Below, piece after piece: positions 1 through 64,000 of a DNA stretch of 64,000 nt. The position numbers and the translations under genes are program-made. The stretch lies in assembly GCA_000091205.1 (NCBI GenBank), contig AP006496.2; one strand, given 5' to 3'. The stretch comes from Cyanidioschyzon merolae. Lineage: Eukaryota. The notes beneath the pieces are model-generated. The model had not been told where the DNA came from and made no database searches. It worked only from the letters and a program-made list of their open reading frames with translations. The stretch's first letter is position 1. Each line of letters starts with the position of its first letter.

Positions 1-757
1 AGGCTGATAGATTTTCATCAGCGTTTATAGAATGTGTGCAAGTGTTGCTGCATCCGCGGTCTCCTGCGTAATGCGCTATGGGCTCGCTAACCCGGCTGCA
101 CCGGCCGTCGGAAATCACTTAGGCAATCCCCTGCTTGCTGCCGCCTTCTGAGGAGCGTCTACTGCCTAACTGGCGTCATTCCGGGAAGCTCTGGCGCAAA
201 ACCATTGTAAACACCTGAAAAGTGCTGGTGTGCGCAGGTCACGAGTTTTCCTCTGTAGGGTCATGCATAGAGAACGGATAATCCGGCAAATGTTAGCAAG
301 CTTCAGCGGCTTGGATTCCCGCCAACGCCATGCGTTACCCTCGTCACTGGATCGCAGTTCTCTTTCACTGACGCTTTCGACCCATAGACTAGCTCGGAGG
401 GTCGGCGTCGGTACTGGGGCCAAACAGGTTTCGATACGGTCGCGTCCATCGGCCGGGCGCTCCGAAGAAACAAAGGGCCCGCAACACTGCAGTCGTTTCT
501 GGTGACGACGTGCCGCTCTCGTTGTAAATGGAAGCATGAGCAGTAGGCTCCGGTGTACGCAGTAGGAGCCCGCGCACATGCTGAGCACTCACTGTGGGCT
601 CAGGTGGTGCTTTCGCAGTTGCCGGCTGCATCGCGACCCACAAAAGGATGCAGTGCGGCGCCTATACCCTAAAGTCTGCAAGGAAACACCGCAGCATGCA
701 GACGAGTATACATGGTGGAGCCTATCGTGCATCAAAGATGACTTCAGTACAAGCGTA

Positions 758-2188
758 TCAGCCTGACTGGTCGGCAAGTGAGCCTTTCTGTGGCAAATTG
801 ACAAACGGCAGCAACGTCTCGCCACCAAGGTACGGTTGCAGGACTGCCGGAACCTCCACCCCGTTCTCTCGCTGATAATTTTCCACAATACAGCATATTA
901 CTCTGGTGGTCGCGCACAGAGTGCTGTTCAGCATGTGCACAAACCTCTTTTCGCGGTCACCGCCCTTTTTCATACCGTAACGAGTGAGCAGCCTACGAGA
1001 CTGGTAATCCGTGCAGTTCGAGCAGCTGACGAGCTCGCGCCACGCCTTGCTGGCAGGGTACCAACCCTCGAGATCGTACTTTTTCGAAGCGGCGTTATTA
1101 AGCGCTCCACTGACAATGCTCACGATTCGGTATGGTATTCCCAGGGATTGGTAGAACTCTTCCGCGTTCCCCAGGAGGCGTTCGAGCATCTCCCAAGAGG
1201 CCCCGTCCAGTGGAGATGTCACCGCAAACTGTTCTATTTTCTCAAACTGATGCACTCGGAAAATTCCCAGCTGGTCGCGTCCATGAGCGCCGGCCTCTTT
1301 CCGGAAACAGGTCGAAAACCCTGCGTACAATAGTGGCAATGTCGACGGATCCAGCCACTCGTCAGTGTGGTAGGCACAAATTGGCTGCTCCGAGGTCGCG
1401 ATCAGATAGTATTTGTCGTCTTCGGCCGCGGCTGCCGTTGCATTCGTGCCGCCAGTTCCGGAGCTTTCTGGTTCGCCCGCTGCGGCTCCGCGAGAGCGAA
1501 CGGTCACCTTGTACAACTGCTCGTCAAAGTCAGAGAGCTGCGCACAGCGTGCCATCGCATCACTTGTCATAAAATATGGTGGTTGCATTTCACGAAAGCC
1601 GCGTTCTCGTAAAAAGTTCAACGCATACTGCACAAGCGCGAGGTTGAGGCGAACGCCAGGGCCTATCAGAAAGTAGCCCCGGCTTCCGGCAACGCGAGCT
1701 CCGCGCTCGTAGTCTGCAGCGCCGAGTGCCAACAGGAGCTCTACGTGGCTACGGTGTGCGTTCTTCACGCGTTCATCAGCGAGTTCTGGATAGCCCCAGA
1801 GACGCTCGACTCGATTGTCCGCCTCGTCCACAGAAACAGGCACACTTTCATGCACAAGGTTACCGATCTCACGCAGTAAAGCATCCCGCTCCTGCTCTAG
1901 AGCAGCGGCCTCTCGTTCCGCCGCTGGTATAGAACGCTTCAAGTCCGCTACAGACGAGATGAGCTCGCTCGCATCTGCACCAGACTTGATGAGGCCACTT
2001 ACCCGTTTCGAGGACTCGTTCAGTTCGCGCCTGAGCGCGTCCACCCGAAACTGGGCCTGCCTCCAGCGCTCGTCCAACTCAATGACGCGATCCACGAGCT
2101 TCACGTCCGCAAACCGACGGCGCTGCGACTCTCGAACCAGCTCGGGATTGCCACCCTGTTCCGCACGAAAAAGACGAATGTCTAACAT
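758..2188 (-). CDS. seryl-tRNA synthetase (class II aaRS), single exon
   Basis: ORF track 758..2200. Residue 1 is a GTG codon (cac at 2198-2200). The first ATG is residue 5, giving MLDIRLFRAEQGGNPELVRESQRRRFADVKLVDRVIELDERWR, the canonical SerRS N-terminal coiled-coil start. Class-II catalytic-core segments FRKEAGAHGRDQLGIFRVHQFEKIEQF and GWYPASKAWRELVSCSNCTDYQSRRL are present. Confidence 0.9.
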   Translation of the reverse strand: MLDIRLFRAEQGGNPELVRESQRRRFADVKLVDRVIELDERWRQAQFRVDALRRELNESSKRVSGLIKSGADASELISSVADLKRSIPAAEREAAALEQERDALLREIGNLVHESVPVSVDEADNRVERLWGYPELADERVKNAHRSHVELLLALGAADYERGARVAGSRGYFLIGPGVRLNLALVQYALNFLRERGFREMQPPYFMTSDAMARCAQLSDFDEQLYKVTVRSRGAAAGEPESSGTGGTNATAAAAEDDKYYLIATSEQPICAYHTDEWLDPSTLPLLYAGFSTCFRKEAGAHGRDQLGIFRVHQFEKIEQFAVTSPLDGASWEMLERLLGNAEEFYQSLGIPYRIVSIVSGALNNAASKKYDLEGWYPASKAWRELVSCSNCTDYQSRRLLTRYGMKKGGDREKRFVHMLNSTLCATTRVICCIVENYQRENGVEVPAVLQPYLGGETLLPFVNLPQKGSLADQSG

Positions 2189-2649
2189 AACACCAGCCAC
2201 AGTGACCTATACACACGCTAAACGCGCTCGTAACCGAGAGTTCAGTGTGGTGCAGCAGCGACAGTGGCAACGATGATCATCCCGAATGACTGGACTGGAG
2301 CTGGGAGCGGCGAAGCGCAGCGACGCCTCGAGTCGACGATGCGGGTGCGTTGAGGCCCTGCGGCTGGGGCTCACTCCAAAAAACAAAAAGACGACGACAC
2401 GTCCACACCGGGGGGTAGGCCTTAGTAGTGGGTGCTGGTCAGGCGTTCGGCACCGTTCCTAGATCGCTCAAGATCATTCTTTTATGGTCCTTATTTTCCA
2501 GGTGATGCTTTTCTGTGCGGTGCAATGCTGCCGATAAGTACGTGCTCTTCGTTACAGCTGGGCACAGACATTGATACCTCATCTGACTGGGATAGAGATC
2601 AGAGACGGTCACCGTAAACGGCAGTGCTTTCCTTGATATCGCTCACTGA

Positions 2650-3195
2650 GAGTCCCATAAACGCATCAAGAAAGCTTATCCTTTCAGTCGTATAGAGGTA
2701 AGCAAGCTCATTGAAAGCTCCATACAAGCTCCATAAAAGCTTATCCCTTCAATCGTATAGAGATAGGCAACCTCATTGAAAGCTCCTTCAAAGTTAATCC
2801 CTTCAATCGTATAGAGATAGGCAACCTCATTGAAAGCTCCGTAAAAGCTTATCCCTTCAATTGTATAGAGGTAAGCAAGCTCATTGAAAGCTCCATATAA
2901 GCTCCATAAAAGCTTATCCCTTCAATCGTATAGAGATAGGCAACCTCATTGAAAGCTCCTTCAAAGTTAATCCCTTCAATCGTATAGAGATAGGCAACCT
3001 CATTGAAAGCTCCGTAAAAGCTTATCCCTTCAATCTTATAGAGATTGGCAAGCTCATTGAAAGCTTATCCCTTCAGTCGTATAGAGGTAAGCAAGCTCAC
3101 TGAAAGCTTCTTCAAAGTTAATCCCTTCAATCGTATAGAGATAGGCAACCTCATTGAAAGCTCCATACAAGCTCCATAAAAGCTTATCCCTTTCG
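2650..3195. repeat. minisatellite of 58-61 bp units, about 9 copies, with a higher-order ~185-bp period (3 superunits), in the divergent SerRS/TIM50 intergenic region
   Basis: Direct reading shows the unit aagcttatcccttcaatcgtatagagataggcaacctcattgaaagctcc plus variable linkers (gtaa, ttcaaagtta, atacaagctccata). The block 2704-2893 recurs almost exactly at 2893-3082. Confidence 0.9.
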
Positions 3196-3351
3196 TTCTA
3201 CGATTTTTTTCGGCCGTCTGCGCGGGAGCGCTTCGATCCCTCCTCCACAGCAGCGACGTTCAAGGCAGGCTGCGAACGTCACCAGGTGCCTTGTTCAGAG
3301 CGTTCGCGGACCCACCCTTGTGCGGTCCACTTCGAGTGGCTTTCGGGGGAC

Positions 3352-4566
3352 ATGCTTGTAGATCGATACGCGGGTTTGCGTGCCCTACGGCCAATAGGGT
3401 CCGCGTTGCTCCGGCCTGGGCGCGTGCTCCGGTGTCTCACCTCGGGCAACGGTGGCCGCGCAGCTGGTGAAGCAGGGTCAAAGCCGACCTCGGGGCCGAT
3501 CCACCCAGAAGAGGGAGCAGCGGCAGCCTCGGATGGCGCGGCAGAGTCCAAGCGCCCACAGCACTCGCGATGGAGAGCTCTCTTTCGACCTGGACGTCTT
3601 CTCGGCTTCGTTGCGCTTGGCTCAGCCGCGACAGTGCTGACTTTCTGGGTCGTCGACCCCGAGGGAACGGTAGCACGTCTCGAGCGGCTACGGCACGAAT
3701 TGGAGTCGCGCATCCGCTATTACGTCGAGCCTAGTCGAGAAAAGCTCCTACCGGACCCAGTTGCTCCGTTTCCCGGCAGTCTGCCGCCACGAACGTTGGT
3801 CCTGGATCTCGACGAGACCCTTGTGCACTCAGACTGGACGCGATCGACGGGGTGGCGAACCTCAAAAAGGCCGGGCGTAGACGCCTTTCTGGCGTACATG
3901 GCGCAGTTCTACGAGATAGTGGTCTTCACGAGCGCCCTTCCCGGCTATGCGGATCCCATTCTAGACAGGATGGATCCAAACGGGTACATCACGCACCGCC
4001 TGTATAGGCATGAAACCAAATACCGCGACGGCCTGCACATGAAGGACCTTGCCAAGCTCAACCGCGATCTACGACGCACCATCATCATCGATAATGACCC
4101 TCGAGTATTCGCGCTGCAATCCGAGAACGGCATCGAAATCGCCCCGTGGAACGGCACTGACCCCGACGACAAGGAGTTGCTTCGTCTTACTGCATTCCTC
4201 GAATGGGTCGTTCGCAACGATGTCGCTGATGTACGACCGATCATCGCCACCGTTCGGAACTGTGATCGGACGACAAGCCGCAGCTTTGCCGAGCGGTTTG
4301 AGGCCTGTCGCCAGCAGGTCGAGTCCGTCCTTGCGTCACAGAAGCTCGCGGCAGTAGCCGGAGCGGCAACCGCGTCTTCAAGTTCCGCGGACGGTCATCT
4401 ATCGGGCAACGGTGTGCGCGCTCCTGTTCGAGGTCTGGGGATCTTCGCCATTCCACGCCGCGATCCCGCTGAGCAGTCAGCAACTACAACATCCGAGGCA
4501 TCTTCGCCAGCGGCTCCAGCGCAGCCGGTTCCTGATCAGAGTATCTGGACTCGTTTGCGACGATAG
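3352..4566 (+). CDS. mitochondrial import inner membrane translocase subunit TIM50 (FCP1/NIF phosphatase-like domain)
   Basis: Track ORF 3154..4566 begins with a TTG inside the minisatellite. The first ATG is residue 67 (MLVDRYAGLRALRP...), an Arg-rich presequence-like N-terminus followed by the TM segment LLGFVALGSAATVLTFWVV. The FCP1-homology motif LVLDLDETLVHSDW...IIIDNDPRVFALQSENGIEIAPW is typical of TIM50. Confidence 0.85.
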   Translation: MLVDRYAGLRALRPIGSALLRPGRVLRCLTSGNGGRAAGEAGSKPTSGPIHPEEGAAAASDGAAESKRPQHSRWRALFRPGRLLGFVALGSAATVLTFWVVDPEGTVARLERLRHELESRIRYYVEPSREKLLPDPVAPFPGSLPPRTLVLDLDETLVHSDWTRSTGWRTSKRPGVDAFLAYMAQFYEIVVFTSALPGYADPILDRMDPNGYITHRLYRHETKYRDGLHMKDLAKLNRDLRRTIIIDNDPRVFALQSENGIEIAPWNGTDPDDKELLRLTAFLEWVVRNDVADVRPIIATVRNCDRTTSRSFAERFEACRQQVESVLASQKLAAVAGAATASSSSADGHLSGNGVRAPVRGLGIFAIPRRDPAEQSATTTSEASSPAAPAQPVPDQSIWTRLRR

Positions 4567-5940
4567 AGCTTTCACGAACTTTCAGATCGGAAGCGAGTCA
4601 TGCGAAAAGTTTGCGCTTTGCGTCCCCGTATCGAGCTGGTGAGTTCGCTGCGGCACGCGACGCGTCTGTGTTTTTTCTCGGGGGCGCGGGGCAAGCGTCT
4701 AGGATTGTTTACACGAATAAGAGAATCCGTCGTTGTGCGATGGATATCAGCATCAAGGAGAGCAGCAGCGATCATTGCGGAATTCAGACGTCCACGTACC
4801 TCGAATCACCACTAGCCACACTCTTCATCGCGTATAATGGATCGTTCATACGGTCGCCCAGGTGCCGAGTGCGTTCTGTGAGCGTCCAGTGTGACGCCTT
4901 TAGAGCCGGTGCAGACGCCGCACGCAGATAGAGCGGCTTTTGCGTACCACTGAGGGCGTTGGCTCTAGAACTGTCATCTAGTCGAGTGCAGGTACAGCGC
5001 GCTCGTTTCTGCCGCGACGAGCGCGCTCCTTTCGGGAACTCTGTCTGCACGCTTGCAGGTGCTGCCCAGCCTACGGAAGCTAGATATCATGAAGGGACGA
5101 TTTCGCACTTGATCATCACGCTGGTGGATGAGATTTTGCGAGACTTTGCTTTCCAGCGGGCGTCGCTGTGCATCTGGGTCTGGCGCTGCCCCAAGACTTG
5201 ACGAGGCGTCACATATGGCCGTGGTAGCTCGCCGCTGGAGCATCCACGCAATAGGAGTATGCTAGGGAGATGGCGGTAAAGGCACACCTCAGCCCGAGGG
5301 GCATTGTCGAGAGGGCTCGTCCACATCCATGTCAGAGGACGTTCATGTTTGCCATTTCGTGTTTATGCCAGTGGCGGCAGAGATGCATGACTGGGCGAGT
5401 CTCTTCAAACGACAAGGTTCGCGTGGCCTGCCGTGTAACGACAAGCGCCTGATTACACGAGTCACCAGAGGTTCCGCACCTGGCGACTCCCAACACGCAC
5501 GTGCACGAGTGGTACACCCGCATCCTCCGGGCAAACAAAGCGCACAAACGCTCATTGTACCCGGGTGTGCAGGGGCAGCAGCCGCGGTCACACGCACTCG
5601 GTGCAGTGAAACAGCGCAGGTTTCCTGTACCTGAGCGATACACCCAGAGATGGCTCTTATCGTGCGAGACAAATATCTTACGAACTCCATGTGATCAGCA
5701 AAGTACGCAAGGAAACATGGGGCACCTAGGCTCCGGGCGAAGGCCACTCAGCCGCCTCAGCGGGTGTCTTTGCCGGGGCGTCTTCCCTCGACGGAACGCA
5801 GCGTCTATTCGCATTCACCGGCACGACACCCTATTGAAGAGAAGCGCTCGCGTAGGCTCCACGCCGATAACACTCGTGATAATGTCAACGGCTGCGCAGC
5901 TAATAGCCCAGTAATGTGTGCCGCACCTGGCTCCGCTGTG

Positions 5941-6615
5941 CTACCTCTTCACCTCTATCTGCCAGAGGTCGACGTCGATGTCCACGGCACGTTCCCTATG
6001 AAACACGTACGTTGCGGGGAGATCGAAACGCAAGCGAGCGTACACCTGGGCCGTACACCCGAAACGCTCCAGCCTCCTCGATAAGTAACTGCGCGTGCTC
6101 GACTTGTGCAGAGAGTACACAAATCGGCGACTCAAGTGACATGCTACATCGAGGAAGGCGATGTCGGCGGATCGTTGTCGCGTTCCAAAGGGCGGATTAA
6201 GCACAGCGACGTCGAATGACTTTGGTGCCAATGCCAACGAGTTGGGCTGGACGTCCACCGCAGCAAACTCCAAGACTGCTCCGACGGACTGGGGACACAG
6301 TTCCCAGAGCGCTGCCGCATTGGCCCGTGCCAGCTCCAGGGCCTCGCTATCGACGTCCACTCCGAGCACGTGGTTGAGTCCAGCGAGACACAGTGCAAGA
6401 GCGAGTATTCCAGTCCCGGTGCCGAGGTCCACTGCCTGCACTGACCTCCGCTCATCTTCGTCGATGCATAGGGCAACATGGTGGGCGATTCTTGCCGCCA
6501 GATGAACCGGTGTCGTGTACTGCTCCAGGTGCACACGCGGGGACTGGAACTGGCGCCACGGAAGCTGTGAAAGCAGCGTCTCGATCTCACGAACGCTCGG
6601 CACCGAGCCACGCAT
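5941..6615 (-). CDS. METTL5-like N6-adenine (rRNA m6A) methyltransferase, Rossmann fold
   Basis: Residue 1 of the track ORF is GTG; the first ATG is residue 9. The protein aligns end-to-end with METTL5-type proteins: LEQYTTPVHLAARI, the SAM motif VDLGTGTGILALA, the catalytic NPPFG, and YSLHKSSTR...DIDVDLWQIEV. Confidence 0.8.
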   Translation of the reverse strand: MRGSVPSVREIETLLSQLPWRQFQSPRVHLEQYTTPVHLAARIAHHVALCIDEDERRSVQAVDLGTGTGILALALCLAGLNHVLGVDVDSEALELARANAAALWELCPQSVGAVLEFAAVDVQPNSLALAPKSFDVAVLNPPFGTRQRSADIAFLDVACHLSRRFVYSLHKSSTRSYLSRRLERFGCTAQVYARLRFDLPATYVFHRERAVDIDVDLWQIEVKR

Positions 6616-7109
6616 CCCAGTTCGGCAGACTTTCAGCACGCTGCGATGCCGAGTACACGTCGCTCGCAGGGCCTAGCAGGTCCGCTCCTTAAAGCCTACG
6701 CAGCGCACGCTCCAACACGCTGTTCCAGCGGACCTGTGGTTGTAATTCGGGCTTGCGGGGTGTGTCGCCCCGCTGCCGACGGTCGGTCCAGCTGCTTGTA
6801 GCACCCCCGCTACCTCCGTGGAAGCTGTTTTTCCTGCCAGCGGCGGGCGTTTGAATGAATCGTCGATAAAACACTGTCCCAGGCGCGTCGCAGTGCTCCC
6901 CAGCTGACGAGCACCCGAAGCCATTTCTGTTACCCGATGCGTCGCAGCGCTTTCGTATGGACCATCGGCGCGTTTGCTTCTAAGATGAGCATAGAGCGAA
7001 TAGATAGACTCACTCACACGCTTTCCGCAGGACTTATACGAGCGGGTGCCTGCTATGGGCTTTCACTCTCATCTTGTTCACTTCGAGTCTGAGAGGCTGG
7101 CCCGGAAAG

Positions 7110-8340
7110 TTGGCTCAAACCAGCTCCTTGGGTCTTCTACTGAGCACTGTATGTCGTCTAATGTTCATAGCAGCGTTGAAGTCTGGGATCACGAACTGGA
7201 TGCGTTTATTGTCTCTTATTAAACTCACCAATGCAAGGATCCCTCGAAATGCTGCCCTCGGTGCCATTTGGTGCTCCATCACCTCTCCAAGGTTTCCTAT
7301 TCCCAAAGTGCTCCGTTGCCTTCTCTCCATCTCGACGTTATGAAGGATACACCCCAGCACATCCATTAGATTTTTTAAACACATTTCTTTATGCCCCTAG
7401 GTGACGACCTTATAGGAGCGCGTAGGACTTGCGGAAGAAAGACGTCATGTGTCTCTGTGTACCACCGTGTTCTGAACGCTTCAGTGATTCGCCTAGTGGC
7501 GCGATCTTTACTTTTCACAATAGGAAACACTTCTTCAATGTGGTTGAACCGGAAGCGTACTGACGAATGAAATGCAGCCCTACTCCGGTAGAATTGGGCA
7601 AGGCTTCAATGCGAGGGGAATGGTGAAATTCCAAAAAGTCGAACAGAAGAACACAGCCAGACGTCAGGGAATCGTCTTCAAAGATTCTACGATGTGAAAA
7701 CTGTTGTATGAGCGTTCTCTGGAGTCGAAACTGAGGCCGCAAAAGAAATCCACTGCAGCTGGAGTAGAGAAATTCTTATGTATTTTCGATATCGATTGTA
7801 TATCCAACGGGCGCCCCTCATCGCGAATACTCATATCCACTGTGACGGTTCTGTGTGGAGCAAATCTCGTGGAATGAAAAAAACAACGTTCTTGTGGCTC
7901 ATAGCCGGCGCGATGTTTCAGGGACTGTGTTCTAGTCGCCATTTCGTTCGGACATGGCTGTGAACGATCTAGGACATTTTATGTGACTGTATGCCACTGG
8001 TTTCAGGACCATACGAAAAAGCTGTAGACAAAAACAGTCACCGGTGATGGCTGCTATCGTCGCTTTTTGTTCCCGCAAAGTCGGCAACGGGTCGTGTTCT
8101 ATCACTGACCTCATGCACGCGTCGAGAATATCCGTTTCTTTTCGCGGAGTTCATCTAATTCTTTCTCTAGTGTTCCTCGACCGTTTGAGTGTTGTTCCAT
8201 GACTGACATCAAGAATCAATACAGATCTCCTTCAAATATCCAGTATATAATATATCCTACATGAAATTCGACTTCGATATATACAGTATATTACAACGTG
8301 ATTCCCATCTCTTGCTATACATCGCAGATCGTGTCGAGTA
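7110..8340 (-). mobile_element. decayed, frameshifted copy of a transposon family carrying a Fanzor/TnpB-like gene (relic copy 1)
   Basis: Minus-strand fragment VIPDFNAAMNIRRHTVLSRRPKELV (7115..7384) matches the RuvC-III region [21 protein letters not shown] of the intact gene at 23223..24395. Upstream (7470-7560, minus strand) the fragment FRFNHIEEVFPIVKSKDRATRRITEAF resembles the Tc1/mariner C-terminal motif DLNPIENVWSILK. About 70% nucleotide identity to 31870..33190 in the same order and orientation. Confidence 0.65.
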
Positions 8341-8577
8341 ACCATGGGTTGAAAGCCTAAAAGATCGCGGATCGCAATCCCACCACCACCGTTCTGCTGT
8401 CTGGATCGCCGAGTCGCGAACGCTGTGGAGCCACGCTGTTCAGGGACACGTGGCAGATATCGAATGCTGCTGCTCCTCTAGCTCACGCATAGGTTGAGGC
8501 TATTTCGTAGCGCGGGCTGCCCCCAGGCAGTTGTGCTTTTCCCACTACCAGCAACATTGGAAAGTGATCGACGCGAG

Positions 8578-8795
8578 AAGCTTGTACAGTGGGGGATTGG
8601 GGGAGCGATTGTGCGTTTTCTGTAGACAGTAACTCTGGAAGCTGCTCAGCGAAAAAGCTTGTACAGCGGGGGACTTTGCAGCGATTTTGCGTTTCTCCAG
8701 AACAACAACTGCGAATGCCGCTAAGTGAGGGAGGCTTGTACAGTGGGTTCCGCGCAGTTCGCGGCTCGTTCGGCGGATGCCTGCAATGGGTCCGG
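8578..8795. repeat. 78-80 bp degenerate tandem repeat x3 overlapping the BCAT 5' end
   Basis: Units begin with aagcttgtacag(t/c)ggggga at 8578, 8655 and 8733. Confidence 0.8.
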
Positions 8796-10154
8796 AAGTT
8801 CGCGACCGAAGTGCCGTTGTCGCCCACGATGCGGCGCGCTCTCGCGCTAGCGGAACGGACGGACGGAGCACTGTGCGGGCCCGACGCGTCCAAACTCGTA
8901 GTAGACCGGGCGCCCGTGGTCGACAGTTCCGGTCATTCGGTGCGTGCTCGGGAAGTTCTTGGGGTACACAGCTTTTACGCGCGGGGGTCGAACTTCCAGA
9001 TTCGACAACCCGCTGGCTCGCAGGAGTTTGGGGTCACGTTCACTGACCATATGCTCCTTGTTCGTTATCGCGGTGGCCACTGGATGGATCCGCTGATAAC
9101 CAGTCGTCGCCCGCTTGAGCTGGATCCGGCGAGCTCGAGCCTGCAGTACGGCTTGCAGATTTTTGAGGGTTTGAAGGCGTACCGGCCTGACCCGGTTGGG
9201 CCCGAGACCGAGGACGTTGTGCGGCTCTTCAGGCCCCAAGAGAACCTCCAGCGTATGTATCGCTCCGCAGCGCGCCTTGCACTCCCGCTTTTTGACACCG
9301 GCTCCATGCTGAGGCTAATCGAGGAGTACGTCCGCATCGAGGCGGACTGGGTACCAGTACGCGCGCCAGACGAGAACTTCAGAGCGGTGTCTTTGTACCT
9401 GCGGCCTTGCCTCATTTCAACGGACGCACGACTGGGTGTACGACGCGCGGAAGAGGCGCTCTTCTATGTGATCGCCTCTCCAAGCCTGGGCGGTTATTAT
9501 AGCGCAGCGAACAACGCTGGCGTCACCTTGCTCGCTACAGAGGAGTTCGTACGCGCATGGCCAGGCGGTGTTGGCGACACGAAATGTGGAGGCAATTACG
9601 CGCTGAGTCTCGTGGCTCAAGAGCTTGCACACGCGGAGGGATGCCACCAGGTGCTTTGGCTAGATCCAGACCGGAACGTTACAGAGGCAGGGGTAATGAA
9701 CTTTTTCGCTGTCACTTCTTCGGGGGAGGTGGTGACGGCGCCGCTGAGCAAAGGCCTCATTCTGCCTGGTGTCATGCGCAGCGCGGTGATCCAGCTCATC
9801 GAGCAGGGCCGTTTCCCACCAGGTGCGAACCATTCGAGCTGGCGGCTTGTCGAGCGCAGCCTCTCTGTCGATGAACTTGTGCAGGGGATTGAGCAGGGCC
9901 GCATTGTGGAAGCATTCGGAACAGGTACTGCGGCGATGATATGCCCCGTGGCAGCTGTCAAGTACCGGGGCCGCACTTTTCGCCTTCCGGAAGCCTCTGA
10001 TGCCAAGCGACGGCTAACTTGGCAGCTCAGCCGGGCACTCGAGCACCTATTCTTCGATCCGGATCCGCATTTCGCAGCACATCCGTGGATTCATACAGTT
10101 CACGTCAGCCGAATACCACAGCACGCAAGCGCATCGCACACCCAGTTCGGATAG
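8715..10154 (+). CDS. branched-chain amino acid aminotransferase (fold-type IV PLP enzyme), probably organelle-targeted
   Basis: Track ORF starts at GTG 8589; the first ATG is residue 43 (8715), with an alternative ATG at residue 80 (8826). BCAT segments FGVTFTDHMLLVRY, LELDPASSSLQYGLQIFEGLKAYR and VEAFGTGTAAMICPV, with a C-terminal HPWIHTV like HEWMFPV of BCATs. The choice between the two ATGs is unresolved. Confidence 0.85.
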   Translation: MPLSEGGLYSGFRAVRGSFGGCLQWVRKFATEVPLSPTMRRALALAERTDGALCGPDASKLVVDRAPVVDSSGHSVRAREVLGVHSFYARGSNFQIRQPAGSQEFGVTFTDHMLLVRYRGGHWMDPLITSRRPLELDPASSSLQYGLQIFEGLKAYRPDPVGPETEDVVRLFRPQENLQRMYRSAARLALPLFDTGSMLRLIEEYVRIEADWVPVRAPDENFRAVSLYLRPCLISTDARLGVRRAEEALFYVIASPSLGGYYSAANNAGVTLLATEEFVRAWPGGVGDTKCGGNYALSLVAQELAHAEGCHQVLWLDPDRNVTEAGVMNFFAVTSSGEVVTAPLSKGLILPGVMRSAVIQLIEQGRFPPGANHSSWRLVERSLSVDELVQGIEQGRIVEAFGTGTAAMICPVAAVKYRGRTFRLPEASDAKRRLTWQLSRALEHLFFDPDPHFAAHPWIHTVHVSRIPQHASASHTQFG

Positions 10155-11269
10155 GCACCGCTGGGGTACCGCCGGGCGAACCATTTGTGTACATAGTCTG
10201 CAAAAGTGTTCTTAAAAATGGCCTCCCGCGCCCCGCGCATGAACCGCGTCAGGTAGGAGATATTATGGACCGTAAGCAGGTGCCCAACAACTGCCGGATC
10301 CCGGTTCACGAGCACGTGTAAGTACGCTCTGGAGTAGTGGCGGCAGCACTCGCACGGGCACTGCGGCTCTATCGGTCGCGAGTCCTTGAACATGGCAGCT
10401 GACTTGATCTTGAGCATACCGGGTGCTTCTGCATCGACCAGGGCGCTCCCGAATCGAGCCGTTCTCGCGGGATACACGCAGTCGAACATGTCGACACCCA
10501 GCGCAACGCATACGAGCAAATCCTCAGGATAACCAACCCCCATGCAATAGCGCGGCTTGTCGTGCGGTAGCTCTCTCGTGCAGAGTTGCACCACCTGCCA
10601 GAACTTGTCCTTCTCTTCGCCACCTGCGAGCCCGCCTATGGCGTACCCTGGTAGCTCCCGCGCGACGAGCTCCCGCAAACAGTACCGCCGCAGCTCGGGA
10701 CTGAGCCCGCCCTGAACGATCGCAAAGAGAAGCTGCTCACTGGGCCTTGCATGGGCGCCAATGCATCGGTCTAGCCAGCGCACCGTTCGAGCAGCTGCCT
10801 CGCGAAAGCGCTCTACGTTGCTGGCTGTCGTTGGCACCACGTCGTCGAGGGCCATAATGATATCCGCTCCAATCTGGTTTTGTAGCTGAATAGATAGCTC
10901 TGGGGTCAACAGGACCTGCGACCCATCGACTGGCGACTGAAAGTGGACACCAGCTTCGGAAACTGTCGCAAGACGAAGCAGAGATACCATCTGGAACCCT
11001 CCCGAGTCGGTGAGCACGTTTCTCGGCCAGTGTGCAAACGTGTGTACGCCACCGAGCGCACTGAGAACCTCCCCGCCGGGTCGAAGTCCCAGGTGAAACG
11101 TGTTTCCCAGAATAATATCCAGATCGAGGTCAAGAAGCTGGTCCGGGGTGAGGCCCTTCACGGTTGCCTGGGTACCGACCGGCATGAACACGGGCGTCCG
11201 CGTCGTGCCGTGTCGCAGGTGGAGGACCCCGGCCCGAGCACTTCCGTCCGTTGCCTGTAAGGTAAACAT
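10100..11269 (-). CDS. queuine tRNA-ribosyltransferase catalytic subunit (tRNA-guanine transglycosylase)
   Basis: Track ORF starts at TTG 11578. Homology begins at the ATG of residue 104 (MFTLQATDGSARAGVLHLRHGTTRTPVFMPVGTQ). Catalytic DSGGFQ and the zinc site CPCECCRHYSRAYLH are present. The 3' end overlaps BCAT by 55 bp on the opposite strand. Confidence 0.9.
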   Translation of the reverse strand: MFTLQATDGSARAGVLHLRHGTTRTPVFMPVGTQATVKGLTPDQLLDLDLDIILGNTFHLGLRPGGEVLSALGGVHTFAHWPRNVLTDSGGFQMVSLLRLATVSEAGVHFQSPVDGSQVLLTPELSIQLQNQIGADIIMALDDVVPTTASNVERFREAAARTVRWLDRCIGAHARPSEQLLFAIVQGGLSPELRRYCLRELVARELPGYAIGGLAGGEEKDKFWQVVQLCTRELPHDKPRYCMGVGYPEDLLVCVALGVDMFDCVYPARTARFGSALVDAEAPGMLKIKSAAMFKDSRPIEPQCPCECCRHYSRAYLHVLVNRDPAVVGHLLTVHNISYLTRFMRGAREAIFKNTFADYVHKWFARRYPSGAYPNWVCDALACCGIRLT

Positions 11270-12308
11270 CCCGCTACAGTAGACCGAGTGCAAGAGCCCA
11301 GATCGTCCAGAGGCCTGCTGGTCCTGCACGAGCACGAACGCAAACGCCGGGTGCCCGGTACTCCACGTCTGGCTGCACGGTAGCTTGTAGCCGCTCGTCG
11401 AGGTTATCGACGTCGCTGGCTCGTGCCTCAACGCCGAACTGTTCGAGAGAGGTTCCGAAGCCACCCGACAGCGCAGCGTGCTACGTCTGACGATACGGAC
11501 ACAGTCGTTCGACACGCTCTGGAGCTCGAGAGTAGAGGTTTGTCTGCGGACCAGTTGAGGATAGTGCCCGAGCAGCAACAGGCAGTGGTTGGTGAACGCG
11601 AATCAGGAGGGTTCTGGGTCGGTTCCTCTCGACCCGAAACGTTAAGGAGGTGCTCAGGCTGCACAGACAGTCAGCGCACTGCGTATACATAACAGGATAG
11701 CTTCGTGTGCCCCAGTGACGAAGGCACCAGCTTTGTCCAAGGAGTCGTTTCGCAGACGCTGGACGCACAGAGCAGCGTGCAACTGCCTCGAACAGGGTAC
11801 TGGAGTCGTTCTTCCGGAGGGCATAAGGAAATTGGCAGGTTACGCTACTCGTAGTGACGACGGCTTCGGGGACATACACCAGCGAAGTGGGGCAGTTCTG
11901 CGGCTTTTCGCGCTGCACTGGAGACGGTCTCAACGGAGATGAATGAGAACTTCTCCTTCGAGACGGACTCGGGCGGCGTAACTGAAGGGCGCTTCGCGAT
12001 AGAGGTATTTTACGGCGTGGAGTTGAAGGATCGGACCAGCTGTAGACGCGTCCGTACTAGTAGGAGACAGAGGACAAACAAGTCTGGTCTGCAAACCGCA
12101 GATCAGTGTGCGCTAACTTCGGCAGACTAGCGGCCAACCTGGACATGTAATGAGAATCTTTTAGATGCCACGCGCTGCAGTGTGTGGGCGGCGCTGTCTC
12201 GCTTGCGACTGCCCCCGGAAGAGGCCCGGTCCAGCGAGTGAGCCTGCGGACGCAACGTGTTTGGCAACGGAGCGCTTGGAGCGGCGTGACAAGGCCAGAT
12301 GAGCGCTC

Positions 12309-12442
12309 TACGCTATGTCGACCGTTTGCAAGGTTGGCTATATGAAGCGCTCACGCTGTACCTTGATCTGCAGTTAAACTGCGGTCGACCGTTTGCAAGG
12401 CTGGCTACGGGAAGCGCTCGCGCTCTACCTTGATCTGCAGTT
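12309..12442. repeat. 67-bp tandem repeat x2
   Basis: gtcgaccgtttgcaagg(t/c)tggcta...ccttgatctgcagttaaactg is read twice. Confidence 0.8.
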
Positions 12443-12811
12443 AAACTGTATTCATAAATCACTCTCACTGGAAGATGCGCTGCGAGCCGTTTGACAGCGA
12501 CGGCTTCCACTAGCATCGACCGATGCTGTGGACGTCCCATGGCCGGCGGAATCAGGTGTCTAAAAGTGACACACAAGGGGCGCTGGTAGCCAGCGTTCTC
12601 GGGTTCACAAGTGCTCCCGATATCGCAGCGTGCATGCTGCAGTGAAGCACGCTGCTCTTCCTGGTGTGTGTGCCGCTCGCGTCGGAGACCGTGCGATAGG
12701 CGCAAGGTCGTCAGCAAATCCCACAGGAATGCCGCTTTCTGAGCGTCGCGCGGATATGCCACTTGTTTAGGTGTGGCCCCGGCTTAAAAGGCGCTACCCA
12801 TCTATTTTATA

Positions 12812-13015
12812 GTGTATAGGATAATCGGGGCTAAGATAGGATCTCCAAGAATGCATTTGAAACGCGGTATCCGTCTCAATGGTGTAGGATAATTCAAGCT
12901 AAGCTGGGATCCCCAGGTGCGCGTTTGAAACGCGGTATCCGTCTTAATGGTGTAGGACAATCGAAGCTATACTAGGATCCCCGACTACGCGCTTCAACCG
13001 CACCACCAGTGCCGT
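12812..13015. repeat. ~68-bp degenerate tandem repeat x3
   Basis: gtgtaggataat...ggatcc...tttgaaacgcggtatccgtct(c/t)aatg is read three times. Confidence 0.75.
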
Positions 13016-13398
13016 ATCGAGGGCTGCGGTCGAGGCGAATCGCTCGATGCCCGGCACGACTGGACAGCAACGTGTAGCGCGTGCTGCTCGCTCAGGCACA
13101 GTTTCGTTGACCCCGGACGTCTGCCTCACGGCTGATCGATATCGTTACGCTTTTCGCGGCGCTTTCGAACGCGTGCTGTCCGTTTCGCGATCCCTGCGAT
13201 GAGCAAGCGGTACGCGATCTTGAAGGAAATGGCACACGCTGGGATGTCGGATCGCCGGCATCGATCTGCGCACGCGCCAGCGCGCCCTGGCGCATGCGTG
13301 CGCAACGGGCGCCTGATCAGCGGAGATTCGTGTTTTTGCTTGTTCGCAGAAGTAGCCCGCGTGCGGTTGCGATATCCTGAACCTGTGTTGCGCTCAAA

Positions 13399-13911
13399 AT
13401 GCCGGAAAAAGCGAGTCATCCGAAATATCTTGATATGGTGAAAGAGGCGATACGGAAGAATTATTCTGTGAAGGGCACAAGCCGACAGAAAATCAAGTCG
13501 TTTATTGAGCAGACGTACCATATTCAGGCCCTGAACAGCATTCTGCGAGCAACACTGGAGAAGGCTGCGACAGAGGGGGTAATTGAGAAGACGAGCGACG
13601 GCTCGCGGTACCGACTCACGAGCAAAGGACGCCTTTCCATGGAGAAGAAGAAGGAGAAAAAAATCCGTAAGCCGGCGAAAGTCACCAAGTCGGCGGTGAA
13701 GAAGGCGACTACTTCGAAAGCGAAGAAGCCGCGCAAGGCGGCCGTCAAAGTTAAGAAAGTCATCAAGCCGTCTATGAAGAAGACTTCGGCTCCGAAAGCG
13801 AAAAAGCTGGCAAAGCCTTCCAAGAAAGCAAGCGGTGCTGTGACGAAGAAGAGCGCTGCGAAACCGGCGAAGAAAGTCTCCATGAAGAAGGCGCCCAAGC
13901 CGAGCAAGTGA
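13399..13911 (+). CDS. linker histone H1
   Basis: ATG start confirmed. The N-terminal winged-helix globular domain HPKYLDMVKEAIRKNYSVKGTSRQKIKSFIEQTY is followed by a long Lys/Ala/Pro-rich tail (KKPRKAAVKVKKVIKPSMKK...). Confidence 0.9.
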   Translation: MPEKASHPKYLDMVKEAIRKNYSVKGTSRQKIKSFIEQTYHIQALNSILRATLEKAATEGVIEKTSDGSRYRLTSKGRLSMEKKKEKKIRKPAKVTKSAVKKATTSKAKKPRKAAVKVKKVIKPSMKKTSAPKAKKLAKPSKKASGAVTKKSAAKPAKKVSMKKAPKPSK

Positions 13912-15438
13912 GACAACTGGGGCTCGCGACCCAGCGATTCACCTCACAGAGGCATCGACGATACAATCCCGCCGGCGTTCAGCGACCTCTCCTCAACAGT
14001 CATTTGCACTCGGACTCTCAATTTCTCACTCCGATCCATGATAAAAAAGTCCCGCGTGGGGTCCGGTTAACCTGCGAGAACTGCCCCTCTTTTCGAATTC
14101 TACCACATGGTGCTTCCACCAGCGGTTTACACGCCGCCGCAGCAGCAGCAGCAGACAGCGCCTTGCACTAGAGCTTCTTCGGCATCGCTCGAAAATCGAC
14201 TGCCGCGTTCGCGACGCTTGCTGCGGTGTGTGCTCAAGCTTGTAGATGGCGCCGCACGGCCCAGATGAGCCAGTAGTCGTCAAGAGCGAAATGCGATGCC
14301 TTTTTCAGTGCTTGGGGGACATACGTGTGGCACGATAATGGCTCCCGACGCTCTGCCGTGTTCGAGTCGCGTATGCAAACAGATCTTCGCCCCGTCTGCT
14401 GCCGGCAAAATTGTTATTCGTTCCCGCAGTGCCTCCAACTGCTCCCAGTGCAAGTCTTTTCGACTCGTGTACAGTGCTTGGGAACGCAGGCCCTGTGCTC
14501 GTCCCAAGAGCCGTTCGGATACGCTAGCAAATCATCTGCGACTGCTTGGGATACTACGTGGGGAAGTATCGTTCTGGTTTTTTCATTCGTACCCAGAGAG
14601 CGTTTTCGCAGGGTCGCTTGTGATCTAAACCGCTCGTGGATGATGTTGGGCGCAGGTTCGCACGCCAGCGCACTGTGTGTGTGTATGTGAAGATTGAGTC
14701 ATAGTCGTCAGAGCGCCCAGCGGAGCGCGTGCTTTCGGTGAAACAGATCGCTTCAAGAATTGGACGCCGTCTCGAGGCCTGCCTGGTGCCTGCTCCACGT
14801 CATCCGAAAGAAACCTTCACATACGTGTTCAGCTCGAATGCTGTATTCGTAGCGTCCTCCTTATCCAATGTCATAATTAGGCCGAAAGACTGATACGTCC
14901 GCCATCAAGTTCTGTTGCCCAGCAAAAGACGTTCCAGGTGGCAGAGCAGAATCGCTTGAGCAGAGCTTTATCGGCTCCAGTCACTGCACGCTGCAAACAG
15001 TATCGATTACGAAGTAGATACACTAAGTAAAATCGAATAATGGAACACCTGTATCGTCTACAAGTTGCCTAGGAAGACCGATTCCGGTGTATCTATACGG
15101 CGCTCCAGCATCACTGGATTGCTTAACCGCACTACACCAGTGCCTTGCTTCATGCTTGGATCCAAACGTTCCCTCCTGGCCGCTGTTTCTTCATCGCATG
15201 GCTTCCGATTTTCAGCACAATGCCCGCAATGACTACGACACGACTTTTTCGATACTTCGCTTAACACAGAGTCTTGGGCGCTGCAGAAGCACGAGACATA
15301 TTCCGGATGTTGGTCGAGGCGTTGAACTCCCGGTGGAGAAAGTGCTTTTGCCCATGACTGCTGGGAAATGCGCACCGCAGTAAACCTGTCACCATAGACT
15401 ACCTTGCCAGCTGACGTGCGGTCAGCTTCACGTCCACC

Positions 15439-16347
15439 ATGTCGTACATTCGGACCTGTTCCTCTCTGTTTCTCAAGCTGCATCATCGTGCACCTCAGCT
15501 CGTGGTGCTTTCATGTCGTCCTGAACTTGTCCAAAGGAATCCTGCACAATCGGCTCCTGCATTCGTTTTACGCTCCGAGCGAAGGAGCATGAGTCCAGCC
15601 TTTGTGTTGAACAGCACGTTCAGCGTCATAGGCCATTACCAAACGACACGACGTATCGGTTATTTCCTTTTTCAACACAGTGAGCAAATTGGTGAATGCA
15701 CGCATCTTGCGAACGTGCAACCCGAAGCGCTGACGACACCAGTACGGTATCATGAACTCCTGCTAAATCTCATTCTCATATGCAATTTTGACGCTCGCAT
15801 ACTCCCTGAATCAAGTGATGAAAGTACGCCCTCTGCACGATACGGCGCCCAGAGCGTCGGCACAGGTCCGGACGGCATTCCTCAATCTGTTGGAATGTCC
15901 CGCGGCGTCTATGATGCCCAGCTGCAGATGATACTGAACGCTGGAAACCATGAGCAGCTTCCTGTGATATCCGTTCGGATCTTTGGATCCTTCATTATGG
16001 TTTGGAGGTACGTCGACGCTCATGATATTGCTGGACCTTGGATGCACGCCCACCACGAAGAGTTTCTTATCACCTACCGTGAACAGTTGGATACGACTCG
16101 CATTGTTCGACTCATGATTCGGTTTCCGATGAATTCGATGGAGATTAAGCCTTCGTTGGTCTGCAACGTTACTGTATGCTTCGTTCCGTTTTCGCCCGGT
16201 CTAGGAGAAATCTTGAGCGAGCTCTACCAATACATTTCGCGGACTCGTTTGAACTCTTCACATTTGCTTCCGGGTGTCCGCCCTAACCCGCTGAGGAGGC
16301 CACACAACATTGTAGACACTCATCTATGGCGATGTAATGAGCATTAA
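15439..16347 (+). CDS. hypothetical protein, no recognisable domain
   Basis: A 302-aa ATG-initiated ORF lying between recognised genes. It has no motif I can name and only moderate codon bias, so it may instead be a decayed element. Confidence 0.25.
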   Translation: MSYIRTCSSLFLKLHHRAPQLVVLSCRPELVQRNPAQSAPAFVLRSERRSMSPAFVLNSTFSVIGHYQTTRRIGYFLFQHSEQIGECTHLANVQPEALTTPVRYHELLLNLILICNFDARILPESSDESTPSARYGAQSVGTGPDGIPQSVGMSRGVYDAQLQMILNAGNHEQLPVISVRIFGSFIMVWRYVDAHDIAGPWMHAHHEEFLITYREQLDTTRIVRLMIRFPMNSMEIKPSLVCNVTVCFVPFSPGLGEILSELYQYISRTRLNSSHLLPGVRPNPLRRPHNIVDTHLWRCNEH

Positions 16348-19300
16348 TGTCACACATGGAAACCACATCCAAAATAAACACCAGAGGAGACGAGGACTCT
16401 CGAATTCGGGAAGGGAGTCGACCGCGCTCTGGATGGCTCTGCTCAGGAACACGTAGTGCTTCAAGATGGAATGTAGGTAGGTAGATATCACGTCTCAATT
16501 ATACATCGGATACGACGTCCGCTGGTCCGAGGCAGAGAGCAACACGATGAGCTTGGACAGCATGAAGCGTCTCTTGCTCTCGTTAACGCATCTCTTTGAA
16601 CTTCGCGACAAACTCCATCTCGTCCGTAGCCAGCAAGCCACTTGCCTACGTCCGCACCCGAAGAATCCCTTCATGTAATCCTCACTGTTCTGAGCCTCAA
16701 TAGTGACGCTATAATGACCACAGCGTGCGCTTCATGAAGCCCCGGTCATTGGCTTGAACATGGTTTTGCTTGTTGAGGTTGTTTTGAAACTTTCTGGCAA
16801 CTGCGGCGTACATGTTCCGATGGATGATGTGTAACGGCGAGGCGTCGGGGTAGTTTTGGAAGCGTGTGTACAAATCTCTAATCCTATGAACAAGCCGAAT
16901 GGCATCTTCTATCCGAAGCATCCGTTGCTGCAAGGAGGTTTGACAGAAGATTTCCTGAGGAATGCGGACAACTGGCAGCCCAGCGTCCGCAGCGCCCCTG
17001 AGCAGTTGCTTGGCGAGGTGTGTCAAGGAGAGGTAAGCATGGCGAGCTTCCGCCGAGGTGGAAGCTGCGCGAACCTCAACGGCCAGCTGCCTCATCCTTT
17101 TTGGAAGACTCACCAGCTTGATACGTTTTCTGTGGAAAGCCTCGACAACGAGTGCAGACTGATCTATCCGCTACCACAATTTTTTCTTCTTGTCCCTCCT
17201 CGCCCACTTTTCGGAAGGATCCTTCCCCTCTTCGTCTAGTGGTTTCCTCTCCCTCTCCACAAAGCGGTGTTGGTACCGATGCGGTCGATATACTTCATAT
17301 CTGTTTTTTCTCTGGGCTGAAACAGTCTCGGCGATAGATGGCAATGAAGCTCATCTATTCTGCGTGAGTGTCGATTTCTCCTGAAGCACCTCTTTGCCAC
17401 CGTATCTGCGGGCAGCGCGCTCGCGGTGCGGGGCACGCTTTCCCCTCCCTGATGCGCTCGAGCGGAGGAGCAAACCATCAGCTCAGAGCTGGTTACCATA
17501 GAAAAACACTCGTCCGAGAACGGTCGAGCGAACGACTTCTCGACTGATCTGTGAGCATGAAAGCGGAGTCTGCCGACAGAAAATTTACCTTCAACTGTTG
17601 TGGACCGAGGAGTTCAGGCTAGCACGAAGAACAGCTCACTACCTATTGCTGCAGCATACACCCAGACCGCCTTGGATCTCTACAAAGCGACGTTGTCTAA
17701 GTGCATAACAAAAGAATACGGGATGATGAAAGCACGTGGCGTGCTCCAGCGAACGATGAGATGTAGAAAGCCCGTCTCTTTGGGGATACTAAATTGAACA
17801 CACATCTGAGTCGCCGCTGGGGCTGATCTTGTCGACATTTGCGCTAGAATCTTCTGTAAGAGTAGCTTTGGCCCCATCTTCGCGTACCCGTATGCAAAGG
17901 TGTACCATTTCATCCGAGTGAAGTCGCATTGAGTGAGACGAGCTCCCTTGCTTCCAGTACAGAGTGTTCGATTTCCAGCACGAAATGGAGAGTATACTGC
18001 ACAACAAGCTATCCTCTCTCAGAGACGCACGTTTCTCTGTTGTTTATCTACCCTTCGTCACCTTTCGCATCTAAGGTCCCAAAAATTCACATCCCGTAGC
18101 TTCTCTGGAAGCTTTTCTGAGAGAAATACGCAGTGGAACAGACTGACGAAGAGATTAACCTGTCCATAGAGTTTGTTACGTTCTGTTCTAGGCACACGAC
18201 GTATAATGCTTGTTCTCCGAGAAGGATGGTTCATCCACCTGCTGCCCTGTGAGTGACCGACGTGCTCCATTAAGGCCGCCTTTCGTAAGCTCTCCGTGAG
18301 CATAAAGAGTCTTTTCGCGACTTTTGTCCGATCTACATGATACATTCCTTGTATTGGATAAGTGCAAGAAAAACAAACAAAATCGGAAAGGGCGTGCTGT
18401 TACAGGTACGCCAGAATTTACTGCCAAAGTGCACATGCTGTTTCAGTTCGTTTTCGCCCCGGCGCGCGAGCATATCGATCTTGCAACTGTCCAACGATGT
18501 AGATGCACTCATTTTCGACGCGAAGTGCAAAGAAAATGCGTACTGTTCGGAACAAGCCAACCTACAGTGAACGTAAAGCCAACGAGGGAGCCGCTCTGAA
18601 TCACATCGTGCAGCCTCGGCGTGAAAGAAACGAGAGGGGCGACGTCCCGATTCCGTATCTTGTGCATACGATCGAACTACTCCGACGCGTGGTATACGGC
18701 TCTTCATGCTCTGTCAGTGGCCTTCGTGCAGGAGAACGAACAATCTTGAAAGAGATTAGATCGAAGTATTCTCCGGAATAGGCCCTAAACAAATCGGTAC
18801 GCAGTCTATCCGCAGCATCTATCGAGCAACGTGTGCTGTACCTGATCATCCTCTGGTGCGGCTTGTGCTGGAGATGCGCAGCACTCTCGCGGCGTCCGCC
18901 ATAAAGTTCTGCTTTGAGCGCTTCTAGATATATCCTCGACAATGGAGCACCATGCCCACCGCGCGAGTCTCAATGGCACGTGAATGCCTCTCAGCCGTAC
19001 TGAATGTCCACTGCTGCCTACCACACAAATCCACTAACCAACTTGCGAGCTAAGGCCATAGGTGAAGGCCCGCGCTTCACTGGCATGTAATGCCGTGCCG
19101 AGGCAATCATCAAAAGGGGCGCCACTCGCGCGTTCTGCCCCGCTTCAGTGCGCTCCACCGCGCCGAAAAGCAACTCAGCGAGTACACGGTCAACCGATTG
19201 CGGAGATCTCTTCGTCGGCACAAGCCAGTGCTCGTGAGGCGGAGTCTCAATTTTAGGGCCCCATTTGGGCCCATAAAACGGCGAACTCTAGATATTGGAA

Positions 19301-19417
19301 GAAACGTTCAACTTCCTCCGTTTCTCCTGCGATGCACACAGCGCAGGTCAAGAGCAAGCATCCGTAAGCATTTGTACGGCACAAGGATTCTGGCAGATTT
19401 CGCACTCCTCCACAAAT

Positions 19418-20938
19418 TCACGAAAACTCATCAGCATTCACGTGCATCTGTATGGCACAGAGATCCTCGCTCAACTCGCACACCTCGACGAGGCCAAGAA
19501 ACCCATCATCATTCACAGGGGTCGCGCGTTCCCACTGCTTTGCTCCCCCGTACTGCACCTCCGCCGCAGTCACCAAATCGTAGAGCAACGCGTCTTCTGA
19601 CCCAGAGCAGGCCTCGACGATAGTGAGCGCTTCGAGCGCAGCTCGATCAAGCGCGTCTTCAGCTCCGGTTGCACTAGCAGCTTCTGCAGCGCAGCTGGGC
19701 CCAAGCACGACAAGCGGGAGCGCATGCAGCTCGGAACGCCAGTTTGCACACTCCGGATCAAGACACTTCTGAAACATTACGCTCTGATTCAGATCAACAA
19801 CATAGATCACATGATTCGATTGGTGCTGCCGACGAACGCGTGCGCAGTAGCGATGATTCGCCATCGAAAGTAGCAGCGTGCGTGAGGAGGCGAAGTACAT
19901 CCAGTTCCGGATACGGGGCCACGTGGAGGTATCCTTCGAGCGCGCATACTCGATGACATAGTCTTCAATTGCTGGAAAAAGAGAGCGAAGACGGCCTGGT
20001 TCCAGACCAGAAACCGGCATTGGTGCACTCGGCGTATGCTTCGCAGAGTGCACGGGCGGGGCAGTGCCGCCCGTCCGCGGCAGCGGCAGCTCGAGCGAGC
20101 ACGACGTTTCATAAAATGCATTCGTCAGCATTGCAGTGCGGAGAACTTGGGCCCGCTGCTCCTCGGTGGACAAGGCACACAATATCGAGCCCATCCATCT
20201 TGCGGTCGGCTCGAAAACCTTATCGCGTCCAAACTTTTGAGAATACGGTAGTCGAAAGCACCGATTCCGCGAGTAAACACTGATATCAATGAAACCCTCT
20301 GGCAGCTCGTTCTCAAGCCGCGGAAGAACTCTGGTCCTCACAAAACAGCCAACAGCCATGTTATCATGCAGCAAAACTCCGGGAAATATCAGGTGCCGTG
20401 AGTACTTCGCCGGTATGCTAGAGTCCAGTTCCAGAACCTCGAGAAACCGACTCCCAACGTCCGCGCCTGCGCACTCTCGCACAGCCTCTCGGACAACTCG
20501 AACGAGACGCTCAACCGCAGCATCAAGCTGCTGAACAACTCGGCTGCGGTGCTCGTCCGCCCAGTCCGGGCAAAGGCGTTGTTCCAGGTCAAAGAAGAGC
20601 TTGCACGCGAAGCCCTCTCTGAGTACTTCGCTGAAGCAACGCGGAACGTAACGCCAGCTCTTGTAAAGAAACGAGTCGAGCGTGCCGACGAAGTAGTCCC
20701 GTCTGCCCGTTGCGTCTAGCTCACGAGCGAAAACAAACAGAGCCTCCGTGAGGCCAGAGTGCCGCAGCGCCCGCTCACGTTCCTCCGAAAAAGCTAGTGC
20801 GGAACTTTGCACTTCAAAGTGCCGGAAAAGTGCACGAGCGCTCCCGGTGCTCTGATTGCGCGCTTGGCTCAGGAGTCGGGCTTGGTTCGTCGGTGTGAAA
20901 TCCCTCCCATAAAACGTATACGTAGAAACGCCCGACAT
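19418..20938 (-). CDS. PrimPol-type primase-polymerase (archaeo-eukaryotic primase superfamily) with a UL52-like zinc finger
   Basis: ATG start. AEP motif I is DxE in KLFFDLEQ, motif II is SxH in YSRHLIFPGV, and motif III is IDISVYSRNRCFRLPYSQKFG. The C-terminal C-H-C-C finger reads YCARVRRQHQSNHV...FQKCLDPEC. Confidence 0.8.
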   Translation of the reverse strand: MSGVSTYTFYGRDFTPTNQARLLSQARNQSTGSARALFRHFEVQSSALAFSEERERALRHSGLTEALFVFARELDATGRRDYFVGTLDSFLYKSWRYVPRCFSEVLREGFACKLFFDLEQRLCPDWADEHRSRVVQQLDAAVERLVRVVREAVRECAGADVGSRFLEVLELDSSIPAKYSRHLIFPGVLLHDNMAVGCFVRTRVLPRLENELPEGFIDISVYSRNRCFRLPYSQKFGRDKVFEPTARWMGSILCALSTEEQRAQVLRTAMLTNAFYETSCSLELPLPRTGGTAPPVHSAKHTPSAPMPVSGLEPGRLRSLFPAIEDYVIEYARSKDTSTWPRIRNWMYFASSRTLLLSMANHRYCARVRRQHQSNHVIYVVDLNQSVMFQKCLDPECANWRSELHALPLVVLGPSCAAEAASATGAEDALDRAALEALTIVEACSGSEDALLYDLVTAAEVQYGGAKQWERATPVNDDGFLGLVEVCELSEDLCAIQMHVNADEFS

Positions 20939-21064
20939 GGGCGTTGTATTAGTCGCTTGTATCCACCCAGCGAAGCAACCGTTGGGAAGCGCGCGAAAAC
21001 AGCGCGCATGGAGATTTTTGCTAAGTCTTTATATACTGATTCGCGAATTGACTCATTCGATTTC

Positions 21065-21148
21065 GGGGGGCTGGCGCAACGGTAGCGCGTTTGACTCCAG
21101 TCCGCAGTGGCGATCAAAAGGTTATCGGTTCAAATCCGGTGTCCCTCA
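21065..21148 (+). tRNA. tRNA-Trp (anticodon CCA) with a 12-nt intron one nucleotide 3' of the anticodon
   Basis: Manual cloverleaf. Acceptor GGGGGGC (21065-21071) pairs with GTCCCTC (21141-21147, two G:U pairs). D-stem GCGC/GCGC with loop AACGGTA. Anticodon stem TTTGA (21090-94) pairs with TCAAA (21114-18), and the loop is CU-CCA-G with an intron tccgcagtggcg (21101-21112) at the canonical 37/38 position. Variable loop AGGTT. T-arm ATCGG-TTCAAAT-CCGGT. Discriminator A; no encoded CCA. Confidence 0.6.
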
Positions 21149-22678
21149 CATTTTGCAAGCTCGTGCCGCTTTGGCACTAGAGGTACTGCACTACGCAGCA
21201 AGACGCTCGGGGACACTTCCTGCGGTTCGCAGCCTCAGAGCTGTGTACCGCGCATACTGCACTCAATGGAGTTGTTAGCGGGGGCGACTAACGCTCCAGA
21301 GGTTGCTTTCGTTGCTACGGTCTAGGCTTGCTGAAACTGACCAGACTCGCTCGGGTGCGCGAACGTTACCAGCGGTCAGTTTAGAAACAGTCGTTTCGCT
21401 GCGGACGCTTGGACCTTCCGCCAGCCACGGTACTGTGAAATGCCCACGGCATAGAGGCTTGTTCGACCCAGTGAACAACCGGGAGCCAAGCTATCTTAGG
21501 CACCTGCTTCAATGTTGTTGCGTAGAGCCTGACTCCTCCGGTTGTGCGAGAGCAGCCAATAACTAGTGGAGGGAGCAGCTCTGCTCTCCAGATGCGTCTG
21601 CGTTCCAGTGGCCCAAAACTTTTCTTTCCATTGGGGCATGGTTTTCAATCGATCCAGCGGCATGTGTCCGTATAGCGCCGCGTCTACCGATACTACTTGC
21701 TCCGAGGTTGGATGCGACGCCACCACGGTGACCGCACTGGAACAGAGCAGCCCCGCCGTGCCATTGCGGGTGTCGGGCCGAAGCTCTTAAACCAAATGCC
21801 CTCGGGCAGAATCCGCAGGGCCCCTGGATCTGCAAGAATGCTGAAGGGAAACGCACTCGCGAGGCCGCTTCGACGGCAGCGCGGCAAGCGACTCGGACAT
21901 GACGTCGAGTGGCCAGCCTTCAGTGACGCGCCCTGTCCGTGGCTGGGTATCCAACGCGGCAGCGCCAACCCTGCAAACCCCGGACAGCGCTCGGGTAGCA
22001 CACGCGTCACTGTGATTCTACGTATGTATCCAAATGCGCTCGGGGTTGCCAAAACCCGCAATATCCATCCGCGCTCGGTAACACGGCTGCATCGAAACGC
22101 GCGCGTTGCCTAGTCCTGAATCTTTGAAACACCTGAACCTCGTCGCGGGCTGAGAGCTAATGAAAGCGCCGCGCAACGCCTAGGAACTTGTTCCCCATTC
22201 TGACTTTCGGTATTTAGTGTGTGCTGCTCCACCCCGGGGCCGCTGTACACAACCATCCTTTCTGTCCAGCCGAAGACGCATTGCCTTCGATGTGATCGCA
22301 ATAAAGCACTGGAATACAAAGGGAAAGCAGCAGCAGCAGCAGATGATGGTGACCGTGTTCAACGTCTAACAAAGTTTCCTCATGCCTTTACTGGAGCTTT
22401 CACTGCACACGGCGAGGGATATGTGGGCGCCCCGTCAGCGTGCCCGTCTGGCTCAGCTACTAGCCCTCGCACGGGACGCATGATACCGTTGGAGTTTAGA
22501 TCGACGCTACACCATTGCAATGCAGCAACAGCCGCTGTCTATTACACTGAAATTTACCTGGTCTCAAAACCGTATCCCACTTTCCGCACGATGGACATAT
22601 ACTACAAGCGCGTTTCTGGTAGCCGTATATTTGACAAGGGTGCTTTCCTGGCACGAAAAAAAGTAATGAACAGAGTTC

Positions 22679-23167
22679 TCAAGCTGTGCAGTTCGTTGAA
22701 CTGCCAGAGCCCGACGGATCCTCGCGCAGATGACCAACTACTTCGTATTTTTGGAGAAACTTCTCAAACCACTGGTACAGCGTCTCTTTTTCGTGCTCCG
22801 TCAAATCATCAATAGCGCCACAGACTTCGCCAGGTTCCGTGCTCATCTTTGCGAGTCCTCTGCTCGCGTTCTTCCCAGCAAAGACAAAGTACGGCCCACC
22901 GGGCCCATAAAAAGACCTCGCATCGGAGACGTCGAAAACTTCAGCCCGCGCCCCAGGCCGTGGCTGTACGGCCACGTAGATCGGCTGCCCTTTTGTTCCG
23001 TTGTACTGAGCAAGCTCTTCGCCAGTGAACGCCCTCGGTGCCGGCCGTTCATGGTGCCGTGGCGGCGGCTGCACTGCAGGGTTCTCAACGTGGTTACCCA
23101 TCAAGCGAAGCGCACCCAGCACGAATACACCGCCACCCAAAAGTAACCAGAGTCCAACTGCATCCAT
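22679..23167 (-). CDS. membrane-associated progesterone receptor component (PGRMC/Dap1)-like cytochrome b5 heme/steroid-binding domain protein
   Basis: The first ATG is residue 47 of track ORF 22679..23305 (MDAVGLWLLLGGGVFVLGALRL = N-terminal TM). The MAPR domain reads FTGEELAQYNGTKGQPIYVAV...VFDVS...FYGPGGPYFVFAGKNASRGLA. The 46 codons upstream of the ATG are translation of the transposon 3' flank. Confidence 0.8.
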   Translation of the reverse strand: MDAVGLWLLLGGGVFVLGALRLMGNHVENPAVQPPPRHHERPAPRAFTGEELAQYNGTKGQPIYVAVQPRPGARAEVFDVSDARSFYGPGGPYFVFAGKNASRGLAKMSTEPGEVCGAIDDLTEHEKETLYQWFEKFLQKYEVVGHLREDPSGSGSSTNCTA

Positions 23168-23222
23168 GATAGCGTCGAAGCGTTCACCAAACGCCGTTCT
23201 AAAGTAGAACGACGCCGACCGT

Positions 23223-24395
23223 TTACAGTAGAGGAGAGAAACCCGCCCTAGACAAGAAGTCTCCAACTGATGTGCAGACGCCTCCCGTCTTTTTCGACGG
23301 GTCACCCACTACTGCTTCCAACTTCTTCTCATATAGGTCGACTTTGAGAGGTTGTCCAATAAAGTTCATTGTTGTTGACTCTGGAGGTCTCTTCTCCAGC
23401 ACCGCACATCTCCTTACATTGATGGCGGCGTTTAAGTCCCGGTTCACGAATTCCATACGTTTCGTCCCGTTGATTGTACTTACTAATGGAAGGAGTCCAC
23501 GAACTTTCGCCCTCCTTTCCATTTGCTCCTCTGCCAGCTGTCCGTACTTTGCTATTTCCTCGGGGCTCCGTTGGCACTTTTCCATCGCCACTCTCTGAAG
23601 TGTGCAACCCAGCTCGTGGTGTGTGTACGATGTTCGAAACTCATCTATAGGTATCGTGACGAAACGCCTTGCGCACTCCTTGTACGCTCTCGTCGTTGGA
23701 GCTGGTGTACACCCTTTTTGGGTCTTCCATCGCCTTGCTCCGTACGCTACTACGAGCCCTTGACGGTCGTCCTCCTTCAAGGCGCTCAACTGGTTGAAAG
23801 AATTCGCGAACGCCCGCCGCTTACCACAATACAAATTCATTCGCAAACGAGCCCACCGGGACTTGGTATACTCATCCCACAGTGCATCCCAATGAGCAAC
23901 GCGAAATTCTATGAACTCCCGAAGAGCTTTAAAGTCCGCTCCGCGGCTCGTCACCTCGCTCAAAGTTTCCAGGCGATCCTTCATTCCTGCATTCCATGTC
24001 TCGATTTTCTTCCTTGCATTCACTATATCGGATTCTCGATAGTATATTGCTCTCGAGAATCTCAACAGATGCACGTCTTTCTGACGTAAGTTGCCGTCAG
24101 TACCATCTTCCTCACGCTTCGGTGCTACGATGGTTATGATATTGGTATTCCCAGGGTCCGCGCCAACGACAAAGTCGCTATCCCGCACTTTCTGCGTCGC
24201 AGGTTCCGCCTCCTTCTTCTCTTCATGCTTCGCCGCGTAAACGATAACGTGGTTATCCTGCACTTTCTGCGTCGCAGGATCCGCCGTCTTCTTATCTTCA
24301 TCCTTCCTCACGGACGAAGCCGAAGGCGGGACTGAACGATCTGCCTTCAACCGTCGATAGTGTACACACATGGCTACTCCATCGGGTTCGATCAT
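23223..24395 (-). CDS. TnpB/Fanzor-like RuvC-fold (OMEGA-type) nuclease, intact 390-aa copy
   Basis: Track ORF 23223..24422 starts at GTG; the first ATG is residue 10 (24393-24395). Motifs (track numbering): [16 protein letters not shown] at 84-99 is RuvC-I-like GxDxGxx[23 protein letters not shown] at 245-266 matches the TnpB bridge L.YKAE..G..V..V.P.YTSQ preceding the zinc finger. The finger itself is degenerate (HH...C...C instead of CxxC...CxxC). [16 protein letters not shown] at 326-341 is the RuvC-III hallmark D.NAA.NI. A candidate RuvC-II acidic cluster is LKEDD (215-219). Confidence 0.7.
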
Positions 24396-24477
24396 CCCAG
24401 TGAAAAACTTTTGCTTGATCACTTTGAGAGGTTTGAAATCGAATATATTCTTCCAGTACGTCTTCCGGTTCTTACCG

Positions 24478-25326
24478 GTTAACTTGCGTCAGAAAGACGT
24501 GCATCTGTTGAGATTCTCGAGAGCGATATACTATCGAGAATCCGATATAGTGAATGCAAGGAAGAAAATCGAGACATGGAATGCAGGAATGAAGGATCGC
24601 CTGGAAACTTTGAGCGAGGTGACGAGCCGCGGAGCGGACTTTAAAGCTCTTCGGGAGTTCATAGAATTTCGCGTTGCTCATTGGGATGCACTGTGGGATG
24701 AGTATACCAAGTCCCGGTGGGCTCGTTTGCGAATGAATTTGTATTGTGGTAAGCGGCGGGCGTTCGCGAATTCTTTCAACCAGTTGAGCGCCTTGAAGGA
24801 GGACGACCGTCAAGGGCTCGTAGTAGCGTACGGAGCAGGGCACTGGAAGACCCAAAAAGGGTGTACACCAGCTCCAACGACGAGAGCGTACAAGGAGTGC
24901 GCAAGGCGTTTCGTCACGATACCTATAGATGAGTTTCGAACATCGTACACACACCACGAGCTGGGTTGCACACTTCAGAGAGTGGCGATGGAAAAGTGCC
25001 AACGGAGCCCCGAGGAAATAGCAAAGTACGGACAGCTGGCAGAGGAGCAAATGGAAAGGAGGGCGAAAGTTCGTGGACTCCTTCCATTAGTAAGTACAAT
25101 CAACGGGACGAAACGTATGGAATTCGTGAACCGGGACTTAAACGCCGCCATCAATGTAAGGAGATGTGCGGTGCTGGAGAAGAGACCTCCAGAGTCAACA
25201 ACAATGAACTTTATTGGACAACCTCTCAAAGTCGACCTATATGAGAAGAAGTTGGAAGCAGTAGTGGGTGGCCGGTCCAAAAAGACGGGGAGGCGTCTGC
25301 ACGTCAGTTGGAGACTTTTTGTCTAG
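24478..25326 (+). pseudogene. 5'-truncated inverted copy of the Fanzor/TnpB-like gene
   Basis: It starts at the codon matching residue 111 ([10 protein letters not shown]) of the intact copy and lacks the RuvC-I region. There are point differences (GARRW vs GAGHW) and an indel altering the C-terminal 20 residues. The apparent N-terminus MATPSGS... (24370-24477) is antisense of the intact copy's 5' end. Confidence 0.75.
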
Positions 25327-25634
25327 GGCGGGTTTCTCGCCACTACTGTAAACGGTCGGCGTCGTCCGACTTTAGAACGGCGTTCGGTGTCGGTGGCCCT
25401 TTTACGAGGTTTCTTCCGACGCAACCTCCAGCTTTTGAACAGTTGACCGCGAACCGACACCCGCATCCGTTTTTTTACACAACACAACCTGAGCAAAAAG
25501 TTTGCAGAGAGTCTTACACGTTACGAAAGCGAAATATGTTGGTCCGAGCTACTTGTGCCCTGAAATCCTCGGATAATAAGCAAATACACCACGCATGGAA
25601 AAGTTGAATCTGCGTCTATTCGAACGCACTTTGG

Positions 25635-28343
25635 TTAGACATTTCCCGGGCGAGATTCGGAGCAGGCCCAGATGCGTCCAGTGCTGACATCCTGAAGCAG
25701 CTGTTGAACAGCATGGAGAACACGCGGACTTGTTGCGTGGGCTTGATTGGGACTACCAGCTGCAGCGGTGCTCGCCACGATACCAACCTGGCGCACGATA
25801 TGCTGCAGTCGCACATAGCGCCTCGCAGGGCATGCATCGCGTATAGGGAGCTGGAGCGTCGCAGCGCTTTCCAGAGAGGCCTCCGGTGGAAGCGCTCGCG
25901 CCTGCAGAAAGCGCCGAATCTTTCGTGCACGGGAGAGGATGGCGTCGGGCATCCCGTTCGCGCGGGCACAGGCCAGCGCGTAGGAGTCCAAGCAGGGCGC
26001 CCCTTCAGACAACTTGTACAGCGCGGTCAAGACCACGTCGTCGTTCTGATCTGGAGCATCACCGGTCTGGCGGTTTTCCTGCACGAGCACTTCAAGTTTG
26101 AAGAAGCGCAGCCGCGAGTTCGCGTGAGCTTGCGCGTAGAGTGTCCCGGTCACCTCATGGAAATGGGTCGCAAATAGCACCGTCATTTGCCCCGTGACGT
26201 TGGTTGCCAACTCTGAAAGCACCGCTGCCGCAAGTGCCCTTCCGTCTTCATCGGAAGTGCCTTTGCCGAATTCGTCAACAATAGCGAGCGACCTGGAAGT
26301 GGCGTACCTGAGCGTCTGCGCCATTTGGATGCAATCGTTCATGAATGTTGATGTCTCGCGGCCGGTGGAATCGAAACTCTTCACTCGGGCAAATATCCGG
26401 TCGGTCACGCCGATTCGGGCGCTACGCGCCGGCACGTAGGAGCCAACCTGTGCCATGTGTACAATCAACGCAACTTGGCGCAGAAGCACGCTCTTGCCGC
26501 TTGCGTTTGGCCCTGTGACGACACAGACATCCCCGCGCCTAACAGAGAGACTGTTAGGAACGAAAGAGTCCACGGTGAGCTCTTGAATCGGGTGGCGAGC
26601 GTCGATTACGTCGATGTGACAGGCTGATTCTGCCCCGAGGACTTGTGGACAAGTCCACTCATAGCGCATCGCAGAGAGGGCGAAGCTGAGCCAACAGTCG
26701 ATCTCTGCCAGCAAGTCGCATGTGCGACTAAGCACTGGTATCGTGGGTATCACGGCGGCCTCGAGATCTCGAATGATGCTCTTCTCGAGGTCGTTGATGG
26801 CCCCGGGCAGATCACCGAGCTCCTCATCGAGCTGACGCGTTCTGTCGTTCTTCACATATGCATCAGTATCGGTGTCGAGCGCGTGCTCCAGAGAGGCATC
26901 GGATTCCATCTGGGCAGCGTCTGAGCGGGAGATCTTCATCACATAGCCGAGGCGCGGATGAAACTGTACACAGATCGACCGCTCCGTGGCGGACGACCCA
27001 AAATACCTGCTCTTCTCCGATTGAGCCACGCTCTCGAGAAAACTGTCCAGAGATTCAAGGGCTAATCTCATATTATCAAGGTTTTCATCAAAGCCGGTCT
27101 TGACGGCTGGATTCCAGCCCGACTTGGATCCACTCATGTCGATACATGCCCCGATTCGTGTCGCGACGCTTGTGTACCATTCCGGGTCGAGCACGGGTGT
27201 CAACTCTTGCGCATTTTCTTGCAGAAAAGCGCTTCTCTCGCGCCAAACAGGCAACACGATTTGAACCAAGTCGGAGAATCCATTAAAGAGCCCCGCGACT
27301 GCCACGTTGCATCCGTGGAGCGCTGCCCAGTCTTCCGCAGTCGCTGCGCCCGAAACCAAGCGCCTCCAAAGATTTTGTGGATGATGCACAGCTTTCAGGA
27401 GCTTTCTGAACAATATCATGTCGATGCTGGCCAAGGCGCCGGCCAGGGCCTGAACCACTTCGAGACGCTCTCGAATGCGCGCAGGGTCACAGATTGGCTG
27501 CGTTAGAATCTCGCGGATTTTTCTCTGTCCGGGCGCCGAGGCCCCGAAGCTGCTAATGATCTGGTAAAGCGTGAGCCCGTGTTGATGGACTCGAGCGCCT
27601 GACCTAGGCGCGGAAACCTTGGCCGGTAGGACCCTCAGTTCTCGCAGAAGACTCATCGGCGATATAGCTAATTGCTCCATATAAAAGGGCTCTGCGCGTA
27701 CGGTGTGGATATCAACATCACAGCGCATCGCTAGAAACGACAGCAGCGCCCCTAGGCAGGTCTGCCCGACCGGCCCCTGATCATCCAATGGTGCTCGCCG
27801 GTCCGGAGACGAGCTCCCGCTTACATCTACGCTCAATTGATGCTGAGCGAAGGCGTCTACAGGATTTTGCCACCAGCGAATAGTTTCTTCTATGCGCTGA
27901 GGCGCGACATCATCCGCGGCGAGAAGAACCAGCGGCCCGCCGCCATCAGCGAGTTCGAGGCAATCGCCCAGTCCACCGGAAACGGCGGTGAGTCTTTCAG
28001 CGGGGAAAGCTTCGATTTGCTGGACTTCGCTGCGGTGCATGTCGCGGACAGCCTGTGACGCTACCCGCGTTAGCATCGCCCTGAACTCGTCGATGGCGTT
28101 TGCGGGGGTTAAAATAAGGTTCGGCTCGATCGCTCGAAGGGTGCGCTCGGTTTGCGAAAATGGCGCCGAGTCTCCTATCTCACAAAAGCGTATCACAAGC
28201 GATATCGTCGAGCACCATGCAATGCCAACACGCTGCTTCCGCACCGTCGTCATAAGGAAGATCTCTTCGCCTCCGTCAGTCTCATCGATCAAACTCTGAC
28301 GGGTTGGGGCTCCGCAACCCAGAGAATGCATAGTCGAGCTCAT
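25635..28343 (-). CDS. MutS homolog of the MSH4/MSH5 type (no domain-I mismatch-binding region)
   Basis: ATG start, 902 aa. Walker A is TGPNASGKSVLLRQVAL, Walker B is DEFGKGTSDEDG, the ABC signature region is STFMND, and the C-terminal segment THFHEV is present. The N-terminus begins with a connector-like segment (GIAWCSTISLVIRFCEI) rather than a mismatch-recognition domain. Confidence 0.8.
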   Translation of the reverse strand: MSSTMHSLGCGAPTRQSLIDETDGGEEIFLMTTVRKQRVGIAWCSTISLVIRFCEIGDSAPFSQTERTLRAIEPNLILTPANAIDEFRAMLTRVASQAVRDMHRSEVQQIEAFPAERLTAVSGGLGDCLELADGGGPLVLLAADDVAPQRIEETIRWWQNPVDAFAQHQLSVDVSGSSSPDRRAPLDDQGPVGQTCLGALLSFLAMRCDVDIHTVRAEPFYMEQLAISPMSLLRELRVLPAKVSAPRSGARVHQHGLTLYQIISSFGASAPGQRKIREILTQPICDPARIRERLEVVQALAGALASIDMILFRKLLKAVHHPQNLWRRLVSGAATAEDWAALHGCNVAVAGLFNGFSDLVQIVLPVWRERSAFLQENAQELTPVLDPEWYTSVATRIGACIDMSGSKSGWNPAVKTGFDENLDNMRLALESLDSFLESVAQSEKSRYFGSSATERSICVQFHPRLGYVMKISRSDAAQMESDASLEHALDTDTDAYVKNDRTRQLDEELGDLPGAINDLEKSIIRDLEAAVIPTIPVLSRTCDLLAEIDCWLSFALSAMRYEWTCPQVLGAESACHIDVIDARHPIQELTVDSFVPNSLSVRRGDVCVVTGPNASGKSVLLRQVALIVHMAQVGSYVPARSARIGVTDRIFARVKSFDSTGRETSTFMNDCIQMAQTLRYATSRSLAIVDEFGKGTSDEDGRALAAAVLSELATNVTGQMTVLFATHFHEVTGTLYAQAHANSRLRFFKLEVLVQENRQTGDAPDQNDDVVLTALYKLSEGAPCLDSYALACARANGMPDAILSRARKIRRFLQARALPPEASLESAATLQLPIRDACPARRYVRLQHIVRQVGIVASTAAAGSPNQAHATSPRVLHAVQQLLQDVSTGRIWACSESRPGNV

Positions 28344-28479
28344 CTGTTCGATTACTTACTTTGACTCGCCGCCGACAGTGATCTCGGCTGAGCAAGAACC
28401 GGTAACCCTGCACAGAACCTGGAAAATTCTCGTCACCAACCAGATCAGGGGGCTCCTCTGAGTCCAGCACAAAACGCAC

Positions 28480-29040
28480 AGAAAACACCAGAAAAAGCCA
28501 GTGCACCTTGGTGGACCGTGCGTGTCCTGTACACGGTCGACATGCACGCATATAAGCATGCGTGCATGCACGCATGCTTATATGCACATAATCGCGCATG
28601 AATATGTAGACATTCGCGCTCCTATGAATGCATCCATTCGTGCCTGTGTGCAAACTTTCCTGCTTGTACAAATGCATGCATTCGTGCCTGCATGAGTGTG
28701 AGCGTGCGTATATGCACACGTTCGTGCTTATATGCACATATTCGCGCTTCTGTGGATGAAACCCTGCATGCATCCGTGCATAAATACATCCATTCCTCCG
28801 TGCACGCACGCATCCATGTTTGCGTCCATGCGTGTACCCAGCGGACAGCACCGATCCTCGGTATGGGTTGCCTTGTCGAGGAGCGCTCAGCATCGCAGGA
28901 CACGTGTACCCGTGCGCAGATGCCCGAGCGGATGCCTCTGACGATCGACGCCCTACCGCCATAGATCCGATTGGAGCGCATGCATCGCAGGACACGTGTG
29001 CCCGTGCGCAGATGCCCCACGGGTATGATGTCGTGAAAGC
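28480..29040. repeat. GCATGC/CACGCATG-rich low-complexity block with a 38-bp perfect palindrome (28549-28586) and a duplicated 38-bp motif (28893-28930 and 28981-29018)
   Basis: gcatataagcatgcgtgcatgcacgcatgcttatatgc equals its own reverse complement. atcgcaggacacgtgt(a/g)cccgtgcgcagatgccc occurs twice, 88 bp apart. The ORFs on both strands here (MHACVHA...) are composition artefacts. Confidence 0.8.
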
Positions 29041-29888
29041 TCGCATATGTTTAGATTCCACCTTTCATACACATGGCGACACATGAAACCGAAGAATTCG
29101 ATTCAGAAACTGAACCAGGCACATTTTAGGTTGTACAGTTTCCTGGCGTTGTCGAGCAAGTCGCGCTTTTTCGAGTGAGCGTCTTTTGGGCTCGCCTGGC
29201 AGCCACTGCGCAGCCCGCGAAATCGAAACAACAGGTGATCAGCCTACATCGCTCAGCGCGTCGCTGAATCGTGCTCAACGGGCGCTGCAACAAGTCAGGG
29301 ATTCCCGATACGATCGGGCATGCGAGTCGAGCGTTGCTGTCCAGCCATCAGCGTCAGTGCACTATCAAACACGCCTCTGGAGCAGTAGCACACAAAGGCT
29401 AGAGCTGAGACGCGCAGGCTACGCAGTTCTATGATGCTCAATCTTCGGGTGCGCTGCAGACACCTCCATCCCAAAGATGGACGTGATTTCCCCACGCCGA
29501 CGGGCGAAGGGCACTCGGGATTTTTATCATAATGGGAGATCGATGACATCGACTGGAGTCGCTCCGATGCGCAGTGCTCGACATGTCAGCGAGCGCGGAA
29601 CACTAGTGCTGCACCAGGAGCGCCGCATCGGACGCCGTCTCTCCCGATCATCGCGGCGATGGAAGCGATTCCGCTACTCCTTCGTACCTCTGTGGAGTTC
29701 GGCGACGGCGCGGGTGCGATGTGCTGCTTCCTCGGAAAGTGGTCAAATGTCGAATTTTTCATGGTCCTGCGAGTCCGTACCTCCACAACATCGCGGAACA
29801 ATGCAAGAACCCGAATCGCCTGAAAAGGGACAGAGACTCCCTGTTCAGCGCTCCAGGCGAGTCAAGTCGGAGGCGGTAAGCAGCACGT

Positions 29889-31583
29889 TTACACATCCGA
29901 CAGGAGGGCAGTCCTCGAACCGTCCGCGCGAGGGCCGGGGTCGTCCGTCTGAGCAGCCGCTCGGCGTGACCGTATGCAGCGAACTATTACAGCAGCAAGG
30001 CATAACAATAGAGCCACTGCCAGAACCAGGCCAAACAGCAAGGCCGCACTGCGCGAAACATGAAATCCAAAGATAGCGATGTCCTTAGTCGAGCCAGCGC
30101 GTGGCAACATGTCGGTCGCATTCGACGAGGTGTACACAATACCGCGATCTCCGGCTGCAGGCATTCCGCAGTTCTCTGCCGCCGGCGCGAAACCGATCCG
30201 GGAGTTCTCTCGATCAAACACTGTGACATAAGCTCGCATGAATGTGTCTCCAAGAATGACCCGTCCATTGACAAGTTCCCCCGTAACGTGCTGAATGCCA
30301 AAACAACGAAATGTTCGGCCATTTTTCTGGGCACGCAGCATATACAACTCCGGAGGAACGCTCAGTTCGACACCGCCTGCCAGCCGGATATTGATCGGTG
30401 GAAGGCGCGAAACGTGCCTGTCGGTCAGCGTTGCGCATCGACCGGTTTCGAGCCAGGTTTTTTCGCCGCATAGGCCTGGTACTTGGTCACAGTACCGGGA
30501 TTGGAGGTGCTCTCGCAATGTGCCGAAGGCGCTCGTGCTTATCACGATCAGTGTTGTGCCTGAGTCGACAATGGCGGATCGGATCTCTGGGAGACCAGCG
30601 CTCTCATCGGTGCCGAAGCGAACCGACTCGACGCCAACCTCGTAGTACGTGCGAACCGCACGATTCACCATAGGTACCCAGCGGTACTCGCCCTTGCGCA
30701 TCTCCGGGCCGGCAGCACCGCCGAACACCAAAGCCCCAGATGTGTCCGTCAAACACAGCGCAAACATATCGCGCGGGACAACCCCCGTGCGTACCATCGT
30801 GTCGAAGACTGGCGGGACACATGATGGATTACACGCCAGCGACGGGTATGCGAGACCCCAGATACCGTCCACATCAACGTGCTCAAATGATGCAGAGTCC
30901 AGGAGGATCCCACCAAAGTATGCGGGATACACTGACAACCCTGTTTGCGTAAGCGTTATACGGCCAACATGGAGCGCCCCAATGGCAAAACTGCCGTCCC
31001 CGTAAATGAGTCGAAAGCCACATGCTTTGGTGTCTACTGGAGCACAGCAGGCCTTGCTCGCTTCAGAGCACGCACCACACAGGCTATTACATGTCGACGG
31101 TTTGCAAATAGACTCATTCGAGCAGGATATGCGTGTCAAGTCGGGGTTCGCTAGAGTCACCCGACGATCGCCCTTGAGGCAGTTCTTGCACTGGCTCAGA
31201 GGAAAAGCTATTGCGGAGCTTCCTGTATCAATCTGGACGTGAACTGTCTGATTATCCACCGATATAGCAACATAGTACTCACCGACGTTCACGATTCCTC
31301 CAGCGAGCGGGTTTACGGGCAGCTTATCTTCTTGAGAGGAGCCGCCCGGGACGCCACTCACCGCTGGTCGGAGAAGCGCGGCAAGCTCGCCGTGCCTCCT
31401 TGGCGCCGAATAGATCCTTTCCACTGTTCCAGGACGCTTTTCGAGAGGCAGTACAATGCCGTCGCGTCCAGCGAGCTCTGCGACAGCTGCAGGCCCCCTG
31501 CCAAGAACCATATTGTCGAGCAGGCCTACGGCGCCTGCAAGGCAGAGGACGCTCACCAGCAATACAGCAAGCGCTCGTATCAT
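29889..31583 (-). CDS. pepsin-like (A1) aspartic protease with signal peptide and C-terminal transmembrane anchor
   Basis: ATG start. Signal peptide MIRALAVLLVSVLCLAGAVG. Catalytic motifs VQIDTGSSAIAF and IVDSGTTLIV. C-terminal TM LLFGLVLAVALLLCLAAVIV plus a basic tail. The pro-region contains LPLEKR. Confidence 0.85.
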   Translation of the reverse strand: MIRALAVLLVSVLCLAGAVGLLDNMVLGRGPAAVAELAGRDGIVLPLEKRPGTVERIYSAPRRHGELAALLRPAVSGVPGGSSQEDKLPVNPLAGGIVNVGEYYVAISVDNQTVHVQIDTGSSAIAFPLSQCKNCLKGDRRVTLANPDLTRISCSNESICKPSTCNSLCGACSEASKACCAPVDTKACGFRLIYGDGSFAIGALHVGRITLTQTGLSVYPAYFGGILLDSASFEHVDVDGIWGLAYPSLACNPSCVPPVFDTMVRTGVVPRDMFALCLTDTSGALVFGGAAGPEMRKGEYRWVPMVNRAVRTYYEVGVESVRFGTDESAGLPEIRSAIVDSGTTLIVISTSAFGTLREHLQSRYCDQVPGLCGEKTWLETGRCATLTDRHVSRLPPINIRLAGGVELSVPPELYMLRAQKNGRTFRCFGIQHVTGELVNGRVILGDTFMRAYVTVFDRENSRIGFAPAAENCGMPAAGDRGIVYTSSNATDMLPRAGSTKDIAIFGFHVSRSAALLFGLVLAVALLLCLAAVIVRCIRSRRAAAQTDDPGPRADGSRTALLSDV

Positions 31584-31649
31584 CTAGGTTTTAAACTGAA
31601 GTTTCTGCACAGAGTTCTTGCCCTGGAACAGAATTAGAGTTTGGATCCT

Positions 31650-33190
31650 CCTAAGCGGACTTGAGCGGCAGCGCCTCGCTTCTATGCAGGGCTTGTAGCA
31701 GGCAAAACGCGCCAATACTTATTTTGTAAAACGAAAAATGCTTCGTGGACATGCAGGATAAACTAATACCGATGCGCAGACGCCTAAGAGCGTTTTTGGA
31801 CCAGTCGCCTGCTATCGGCTTCAGTTTCTCCTTGCACACTTCGAGCATCAGAGCCTGCCTCACAAAGTTGTATCGAGTCGGCTCCTGTGGTTTCATCTTC
31901 AGCACCGCACATCTTCTCTTATTGATGGCGGCGAAGTATCAGTTTGCGATCTCTTTGCATTCATTGACGCTGCTTGAGCTCACCGATGGAGGGATTCCAA
32001 GAACACTTGCCGTCTTTGCCACTGTACTCTCGTCATCGTCCTGTTGGGCAAACACTGTTCCTGACCCATTTCCCCTCCTCTGCTTCTTTATTTGATCTTC
32101 TCCGTTCGGCTTTAGTCGACAAGAGGATTTTTTCGTTCTTTTCCGGCAGTCGGCGATGTCGGGCCTCGAAAATCCTCGGCGTCCATGTCCATACCTTCTC
32201 CTTCGGTTTCTTATTTCTTCAAATCAACGCACTTGCTTATGCCCTTAGATGAAGACATTCCCTGCGGGAGAAGGGCTTGCGGACGGCAGACATGGTATGC
32301 CCCACTGTGTCGCCGTGTGCTGAACGCTTCAGCGATTCGCCCAGTGCAGCGATTATTGCGTTTCACGATAGAAAACACTCCTTCGATGGCATTGAAGCAC
32401 GTAGAGCACCGAGGAAGGAAAAGCAGCTCTATCCCTATAGAACCGGCAAAATCCCGAACGCAAGGGGAATGGTGAAATGTCACCTGACTTCAGGGAGAAG
32501 CCTTCAGTGATTTGGCAAAGCGAGTGTGATTGTGTGAGCCTTCTCTACGAGAAAGACTGCGGCCGCCAAAAGAATCCGCTGCATCTAGAATCGATGATGA
32601 TTTCCGAGTTATCTTCGAGTTCGATCGGATATTCAACGGGCTCGCTGCTCCTGGACTATCCGAGCACGCTCCGACCGTATCATCCAAAGGAAGTCGCATC
32701 GATTGAAGAAACAAACCGACGTCTCTCTGCTGCATATCGATACTACCTATCCAGGCACGTTGTTGTAGTTACGATTTCGGTGGAAGATGGCCGTGCGTGG
32801 AACTGGACCCCATTTTTGCGACTGTATCCCAGTATTTTTAGGACAACAGGAACAAGCTATCGAGAAACAGAGACGCCCATGGTGGCTACTTTAGTCGCTT
32901 TCGCTTTCAGTAAAGTCATCGACGAGTCATTTTCTACCATTGGCGGCAAGCACGCAATAAGAATACCCGTTTTTGGCGCGGAGCGCATATGCTTCTTTCT
33001 TTCCGTGTTCCTATATCATCTCTGTATTGTTGCATGACTGATCTGAAGGAGAAAAGTAGTCCTCCTTGAGCTGTTCAGTGCAGAATATATCCTACATGCA
33101 ATTCGTCTAGGATATATACAGTACATTCCAGCATGATTTCGATCCCATCCTATACATCGCAGCTGGGTTGGAGCGTAAATGAGTTGAGAC
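31650..33190 (-). mobile_element. decayed copy 2 of the Fanzor-carrying transposon family
   Basis: Minus-strand fragments YFAAINKRRCAVLKMKPQEPTRYNFVRQALMLEVCKEKLKPIAGDWSKN match [48 protein letters not shown] of the intact gene. ELLFLPRCSTCFNAIEGVFSIVKR (32211..32483, minus strand) resembles Tc1/mariner LPPYSPDLNPIENVWSILKR. The copy is colinear with 7110..8340. Confidence 0.65.
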
Positions 33191-33689
33191 ACTTTAGGAG
33201 GCAGTACTGACGCGCGCTTCGGTCCCTGCACTTCCCTATTTATCTAGGCTTGTTCCAGATATACAGCCTCGACACTCAACGTGCACCAGTGAGAACTTAC
33301 GGATGCGTACTTATTTTCATGATTCTCCGGCATAGTTTCGGAGTCACTTTTTCGAGGCCTTACTGCTAGAACGCTTTGCGACGCCCTCGAACAAAGATGC
33401 GTGAATTAAGCGATATCGTTAATCAGTAGGTACTTACCAGATTGTACCCCCTTCTTTCCTTACGTGTAGCACCCTCAGATGACGCATGCTCCAAGTTCAC
33501 AGTCGTTCTATTGTAAGGCAACTCGTTGGCGCAACAATGCGCGCTGCTGAATTGAAGAGGAGGAGAAATTCTCCACTTCGTCCATGGTCGAGCTCATTGC
33601 ATGCATATGCTTAGAGTTCACTGAAATATTCGTGTGAAATAATGAATCCCGTTTGAGACGCAAATCCTTTCCTCATTGCAACCATAGAC

Positions 33690-33960
33690 AAAACGGCATT
33701 CCACAATAGCGCGACGCCTCTCAACGGATATGTTCTCGGATGCTTCCGTTTCTTTTCTTTGCGTGGTAAAGGGTTCTGGACTCCGGCTTGAGTCATCGTA
33801 GCGATCGCTATTCGTGCAGAGTGCGTTTCCGCTGTATTCGAAATGTGCGTAGGGAGGAGTCGACGTTTCTTGACTTGATCTCGAGTCTAGATTTTCCTCA
33901 TGGTACGTTTTTCACCATGGACAGCATCGCGTCCCATAAACTCTCTTCTGTTCGAAAAAC
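33690..33960. repeat. dispersed repeat family R2 (second copy at 56300..56520)
   Basis: gg(g/t)tctggact(gg/cc)gcttgagtcatc(t/g)tagcgat...gagtgcgt and about 60 bp of flanking sequence align by eye at roughly 65-70% identity. Confidence 0.5.
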
Positions 33961-34394
33961 AGCAGAGAACGGAGGGTGAGTCATCATATTCAACCCCATT
34001 TATTCTGCATCTATCAAACCGATAGAGGACGTCATCGGGGCCGTGAAATGAAGCAGATGGAGAGATTTCGAATGGGACAACTGCACCTAGTTATGCTGCG
34101 GACGGATTACCCGGCGAGGGGATCGTCCAGAAGAAGCCCACGATCGAAGAGCACGACACCAGGCGTGAATACCAAGGGGCTCATCGCGAGGAGCCCTCTT
34201 TACCCGCCGAGGGCCTGTACCAAGCGATGAAGCAAGCATTCACGCGTCACGTGACGGTCCTCAGAGGAGGAGAAGGTCCAAATGATATATAGGAACACCT
34301 TAGCAGGTTCAAGGGCGCCCGTACGCGGGACGCACCGAGCCTGCACACAGAGAAGATGAAAATAGGAAGCGAAACGAAGATCGCATCTTGGGCC

Positions 34395-34672
34395 AGTCCA
34401 TTTCATCGTTCGACAGCAACTCGGAATCTAGAAATCAGATCTTGAACGCTGCCACCGATACCCTTCGACTGCTGACAACGCTGCTGGAGGGAAAGGAAAG
34501 ACCGGCGTATTTAAAGCCAAAGGTCAGCGAAGCGGAAAGGAGGCTGTCGCAGAATTATCCCCCAACGACTAATGTTCGTGGCAATGGGAAGAGACCCAAA
34601 ATTTAGTTTCTACACCCGAGTCAGCTGACTGGACCGGTTCCACTTTATTCTGAAATAGGTGTGAAGCGATGC
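34395..34672 (+). repeat. dispersed repeat family R3 (other copies 50985..51245 + and 42740..42900 -)
   Basis: Encoded peptide fragments LLTTLLEGKERPAYL, DLHIAMSILQLLITELQGSERPPYL and RNRDLHIAVNILRLL are related. Nucleotide blocks caat(a/g)ggaagaga(t/c)ccaaa and ccattttattc...gtgggtgtg are shared. Confidence 0.5.
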
Positions 34673-34859
34673 TCACTTTGGATGAAGTTTAAGGAAACTG
34701 ACCGCTCGTTGCGTCGGGGCGATGGATCTTTGTCGACGCCTTCCACGACCGAAAAACCAACCAAGCCCACAACCACTGCTTCAATGAATAGCGCAACGAA
34801 CGCTCTGCAATCAGCAATTCAAAGAACACCACACCTCATCCGTCACTACATAGAGAAAC

Positions 34860-36287
34860 TCACTGTCCACATCCCGGAACAGAGGGCGCGAAGCCTATGG
34901 ACGAATTCTCGCGATTAAAGACAGTTGTAAAACGCCGGAGGACAAGGTCGCCAATCACAACAAGTGCACCTGTGGGCGAGAGAACCTCTAGGCCCAAGCA
35001 ATAGTACAGCTCTCCAGCGAGTTCCACTCTTATTAGATATGTGTCGCGCGAGATGTTCAGCGTCGCGTCACTGTCGAATCTTATTGTTATGTCCGGGAAA
35101 CTACGGTATGCGGCATCCGAGAGGAGCGTACAGCTAGGTGCCTCCGACCAGAACCTGCTATGGCACAGGTGGGCGTCAGCTGCACAGACAACTGACTTGA
35201 TTTCCTGAATCACTTTGGTGAATGCTTCGCCACCTAACGCCATAAGCGTTGTGCCAGAGTCGAAGACCACTGGATCGGCATATGAGCGCAAGTTGGATCC
35301 ATTTGGGCCAACACGGAACTCCTTGACGCTGGCTGCATAATATGGGACAAGGCTCCGAGGAAGATACCGTACCCAAGAGTAGGGTCCCCGTCGAAAACGC
35401 GTGTCCGCCTCTGCGCCGAGAATGAGAGCGCCACCGGTATCCGATAGGCAAATACTAAAGATATTCCTCGCAACCACGCCCTCCTCGAACATGATGTCGA
35501 ACAGCGGTTTCGGGCATGATGGAGAGCATGCTGCTTCCTGGAATGCGAGCCCCCAAATGCCACCCACATTGCGCCGTTCGAACGTTGGAGAGTCATACAA
35601 AATCGCCGTGTAAAATGCTTTTCGAACGCTCAGCCCTGCACCGGGCAAACTCACAGGGCCTTGATGCAACGCTCCAAACACGTAGGAACCGTCCGCATAC
35701 GACAATATCATGCCGCAGCTTTCAGGATCAAGAAACGAGCAGCATGCTTCGTTCCTGCGAGAGCATGCTCCACAGAGCGCGCTGCAAGTCCCCGATAGAC
35801 ACACGCTGGAGTCGCTGCAGGGAACCCTGGTGGCATTCCAGTCCGATAATCGTATAATGCCGTCACTCCGCGGACAGTCTAGGCATCGTGACACTGCGAA
35901 GGCCAGGTTGGCGCTCCCCGTGTCAATCTGAACGCCAATCTCCTGACCATCTACACCCAACCGGGCGTAGTATTCACCAAGTGGAAGAAGCTCGCCGTGT
36001 AGCGGCTCAACGGCGCCAGCGCGGAATACCGCAGCCGCAGAGGCCCGCTGCACCGCTGGAGCAAAGTTCGCTCCGCCTGCACTCGAACCAAGCGCACCCT
36101 CGAGCCCGGCCCGCACGTGCTGGTACTTGAGCAAAGCGGGCCGCACTTCGGCAACTTTCTGGTGGCGTTTCTCGAGGGGTAGCACCCGTGTTGCTGCAGC
36201 GGCCGCAAGAGTCAGCGCCTCACAGAGCATCACTGCCCATAAGAGAACGGCCAACACCAGCCGCACAGCGCTACTAGTCAAGTGCAT
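34860..36287 (-). CDS. pepsin-like (A1) aspartic protease, secreted paralog without C-terminal anchor
   Basis: The first ATG is residue 60 of the track ORF (MHLTSSAVRLVLAVLLWAVMLCEALTLAAAAA = signal peptide). Catalytic motifs VQIDTGSANLAFA and VFDSGTTLMAL. The pro-region LPLEKR is shared with the 29889..31583 paralog. Confidence 0.85.
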   Translation of the reverse strand: MHLTSSAVRLVLAVLLWAVMLCEALTLAAAAATRVLPLEKRHQKVAEVRPALLKYQHVRAGLEGALGSSAGGANFAPAVQRASAAAVFRAGAVEPLHGELLPLGEYYARLGVDGQEIGVQIDTGSANLAFAVSRCLDCPRSDGIIRLSDWNATRVPCSDSSVCLSGTCSALCGACSRRNEACCSFLDPESCGMILSYADGSYVFGALHQGPVSLPGAGLSVRKAFYTAILYDSPTFERRNVGGIWGLAFQEAACSPSCPKPLFDIMFEEGVVARNIFSICLSDTGGALILGAEADTRFRRGPYSWVRYLPRSLVPYYAASVKEFRVGPNGSNLRSYADPVVFDSGTTLMALGGEAFTKVIQEIKSVVCAADAHLCHSRFWSEAPSCTLLSDAAYRSFPDITIRFDSDATLNISRDTYLIRVELAGELYYCLGLEVLSPTGALVVIGDLVLRRFTTVFNRENSSIGFAPSVPGCGQ

Positions 36288-36765
36288 GATAACTGATGCA
36301 GAGAGGCTTAAGTTCAGAAAGCTATGACGCCCAGTAACGTGAAGCGTCACGATGAAGCAATCGTATGAGAGAAAATACAGTATGCTACATCGGCGAGATG
36401 CGCTGAATCCGGCACTTGTGGCGCACACTATACGACCAGATTTGTATTGCTGCTGCAGAATCACTGTAGGCGTGCTGGTGATCCGCGGCGAGGGCGTCAG
36501 GGCATGATCACCTTTTGAGAAAACTATGTAATCAAATGTATCAAGCGGACAGGTGCAAATCGATCACAGACAGCATCCTAGGAGCCTCTAGTTTGATGCG
36601 ATTCCCTTTCTGAACATTTATGGAGTCTCCTGTACTAAACGAACCCAGCCTCAGAGCGCTCCGATCGCATTCCGAGGAGGCATTCCAGCTGACTGCGGAC
36701 GTAAAAGCAGGTATATTGCCGCACTGTATGCACATTCGTCGCTGTTTCTGACTCAGAGGCTGCGG

Positions 36766-37695
36766 ATGGGAACTGCACACGAGTCACTTGTTGTCGCAAC
36801 CTGGGAGTTCTCGCAAAGCGGAGTCGAAAGCTGTTTTGACTGCCTTCGGAAAGGTGGAAAACCGCTCGACGCAGTTGAAACTGGCATACACGTTGTAGAA
36901 CTCGAACCGACTGTGACCTCAGTCGGATACGGAGGCCTGCCGAACGCGAACGGCGAACTAGAGCTCGACGCAGCCATCACGGACGGTGCCCACTTCGGGG
37001 CTGTGTTTGCTTTGAGGGGATATCGCAGCGCGATCGGGATCGCTCGGGGAGTTCTGGAGCGCAGCGAGCATACGGCACTAGCGGGCAACGGCGCTGTGAA
37101 CTTTGCCCAGGAAGTTCTCGGTGAAGCACCCTTGCCCGATTCGGAGCTGCTAACCGAACACGCTCGACGCCGTCTGGCGGAATACCGAGCCGGCAGGTTC
37201 CAAGGACGGCCCAATGAATCGCATGACACCGTAGGGATGATAGCGGCTCAAAGCACAGGTGATATTGCCGCCGGCTGCGCCACTTCGGGATACCCGTTCA
37301 AGCGACCCGGCCGAGTGGGCGACTCACCGCTACCCGGCGGCGGACTTTTCTGTGAATCGGGGCTGGGGGCGGCGGTAGCTACTGGTGATGGTGACGACCT
37401 CATGCGTCTGTGCCCGACGCATCTCATTGTCGAACTCATGCGAAATGGACAGAGTCCCCAGCGCGCATGTGAAGAGGCCGTTCAGCGGGTCATGAGATAC
37501 CGTGAGCAGACAGGTCGAGATTGCCGTGGCGCGTTCATTGCCGTGCGCTGTGATGCCCTCGCTTGGGGTGCACATGCGACGCACGAAGGCTTCGTGGTTG
37601 CCCATGCCGATGGTCGACGCATGGATCAATCATTGCTTATACCTGTTGAGGTACCCGAAGCGAGGAACAAGCCCTGGCGACGCGTCTGTGTCTAG
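36766..37695 (+). CDS. plant-type asparaginase / isoaspartyl peptidase (Ntn-hydrolase)
   Basis: ATG start. The autoproteolytic site DTVGMIA with a Thr nucleophile and GAAVATGDGDDLMR are present. The last ~30 codons and the TAG stop lie inside the first unit of a 94-bp tandem repeat. Confidence 0.8.
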   Translation: MGTAHESLVVATWEFSQSGVESCFDCLRKGGKPLDAVETGIHVVELEPTVTSVGYGGLPNANGELELDAAITDGAHFGAVFALRGYRSAIGIARGVLERSEHTALAGNGAVNFAQEVLGEAPLPDSELLTEHARRRLAEYRAGRFQGRPNESHDTVGMIAAQSTGDIAAGCATSGYPFKRPGRVGDSPLPGGGLFCESGLGAAVATGDGDDLMRLCPTHLIVELMRNGQSPQRACEEAVQRVMRYREQTGRDCRGAFIAVRCDALAWGAHATHEGFVVAHADGRRMDQSLLIPVEVPEARNKPWRRVCV

Positions 37696-37885
37696 GCTTG
37701 CCGATGGTCGACACATGAATCCTGCATTGCTTGTATCTGTTAAAGTACCCGAGGCGAGGAACAAGCCCTGGCGACGCGTCTGTGTCTGGGCTTGCGGATG
37801 GTCGACACGTGAATCATGCATTGCTTGTACCTGTTGAAGTACCCGAGGCGAGGAACAAGCCCTGGCGACGCATTTGTGTCTAGGT
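37606..37885. repeat. 94-bp tandem repeat x3 spanning the asparaginase stop codon
   Basis: ccgatggtcgac(g/a)c(a)tg(g/a)atca...gttgaggtacccgaagcgaggaacaagccctggcgacgcgtctgtgtctaggcttg is read three times. The stop TAG is tag in units 1 and 3 and tgg in unit 2. Confidence 0.9.
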
Positions 37886-38785
37886 TTGAGCCGCGTAATG
37901 TGGGGTCAGTATCTTTCATGGTGCAAGATCGATGCATCAAACCTGAATCCTAAGCTGCATGAGAATTATCTGCAACCGAAAACAGGAGCTCCGTTCATGT
38001 ATGTATGCTTCCACGTTGCGCACGCAGCAAAGCAGTCGTACAGCTCGGAACAGAGAATGGGTCCGTCCAGAGATCATTCCGGTGCGTCTGCAAGCGTAGG
38101 TGCTCACTGCACCGCCGGAAACACGAACGATGCTGTCGCGTTTTAGAGACAGAACGGCCTTTCGTCGCCATGACGGGCGTCGACTCAAAGCATGTGGCGT
38201 CGATGCATCTGTGACGCAATGCTGCCGCATACAATCATTCTCTCGAGGGTTCCGTGCTTTGCTGTGTGCTTCCTTCTGTAAAGCGTTCAGAATATGCATG
38301 GCATCTCGCGATATACCGGTGGACTTTTTCAGCAACACTTCGAGAGCGCCGTTCCGCCTGATGGAGCGGCAGCTCACAATTTGCACACGGGACGCTCACA
38401 CGAGAATTACGACGTTCATGAACTCAGAAGCGCGAGCATCCGATCAACCGCGAAAACCCTACGTTTACAAGCGCGTTGTTCCCTAAGGAATTGATCCGCT
38501 GAGTTTGGCACAGATGGCTCCGCCAAAGTTTATTCATCGCTTCTACGGACTAGCCTCTGCGAGTGTGTTATATTAAAAGGCTAGGTGGCGTGATTTATGA
38601 TCCAAATGCGTCACAGGAACGTCCTGTAATGAGGACGACTCTGCATCCTGTGCGGAAACGCGGCACGCGCTTCTGCATGAGGCACTATTCGTGCACGTTG
38701 CCCGCGCACGTGTCGTCTCGAAAAGGCCACCCTGACGCTGAGACGAGCATGTGGCAACGGCGGGAGCGGCACGCACCACCCATCC

Positions 38786-39412
38786 TCATACCTTGCGCAG
38801 AATGGATGACGGATATCCCGACGGAGCTTTCAATACTGCTCGAGCGTAGAGCGCTCCACTGAGAACGGTGGTGGACCCCACGACCCAGCAGAGCGCCTGC
38901 AGAACAGGGTCGTCATCACCGGTACCCATTGCTGCTCCCAAACTCGCATACGAGATGGTGCAGAACTGCCCGAAAGTATTCAGCTTGCTGATAAACAGCG
39001 GCGCTACTCGATATGGCCAGGCGTCGCTGCTCTGCGAACGCGCAGGTTGCCCAACTGCGGCGTCCCGACGACGCGCTTCACGATAGAGCTTCACTGCAAA
39101 GTAGGCTCCACCCAGGATGAGGAGCGAGTCTCGAGCCAGAAACACACCGACAAGCCCAAGCGGGAGGACACCCTTCGCACTCAGGGCAGCAGCCGTTGCA
39201 TTGATCACTACTTTGTCCGCCACGGGGTCGAGTATGGACCCCAGCGTCGTCACCTTTTGGTACTTTCTGGCCAAGTATCCGTCCAGAACGTCGCTAACAC
39301 CTGCTGCTGCTACGGCCAAGGCAGCTATACTATAGTAATCGTTTACTATTAGGCCCCCAATAACAGGCGCCGTCACAAGTCGAGCCAGAGAAACCAGGTT
39401 TGCGGCGTGCAT
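38786..39412 (-). CDS. CDP-alcohol phosphatidyltransferase (cardiolipin synthase / PGP synthase-like)
   Basis: ATG start. The family motif D-x2-DG-x2-AR...G...D-x3-D reads SDVLDGYLARKYQKVTTLGSILDPVADKV. The protein is multi-pass hydrophobic. Confidence 0.75.
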   Translation of the reverse strand: MHAANLVSLARLVTAPVIGGLIVNDYYSIAALAVAAAGVSDVLDGYLARKYQKVTTLGSILDPVADKVVINATAAALSAKGVLPLGLVGVFLARDSLLILGGAYFAVKLYREARRRDAAVGQPARSQSSDAWPYRVAPLFISKLNTFGQFCTISYASLGAAMGTGDDDPVLQALCWVVGSTTVLSGALYARAVLKAPSGYPSSILRKV

Positions 39413-39439
39413 GGCAAGAGCTTCGAACGATAGCTATCC

Positions 39440-39900
39440 GCGTTCGGGATCGCACGTGGAATAGAAATGCCGTGTAGATGCTTCGATAATAGGCGATACT
39501 TTGGAGGATCCGTTGTCGATGCATCGATAATGAGCGATGCTTTGAAGGATGCCGTGTAGGTGCTTCGATAATAGGCGATACTTTGGAGGATCCGTTGTCG
39601 ATGCATCGATAATGAGCGATGCTTTGAAGGATGCCGTGTAGGTGCTTCGATAATAGGCGATACTTTGGAGGATCCGTTGTCGATGCATCGATTATGAGCG
39701 ATGCTTTGAAGGATGCAGTATAGATGCTTCGATAATAGGCGATACTTTGGAGGATCCGTTGTCGATGCATCGATAATGAGCGATGCTTTGAAGGATGCAG
39801 TATAGATGCTTCGATAATAGGCGATACTTTGGAGGATCCGTTGTCGATGCATCGATAATGAGCGATGCTTTGAAGGATGCTGGAATCTGGAGGGAAACAG
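39440..39900. repeat. 82-bp tandem repeat (two ~41-bp subrepeats) x~5.5 immediately upstream of the phosphatidyltransferase ATG
   Basis: atgcttcgataataggcgatactttggaggatccgttgtcg plus atgcatcgataatgagcgatgctttgaaggatgccgtgtag is reiterated. The block is stop-free in all three minus-strand frames, which produces the artefactual 241/188/116-aa ORFs. Confidence 0.9.
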
Positions 39901-42739
39901 CTTGCTCTGCCGTGCTTGGTGCCCACAGAAGTTCCGCATGGAACAGAACTGCCGTGCCGATACATCGATTGCGAGCGACGCTTTGAGGGATTATGTGCGG
40001 TTTTATGGTGTAATGTCGATGCATCGAAACAAGCATATCCAAAAGTCCTGTTCAAGGGCTGGAAGCATCAGACTCCAGCAGCGAGGTCGCTACAGCAGCA
40101 ACGAGCGTTATCTCTTTGGCAATATCGCAGAGAGAGCAGGGTGTTACCTAGTATGTTCTCCTCAGCAAAAGGTGTGGCCAACTGTTGCTGGGCTCTATAT
40201 AATGCCCTGAGCACATGGTGAACTCGCGTCTCGCCACAGGAGGCACTTTCTTGAATGTCTTGGTTTTCGTATGACACGTTAAGGCTGGCAAGTTTCGCTG
40301 TAGTACATCAACTTTCGACCCCCTTTAGTCTCCACGCGAGCGTTCCGAGTCCACCATAGGGAGCTACGATGCGAATAGGTCGTACGACTCCTGTCCAATG
40401 CTGTAGGATGGAGGGACCTCTGTTAGAACGCCGCCGAAGACTCCCATACGACCTCTTAACAAGGGACGTTGACAGCACCGTGGTTGGAGCGCGACGACTG
40501 TCAGAGCACCAACGGTGTTCTTCATTGAGAAGTTGCAGAACAAGTTCAGCACCGCAGTATTCACAGAGAGTGCTCGACGAGCTCTGTCAAGGACGCTTCT
40601 CCACTCGGAACTGATGCACTGGGCTGGCCGCCGCTAGCACGGTCCGAGCGGCACGGGCATCTGTGCAAGCCGCTCGATCCAACAATCCTACACTACAAAA
40701 CATGCAATCTGTACGCTTACGTCATCCGTAGAAGGCACCAGACCGCGCCTTGAAATGCTGTCCTATGTGGTGACTCACTCGCACATTTTGCCAGCAACAA
40801 GGCGGCTCCGATGCATGTAGTGAATCCGCTCAATGAGGACACTTCGATGGTGTTCGCTGGCCCTTGTATGCAGGTAAGCGTGCAGCTCGAAATGGAAGCC
40901 TTTCCCTGCCGGTCTGTGAACATGATAGCTCAATGCATACGCCATCGATTTCAGGAGGATATTGCAAATCGGCTACAGGAACGGCATCGCGAACCCAAGG
41001 AGCAACAGGCGGGTCAGTATGACCGGAAACAGCAGCGCACGTCCATGGCCCTCCTCCCGGGAGCGCTGGACTGTTTAGAGGTGGGATTTTCGCCTCGCGT
41101 TTATTCTGCCGTGGGTCTTTCCAATAGTTGTGCCGCTATCTTGTCTTTACCGCGCAGTATAGAGCGAAACTATGCGCGCCCGGCAGGGTTACTATACAGG
41201 TTGGGTCGTTCGCACTCACCTGGGTATGCGTTGCCTACACAAAGTACGGAGCGCATCCACGAGTGTCTCCGAAGCGGGTGCCGCAGTTCGTTTTTTTCGA
41301 ACGGCATTGCAAGTATCCTGTGCTTCATCCGATCGAAAGCACCATCCGCGAACACCTTGTGATACTGGTCTCTATCACTCAACCGATCAGTTCCATACGG
41401 AAGCGCTGTATAAAAATCAGCGCGAACAGCGTCTGGGGTTCAAAGTCGTTAAAGGGTCGGCCCCTCTCAAAAATTCACTGAATGACTGCAGCTCAATGAA
41501 TCTGACTGAGTTTTCAGTTGCCTACGACCAGAGCGCAAGCAGGTCTTTCACAGTGACGAGCGTGCTGTTTCCAAAACCATCAAGGATCATCTTGTGGATT
41601 CTTTCTTCCCCGGGAGGCCGTCGAGCGGAAACTGTGGAGCGTTGCTTTAGCGATGCGTGGGTATTCCCAAAGGAACACGTACCACCATACCAGAATAAGC
41701 ACTGATGTGATTATCGCTGAGTATGGACGGAATGGTAACAGGCACCAAGAAAATGTGATGCAAGCTTCACCAAAAAGCAAAATAGTCCACGGCTGGCACC
41801 AGGGAGGTTTCAGTGCTCGGTAAACTTGCAGAGCATCCTGAGCAGCTGCACGAACTGTGCGACGCCGGAGCGGAGGTTCACGTAGCTGCAAATGTAGGTG
41901 GGTAGAGCCCCGTGACTTGCCACGGCACCTCAGAGACAGCCGCTTTACAGGACATCTCAGCCGTTTTAGGCGGGCACAAGCCTTTGGAACATATGAGGTT
42001 CGGTGAGCCGCACAGTCTGCAACAGCGAACCCGAAAAACAGCGTCCACGGCATGCTTTCACAGCGCACTATCTGGCTGCCTTCCGGAGCGAATGGAAGCC
42101 CTGAGTACTCAATTCGAGTACTGTTCCCACTTCTGTTCCCAGCTTGTCTGACAAAGCCAAGAACGCCTCCTGTAACGCATTCAACGAGCAAGGTAAATGC
42201 TCCAACGCTTCGGAGCGAGGCAGGACGTGCTCCTCAAACGCTTTTTTTCACCTAAAGCTAGTGGAGCTCGTCGAGTGAAATTATGCTCTACAGCGGCAGC
42301 GTCTACGCCGCTGTAAACCTTAAAATAAACCGACCTCTGTGGTTAACAGGTTTCGCTTACGTAAAGATGCACAGGCAAGCGCAGCGTCCCGAAGCAAAAA
42401 CGTTCCAGAACTCTAATATATGCTCAGCAGTTGTTGGTATCGGATGGATCCTGCCGTAGTGCAAGCAGTCCGCACTTTGGGATTCTTTGATCGCGGCCTC
42501 AGTGTCCGAAGTGACGCTGGACCGAATCTTTTCTCTTCAAGCAGCACATAATCGAGTAGTGAACATGTTCCATAGCTAGTCTGTCTGCAGCCGCGCTGTC
42601 TGCATTCGACACGACTCGGGCAGAAAGCCTCTACACCTATGTCAGAGTACAACAGAACAAGCCCACTCATCTATCTCGGGTGTCTACACTAGAATATGGG
42701 TCTTCCGACCGCCATCAACATTAGCCTCTGCAGTTTTTT

Positions 42740-42900
42740 TCTGTGACAGCTTCCTTTTCCATTCTTGTCTCCGGCTTCAAACGCACAGGTCTTTCGCTTC
42801 TCTACAGCTCGGTTCACAGCAGCCGAAGGATGTTTACGGCAATGTGCAAGTCCCGATTTCGCCGTTTCAGGTCGCTGTCTAGGCCTTTCATCAACAGACC
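42740..42900 (-). repeat. R3 family copy, inverted orientation
   Basis: The reverse complement aligns with 51020..51110 (aaccgagctg(c/t)ag...agcga(g/a)agacc). Confidence 0.45.
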
Positions 42901-44105
42901 GAAGTTGCTAACTACACATTGCTTGTCACTTTGATCTTCTTCGTATACTACCTTGGTGTGCACTTTTCTGTGGCGACGCGTGGCTGTCGTCAGGTGTTCC
43001 CATTTGTCCACCATAGCTTCTCATCCAAGGGCCGCTCTGTAGCACGTGAACGCCTGCTCGATGTCTCGGTACATGCCGTTGTGAGGTACACAGAGATCGA
43101 CACGATGCATTTCTCCGTTTCCGCGCATGGTACCGCACTTAACGATACAAGGCTTCTTCTGTACGATCCTTCAGCGAGGGACTTGTGCGCTACACATGCG
43201 GAAGCGCACGCAGTGCCATTCTGTTGAGGTTTCGTGGAACGCGATGTTGTCTATGGCGAAACACGGACCGTAACGAAAATCCAGGCTAGAGAAGGAGTCG
43301 AGGACCTTCGATCTGTGTACACTCCTTTCGTGCAAAGCGGTGAAGCGTTCTCCACTATAATTGATCGCTGCGACAACTCAAGTCCGAGTCCAAGCCCCTT
43401 TTTCATGCAAACAGAAGAGAAAGGGGCCCCTGGGAGCATATCCCGTAAGTGCTATCATGCTGTTGATGTCGAATGCCGTTTCTTCGATGGCTACATGGAA
43501 AGTAGGATACGTCTTTCGAAGGAAGTCGATTATTTGGCATGAGAAATTTAGTGAACGGTCCGCATTAGCTTGTGAACAAGTTGTCAAGGGACAACGTCGA
43601 GTTCGTTTCATCGTCAATCCAGCGACCCGCATTGCTGCGCTTTCAGTCTGCTTTGAAACAGAAATAGAACGGTTTGAGAATCCGTAATTTGAACATGCTT
43701 CGCGTAAGAACAGGGAAAGAGTGTAGGCTCATGCGTATGAGTTTGATATGATATCGTTCATGTTTACGAATCCTTCTTCAAGGGCATCGCAACGTATCTT
43801 ATTTCCGGTGACGTAAAGAATTCAAGCGGCAGAGCCTCGGAGCCGTTCCAGAAGGACGACCGAGAATCCTGAAACTACGTTTGCATCCGTAAACCCTTAT
43901 TGATGCTCTTCAATTATAGAGGCTTTTGCATCTACGAAAAGTTTGAGAAAAATCGAAAGAGAACAATAAAGCGTGCCGTTCTTTATTCCATCTCAATTTA
44001 ACCGAAGTCCAGTGGCTGCGGGCTTGCAAGTAGCGTCGTGCGTTTGTCCAGCCTCGGTTACGCTGTTCGTCGCTGCAGTGCGTTTGGTTGGTGAGTGTTT
44101 TTTCC

Positions 44106-45344
44106 ATGCCGACGCTAGAAACCGTCAGTACAGAGGCGTTGGTGCAGCGCGGCATCACGCTCTTTCGAAAGTGCTTTCCAAACTCTGGGGAACCAACTGT
44201 CGCGAGCGCCGCACCGGGCCGTGTGAACCTCATTGGCGAGCACACGGACTACAACGAGGGCTTCGTGCTACCTATGGCACTCGAGGACCGTGAAACCGTT
44301 TTTGTGGGAACCTCTTTCCTGGACTCAGGCTTTGGGTCCCTTCCAAGGGCACGCCTGGTTTCCGAGCTTTGTCCTGACCAGCCTGTGGAGTTCGCGCTTC
44401 GAAACATATCTCCAGGAGAGGCGTACGCTGGCCCGGCCTGGGCAAACTATATTCGAGGAATGGTCGCTCAGTTTCTGGAGCGATCTGTGCGGGTGCCGTC
44501 TTTTGACGCAGTCGTGGTGTCGGAGGTGCCGCTCGGAGGTGGAGTCTCGTCGTCCGCTGCGCTAGAGATGGCGTGCGCGGTTTTTCTCCAGGAGATAACA
44601 GGTGTTTCCCTCGACCCAGTGGAGCGTGCTCGCATGGGTCAGCGGGTAGAGCATTTATATGCCGGTGTGCCCAGCGGTATCATGGATCAGCTGATCTCCG
44701 CTGCAGGCGTCGCAGGTTCGGCGCTCCTGATCGACTGCCGGACCTTGGAAACACGAGCGATCCCTCTGGATGACCCAGAGATGGTTATTGTTGTTGTGAA
44801 TAGCAACGTGAAGCATTCTCTAGCGGACGGGGAGTATGGGCGAAGGCGAAGAACATGCGAGCAGGCGGCAGCGGCCTTGAATGTCGCTTCACTGCGCGAT
44901 GCGACTAGAGAGCAGCTCGAGGCGAGTCGGACGCGAGGTATTTTGGGTCCACCCGAAGAGAAAGTCTACGAGCGAGCGCTCCACGTGATTGAGGAAAACA
45001 ACAGGGTCCTGCATGCTGTGAGCGCTCTCCAGGAGCGCGACTACGTGCGCTTCGGAAAACTCATGTACGAGAGTCACGAGTCGCTTCGGACCAACTACCA
45101 AGTGAGTTGCGATGAAATCGATGCTCTTGTGGAGATAGCTCGCCAAGTGCCCGGAGTCTACGGCAGCCGCATGACGGGAGGCGGTTTTGGCGGATGCACG
45201 GTGACGCTTGTACGTGCGGACGCGGTAGCGATGCTCCTTGAACGTATTGAGGCACTTTATCCGAAGCGCACTGGAAAGCATCCGACTAGCTTCATAAGCA
45301 AACCCGGTCCTGGTTCACGGCCGCTGGCGATTGAACACTCCTAG
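44106..45344 (+). CDS. galactokinase (GHMP kinase)
   Basis: Track start is TTG 44088; the first ATG is residue 7. The galactokinase signature GEHTDYNEGFVLPMALE, the ATP motif PLGGGVSSSAALEMA and the C-terminal GGGFGGCTVTLV are present. Confidence 0.9.
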   Translation: MPTLETVSTEALVQRGITLFRKCFPNSGEPTVASAAPGRVNLIGEHTDYNEGFVLPMALEDRETVFVGTSFLDSGFGSLPRARLVSELCPDQPVEFALRNISPGEAYAGPAWANYIRGMVAQFLERSVRVPSFDAVVVSEVPLGGGVSSSAALEMACAVFLQEITGVSLDPVERARMGQRVEHLYAGVPSGIMDQLISAAGVAGSALLIDCRTLETRAIPLDDPEMVIVVVNSNVKHSLADGEYGRRRRTCEQAAAALNVASLRDATREQLEASRTRGILGPPEEKVYERALHVIEENNRVLHAVSALQERDYVRFGKLMYESHESLRTNYQVSCDEIDALVEIARQVPGVYGSRMTGGGFGGCTVTLVRADAVAMLLERIEALYPKRTGKHPTSFISKPGPGSRPLAIEHS

Positions 45345-45374
45345 GAACGTAAGGCGAGCTATACGCTTCGTCGT

Positions 45375-48300
45375 TTACCAGACATCCCCAAAGCGCCCGA
45401 GAATAGTTTGCGCTTCGGTGATGTCCTTCTGGACTTTTCGCCGCCGGTAAAATATCGGACAGTCGCCGTTACTGCAGAGCACGTCCTGGATACAAGAACC
45501 CATACACTCCTGGCACTGTGTCCATAGCGCGCTGAACAGCTGCTCGAGCTCTGCTGTCTGCTTGAGATGACGCAGATACGTCTCCGCCTCAAAGTCCCTG
45601 CAGTGTTCGCAGAGGGCACTTCCTTTGAGGCCTCGTTTCTGTAACTCGGCCTCATTGATGCCGGCGCGGCAGCGGACACACTGGAGGCGGAACTTTGCAA
45701 ACTTCATAATGCCGCTTCCGGTTCTCGGCGTTGCGACTTGGATACTGCGAGTATGCGCGCCGCTGAAGAGCGTCTCTGGTCTTTTCATGACCGCAGAAAA
45801 AATGCGCTCAAGGGGTTTTCGCAGCATATTTTCTAGGTAGTAGTGAGCATCGATGGGGATGCTGTTCTCGAGAACGTATATCGGGTCCTCAGCACGGGTG
45901 TAGGCCTTTTCGTTCTTTGTTGCTCCCTTGATAATGACGTACGGAACCCGATCGCCCAAGGACGGGGCAGAGCCTGAGTCGCGTTTCCGCAACTTCTCCA
46001 CCAGGAAAACGTGCGCCTGCTTGGCTTCGTAGTCAGTTGTGGCTCGAGTCAGCGTCTTGGAGACAACCAGCAGGGAGAGATCGATACGGTTTTGCAGCAA
46101 ATCGGACACGATCTTCTTCACAAACTCGATCGCTCCGTCCACATCCTGCTCAATAAGCAACTTCTGTAGCACGGTGTCCACCACGTTCGCGACAAGCCGG
46201 CAATTGTCGCGCCGCACGGACTCGATGCCTTTGCAGTCCATCTTATCGTGCCGCTCGAGTCTCGTCCAGTAGAGACCAGCGTAGCGTTTCTTTGAAATCA
46301 GCAGATACGGATAGTACACTTTTTCGAACTCCAGTCTAACAGGAGGCGGAAAGATGTTTGTCAGCTGCTTTGCGGCTTCGCGGCCGAGCTCCATCACCTG
46401 TTCCAGAGTCGCGTGATCGTTGAATTTGACCATCACTGAGTCCGTATCGCCATAGATCACCTCGGCACCCGGATAGAGCCGCTCGACCGTGCTCCTCGTT
46501 AGTTCAATCATATTGCGGCCGTACGACGTGACAGAGGCTGAAATCTCCATGCAGGGCAGCTTACCCACGGAGGCTCCCGTGAACCCGTATACAGCGTTTG
46601 CCGATATTTTCAACGCAAGTTGGCGGCCATTCAGAACCTCTCGGAGAAACGGATCCGTCGCGTTTTGCATGTCCCTCTTTGCTGCCTTCCGCGATGCCAG
46701 AAACTCCTCGAGCATCTCACTGAGAATGCCCTTACGTACGGACGGTTTCACAAAGCAGTGGCCCAGAGGCGTGCGGATGTAGTCGTCAGGTTTCAGCTTC
46801 GGGACATCCGACTCGTGCACGAGTGTCGAATAGCAGAGATTGTAAGCCATCATGATGGAGGGATACAGCGAGGCGAAGTCCATGGTGGCTATTGGTGTTC
46901 GGTAGAAGCCCTTCTTTGGCTCGATCACCGTGGCGCCCTCGTACTGCGGACCGCCGTCGCCACTGCGCCCCCCAGCTTCCGTGCGGGGCAGGTCAGGGAC
47001 GAGCAGGTCAGCTTCGTGCGCCTTGCGGTGCAGGAGCGACACAACTTTCACCATGTGACCCCGGCTGAGCAACCAGTCCAGCGGAACACCAGTCACACGA
47101 GCGAGCTCCATATAGTTCGTCAACGACATGAGCTTGTCCATCAGCCGCAGCGGTAGATAGGCATCTTTGAGGCAATAAACCGCAAGACGTCGCCGCGTAT
47201 GCTCGTTACCTGCCTGCAAATCGGTGATGATAGAGTAATGGACGTCCTCCTTCTGTTCGTTGAGGAACTCTGATGACACCGAGTTCAGCGAATACGAGCG
47301 CAGCTTGTGATCGCGAATGATCACCTGCAGCATGTCCATGATGACTCGACCCTCAATGGAGAACGTCATGCTCTCGTGCGTACCAAAAGCGCTCGATGAA
47401 AGACGCGTCCGACGCATGGTTGTGCGTTCGCGACATATACGTCCCAGGTAGGGGAAGCGACTCGCACCAATTGCAGACGCTCTATTCAAAAGGTAGGGTA
47501 GATCAAAATTCACAATATTGTATCCTGTAATGATATCTGGATCGGCAGCAACCAGAAAGTTCCGAAAGCTCTGCAAAAGCTCCTGTTCGCGGTTGAGGGA
47601 AATCACCTGCACACCGGCGACTGGTGCACAGGAGCCGAGCGTGAAGATAGCGCGCACGAGAGGCTCCGTCTTCCCGTACTCCCCGAGGTGACAGCCTATT
47701 TGGATGACGCTGTCATTTTCGGGTTCTGGGAAGATTCCTTTTCTTCCAGCGCACTCGATGTCGAACGAGAGTATTCTAAACGCAGCCGTTCGCAGCCACT
47801 CCCCGCTGGGTGGGTGGCACACCACTGATTGCCAGTGTGCTTCGGCAACGATCTGCGCATAACTCGGGCTCAGCGCATTCGAGACCACTGTATAGGAACC
47901 AGCAGGTACTTCGATCCACGAGCAGCCCATCATTTTGGTATCGATCATGAAGCGCAGCACGAAGTCGACTGATGACTCGAACACATCGAACACGCGACCC
48001 AAGACAGAGCCCTGACTGAGCAGTCCTGCCGCCACGCGCACCAGGTCTGGAGTACGCACGGTAATGCGCAGGAACTCGCTATCGTCTTCGCCCGGCTTGT
48101 AGTACAAGACGGAGCGGCGTCGAACCCGCTCGACACCCAGGATACAATCCCCGGAGCAGTCGGCAACGCGGCCCATTGTTCGGCACTTGTGCTCCAGTTC
48201 GGCTCGAAGTTCGCCAAGAGCGCCGTCCCCGAAACCCTTCGGCGCCGATGCATAGAAGTACGGAGCAAAGCCCTGCACACACAGGAGCACAGACTCGCCA

Positions 48301-48629
48301 CTCAGCGTAACACCGTAGACACGAACCGTTGTGTGCGGCTCAGCAGCGCGATGCCGCTCTACCACATAGTCGCATGTCACCTGGTTAAATAAAAGCGATT
48401 CGGAGGCACTCAGGAGGCTCGTCCGAGCAGCAGGGCGACCGCAAAGCCGCCTGAAGAACTCGATAGACTCTTGGTCCGTCTCGTGACCCGAGAGCGCGCC
48501 CCCGGTCGTTTCCAACACAGGCTCACAATTCGTAAGGTAAGCCGCCTCATCGACGTCTACCTCAAAGCTGTCATCATCGAGAGCATCGTTCGGTTCGTAG
48601 GGATCCGGCGAGAACTGCTGCGGCACCAT
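45375..48629 (-). CDS. DNA polymerase delta catalytic subunit (family B), single exon
   Basis: ATG start, 1084 aa. Exo I is FDIECAG. Pol motif A is DFASLYPSIMMAYNLCYSTL, motif B is NAVYGFTGA and motif C is YGDTDSVMV. The C-terminal CysA/CysB zinc modules read CVRCRAG...CEHCR and CQECMGS...CSNGDC. Confidence 0.95.
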   Translation of the reverse strand: MVPQQFSPDPYEPNDALDDDSFEVDVDEAAYLTNCEPVLETTGGALSGHETDQESIEFFRRLCGRPAARTSLLSASESLLFNQVTCDYVVERHRAAEPHTTVRVYGVTLSGESVLLCVQGFAPYFYASAPKGFGDGALGELRAELEHKCRTMGRVADCSGDCILGVERVRRRSVLYYKPGEDDSEFLRITVRTPDLVRVAAGLLSQGSVLGRVFDVFESSVDFVLRFMIDTKMMGCSWIEVPAGSYTVVSNALSPSYAQIVAEAHWQSVVCHPPSGEWLRTAAFRILSFDIECAGRKGIFPEPENDSVIQIGCHLGEYGKTEPLVRAIFTLGSCAPVAGVQVISLNREQELLQSFRNFLVAADPDIITGYNIVNFDLPYLLNRASAIGASRFPYLGRICRERTTMRRTRLSSSAFGTHESMTFSIEGRVIMDMLQVIIRDHKLRSYSLNSVSSEFLNEQKEDVHYSIITDLQAGNEHTRRRLAVYCLKDAYLPLRLMDKLMSLTNYMELARVTGVPLDWLLSRGHMVKVVSLLHRKAHEADLLVPDLPRTEAGGRSGDGGPQYEGATVIEPKKGFYRTPIATMDFASLYPSIMMAYNLCYSTLVHESDVPKLKPDDYIRTPLGHCFVKPSVRKGILSEMLEEFLASRKAAKRDMQNATDPFLREVLNGRQLALKISANAVYGFTGASVGKLPCMEISASVTSYGRNMIELTRSTVERLYPGAEVIYGDTDSVMVKFNDHATLEQVMELGREAAKQLTNIFPPPVRLEFEKVYYPYLLISKKRYAGLYWTRLERHDKMDCKGIESVRRDNCRLVANVVDTVLQKLLIEQDVDGAIEFVKKIVSDLLQNRIDLSLLVVSKTLTRATTDYEAKQAHVFLVEKLRKRDSGSAPSLGDRVPYVIIKGATKNEKAYTRAEDPIYVLENSIPIDAHYYLENMLRKPLERIFSAVMKRPETLFSGAHTRSIQVATPRTGSGIMKFAKFRLQCVRCRAGINEAELQKRGLKGSALCEHCRDFEAETYLRHLKQTAELEQLFSALWTQCQECMGSCIQDVLCSNGDCPIFYRRRKVQKDITEAQTILGRFGDVW

Positions 48630-50984
48630 AGCTGGACGGCAGCAACGAGGCTTTTCAAAAAGATGCCGGTGGCGGCGCTCGTTCCGCTGCTGCGCAATGG
48701 CTTGGCGGCAGTGGCGGCTATACTCGTGTCAGATGAAAATAGAATACGAAAATACTTGCTTTGTTCTTAACTTTCGATTTTTCTTCCGGACTTTCTAGAT
48801 CCACAGACTCGGCATACGAATCACAGCAATAGGGGCTTCCGGATAAACATCTGCTTTTAGAAGTCTGGTTCTTCTTCCCGGAGTGGCTCATTCGACTCTT
48901 TGGCGCTGGAACTCGTTACATTACCGGAATCAAACTGATTCGCGACGCCCTCTAAAAAGGGTTTCTAAATAACCGATATCATGATCGAATTTTTACGTAA
49001 AAAACTCCACGCTTCTCGATTCTTTAGGAATGGCGTGCTCAAATCAGACTTTACTCAAGTTTTCCGCTTTCTGTATCAAGGAAACTTGATGGTGCAGCGA
49101 TGCGCGCTGCTGGATAGGTCAGGAAACGTAATCGGCATCGTCACTCGACGATTTCTTCGCAAGCTCCTGCAGAAAGTTCATCGAAATCCTCATATCAAGC
49201 AACGGATTCCGTTCGCACGACGAAGCCTCCTCGTATCGTTGTTCGCAACGAAACGGCATTTGTCAGCAGCCTGATACCCCTCACGTGATATGCTCCCTGA
49301 GGTTGCGCTTTCTTTTGTCTGCACAGAAAAGCACCACAGACTCGTGCCTAAGTCATTCTAGCGACGGCCCCCAGTACAAAGTGTTTCACCGCTTTGCCAA
49401 GGGAGCATAGACTGATAGAAATCCTCGACTTCTTCGCCGGGGAGGTCTATGAGCGGAAAAGTACGCATTGCGACTCTGAACCATCTCAGCGTCATCTCTC
49501 TCGGCGCGTGATTGAGTCGTTGACGTAAAAGTGAATGCACGAGGACGTAGTCATCAGCCTGGACGACGTGAAGGTTCTCTCTGTGACAGGTGCTTCTTCG
49601 CAGATCATAGGCTCGTCGGATGAAAAGACAGTGAGAAGCCTCAGTCGAGTACCTCCCAAAGGAGACGATGGCGAGAAGATGATGGATCTGGCGCCTTCGA
49701 GTAACCCGCCAACGAGAGCGATTCTACACTTTCGCATCTGAATTGATGCTCCGCAGCTCCCGTAGGGGAGAGATCTTCTCCAGTTTTGAACGCACTTACG
49801 GGTCGCTGCTACGACAACCTCGATTCGCGACTTTTTCGCTTCATTGTGGAGATGAATGCCTGTGCAAAGGCGGCGTAGATGCGTTCGAGGCTCTAAAAGT
49901 AGCGTGGAAGAAGAATAGTAGCTGATTGATAGCATGGAGTTCATGAAGCGGATCGCGTACACGTCGTCCAAAGATTCGGCGGAACTCTTGAGTCGCTGCA
50001 GGAAAGCCAAGCGACGGAAGGCAGAGAAAACTGCGAATGGGAAGAGAAGGGGACGAACGAGACGGCCTCGGTGCGACGAAGAGGCGCGGTGTCCTTCCTC
50101 GAGATTGATGGTGTGGGAGTAGGCATCATGATCAATAGCGAACGTCTTGCAACCGTCCGACCTGAGACGAGCCCCTGATCCCAAGAGGAATCACGCCGTG
50201 GAGCAAGGAGGTATACAGAAGTGTGGCCTCGCGAACTTGGCCTCCATAGCGATTTGCATCGGTCTGGACCCAGAGAGAGCGAACCTCCACACCTGTGCTT
50301 TCATGAGTTTCGAAGAAAAACCCGATTCACCTGGGATAATCGACGACTTACTGGAAGCTCGAATTCCGTCCTATTCGTGTTTCAACTACAATCTTAGGTC
50401 CTAAGCGTGTGCCTAGCATCTTCGTCTCAGCAAACGGGAGCAAACTAGAAAATAGTTCGACCAGCAGGCAAGTGATACGGAAGGGCGTCACAGGCTCCTT
50501 AGCCGCAATGTCGCAATTGAGTGGACCATGTGGAAACTGTGCCCATGACTGTATATATTTCTTCAATGACCGTTACCCTGGTAGGCACGTTTTGTGGGGA
50601 GGGCACTCAGGAACCAAACAGCATGCAGGGACGCCGACTGTGAGCTATTGAATGGACCAGCGTGTGCTTGCACCTGCTGCGGACGGAGTGCTCTAGGATG
50701 GGACCTTTCAAAAGAAGTACCTGATCGTAGAGTACGGTTGTGGGCACGAAACTGGCAGAGGGCATCGAAGAAAGCCCTTTGTAGCCATGAGGAACGCGTC
50801 TCGAGCGGTGAAACAAGCGCTCATGCATTACAGGACGGCTCGCAGCGATGGAGCTGTTGTGTAGAGGTGTGAAAAACTGGCCACAGCCAATTTTCAACGC
50901 CGCCAAGGCCACAACTATGCTATTTACAAATATGATGGAAATGACAAGCGGAGCGGAAATTGCAGCTTCCTTCTGTGCATGAAG

Positions 50985-51245
50985 TACGTCGAAAACAAGC
51001 GCAAGCAGCGAAATCCTGACCTTCATATTGCTATGAGCATCCTCCAACTGCTCATAACCGAGCTGCAGGGCAGCGAGAGACCGCCATATTTGACGTTCGC
51101 AGAAGAGCGAGAGGAAAAGGAATCTTTCGCTAAAATGTCCCGTAAATGCTCTTGTCAATGACAATAGGAAGAGATCCAAACTTAAGAGTGGACGGCTATG
51201 CTCTGAGATCTGTCCCATTTTATTCGAACGTGGGTGTGGGCTTTG
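50985..51245 (+). repeat. R3 family copy just upstream of the OTU1 gene
   Basis: See the 34395..34672 entry. Confidence 0.5.
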
Positions 51246-51328
51246 AAAACGGCGCTGGCAACAGTGCTACCGGGAGAAGCATCTGCCGCGCTAAGTAAGA
51301 GCTTTTGGCGGGTTCACTTGAGGCCGGC

Positions 51329-52360
51329 ATGGTGTCGGTAACTGTGCGCCTGCGGGACCCCCGGGGAACCAGGGTCTTGCAGATCGATGAGAACCAAACT
51401 GTGGAAGGATTGAAGGCGCTTCTCAAGGAGCAGACCGGTTTGAAGTCGTTCCGGATACTGCGGGGCTTTCCACCAAACCTGCTGATCGCAGCGCCTGAGG
51501 AGCGAGTCGGCAACGTGTTGGAAAGCGGTGACCTTCTTACTATCGAGGCCGCACAGCAGCAGGAGCAGGACGTTTATAGCGCCGCCAGTGGTAGCGGTAG
51601 TGCCGGCAGTAGTGGTTTTGGTGCCTATGGCGCTGATCGTAGTATACACGACCCGGCTTGCCAGGAAGCGTCCACGCAGGCCGGCCCCAGCCCGGTACGT
51701 TCAGCAGTCGCGTCACCACACAGGCCGCTTGCAGCGACAGCGCCGAGCTTTGAACGCGTCGTGGTCCCCGATGACAACAGTTGCCTCTTTCGGGCGGTCG
51801 CGTTTGTGTTGAAACAGCTGCTGGGAGGCATCGAATTGTTACCGGAAGAGCTCCGAGAGCTGGTCGCCCAGGCAGTTGCGGCCGATCCTTGGACCTACAA
51901 TGATGCTGTTCTTGGTAAAACGAATGAGGAATATCAGGACTGGATTAAGCGCCCAACGAGCTGGGGCGGAGCTATCGAGCTTGGCATATTTGCGAATCAT
52001 TTTGGAGTACAGATAGCGAGTTTTGATGTTCGGACAACTCGAATGGATGTTTTCGGCGAAGCTGCAGCGTATCCATCCCGCGTATATCTCTGCTACGACG
52101 GCATCCACTACGATCCTCTGGCGCTGCGGTCCCACCCAGACGAGTCCACAGACGACCTTTTAACCGTATTTCCCAGTAGTGACGGCGAATCAGAGGCGCT
52201 AGCAGCCGAGCTGATTCAAACGCTGCACGCGAGCCGTTCCTTCACAGACACAGCAAACTTTCTCGTCACATGTCGAGAATGCGGAGCCCAGCTTCGCGGT
52301 GAGGCGGGAGCTCTCGAACATGCACGCAGCACTGGACACGCAGGCTTCATCGAGCAATGA
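51329..52360 (+). CDS. OTU1/YOD1-type deubiquitinase (UBX-like N-domain, OTU domain, C-terminal C2H2 finger)
   Basis: The first ATG is residue 9 of the track ORF. The catalytic Cys box is DDNSCLFRAV and the His box is YDGIHYD. The UBX-like N-terminal segment is VRLRDPRGTRVLQIDENQTVEGLK. The C-terminal finger reads CRECGAQLRGEAGALEHARSTGH. Confidence 0.85.
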   Translation: MVSVTVRLRDPRGTRVLQIDENQTVEGLKALLKEQTGLKSFRILRGFPPNLLIAAPEERVGNVLESGDLLTIEAAQQQEQDVYSAASGSGSAGSSGFGAYGADRSIHDPACQEASTQAGPSPVRSAVASPHRPLAATAPSFERVVVPDDNSCLFRAVAFVLKQLLGGIELLPEELRELVAQAVAADPWTYNDAVLGKTNEEYQDWIKRPTSWGGAIELGIFANHFGVQIASFDVRTTRMDVFGEAAAYPSRVYLCYDGIHYDPLALRSHPDESTDDLLTVFPSSDGESEALAAELIQTLHASRSFTDTANFLVTCRECGAQLRGEAGALEHARSTGHAGFIEQ

Positions 52361-52651
52361 GTGAAGGGCGCGGCGGCGCATATGCGCCCTTTCAGCGATC
52401 ACCGTCGTATAGCGAGACCAAATCCACAAATTTTCCTGCAGCAGTACAAGGCAGCGATTCACAAGAATCAGTATTGTGGACATACTCGATCGCTCACCCC
52501 GCAGAGATATTGGGTCGCGCTCAGTCGAGTGGCGAGCGCGTTCTTCCCGTCTGCGACCTCGTTGTAGACAGGTACCGCCGCTGGGGCAAGCACCCGCGTG
52601 ATTCTGGTTCTGGATTCGTGATTCTTTTTCCAGCGCAGAGGTAGATTGGAG

Positions 52652-53803
52652 TCAAGCTCGGAAGTCGAGACCCATTTGGCGATAGAGCACAGGGTTTTCG
52701 TCCCATTTGCGGCACTTGATCAAGGTCAGAAGATGAACACGCCTGCCGAGAAGACGCTCCAGCTCCATTCGTGCCTTGACACCGATGGATTTTATGCGAA
52801 CTCCACCAGCGCCGGTGACTATAGCCTTCTGGCTCTGACGTTTGACGTAAATAACGCATCCAATGACCACGGAGCCGTCTTCTTTTGATTCCCACCGCTC
52901 CGTTTCTACCGCGCACTCGTACGGCAGCTCCTGGCGCAGCTGCAGGTACAGTTGTTCGCGCACCACCTCCGCTGCTAGCAGGCGCTCGGGTATATCGGTG
53001 AGTTGCTCACGATCGTAGTGCCATGGCCCCAATGGTGCTAGCTCCGCGATGCGCCTGCGTAGTTCGAAGACGCCCTCTCCAGTCCGGGCGGAGATCTGGT
53101 GGACTTCACGGATCCGTTCAGGGCCTCCCATTTCATGTAGAAGACCATCGCGGACGGCATCCAAGTCTTTACGGGGGATCAGATCGATCTTGTTCACAGC
53201 AAGAAGGATAGGCGTTTTCGCTAGCTCTTCTTTGTCGATCCTGGAAAGCCTCTCAGCGATGCTCGTTTCAGCATGACTCAGCTTGCGGAAATGATGATAG
53301 CGGTTCCCATCGAGCATGACAAGCACAATGTCGGCGCCTCTGCTCGCTTCCCAGGCACTTTTTACCATAGCTTGGTCAAACTTCCGCTTCGGCAGAAATA
53401 CGCCAGGGGTGTCGATAAACACAATCTGTGCATGGAGCGTTTCCTCGATGGCAATGCCCCTTACCTGGAACCTCGTCGTCTGCACCTTCGGCGACACAAT
53501 TGCCACCTTGCTGCCCACCATGGCGTTCACCAAGGTCGACTTCCCGGTATTCGACGGACCAAGAATCGACACGAAGCAGCAGCGCGATTCTGGAGCGACG
53601 CTGAGGTCCCCCCGACGGGTTTCGCTCGCCTCCAGGTCCGACCTCCCTTCGCCTCGGACTTTAAGGACGCCTCCAGGGTGTCGCTGCGGTCGTAGGAACC
53701 GACTCCCCCGCACCGGCACAACTCGTGAAATGCAAAGAAACTTGTTTTTCGATTGCCGATACGGGAACCCGAGAAGCAGTCCGGACGCTTGCAGAAACAT
53801 CAT
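52652..53803 (-). CDS. Era-type GTPase with C-terminal KH domain, probably organellar
   Basis: Track start is TTG; the first ATG is residue 54. G1 is GPSNTGKST, G3 is DTPG and G4 is NKID. The KH motif GAGGVRIKSIG is present, and the long N-terminus is presequence-like. Confidence 0.8.
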   Translation of the reverse strand: MMFLQASGLLLGFPYRQSKNKFLCISRVVPVRGSRFLRPQRHPGGVLKVRGEGRSDLEASETRRGDLSVAPESRCCFVSILGPSNTGKSTLVNAMVGSKVAIVSPKVQTTRFQVRGIAIEETLHAQIVFIDTPGVFLPKRKFDQAMVKSAWEASRGADIVLVMLDGNRYHHFRKLSHAETSIAERLSRIDKEELAKTPILLAVNKIDLIPRKDLDAVRDGLLHEMGGPERIREVHQISARTGEGVFELRRRIAELAPLGPWHYDREQLTDIPERLLAAEVVREQLYLQLRQELPYECAVETERWESKEDGSVVIGCVIYVKRQSQKAIVTGAGGVRIKSIGVKARMELERLLGRRVHLLTLIKCRKWDENPVLYRQMGLDFRA

Positions 53804-53842
53804 AGAGGTCAGAAGGCTAAATGTGCTGGGCGCCGTACACGC

Positions 53843-55159
53843 ATGAGCGATCGGCTTCGGACAATGCGAACGCGTCAAGGCCCTAGCATCCACTTGGCTC
53901 AGCTGCTGGCTAGTTGTATGTTCATCGTTTCCGCAACATGTTGCTCCTTGGGGAAGAGACAAGCACGCTCCTTTCTAGGACGCTGTTGGAAGGGGACTGG
54001 TGCCGGATGTGCGTTCCGCAGTGGGAACTGCGGCCTCAGAGCTGCGACAGGGTGCTCGTTGCGGGCCTGCAGCTCCGAGTTGGATGCCAGCTCCGACGCA
54101 GTCAGGGCTGGGGACAACTTCGGGCAACGAGCCAGCGACGCTGATCAGGGCCGCCCTGTGCACCAAGTAGGCCGTCAAACGGAAGGCGAGCGCTTCGCGG
54201 TCCGCCGTGCACTGCGCGTTTTTCTCAAGTTCACTCGCCCGCATACGATGTTAGGAAGTGCGGTTTCCATCTGCTCGCTTTCCTTGATGGGAAGCGTATC
54301 TGCCGGGCAGGCTCTAGGTGCAGCCACTTTACCACTTTGGACTCAACTTTTTCCAGTCCTTCTTGTGGGTCTCGTGCCAGCGCTCTTGATGAACATTTAT
54401 ATCGTCGGTCTGAATCAACTGTGTGATATTCCAGTTGACCGTGTGAACAAGCCTTACTTGCCCCTAGCAAGCGGAGAGCTATCGGTTCCCGCTGCAGTTT
54501 CCCTCGTAGGTATGTGTCTTCTGGGATCGTTTAGCCTAGGCTTCTGGCTTCCACAGAGCACCGCGGCCCTACGTTTTGCACTTGTCGCAAGCTGCATCCT
54601 AGGGACGTTATACTCGTTGCCACCGATTCGGTTGAAGCGTTTCCCACTGCTGGCGTCGCTCTGCATTCTAGTCGTAAGAGGTGCGGTCGTGAACATTGGT
54701 TTTTACTTGCACGCGCGCTCAGCTGTCATGTCGCTGAGAGGCCCATGGCTAGCAGAACTTTCCCCACTGATCAAGTTCACGACGGTGTTCTTTGCTGCGT
54801 ACGGGATCGTGATTGCGTTAATGAAAGATATTCCCGATGCGAAAGGTGATAACCAGCATCAACTCAGCAGTTTCACGCTTCAGTTCGGAGAACGGAACAT
54901 CTTCCGCTTTTGCGTCACGATGTTGATCTTCATGTTCATCGCTGGCGGTATATTTTGCATGTCGTCGGCGCTCGCGACGGTCCCGCGGCATCGAGCATTT
55001 GCGGCAGGCGGTTTTCACTTCGTTGCTGCTGCTTGGCTGCGGTGGAGATCGAGAGCCTCCATGATGGAAGCGCATCGTAGCGAGGTGGTGTACAACTTTT
55101 ACATGGACATTTGGAAGCTCTTTTATCTCGAATATGTAGTTCTACCTCTACTGCTTTAA
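53843..55159 (+). CDS. UbiA-family aromatic prenyltransferase of the homogentisate phytyl/solanesyl-transferase type
   Basis: Track start is TTG 53753; the first ATG is residue 31. The motif NQLCDIPVDRVNKPYLPLASGELS matches the HPT/HST signature NQxxDxxxDxxNKPxLPLASGE. The second motif is KDIPDAKGD. Eight or nine TM helices are predicted by eye. Confidence 0.7.
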   Translation: MSDRLRTMRTRQGPSIHLAQLLASCMFIVSATCCSLGKRQARSFLGRCWKGTGAGCAFRSGNCGLRAATGCSLRACSSELDASSDAVRAGDNFGQRASDADQGRPVHQVGRQTEGERFAVRRALRVFLKFTRPHTMLGSAVSICSLSLMGSVSAGQALGAATLPLWTQLFPVLLVGLVPALLMNIYIVGLNQLCDIPVDRVNKPYLPLASGELSVPAAVSLVGMCLLGSFSLGFWLPQSTAALRFALVASCILGTLYSLPPIRLKRFPLLASLCILVVRGAVVNIGFYLHARSAVMSLRGPWLAELSPLIKFTTVFFAAYGIVIALMKDIPDAKGDNQHQLSSFTLQFGERNIFRFCVTMLIFMFIAGGIFCMSSALATVPRHRAFAAGGFHFVAAAWLRWRSRASMMEAHRSEVVYNFYMDIWKLFYLEYVVLPLLL

Positions 55160-56299
55160 GCTCCGCGGGCCGCGTGCTTTCCGTACTGGAGCCAGTGCCT
55201 CCTAAGAAGATCGCACTAGTTGATCGAACCCTCGGAAGCGCACATGCTATCTAGGGAAGCATCGGTCCATCTTATAAAGCCTAGAATCAAAGCCTTCTCT
55301 GCGAGTCATGCATGCAGACGAATTTGAAAATTTCAGCCAAATCCAATTGGTGCGCGAGACGCAACGCGAAAGGCTAACATCGCTAATTCGACCAAAACTT
55401 TGAAAATGAAATCCTGACAGGGGCGCTTCATAGGGTAGACGGAGAGCCGCCGGTGCCTGCCACAAACTGTACGGGGATTCCAGTCTCATTCTGCGCGTTT
55501 TTCATAATCTCGCCACGAGCATTCCGTTTTCCACTAGCTCCTGGCTGGCGGGGCACCAGAATGCAGGTTACCCACCGCGCGTTACCATATTCCAGTAACT
55601 GCTCGCTCAGATATTGTAGTGTGTGGCTGTTCGTCAAGCAGTCGCAGGCCAAATGCCCCCTGGTCACGTTCCTTCACTGCTCAGTATGTGAACGATAGCG
55701 CGTATGGTTCGAGTCGAGAATATTCATGCGATCCTGCGTGGCGCGTTGCAACACTACTTTCGGGTCAGGCTGACATTGTTTAATAACATGCACGCTCTGT
55801 TTCTGCCTTTCGATTGCTTTTCCAAATTTTTTCAGATACTTAGGCTCGGCATTCGAATTGCCGTCATAGGGCTTATGGATTCAGGTTTCGTTTTAGGATT
55901 CTTCGTCGTCTTTTCAGTGCGGCTCCTTCGGAGATTTGCGAATGGAGCTTGCGTTTTCATAGGAATCAAGATGATTCGCGACGAATCCGAATTGCAGTTC
56001 GTAAAAAACCGACACGATCTCCAATTGATACCAACATGTCTCCATTGTTCTCCTGCCCTTACGTGTAGCATGGGCAAGTCAGGCATTCTTCTCGTTTTCG
56101 ATGTTTCTGTTTCACGGCAAATTGTGGGCGCAACGATTCGCACCGGCGGAGTGGCGAGGAAAAATACTTGACGTCTTCCCTTGACTAATGGTACACAGGC
56201 TCATGCCAAAGGTTCACTGAACTTGTAACGTCAAACATTTGACTCTCTTCGAGAGACAAATCCATCTCTCGAAGTGACCGCGAAGATGCAGTATTCCAG

Positions 56300-56520
56300 C
56301 GCAGCAAATTACATTCACGGGATACGATCCCATAGGCTCCTGTCTCATTTGTTTGAATCGGTAAGGGTCTTGGACTGGGCTTGAGTCATCTTAGCGATTG
56401 GCTCCAGTGGAGAGTGCGTAACCATTTTGCGCGAAGGAAGCGGGATTGGATCGAAGCATGTCGACTTGATCTCCAGCCTTTTTGATCCTTCCAGTTCGAG
56501 TTGCGTCATGCCCAACATCG
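56300..56520. repeat. R2 family copy
   Basis: Aligns with 33690..33960. Confidence 0.5.
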
Positions 56521-58991
56521 CATCCGACAAATCCTCATTGGAACGGAAAGGCGTGCACTTGGGCGTGCAGCAGTCAGAGTGCTCGCAAAGTGGACGAGAA
56601 AGAATCCCGTGCTCGTAGGGTACGGTACTAGTTGCGGAAAGAGAGGGAGGCATCGAAGTGGACATCCTGTACTCGTCAAGGGCATGCACCGAAAGTCGAC
56701 GTAGACGCTCACACTCCACTAAGCGACACTCGGAGGCGGATTCGTGGTGAAACAGTGGAGAATCCTGACCACAGCCATGTTTCACCTGTTCGGAAGGTGC
56801 AACAATGCTGGATTCAAATACGATGAATGTGCCAAGCGAAGCGGGGACCGTAGCTTGCACATGTGATAAAAATGAGGCGAAAACAGCTGGAAAATCTATA
56901 TCGTTGCCTGAGCGCAAGTGTGGAAACACTTCGACTGCTCGTAACAGAGCTCGGGAAAAAGGAAAGCATTGCGAATTTAAAGCCTGAGATGAGAATGAGA
57001 GAAAATGGAAGCAGCCGCAGGAATGGTTCCCAACAAAGCTGACTTTGATGACAGTGGGAAGATATCCATACTTTATTGTGTGAGTCTTCTAAGTATAAAA
57101 GACTGGTTCGATTGTATTCTGGTATAGGTGTTGTACTGCTGCGCGGTCGGGCGTGGCGTGCAGAAATCGAATTTCGCTTGCTGTTCCGGAATCCGCGATT
57201 GGCGAAATAACTCAGGACGAATTTCGATTTCTTGAAATTCAATTTTGACGCATGCCGCGCGACCGCGAAACCGGCCTCCGCTTAGTCGGGCAGTGGTTCG
57301 ATCCGCGTGTCGCGGCTTCGGATGTCTAGTTGCCCGTGTACGGCGCCCTCGCTCCAACACTGATGCAGCCCGGTGCTTGTAAATGGTTGCGCAGTCCTTC
57401 GAATGCATCCGTGCCACTGCCCGGAATCCGCTTAGCGCATGGGTGCTAGTTTGCAATCTGGTATCGGTGTGTCAACGCAGGTCGCAGCGCTGGAATTGGT
57501 AGTTTTGCGCCTGCTTCTGTACATGCAGATGTCCTTAACGAGTAGAGCGAACTCTTGTTTCAGAAGTTCTACTTTCTAAAGGCGAATGCCTTGCGCGGAT
57601 CGGCGCTCCCAAACTTAAATCTCCGTCCTAAATTCCCTGGAAAACTCATATTTTCAAGTAAAGAGTTTCCCGTATAGAGATTTCATGTAATATGCCACGC
57701 GTCGTGTGGGTTGAAGGTACGGCGACTATCCCCATTGTTGCTCGATGAGCTGCGCTTCGGTTTCCTTCTATCTGTTATACTAAGATTCAGTATGTTTCAT
57801 GCTCCAAGGGCGCAGCGGACTCCGAGGAACGCAGTTGGAGCGTTGGAGAGTAGAGATCGAGCTCTTCGTGTCATGGGGGCCGTATGAGTCGCGGGTTTCA
57901 CATGCACGGCGCTCGCTGTACTGCGTAGTAGCTGCACCTTACCAACCAACGCATTAATCGGTCGAATTCGGGGGCAGCGGGATGCTTTATGGTTGGGAAT
58001 CGATGAGACTAAGCAGAGATTTCGTGGAAACGCGTTTGTAAACTGAGCCCAGGGAAGCAACCACCTGAGCACCTCGCCAAATACTCAACGTTCCACTGTT
58101 TCTAGACAAGAAATCGCCTCGGGATTGGACGCTTGATCTATCCAGCGACTATCCGAGAGCCAAGCCTAACACTGGTTGTTGGAGCGATGCTGGATGATGT
58201 GCCGCAGCCTCGGTCGCCACGCACAGAGACAGAAAGGCCCCACAGCGCCTCTACGGTTCTCGACGGGATACAGCCACACCGAAACGAGACGCAACGGTCT
58301 GATTTCCTTAAGCCGGCGATGCATGTTCTCAGAAAAAGCGGGAGAATCGGAACATTAATCGTAGAGCATTCATTGCATTCTTTCCATTGCTTCCTTGATT
58401 CTTCCCTGACTGCATGCCGTCTTCTACTGAGACGCAGAAAGTCTATCGGTTATTGCGTCTCCGGCCATTTCTGATTCTGCACGGCGCGGTCTCCGAAGGA
58501 AAGCGACTCCATAGTATGCAAGGAACTCGACGCATTCATGGATCCCCGAAGAGAGAGAAACTGAGTCTTTGAATCTAAAACTGACACGGTATCGGCGTAC
58601 TATAAAGAAAGAGATTCCGGTTGCCGAACCCGGGGAGCCGCTGAGCTGCTGAGCTGCTTCGACTTTTTGCTCGCAGCATCCGCGCACTATCGTGGTTACT
58701 GAATGAAGACTTTTAGGCGCTTGATAACGAAAAGATTCGATACATCGATGCTTATGAGTACTATGTGCGCCTGTACTTTAAACACTTGTTTTCGTAGCAC
58801 GCTTTCCTGGCGTTCAGAGACTTCAGCCGTTTACAAGTGCGCCAGCAATGCGTTCGAAACCGTTACAACACAAAAAAAACAGAAAGCAACGCCGATATTG
58901 ATCTCTCGCCCGACGGATACTCTGCGCGGATGCCGTACGAGACATGCGTCCGTCGACACCGTTCGATTGCCGCGGCGCACACTTTCATTCA

Positions 58992-59954
58992 TCAGCCAAT
59001 TATAATCTTGCCATCATCTGTGAATGAATATGTTGGAACTTCAAGATTCAACGGAGCTGGACCTTTCCGCACTCGCCCGCTAACGTCGTAATGACTGCCA
59101 TGGCACGGGCAGAAGAATCCACCCCAGTCGCCAGCGTTTGCGATTGGAACGCATCCCAGATGGGTGCACACGCCAACTACCACGAGCCACTCCGGGTTGA
59201 TGGCTCTTGAGGCGTCGGTCTCGGGGTCCCGCAGCGGAGCATTATCATCACGTCGAGCAGCCTCGATCTCCTCTGGTGTGCGATGCCGAATCATCACAGG
59301 TTTCCCGCGCCATTTGATCGTCGCGGTTTGGCCCAACGGGACAGCCGACAGGTCGACTTCGACCGTACCAAGCGCAAGCACATCCGCAGAGGCGCTCATG
59401 GTGTAGATAAACTTTAAGAGCAGAACACGCACAGCTGAAGCAGCGACAAGCTTCGCCGACCCAAGCATCATATATGTGAAAGCCCGCCTGGTCGGATCGC
59501 CACGAGGTAACAAGTGAGGCTCTCGAAAGTACTCGTCCGCGTACCCAACAGGCAAAGCGGTCGACTGCGGTGCGCGACTGGCGACGGCCCCGTCGCCAGC
59601 CAGGGGCGCGACGCTATCCGAGCTTGAACTCGTGAGCGCCGCGCGCTGTGACTTTCGCAGCGCCTCAGCCGCCAGAAGTGCACCATTCTGCACCGAACTC
59701 AGATGAGATGATGAAGTTTCCGGGCTGCTTAACCGCAAACCTGCGCATGTTACCGAACTTGACAGCAACCTCGCTGTCGCTGCTGCCTCGTAGAGGAGTC
59801 GGCGTTCTGGACCACAGCGCACTGGCTCGTTTGCAGCGCGGGGCGCCTCCACAGCGCAGAGCCCCACGCAGCCTAAGAACCCAGAGCGAGAAAGGATGTG
59901 CGTAGTTTGTACGCTTCGTCGAAAGGCTCTTAGAAGCGCAGCTGTCGTCTGCAT
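58992..59954 (-). CDS. mitochondrial Rieske iron-sulfur protein of the cytochrome bc1 complex
   Basis: ATG start. The cluster boxes are CTHLGC and CPCHGSHYD. It has a long presequence and the TM segment [18 protein letters not shown]. Confidence 0.9.
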
Positions 59955-60053
59955 TAGTGAACTGCTTCTAAAACGCTGACAAGAAACGCGACGCTGTGCG
60001 TTGCTCGCGCGAACGGATCGCCGCCGACGGCGCAGAACGGCTTGGGATATGCT

Positions 60054-60470
60054 ATGACGACCTCGAACGCACTGAGCGGTGGGAAGCCGTCACGGCCATC
60101 CCCGCCTGAGAAGGGCTCTTTTCCGCTAGACCGCGAAGGGCTATGTGCAGACTTTGCCCGGGCTGTGATTCGGTGCCTGCGGGAGCGCGAGGGCCGGACA
60201 GCGGCGTGCCGCGGTGAAGAGCTGGCCTATCTCGAGTGTCGCATGAATCACGGTTTAATGACCCCGGAGAGCCCGGCAGATCTTGGCTTCGATGAAGAAA
60301 ACGACAGAGCACTGTCTGCTGTTAATGAGCGTGATGATGGTAAGGAGCAACTGAAAGTCTCAGACGGGGCATACGTCGCTGGCTTGCGGTACCATCGCAG
60401 CAGGCGGCGCCATCGAGAGCAGGAGGGTCAGCGGCCGGGTTCGTCTAGAGAAGAGTCCCCCGAGGGATAG
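60054..60470 (+). CDS. COX19-like twin Cx9C (CHCH) protein
   Basis: Track start is TTG; the first ATG is residue 5. [25 protein letters not shown]...[18 protein letters not shown] carries two Cx9C pairs and matches COX19 (PERGSFPLDHxGECKxFKEKFMKCL...CRxESKEYLECRMER). Confidence 0.75.
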
Positions 60471-60623
60471 GAGGTCCTCGTGTTTGGCCTTTTCTGGCCC
60501 AATACGGGTAGGTGAACAGCCGCGACGAACCGCGGAGACGGGTAATGGCGTTCGCCCGGTGATAAATGTCCGCCGAACAGGGTTCGCAGGGTACCTCGCG
60601 TCTGGAGGTGCGCTCTATGGCTT

Positions 60624-62693
60624 TTATGGCACATATACCATATTCGAGGCGTTTCCGCTGGTGTATCCATCGTTTGTGAAGTTGCTCTCACTAGCCTGGA
60701 CTCCGTATAAGAGCGATCGCAGCAAGCTGTCTGTGCTGGCTTGTGCATCGTCGAGTGTTCGCTGCCCAGCAGTTTGAATTGAAGTCGAGCCTACACCGTC
60801 GCGACCCTCTCGGTGAACATCGTTACGCCCCCACTGTTGATTGTTTTCTCTGCTGCTCATTTCAAGTTTTGCTCCGGTTTCCACCGCATCCTGCGGAAAT
60901 CGTGGCGGAGTGCAACTTGTGCACACGGCGGGCGGCTTTGAATACGCGACGCATGCTGCATCGCATGCATTGGCAACTGCAGTCCGAGGCTCAAACGATT
61001 CTGGAGCAAGTGCTGATTCGCTGTCACCGCAGGCACTTATCCATGCATATTGGAGGCGGATGTGGCTCGGTGAACCGCACAACCGATGGATTTCTGACAC
61101 GAGGAGCTGCTCACCTTCGTCGCTCCTACGCATCCAATGTCCGAGTCCGTTTGCCCGCGCCATGCGGCATGCATTCGCGTTCCAGAGCTCGTCAAATTCA
61201 GCTGTTCCGGTCCGGTAAGCCTCGTCGGTACACACCCGTAGGCGGAGCAAATGGGCAGGCGGTAGTTGTTCCCGCATCTCATTTGAGGTTTGCACAGAAG
61301 ATGCGATACAGGATGCCCATTTTTCTGCGAGATGGTCGAACACTGCAGCGAATCTTTTCTTCAAGCGAAGCGTGAGGAGGATGCGAGGGTTGCGGTTCCA
61401 CTGCTCAAGTTTGATTTCTTCAGGACTCCTTGGCAACGGCACGATTTGCAGACTGACTTCCATGTTCAAATTTTTGCCATCGCGAGTATTCGTGAGCGCC
61501 TTGCGAAGTATGCGATCTGGTTCGATATCAACCATGTGCCCAGGCTCCGTATGATGGCTATCTCTTTCGCGGAGCGCGGCGTAGGCCCCGGCACCGGCGC
61601 GGTTCAGCCATGCAGCGCTTGATTCCGGCCTGGCGCTGGCTGCCGTTTCTGCTGTAGGTTCTTGTCGCAGTAGGCTCAAAAGCGCAGCGGCCCAGCTGCA
61701 GGCATCGGACGTCGACGCGCACTTACCGAATGCGGTGGCGGTTTGGTCAGCGATGGAACGGACGCCGTCCTTGTTTTGGATGCCTCTGGTTTCCAGCTGC
61801 CTAGCGGCGAGTAGAGTGCGAATTTGCAGATCCGGCTGTAAAACGCGGTCGAATAAGTGCATGGATTCGGCTATTTCTGCTATCTCCGGGCTAATCATAG
61901 CTGCTCGTTTGACTGGATCGATTGCCCTCCGAAGACATCGATGAAAAACTCCTGTCACCTGGGATGCTGATCTTGTACGAATGATGCGAGCCATAGCCTG
62001 GAAGTCGCGCCCCACCTGCAGAAGCGCTTTGTAAAACATTTCTATTTCATGCTCGCTCCAGACGCCGATGTTAACGGATGGCGCCCCGTCCGTCTTTGGC
62101 AGATGTTTCGTGCCATCCGATGCAAGCTCGGAGGCCGTAGTGGCGGCTCGTGCCGCTGCTGGAGACCTGTGCGCAGCAGTGACTTCCTGGCGCTTTAGGC
62201 CCGCTCCTCGCCACCGCATCCATCCGGCCGATCTCTTCCACGTGCTTCCAGCGGTTCCAGCACCTTGCATATCCGGTCTCAGTGAAGAACCGGTCCCAAA
62301 ATTGGCATTGTTGCTGTTCTCTGTGCGCGGAAGGGCAGCGACTCTGGTTAATCCTGGCGCAGGGTGATCTCTGCTTGTCCCCTCTATCGCAAGACACCAG
62401 TCCGTGCCAGTATCAGAGCCTAGCTTCTGCACTGCTCCGCCTGTTTGGGTATGCCCGAGCAGCGTACTGCTTCCGAAAAGCAGCGAGGGCAACTGATGGA
62501 GGCTCAAACCTTTATCGAGCCCTAGACCAAACAGACTTCCATTGGAGTTCCCGAGCTGCGCTACCCATGGCGAGAGTGACACTGTTCCGAGTTCCTCCGC
62601 AGCCCGCGTGCCAGTTTCGAGCTCGGGAATATTTCTCCCAGCTTCAGCGAGATACGTCTGTGTACCTCTGCGTCCCAAGGCAGTTGAGTCCAT
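60624..62693 (-). CDS. SANT/Myb-like domain protein of unknown function
   Basis: ATG start, 689 aa. SANT: WSEHEIEMFYKALLQVGRDFQAMARIIRTRSASQV. Confidence 0.55.
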   Translation of the reverse strand: MDSTALGRRGTQTYLAEAGRNIPELETGTRAAEELGTVSLSPWVAQLGNSNGSLFGLGLDKGLSLHQLPSLLFGSSTLLGHTQTGGAVQKLGSDTGTDWCLAIEGTSRDHPAPGLTRVAALPRTENSNNANFGTGSSLRPDMQGAGTAGSTWKRSAGWMRWRGAGLKRQEVTAAHRSPAAARAATTASELASDGTKHLPKTDGAPSVNIGVWSEHEIEMFYKALLQVGRDFQAMARIIRTRSASQVTGVFHRCLRRAIDPVKRAAMISPEIAEIAESMHLFDRVLQPDLQIRTLLAARQLETRGIQNKDGVRSIADQTATAFGKCASTSDACSWAAALLSLLRQEPTAETAASARPESSAAWLNRAGAGAYAALRERDSHHTEPGHMVDIEPDRILRKALTNTRDGKNLNMEVSLQIVPLPRSPEEIKLEQWNRNPRILLTLRLKKRFAAVFDHLAEKWASCIASSVQTSNEMREQLPPAHLLRLRVCTDEAYRTGTAEFDELWNANACRMARANGLGHWMRRSDEGEQLLVSEIHRLCGSPSHIRLQYAWISACGDSESALAPESFEPRTAVANACDAACVAYSKPPAVCTSCTPPRFPQDAVETGAKLEMSSRENNQQWGRNDVHREGRDGVGSTSIQTAGQRTLDDAQASTDSLLRSLLYGVQASESNFTNDGYTSGNASNMVYVP

Positions 62694-63295
62694 TTCAAGC
62701 GTGATCCTCAGTCTGTGCTAAACCGCAAAAGACAGTCTTCGCACTTGAGTGCGTGTCGAAGTACAGAGCACCCTATGACACCCCGTCGACCAAGACACAG
62801 AACTGCGAATACGATTCACAAACAACAGATCCAGAAACAAAACCCCCGACACCCAAACGAGCAACAACCAAGCAAGTTCCAACTACAGGGGTGTTGAATG
62901 CGAAGCGCCGCCCCTACTACCGCACACCGACACGCTTGAACGGCTCATCGAGCGTATGGCGCGCAGTCGACGCCTGCAGGCACCGAAGGCGCGCCAACTG
63001 CGCCTGATGCATCGGAAGCCCCATGAGGCAGTGCCCTCTGGCGGTAGCGGCATCGACGCCATGCCCCAGATGCAGCGCATCGCCGCCTGCGGCCAAATGG
63101 AAGCCGTTGCACGCATGCATTCACGCACGCACGCACGCATGCACGGTACGCCATGCGTGCCGTCCGGATTTCGAATTCGATTCCCGCCATGCTGCCATGT
63201 CCGAAGCGCTTACGTCACGCGGCAGCATTCTATCTGGGTACCTTTACAGCGCTTTGACTGGTTGCAGCGGGTGACCTGTTTGTTCCTTGCGGAAC

Positions 63296-64000
63296 ATGGC
63301 TTGTGTTCAAGGCACGTTTGGTTACCGTTCCGGAACGAATGAGGGATCCGCGGCGAGCGAGCAGATCTGCTGTTTTGCCGGAGAGGCGGCTGTTGTGCTC
63401 AGCGCGCTGCAGCAGGCGCTGCGCGATCGGCTGCTGAGACAGGCTGAAACGATAACGGACTCGGGGCCGCAGGCTGCAGGCGTCGGTGCTAGTGCGGTGC
63501 CGGAAGGGCTCGGGCACGACGTTGCTGGTCGAGTAGCTGCGCAGCTTGACCTTGGTGATCTCGATCCTGAGCAGCGGCGTTTGTTTTTGGAACGTTTGGT
63601 GGAGCACCAGCGGCGGTTTGTGCAGTATGCGCAAAGAGAGTTAAGCGAGAAAGTTGCGAAGATTCAGTCAGTCTATCCTTACCTATGCCACGAGGAGTGT
63701 GTTGCTGCGATGAACCTGATATCTGAAGAGCGCAGGGAGCTTGACGACAACATTGCCGTGCTCGGCGTGGAGGATGAGGCCGTGACTCGTCTTGCGGATC
63801 GCGGTTTCGAGTTGGTGGTGCGACAGGAGGTCGCTTTCCGGTATATGAAGGAGGTCTCCGCTGCGGCAGCGAGTGGAGGTGCCCTAGCACCAGGACCACC
63901 TCTCGATGCGAGAGCCGGCGGGAGCGGTATGAGGCGCAAGCCGTCCAACCGGGGAACATCGAGGAAGTCGAACAGCGAGCTCATGCTCGAAGGGGTTCGC
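63296..64000 (+). CDS. 5' part of an unidentified protein-coding gene running off the right edge
   Basis: An ATG at 63296 follows an in-frame TGA at 63272, then at least 234 stop-free codons with GC3-rich codon usage (LQQALRDRLLRQAE...FLERLVEHQRRFVQYAQRELSEKVAK...). It is not in the ORF track because no stop lies inside the window. The track's minus-strand ORFs 63489..63959 and 63679..63984 are antisense artefacts of this frame. Confidence 0.45.
   Translation, partial: MACVQGTFGYRSGTNEGSAASEQICCFAGEAAVVLSALQQALRDRLLRQAETITDSGPQAAGVGASAVPEGLGHDVAGRVAAQLDLGDLDPEQRRLFLERLVEHQRRFVQYAQRELSEKVAKIQSVYPYLCHEECVAAMNLISEERRELDDNIAVLGVEDEAVTRLADRGFELVVRQEVAFRYMKEVSAAAASGGALAPGPPLDARAGGSGMRRKPSNRGTSRKSNSELMLEGVR

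Follow-up and report, generated by a model that had tools for sequence, protein, structure and literature searches.

The locus and its reading frames

The window analysed here (64,000 nucleotides of contig AP006496.2, from the Cyanidioschyzon merolae assembly GCA_000091205.1) carries on its minus strand an open reading frame of 390 codons, beginning with an ATG and free of internal stops (23223..24395); counted from a GTG at 24422, the frame is 399 aa long. With 306 homologues in a protein search, the best at E = 7e-211, it cannot be attributed to chance. Situated upstream of a cytochrome-b5-like host gene (ATG at 23167), it is separated from this gene by 24 nt; an adjacent 902-aa frame is identical to MSH5 of C. 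merolae 10D (XP_005537328.1 / BAM81292.1). A trypanosomatid or oomycete source, to which GC content and genes free of introns had pointed, was rejected on the strength of this exact MSH5 match. An environmental assembly carries the same locus at 99.4% identity. The exact 390-aa sequence is absent from a protein collection in which the NCBI-annotated MSH5 of C. merolae 10D is present, so the C. merolae 10D annotation probably omits the frame.

A first-pass annotation had read the frame as an intact gene for a TnpB/Fanzor-type RuvC nuclease of unusual, compact architecture. Its motif reading was sound, in that RuvC-type motifs do occur in order along the translation (the codons were checked), and the assignment to the TnpB/Fanzor type is borne out by the evidence given below; the claim of intactness is not. 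A large inverted repeat surrounding the frame had been overlooked. Its two arms (23185..24092 and 24481-25389, located by repeat finding) are each about 0.9 kb long, are separated by a spacer of 388 nt (24093-24480), and are about 99% complementary over the inner 809 nt and 93% over the outer 102 nt.

A truncated CMe-1A element and its head-to-head partner

What is this frame a part of? In 2013, Bao & Jurka (Mob DNA 4:12; PMC3627910) described CMe-1A, a Fanzor1 element of C. merolae present in about 150 copies that are about 80% identical to a 3169-bp consensus, lacking TIRs and encoding a 734-aa protein, which in complete elements is preceded by a 635-bp 5' region resembling TE-N2_CMe (PMC3627910). 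When the window was compared with this consensus by blastn, positions 24484..23192 matched consensus nt 1945-3169 at 87% identity, and in a tblastn comparison the 390-aa sequence was 78% identical to the CMe-1 protein across residues 347-723. Collinearity of the window with CMe-1A was tested specifically, and the alignment is collinear. We refer to this sequence (23192..24484, minus strand) as copy A. It amounts to the 3' 39% of the element: because it begins at consensus nt 1945, the 5' 61% is absent, and, having neither the 635-bp 5' region nor the whole 734-aa frame, copy A is a truncated member of the family and not a complete element. It departs from the consensus about as much as the 150 or so CMe-1A copies are reported to do.

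The same conclusion emerges from the start of the frame. The ATG corresponds to the internal Met377 of the 734-aa protein, and CMe-1 homology continues upstream of it for 31 codons in frame (24396..24488, minus strand, matching consensus residues ~349-376 in translation), until a stop is reached at the breakpoint (near 24485-24488); a six-frame profile match likewise covers 24488..23226. The gene, whose ATG integrity and full-length conservation had been taken to favour function, is not intact, residues 1-346 of the 734-aa parent being missing. Only about 80 residues precede RuvC-I (about 85 in the earlier reading), and the shortage of WED/REC sequence reflects 5' truncation and not a compact or non-canonical architecture. 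Proteins encoded by longer family members reach ~200-350 aa further in the N-terminal direction than the 390-aa frame (up to 593 aa), and longer or near-full-length copies of the element were found that span consensus nt 6-3152 and nt 670-3145. The other end of the frame is also damaged: a 1-nt deletion near 23286-23294 (AAAAAGAC-GGGAGG, minus strand) puts the last ~25 residues of copy A out of frame with respect both to the consensus and to the partner copy described below, so that the 390 codons represent CMe-1 residues 377 to ~723 followed by a frameshifted tail.

A further difference from the consensus lies just N-terminal to RuvC-I, where copy A has two tandem copies of an acidic/lysine-rich repeat of about 75 nt (25 aa; 24158..24306, minus strand; repeat finding and alignments). 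The published consensus has one such unit, and other members have up to about five.

The partner, copy B (24481..25389, plus strand), is a shorter 5'-truncated CMe-1A copy that runs from consensus nt 2262 to the 3' end and is joined head-to-head with copy A; by blastn, 24481..25361 is 88% identical to consensus nt 2262-3145. It contains a partial reading frame (24370..25326, plus strand) that lacks RuvC-I. Alignment of the 3' ends showed that both arms of the inverted repeat terminate at CMe-1A's own 3' terminus, for which GAACGGCGTTYGGTG is a candidate terminal sequence. The arms share this terminus, and beyond it their flanks diverge, which disfavours a single inverted duplication of a segment together with its flanking DNA. 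An inversion of the twin-priming type is disfavoured too, since the two arms represent one and the same portion of the element. Judging by the environmental contig, the 388-nt spacer may exist in alternative, flipped isomers.

Fanzor1 homology and the catalytic residues

How secure is the relationship to RuvC nucleases of the Fanzor type? The first-pass annotation had proposed a search with the Pfam models OrfB_IS605 and OrfB_Zn_ribbon and with Fanzor profiles, together with a structural comparison. The Pfam part was negative: hmmscan of the frame and of its partner in copy B gave nothing relevant (only a chance Umbravirus_LDM match, E = 0.095), with OrfB_IS605 and OrfB_Zn_ribbon both unmatched, and a scan of six longer homologues gave no Pfam match of any kind, although one distant relative had a sub-threshold PF07282 match (E = 0.0023) and some longer homologues a weak precomputed match to PF26935 (DUF8286). 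Searches of the PDB with a single sequence or a shallow profile also gave no meaningful match. Only a deep profile, built from relatives found by exhaustive search, reached solved Fanzor1 chains, namely those of Parasitella (PpFz, 9cf0, E = 4e-21), SpuFz1 (8gkh, E = 6.8e-11) and GtFz1 (9cer, E = 1.1e-5). The structural comparison agreed. An AlphaFold model of the frame (pLDDT 77, pTM 0.71; a model based on a shallow 34-sequence alignment had a pLDDT of 36.8 and, being unusable, was excluded from the fold search) gave SpuFz, PpFz and GtFz as the top seven Foldseek matches (probability 1.00, E = 8e-10 to 7e-7); Cas12 variants, Fanzor2 and TnpB ranked below them. Together with the CMe-1 identity, the profile and fold matches confirm that this is a Fanzor1-family sequence.

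The likeness to 8gkh, 9cf0 and 9cer is one of fold and of motif order: a WED strand (IETDGV), the DPG motif of RuvC-I, a REC2 helical hairpin, an alternative glutamate in DE[FY]xTS, RGLL, and the NRD of RuvC-III follow each other in the same succession. Sequence identity to the solved enzymes is a mere 11-16%, and neither CxxC pair of the zinc ribbon is present in the clade to which CMe-1 belongs. The solved Fanzor1 proteins are characterised nucleases, whereas CMe-1 is known here from its sequence and copy A is devoid of the N-terminal REC/WED half; with only ~80 residues ahead of RuvC-I, it has no counterpart of the REC/WED lobe that longer family members possess and that aligns to PpFz residues 641-982. 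Prokaryotic TnpB (ISDra2, 8h1j) and Cas12f share the RuvC fold and the order RuvC-I, RuvC-II, TNB, RuvC-III, and are matched less strongly by Foldseek (E = 1.2e-3 for 8h1j, ~3e-3 to 1e-2 for Cas12f chains). Canonical TnpB proteins have a D-hydrophobic-G motif in RuvC-I and a glutamate about 50 residues before the zinc finger (PMC10711439), in contrast to the DPG motif and alternative glutamate found here; these two features and the lack of a Pfam TnpB domain match set the frame apart from the prokaryotic TnpB (IS200/IS605) group.

The catalytic residues could be assigned from a deep alignment of 52 relatives, which are 26-72% identical to the frame (all but one of them 26-46%). The RuvC-I aspartate is D80 (24156..24158, minus strand), which lies in GADPGN, the DPG motif defined for Fanzor RuvC-I in PMC10711439. 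In PpFz and SpuFz its counterpart is the DPG/DPN motif; neither D80 nor G82 varies across the alignment, and P81 is present in at least 90% of it. The RuvC-III aspartate is D320 (23436..23438, minus strand), aligning with the NRD of the solved Fanzor1 chains, and position 319, D320, N322, A324 and N326 are each at least 90% conserved. These two are the same residues as the D89 and D329 of the earlier reading, which had been numbered from the GTG rather than from the ATG. The RuvC-II assignment needed more substantial revision. A KEDD cluster some 140 residues beyond RuvC-I had been put forward (the distance is in fact ~127), but the catalytic residue is the glutamate E252 of IDEFRTS (23640..23642, minus strand), which is invariant in the deep alignment and aligns with DEFRTS of PpFz and DEYKTS of SpuFz. 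It conforms to the alternative glutamate of Fanzors (Ealt as defined in PMC10711439), whose place is six residues ahead of the one where the zinc finger has its first cysteine (PMC10711439, PMC10530073). No glutamate occurs in LVVAYGA, the strand in which the canonical residue would sit. From the alignment to solved Fanzor1 active sites, D80, E252 and D320 would be expected to converge in space. In the numbering of the CMe-1 consensus they are D431, E603 and D672, and this residue map for the family, with the alternative glutamate in place of the KEDD cluster, is a by-product of modest value.

Between Ealt and RuvC-III, the zinc-ribbon (TNB) segment (23439..23621, minus strand) is degenerate, with HHELGC in place of the first CxxC and VSTING in place of the second. 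The absence of CxxC...CxxC had been correctly noticed, but the residues are spaced HH-x3-C-x9-C and not HH-x4-C-x10-C, and the loss is no peculiarity of this copy: the published CMe-1 consensus shares the degenerate segment along with the other motifs and likewise lacks the C4 finger, and 51 of the 52 clade members have no CxxC there, the HH itself not being conserved.

The 3' end of the element (23185..23340, minus strand) is a candidate omega-RNA scaffold region, in which fold prediction gives a long imperfect stem across the stop codon and a terminal hairpin. The 3' 256 nt of the element fold with z = -3.0. A consensus stem across the stop codon was predicted in five copies, with compensatory change in only 5 of its 45 pairs; covariation was negligible and its term unfavourable, and the five 3' ends are too similar for covariation to be informative about an omega-RNA. 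Our literature search found no report of RNA-guided, TAM-dependent dsDNA cleavage by CMe-1.

The fate of the fragment

By its homology, the 734-aa Fanzor1 protein of the parent CMe-1A would be an omega-RNA-guided RuvC endonuclease, and both the nuclease and the RNA-guided activity are attributed to it here on the strength of sequence comparison. Copy A retains only residues ~347-723 of this protein: of the WED domain just the final strands, then the RuvC domain including the REC2 helices, and the degenerate TNB segment. Lost are the entire N-terminal REC/WED half, which is expected to hold the guide RNA and the target, as well as the native start codon and everything upstream, and the C-terminal tail is out of frame. 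How, then, has the frame stayed open? Measured against the CMe-1 consensus, dN/dS is 0.26 for each of copies A and B, indicating that most of their divergence accrued in a coding lineage under selection, and this explains the open frame. Between the two arms there are just four differing codons, so the corresponding ratio is no guide to selection acting on the fragment. The frame would therefore have been inherited from a lineage in which purifying selection acted until recently, the fragment itself probably not being maintained. We are very confident that the locus is a dead, 5'-truncated CMe-1A copy lying head-to-head with a shorter truncated copy in C. merolae 10D, and copy A most likely does nothing. 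On the other side of the ledger, the frame is open and its triad intact, and translation from Met377 could in principle yield a truncated protein.

Such a protein might have been domesticated as a RuvC-only product, acting for instance as a nuclease that needs no guide, or regulating active CMe-1A copies in a dominant-negative way. The 390 open codons, the intact D80, E252 and D320, the transcriptionally accessible position close to the cytochrome-b5-like gene and the recurrence of the locus in the environmental assembly speak for this. However, the 346 N-terminal residues are gone, the C-terminus is frameshifted relative both to the consensus and to sister copy B, homology passes straight through the ATG so that there is no dedicated start, the product is missing from the collection that includes C. 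merolae MSH5, and the low dN/dS, having been measured against the family consensus, was inherited from the active lineage; moreover, some 150 similar decaying copies exist (PMC3627910). We therefore consider exaptation improbable. A role of another kind, as the source of a hairpin RNA (dsRNA) that silences the CMe-1A family, is suggested by the geometry of the head-to-head pair, whose arms and 388-nt spacer would form a long hairpin if transcribed through. Nothing points to transcription running through the pair, though, and arms that stop at the element's 3' terminus are as expected of two insertions or a rearrangement rather than of a selected structure. To our knowledge, C. merolae has no canonical RNAi components, which also counts against this idea, and we regard it as very improbable.

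The first-pass idea, an intact and compact Fanzor lineage naturally without WED/REC and with a novel HH/C metal site, drew on the ordered Fanzor motifs and on the His/Cys-containing segment that stands in for the CxxC pairs. It is almost certainly wrong: the collinear alignment with CMe-1A and its consensus, taking in homologous codons above the ATG, refutes it, the same family includes longer copies and near-full-length ones, and the His and Cys residues are not conserved in the clade. Nor is the lineage uncharacterised, the family having been published for this very genome in 2013. Copy A is one of many decaying copies of a family already described, and hence an ordinary one, not a new compact nuclease. 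For the locus itself little of consequence follows beyond its dead-copy status, and the appropriate annotation is a Fanzor1 (CMe-1A) pseudogene fragment.

A zinc-ribbon-less branch of Fanzor1

The wider clade may be of more general concern. At E <= 1e-3, an exhaustive search returned 1444 cluster representatives. Among named relatives from beyond the Cyanidiales, the closest are VCa-1 and VCa-2 of Volvox (Bao & Jurka), scoring 28.3 and 70.7 bits, respectively, with the family profile (VCa-2 as a partial sequence), and proteins of Tetrabaena socialis (PNH08370.1) and Haematococcus lacustris (KAJ9522957.1), both among the best 150 matches of the exhaustive search. These volvocine and other chlorophyte proteins are only 30-40% identical and come from green rather than red algal hosts, but they have the same zinc-ribbon-less DEFRT...RGLLWC.ST...NRD layout. 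Because CMe-1 is a named Fanzor1 in the founding paper, we treat the loss of the C4 finger as a clade-level deviation and not as grounds for exclusion. CMe-1, its chlorophyte relatives (the volvocine ones included) and numerous unnamed metagenomic proteins form a large branch of Fanzor1 that lacks the 'strictly conserved' C4 ribbon. The branch nevertheless evolves under purifying selection (dN/dS about 0.26) and keeps its triad of DPG, alternative Glu and RD invariant. It is conceivable, and we put it forward tentatively, that active, intact members of this branch are zinc-ribbon-free RNA-guided nucleases that motif screens based on CxxC have overlooked. The existence of a sizeable ribbon-less algal Fanzor1 clade bears, to a modest degree, on searches for Fanzors by CxxC pattern and on the engineering of minimal nucleases.

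A truncated copy of a published Fanzor1 element

The genome of C. merolae was reported to contain one Fanzor1 family, CMe-1A, comprising about 150 copies with roughly 80% identity to a consensus of 3169 bp, which encodes a 734-aa protein, CMe-1 (Bao & Jurka, 2013; PMC3627910); the element has no TIRs, and according to the same paper its TSDs are undetermined and its TE class unknown. We aligned the published consensus, both as DNA and as protein, to the window. Nucleotides 24484..23192 (minus strand) matched consensus nt 1945-3169 at 87% identity, 24481..25361 (plus strand) matched nt 2262-3145 at 88%, and the ORF under study (23223..24395, minus strand; 390 aa from its ATG; 399 aa if counted from a GTG further upstream, at 24422) was 78% identical to CMe-1 residues 347-723. 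Because both DNA and ORF align to the published consensus, the locus is one of the roughly 150 CMe-1A copies already catalogued for this genome, and the family is hence already known.

The first-pass annotation had read this minus-strand frame as an intact TnpB/Fanzor-like gene of compact, non-canonical architecture. The frame is indeed open, with the motifs in the order described, and its 306 homologues (best E = 7e-211) show that it did not arise by chance. It is not an intact gene, however: the N-terminal 346 residues are missing, the tail is frameshifted, and the ATG at 24395 corresponds to the internal Met377 of CMe-1 (context FTGMIETDG). Upstream of this ATG, the frame runs on for 31 codons homologous to the CMe-1 consensus, and stops exactly at the breakpoint between this copy (copy A) and an oppositely oriented one (copy B). 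The ~80 residues before RuvC-I, taken earlier for a compact N-terminus, are the remnant of 430 in the consensus after 5' truncation, plus one extra unit of a tandem repeat (two acidic/lysine-rich units of 75 nt, or 25 aa, at 24158-24306, minus strand, just N-terminal to RuvC-I). There are two such units in copy A, one in the consensus and up to about five in other copies; with a number so variable across the family (from 1 to about 5), the repeat resembles a disordered, expandable linker joining the last WED strand to the RuvC domain. At the other end, a 1-nt deletion near 23286-23294 (minus strand; AAAAAGAC-GGGAGG) shifts the frame of copy A, so that the consensus tail GGRSKKTGRRLHVSWRRFV is exchanged for a frameshifted one of 26 residues; copy B retains the consensus C-terminal frame.

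The homologues are mostly metagenomic proteins, many of them longer (up to 593 aa, with ~200 extra N-terminal residues), and at one homologue locus an in-frame stop sets off 82 more homologous upstream codons; there was therefore a longer parent protein, with widespread decay among copies. Thus, the Fanzor call was correct and the motifs are real, but the 'intact gene with compact architecture' is an artefact of viewing a 5'-truncated copy in isolation.

Head-to-head copies and other remnants in the window

The ORF forms one side of a palindrome-like structure of 2.2 kb (23185-25389) that had escaped the first-pass annotation. Its arms (23185-24092 and 24481-25389) are ~908 nt each and are separated by a 388-nt spacer; the ORF of copy B (24370..25326, plus strand; 318 aa) is without the GADPG strand, its homology beginning at NLRQKD. 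Both arms finish at the same element terminus, GAACGGCG followed by a shared TTYGGTG, beyond which the flanks differ. A segmental inverted duplication including flanking DNA fits less well with this divergence past the shared terminus, and the structure is best read, from these alignments, as two 5'-truncated CMe-1A copies placed head-to-head, copy A at 24484..23192 (minus strand) and copy B at 24481..25389 (plus strand). Complementarity between the arms reaches ~99% in the inner 809 nt but only 93% in the outer 102 nt, and this difference hints at gene conversion within the inner part.

At 99.4% identity to window 13222-24092, an environmental contig (ENA ERZ27247235) represents the same locus. 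In it, the 388-nt spacer is inverted relative to the flank (contig 1-1411 against window 23978-25389), and the arm is a mosaic, with GH as in copy B and the frameshifted tail as in copy A. Gene conversion or flip-flop inversion between the arms may account for these features, as may ambiguity in short-read assembly. The contig also shares the adjacency of the element 3' end to a cytochrome-b5-like host gene on the same (minus) strand, whose ATG (23167) lies only ~24 nt downstream (interval 23167-23192); this gene starts MDAVGLWLL..., and the ORF listed for it (22679..23305) runs too far, into the element. On the other side, a neighbouring 902-aa ORF (25635..28343, minus strand) exactly matches MSH5 of C. 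merolae 10D (XP_005537328.1).

Elsewhere in the window there are a CMe-1A-related C-terminal piece (7058-7438, minus strand; 46% aa identity), an internally deleted remnant joining consensus nt 869-969 to 2833-3092 (31768-32234, minus strand), and a 105-nt match to a 5' TE-N2_CMe-like region (4864-4968, plus strand). A far older Fanzor1-like copy, heavily decayed and in several frames, occupies 15264-17170 (minus strand), with profile matches at HMM positions 27-168, 333-431, 452-511 and 555-596. At 26-35% tblastn identity to CMe-1, its divergence is too great for an ordinary CMe-1A copy, and it may belong to another, ancient Fanzor1 family of C. merolae, for which the 2013 paper lists only one.

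Fanzor1 homology and the catalytic residues

Fanzor identity was tested independently of the 2013 paper. Neither a Pfam scan of the ORF nor a single-sequence PDB search with it found anything. Against published Fanzor1 proteins, a family profile scored 70.7 bits with Volvox VCa-2 (a partial sequence), 28.3 bits with VCa-1 and less than the latter with Chlorella and Chlamydomonas families, the alignments passing through IETDGV, DPG and DEFRTS. An exhaustive profile search with a cutoff of E <= 1e-3 returned 1444 cluster representatives (many 600-740 aa long), from which a deep alignment of 52 relatives was made (identity to the ORF 26-72%, and 26-46% for all but one). D80, G82 and E252 are invariant in it, and R319, D320, N322, A324 and N326 are each kept in at least 90% of the sequences. 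The deep profile matched three solved structures, the Fanzor1 proteins of Parasitella parasitica (9cf0, E = 4e-21), Spizellomyces (SpuFz1; 8gkh, E = 6.8e-11) and Guillardia (GtFz1; 9cer, E = 1.1e-5), with DPG, DE[FY]xTS, RGLL and NRD pairing with their counterparts. AlphaFold gave a pLDDT of 36.8 with a shallow alignment and 77.1 with the deep one (pTM 0.71, RuvC core > 90); the top seven Foldseek matches in the PDB were SpuFz, PpFz and GtFz (E = 8e-10 to 7e-7, probability 1.00), followed by Cas12 variants, Fanzor2 and ISDra2 TnpB. Membership of the TnpB/Fanzor family, as first proposed, is thus borne out by both HMM and structural matches.

What defines a Fanzor is a DPG motif in RuvC-I together with an 'alternative' glutamate in RuvC-II, placed six residues ahead of the first zinc-finger cysteine, the canonical Glu position being taken by an inert residue (PMC10711439, PMC10530073); the metal ligands of SpuFz1 are D383, N385, E541 and D606 (PMC10432273). 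In the ORF, the canonical position falls in a strand, LVVAYGA, that has no Glu, and the spacing from E252 to the His standing in for the first Cys is exactly six residues. The KEDD residues (207-210), earlier the candidate for RuvC-II, precede the canonical-position strand and, to judge from the alignment, do not include the conserved catalytic one, the invariant glutamate being E252. The aspartates D89 and D329 of the first-pass annotation (399-aa numbering) are D80 and D320 in the 390-aa ORF. Aligned to solved Fanzor active sites, the predicted triad is D431, E603 and D672 in CMe-1 consensus numbering.

Coding history and loss of the zinc ribbon

Measured against the consensus, dS is 0.30 and dN 0.077 for copy A (dN/dS = 0.26), and dN/dS for copy B is likewise 0.26. 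Most of the 12-13% divergence therefore arose while the sequence coded for a selected protein, which accounts for the 390-codon fragment still being open and agrees with the long retention of coding capacity described for the family by Bao & Jurka (PMC3627910). Over their shared region copies A and B differ in only four codons, too few to gauge selection on the fragment. In solved Fanzor1 structures, the REC/WED lobe holds guide and target. Since the 346 N-terminal residues (REC/WED) are gone, the tail is frameshifted and there is no native start, the copy A ORF is most likely a non-functional relic. By family membership, the parent CMe-1A presumably acts like other Fanzor/TnpB elements, in which case an omega-RNA derived from its 3' end would direct the RuvC nuclease to DNA that matches element-flanking sequence. 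The 3' 256 nt of the element folds better than shuffles (z = -3.0), and five copies, too similar for covariation, have in common a terminal hairpin and a long stem that spans the stop codon; the omega-RNA at this end is a candidate.

The first-pass annotation was right that CxxC...CxxC is missing from the ORF, and a His/Cys pattern exists there, each gap being one residue shorter than described (HH-x3-C-x9-C, not HH-x4-C-x10-C). The two CxxC pairs are exchanged for H..L and S..N. The published CMe-1 consensus has VSTTSDG in the zinc-ribbon segment, and in 51 of the 52 aligned proteins the stretch from the alternative Glu to RuvC-III contains no CxxC, so loss of the C4 zinc ribbon is old and clade-wide, and not a degeneration of copy A. 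The clade consensus is VDEFRTT...VRGLLWC.ST...NRDLNAA.NI, and named members come from the chlorophyte algae Tetrabaena socialis and Haematococcus lacustris, which agrees with the 2013 Fanzor1 set, where the nearest relatives are the Volvox families.

The 1444 cluster representatives make up a large Fanzor1-like clade without the C4 zinc ribbon, in which DPG, the alternative Glu and RD are retained (as conserved in the deep alignment) and to which CMe-1 adds the Cyanidiales. Pfam recognizes it only weakly, as DUF8286 (PF26935). A literature search found no paper on such a clade; an earlier report is possible. Its existence conflicts with the original motif definition, in which the C4 zinc finger is 'strictly conserved', and pattern searches for Fanzors that require CxxC (PMC10711439, methods) would miss it.
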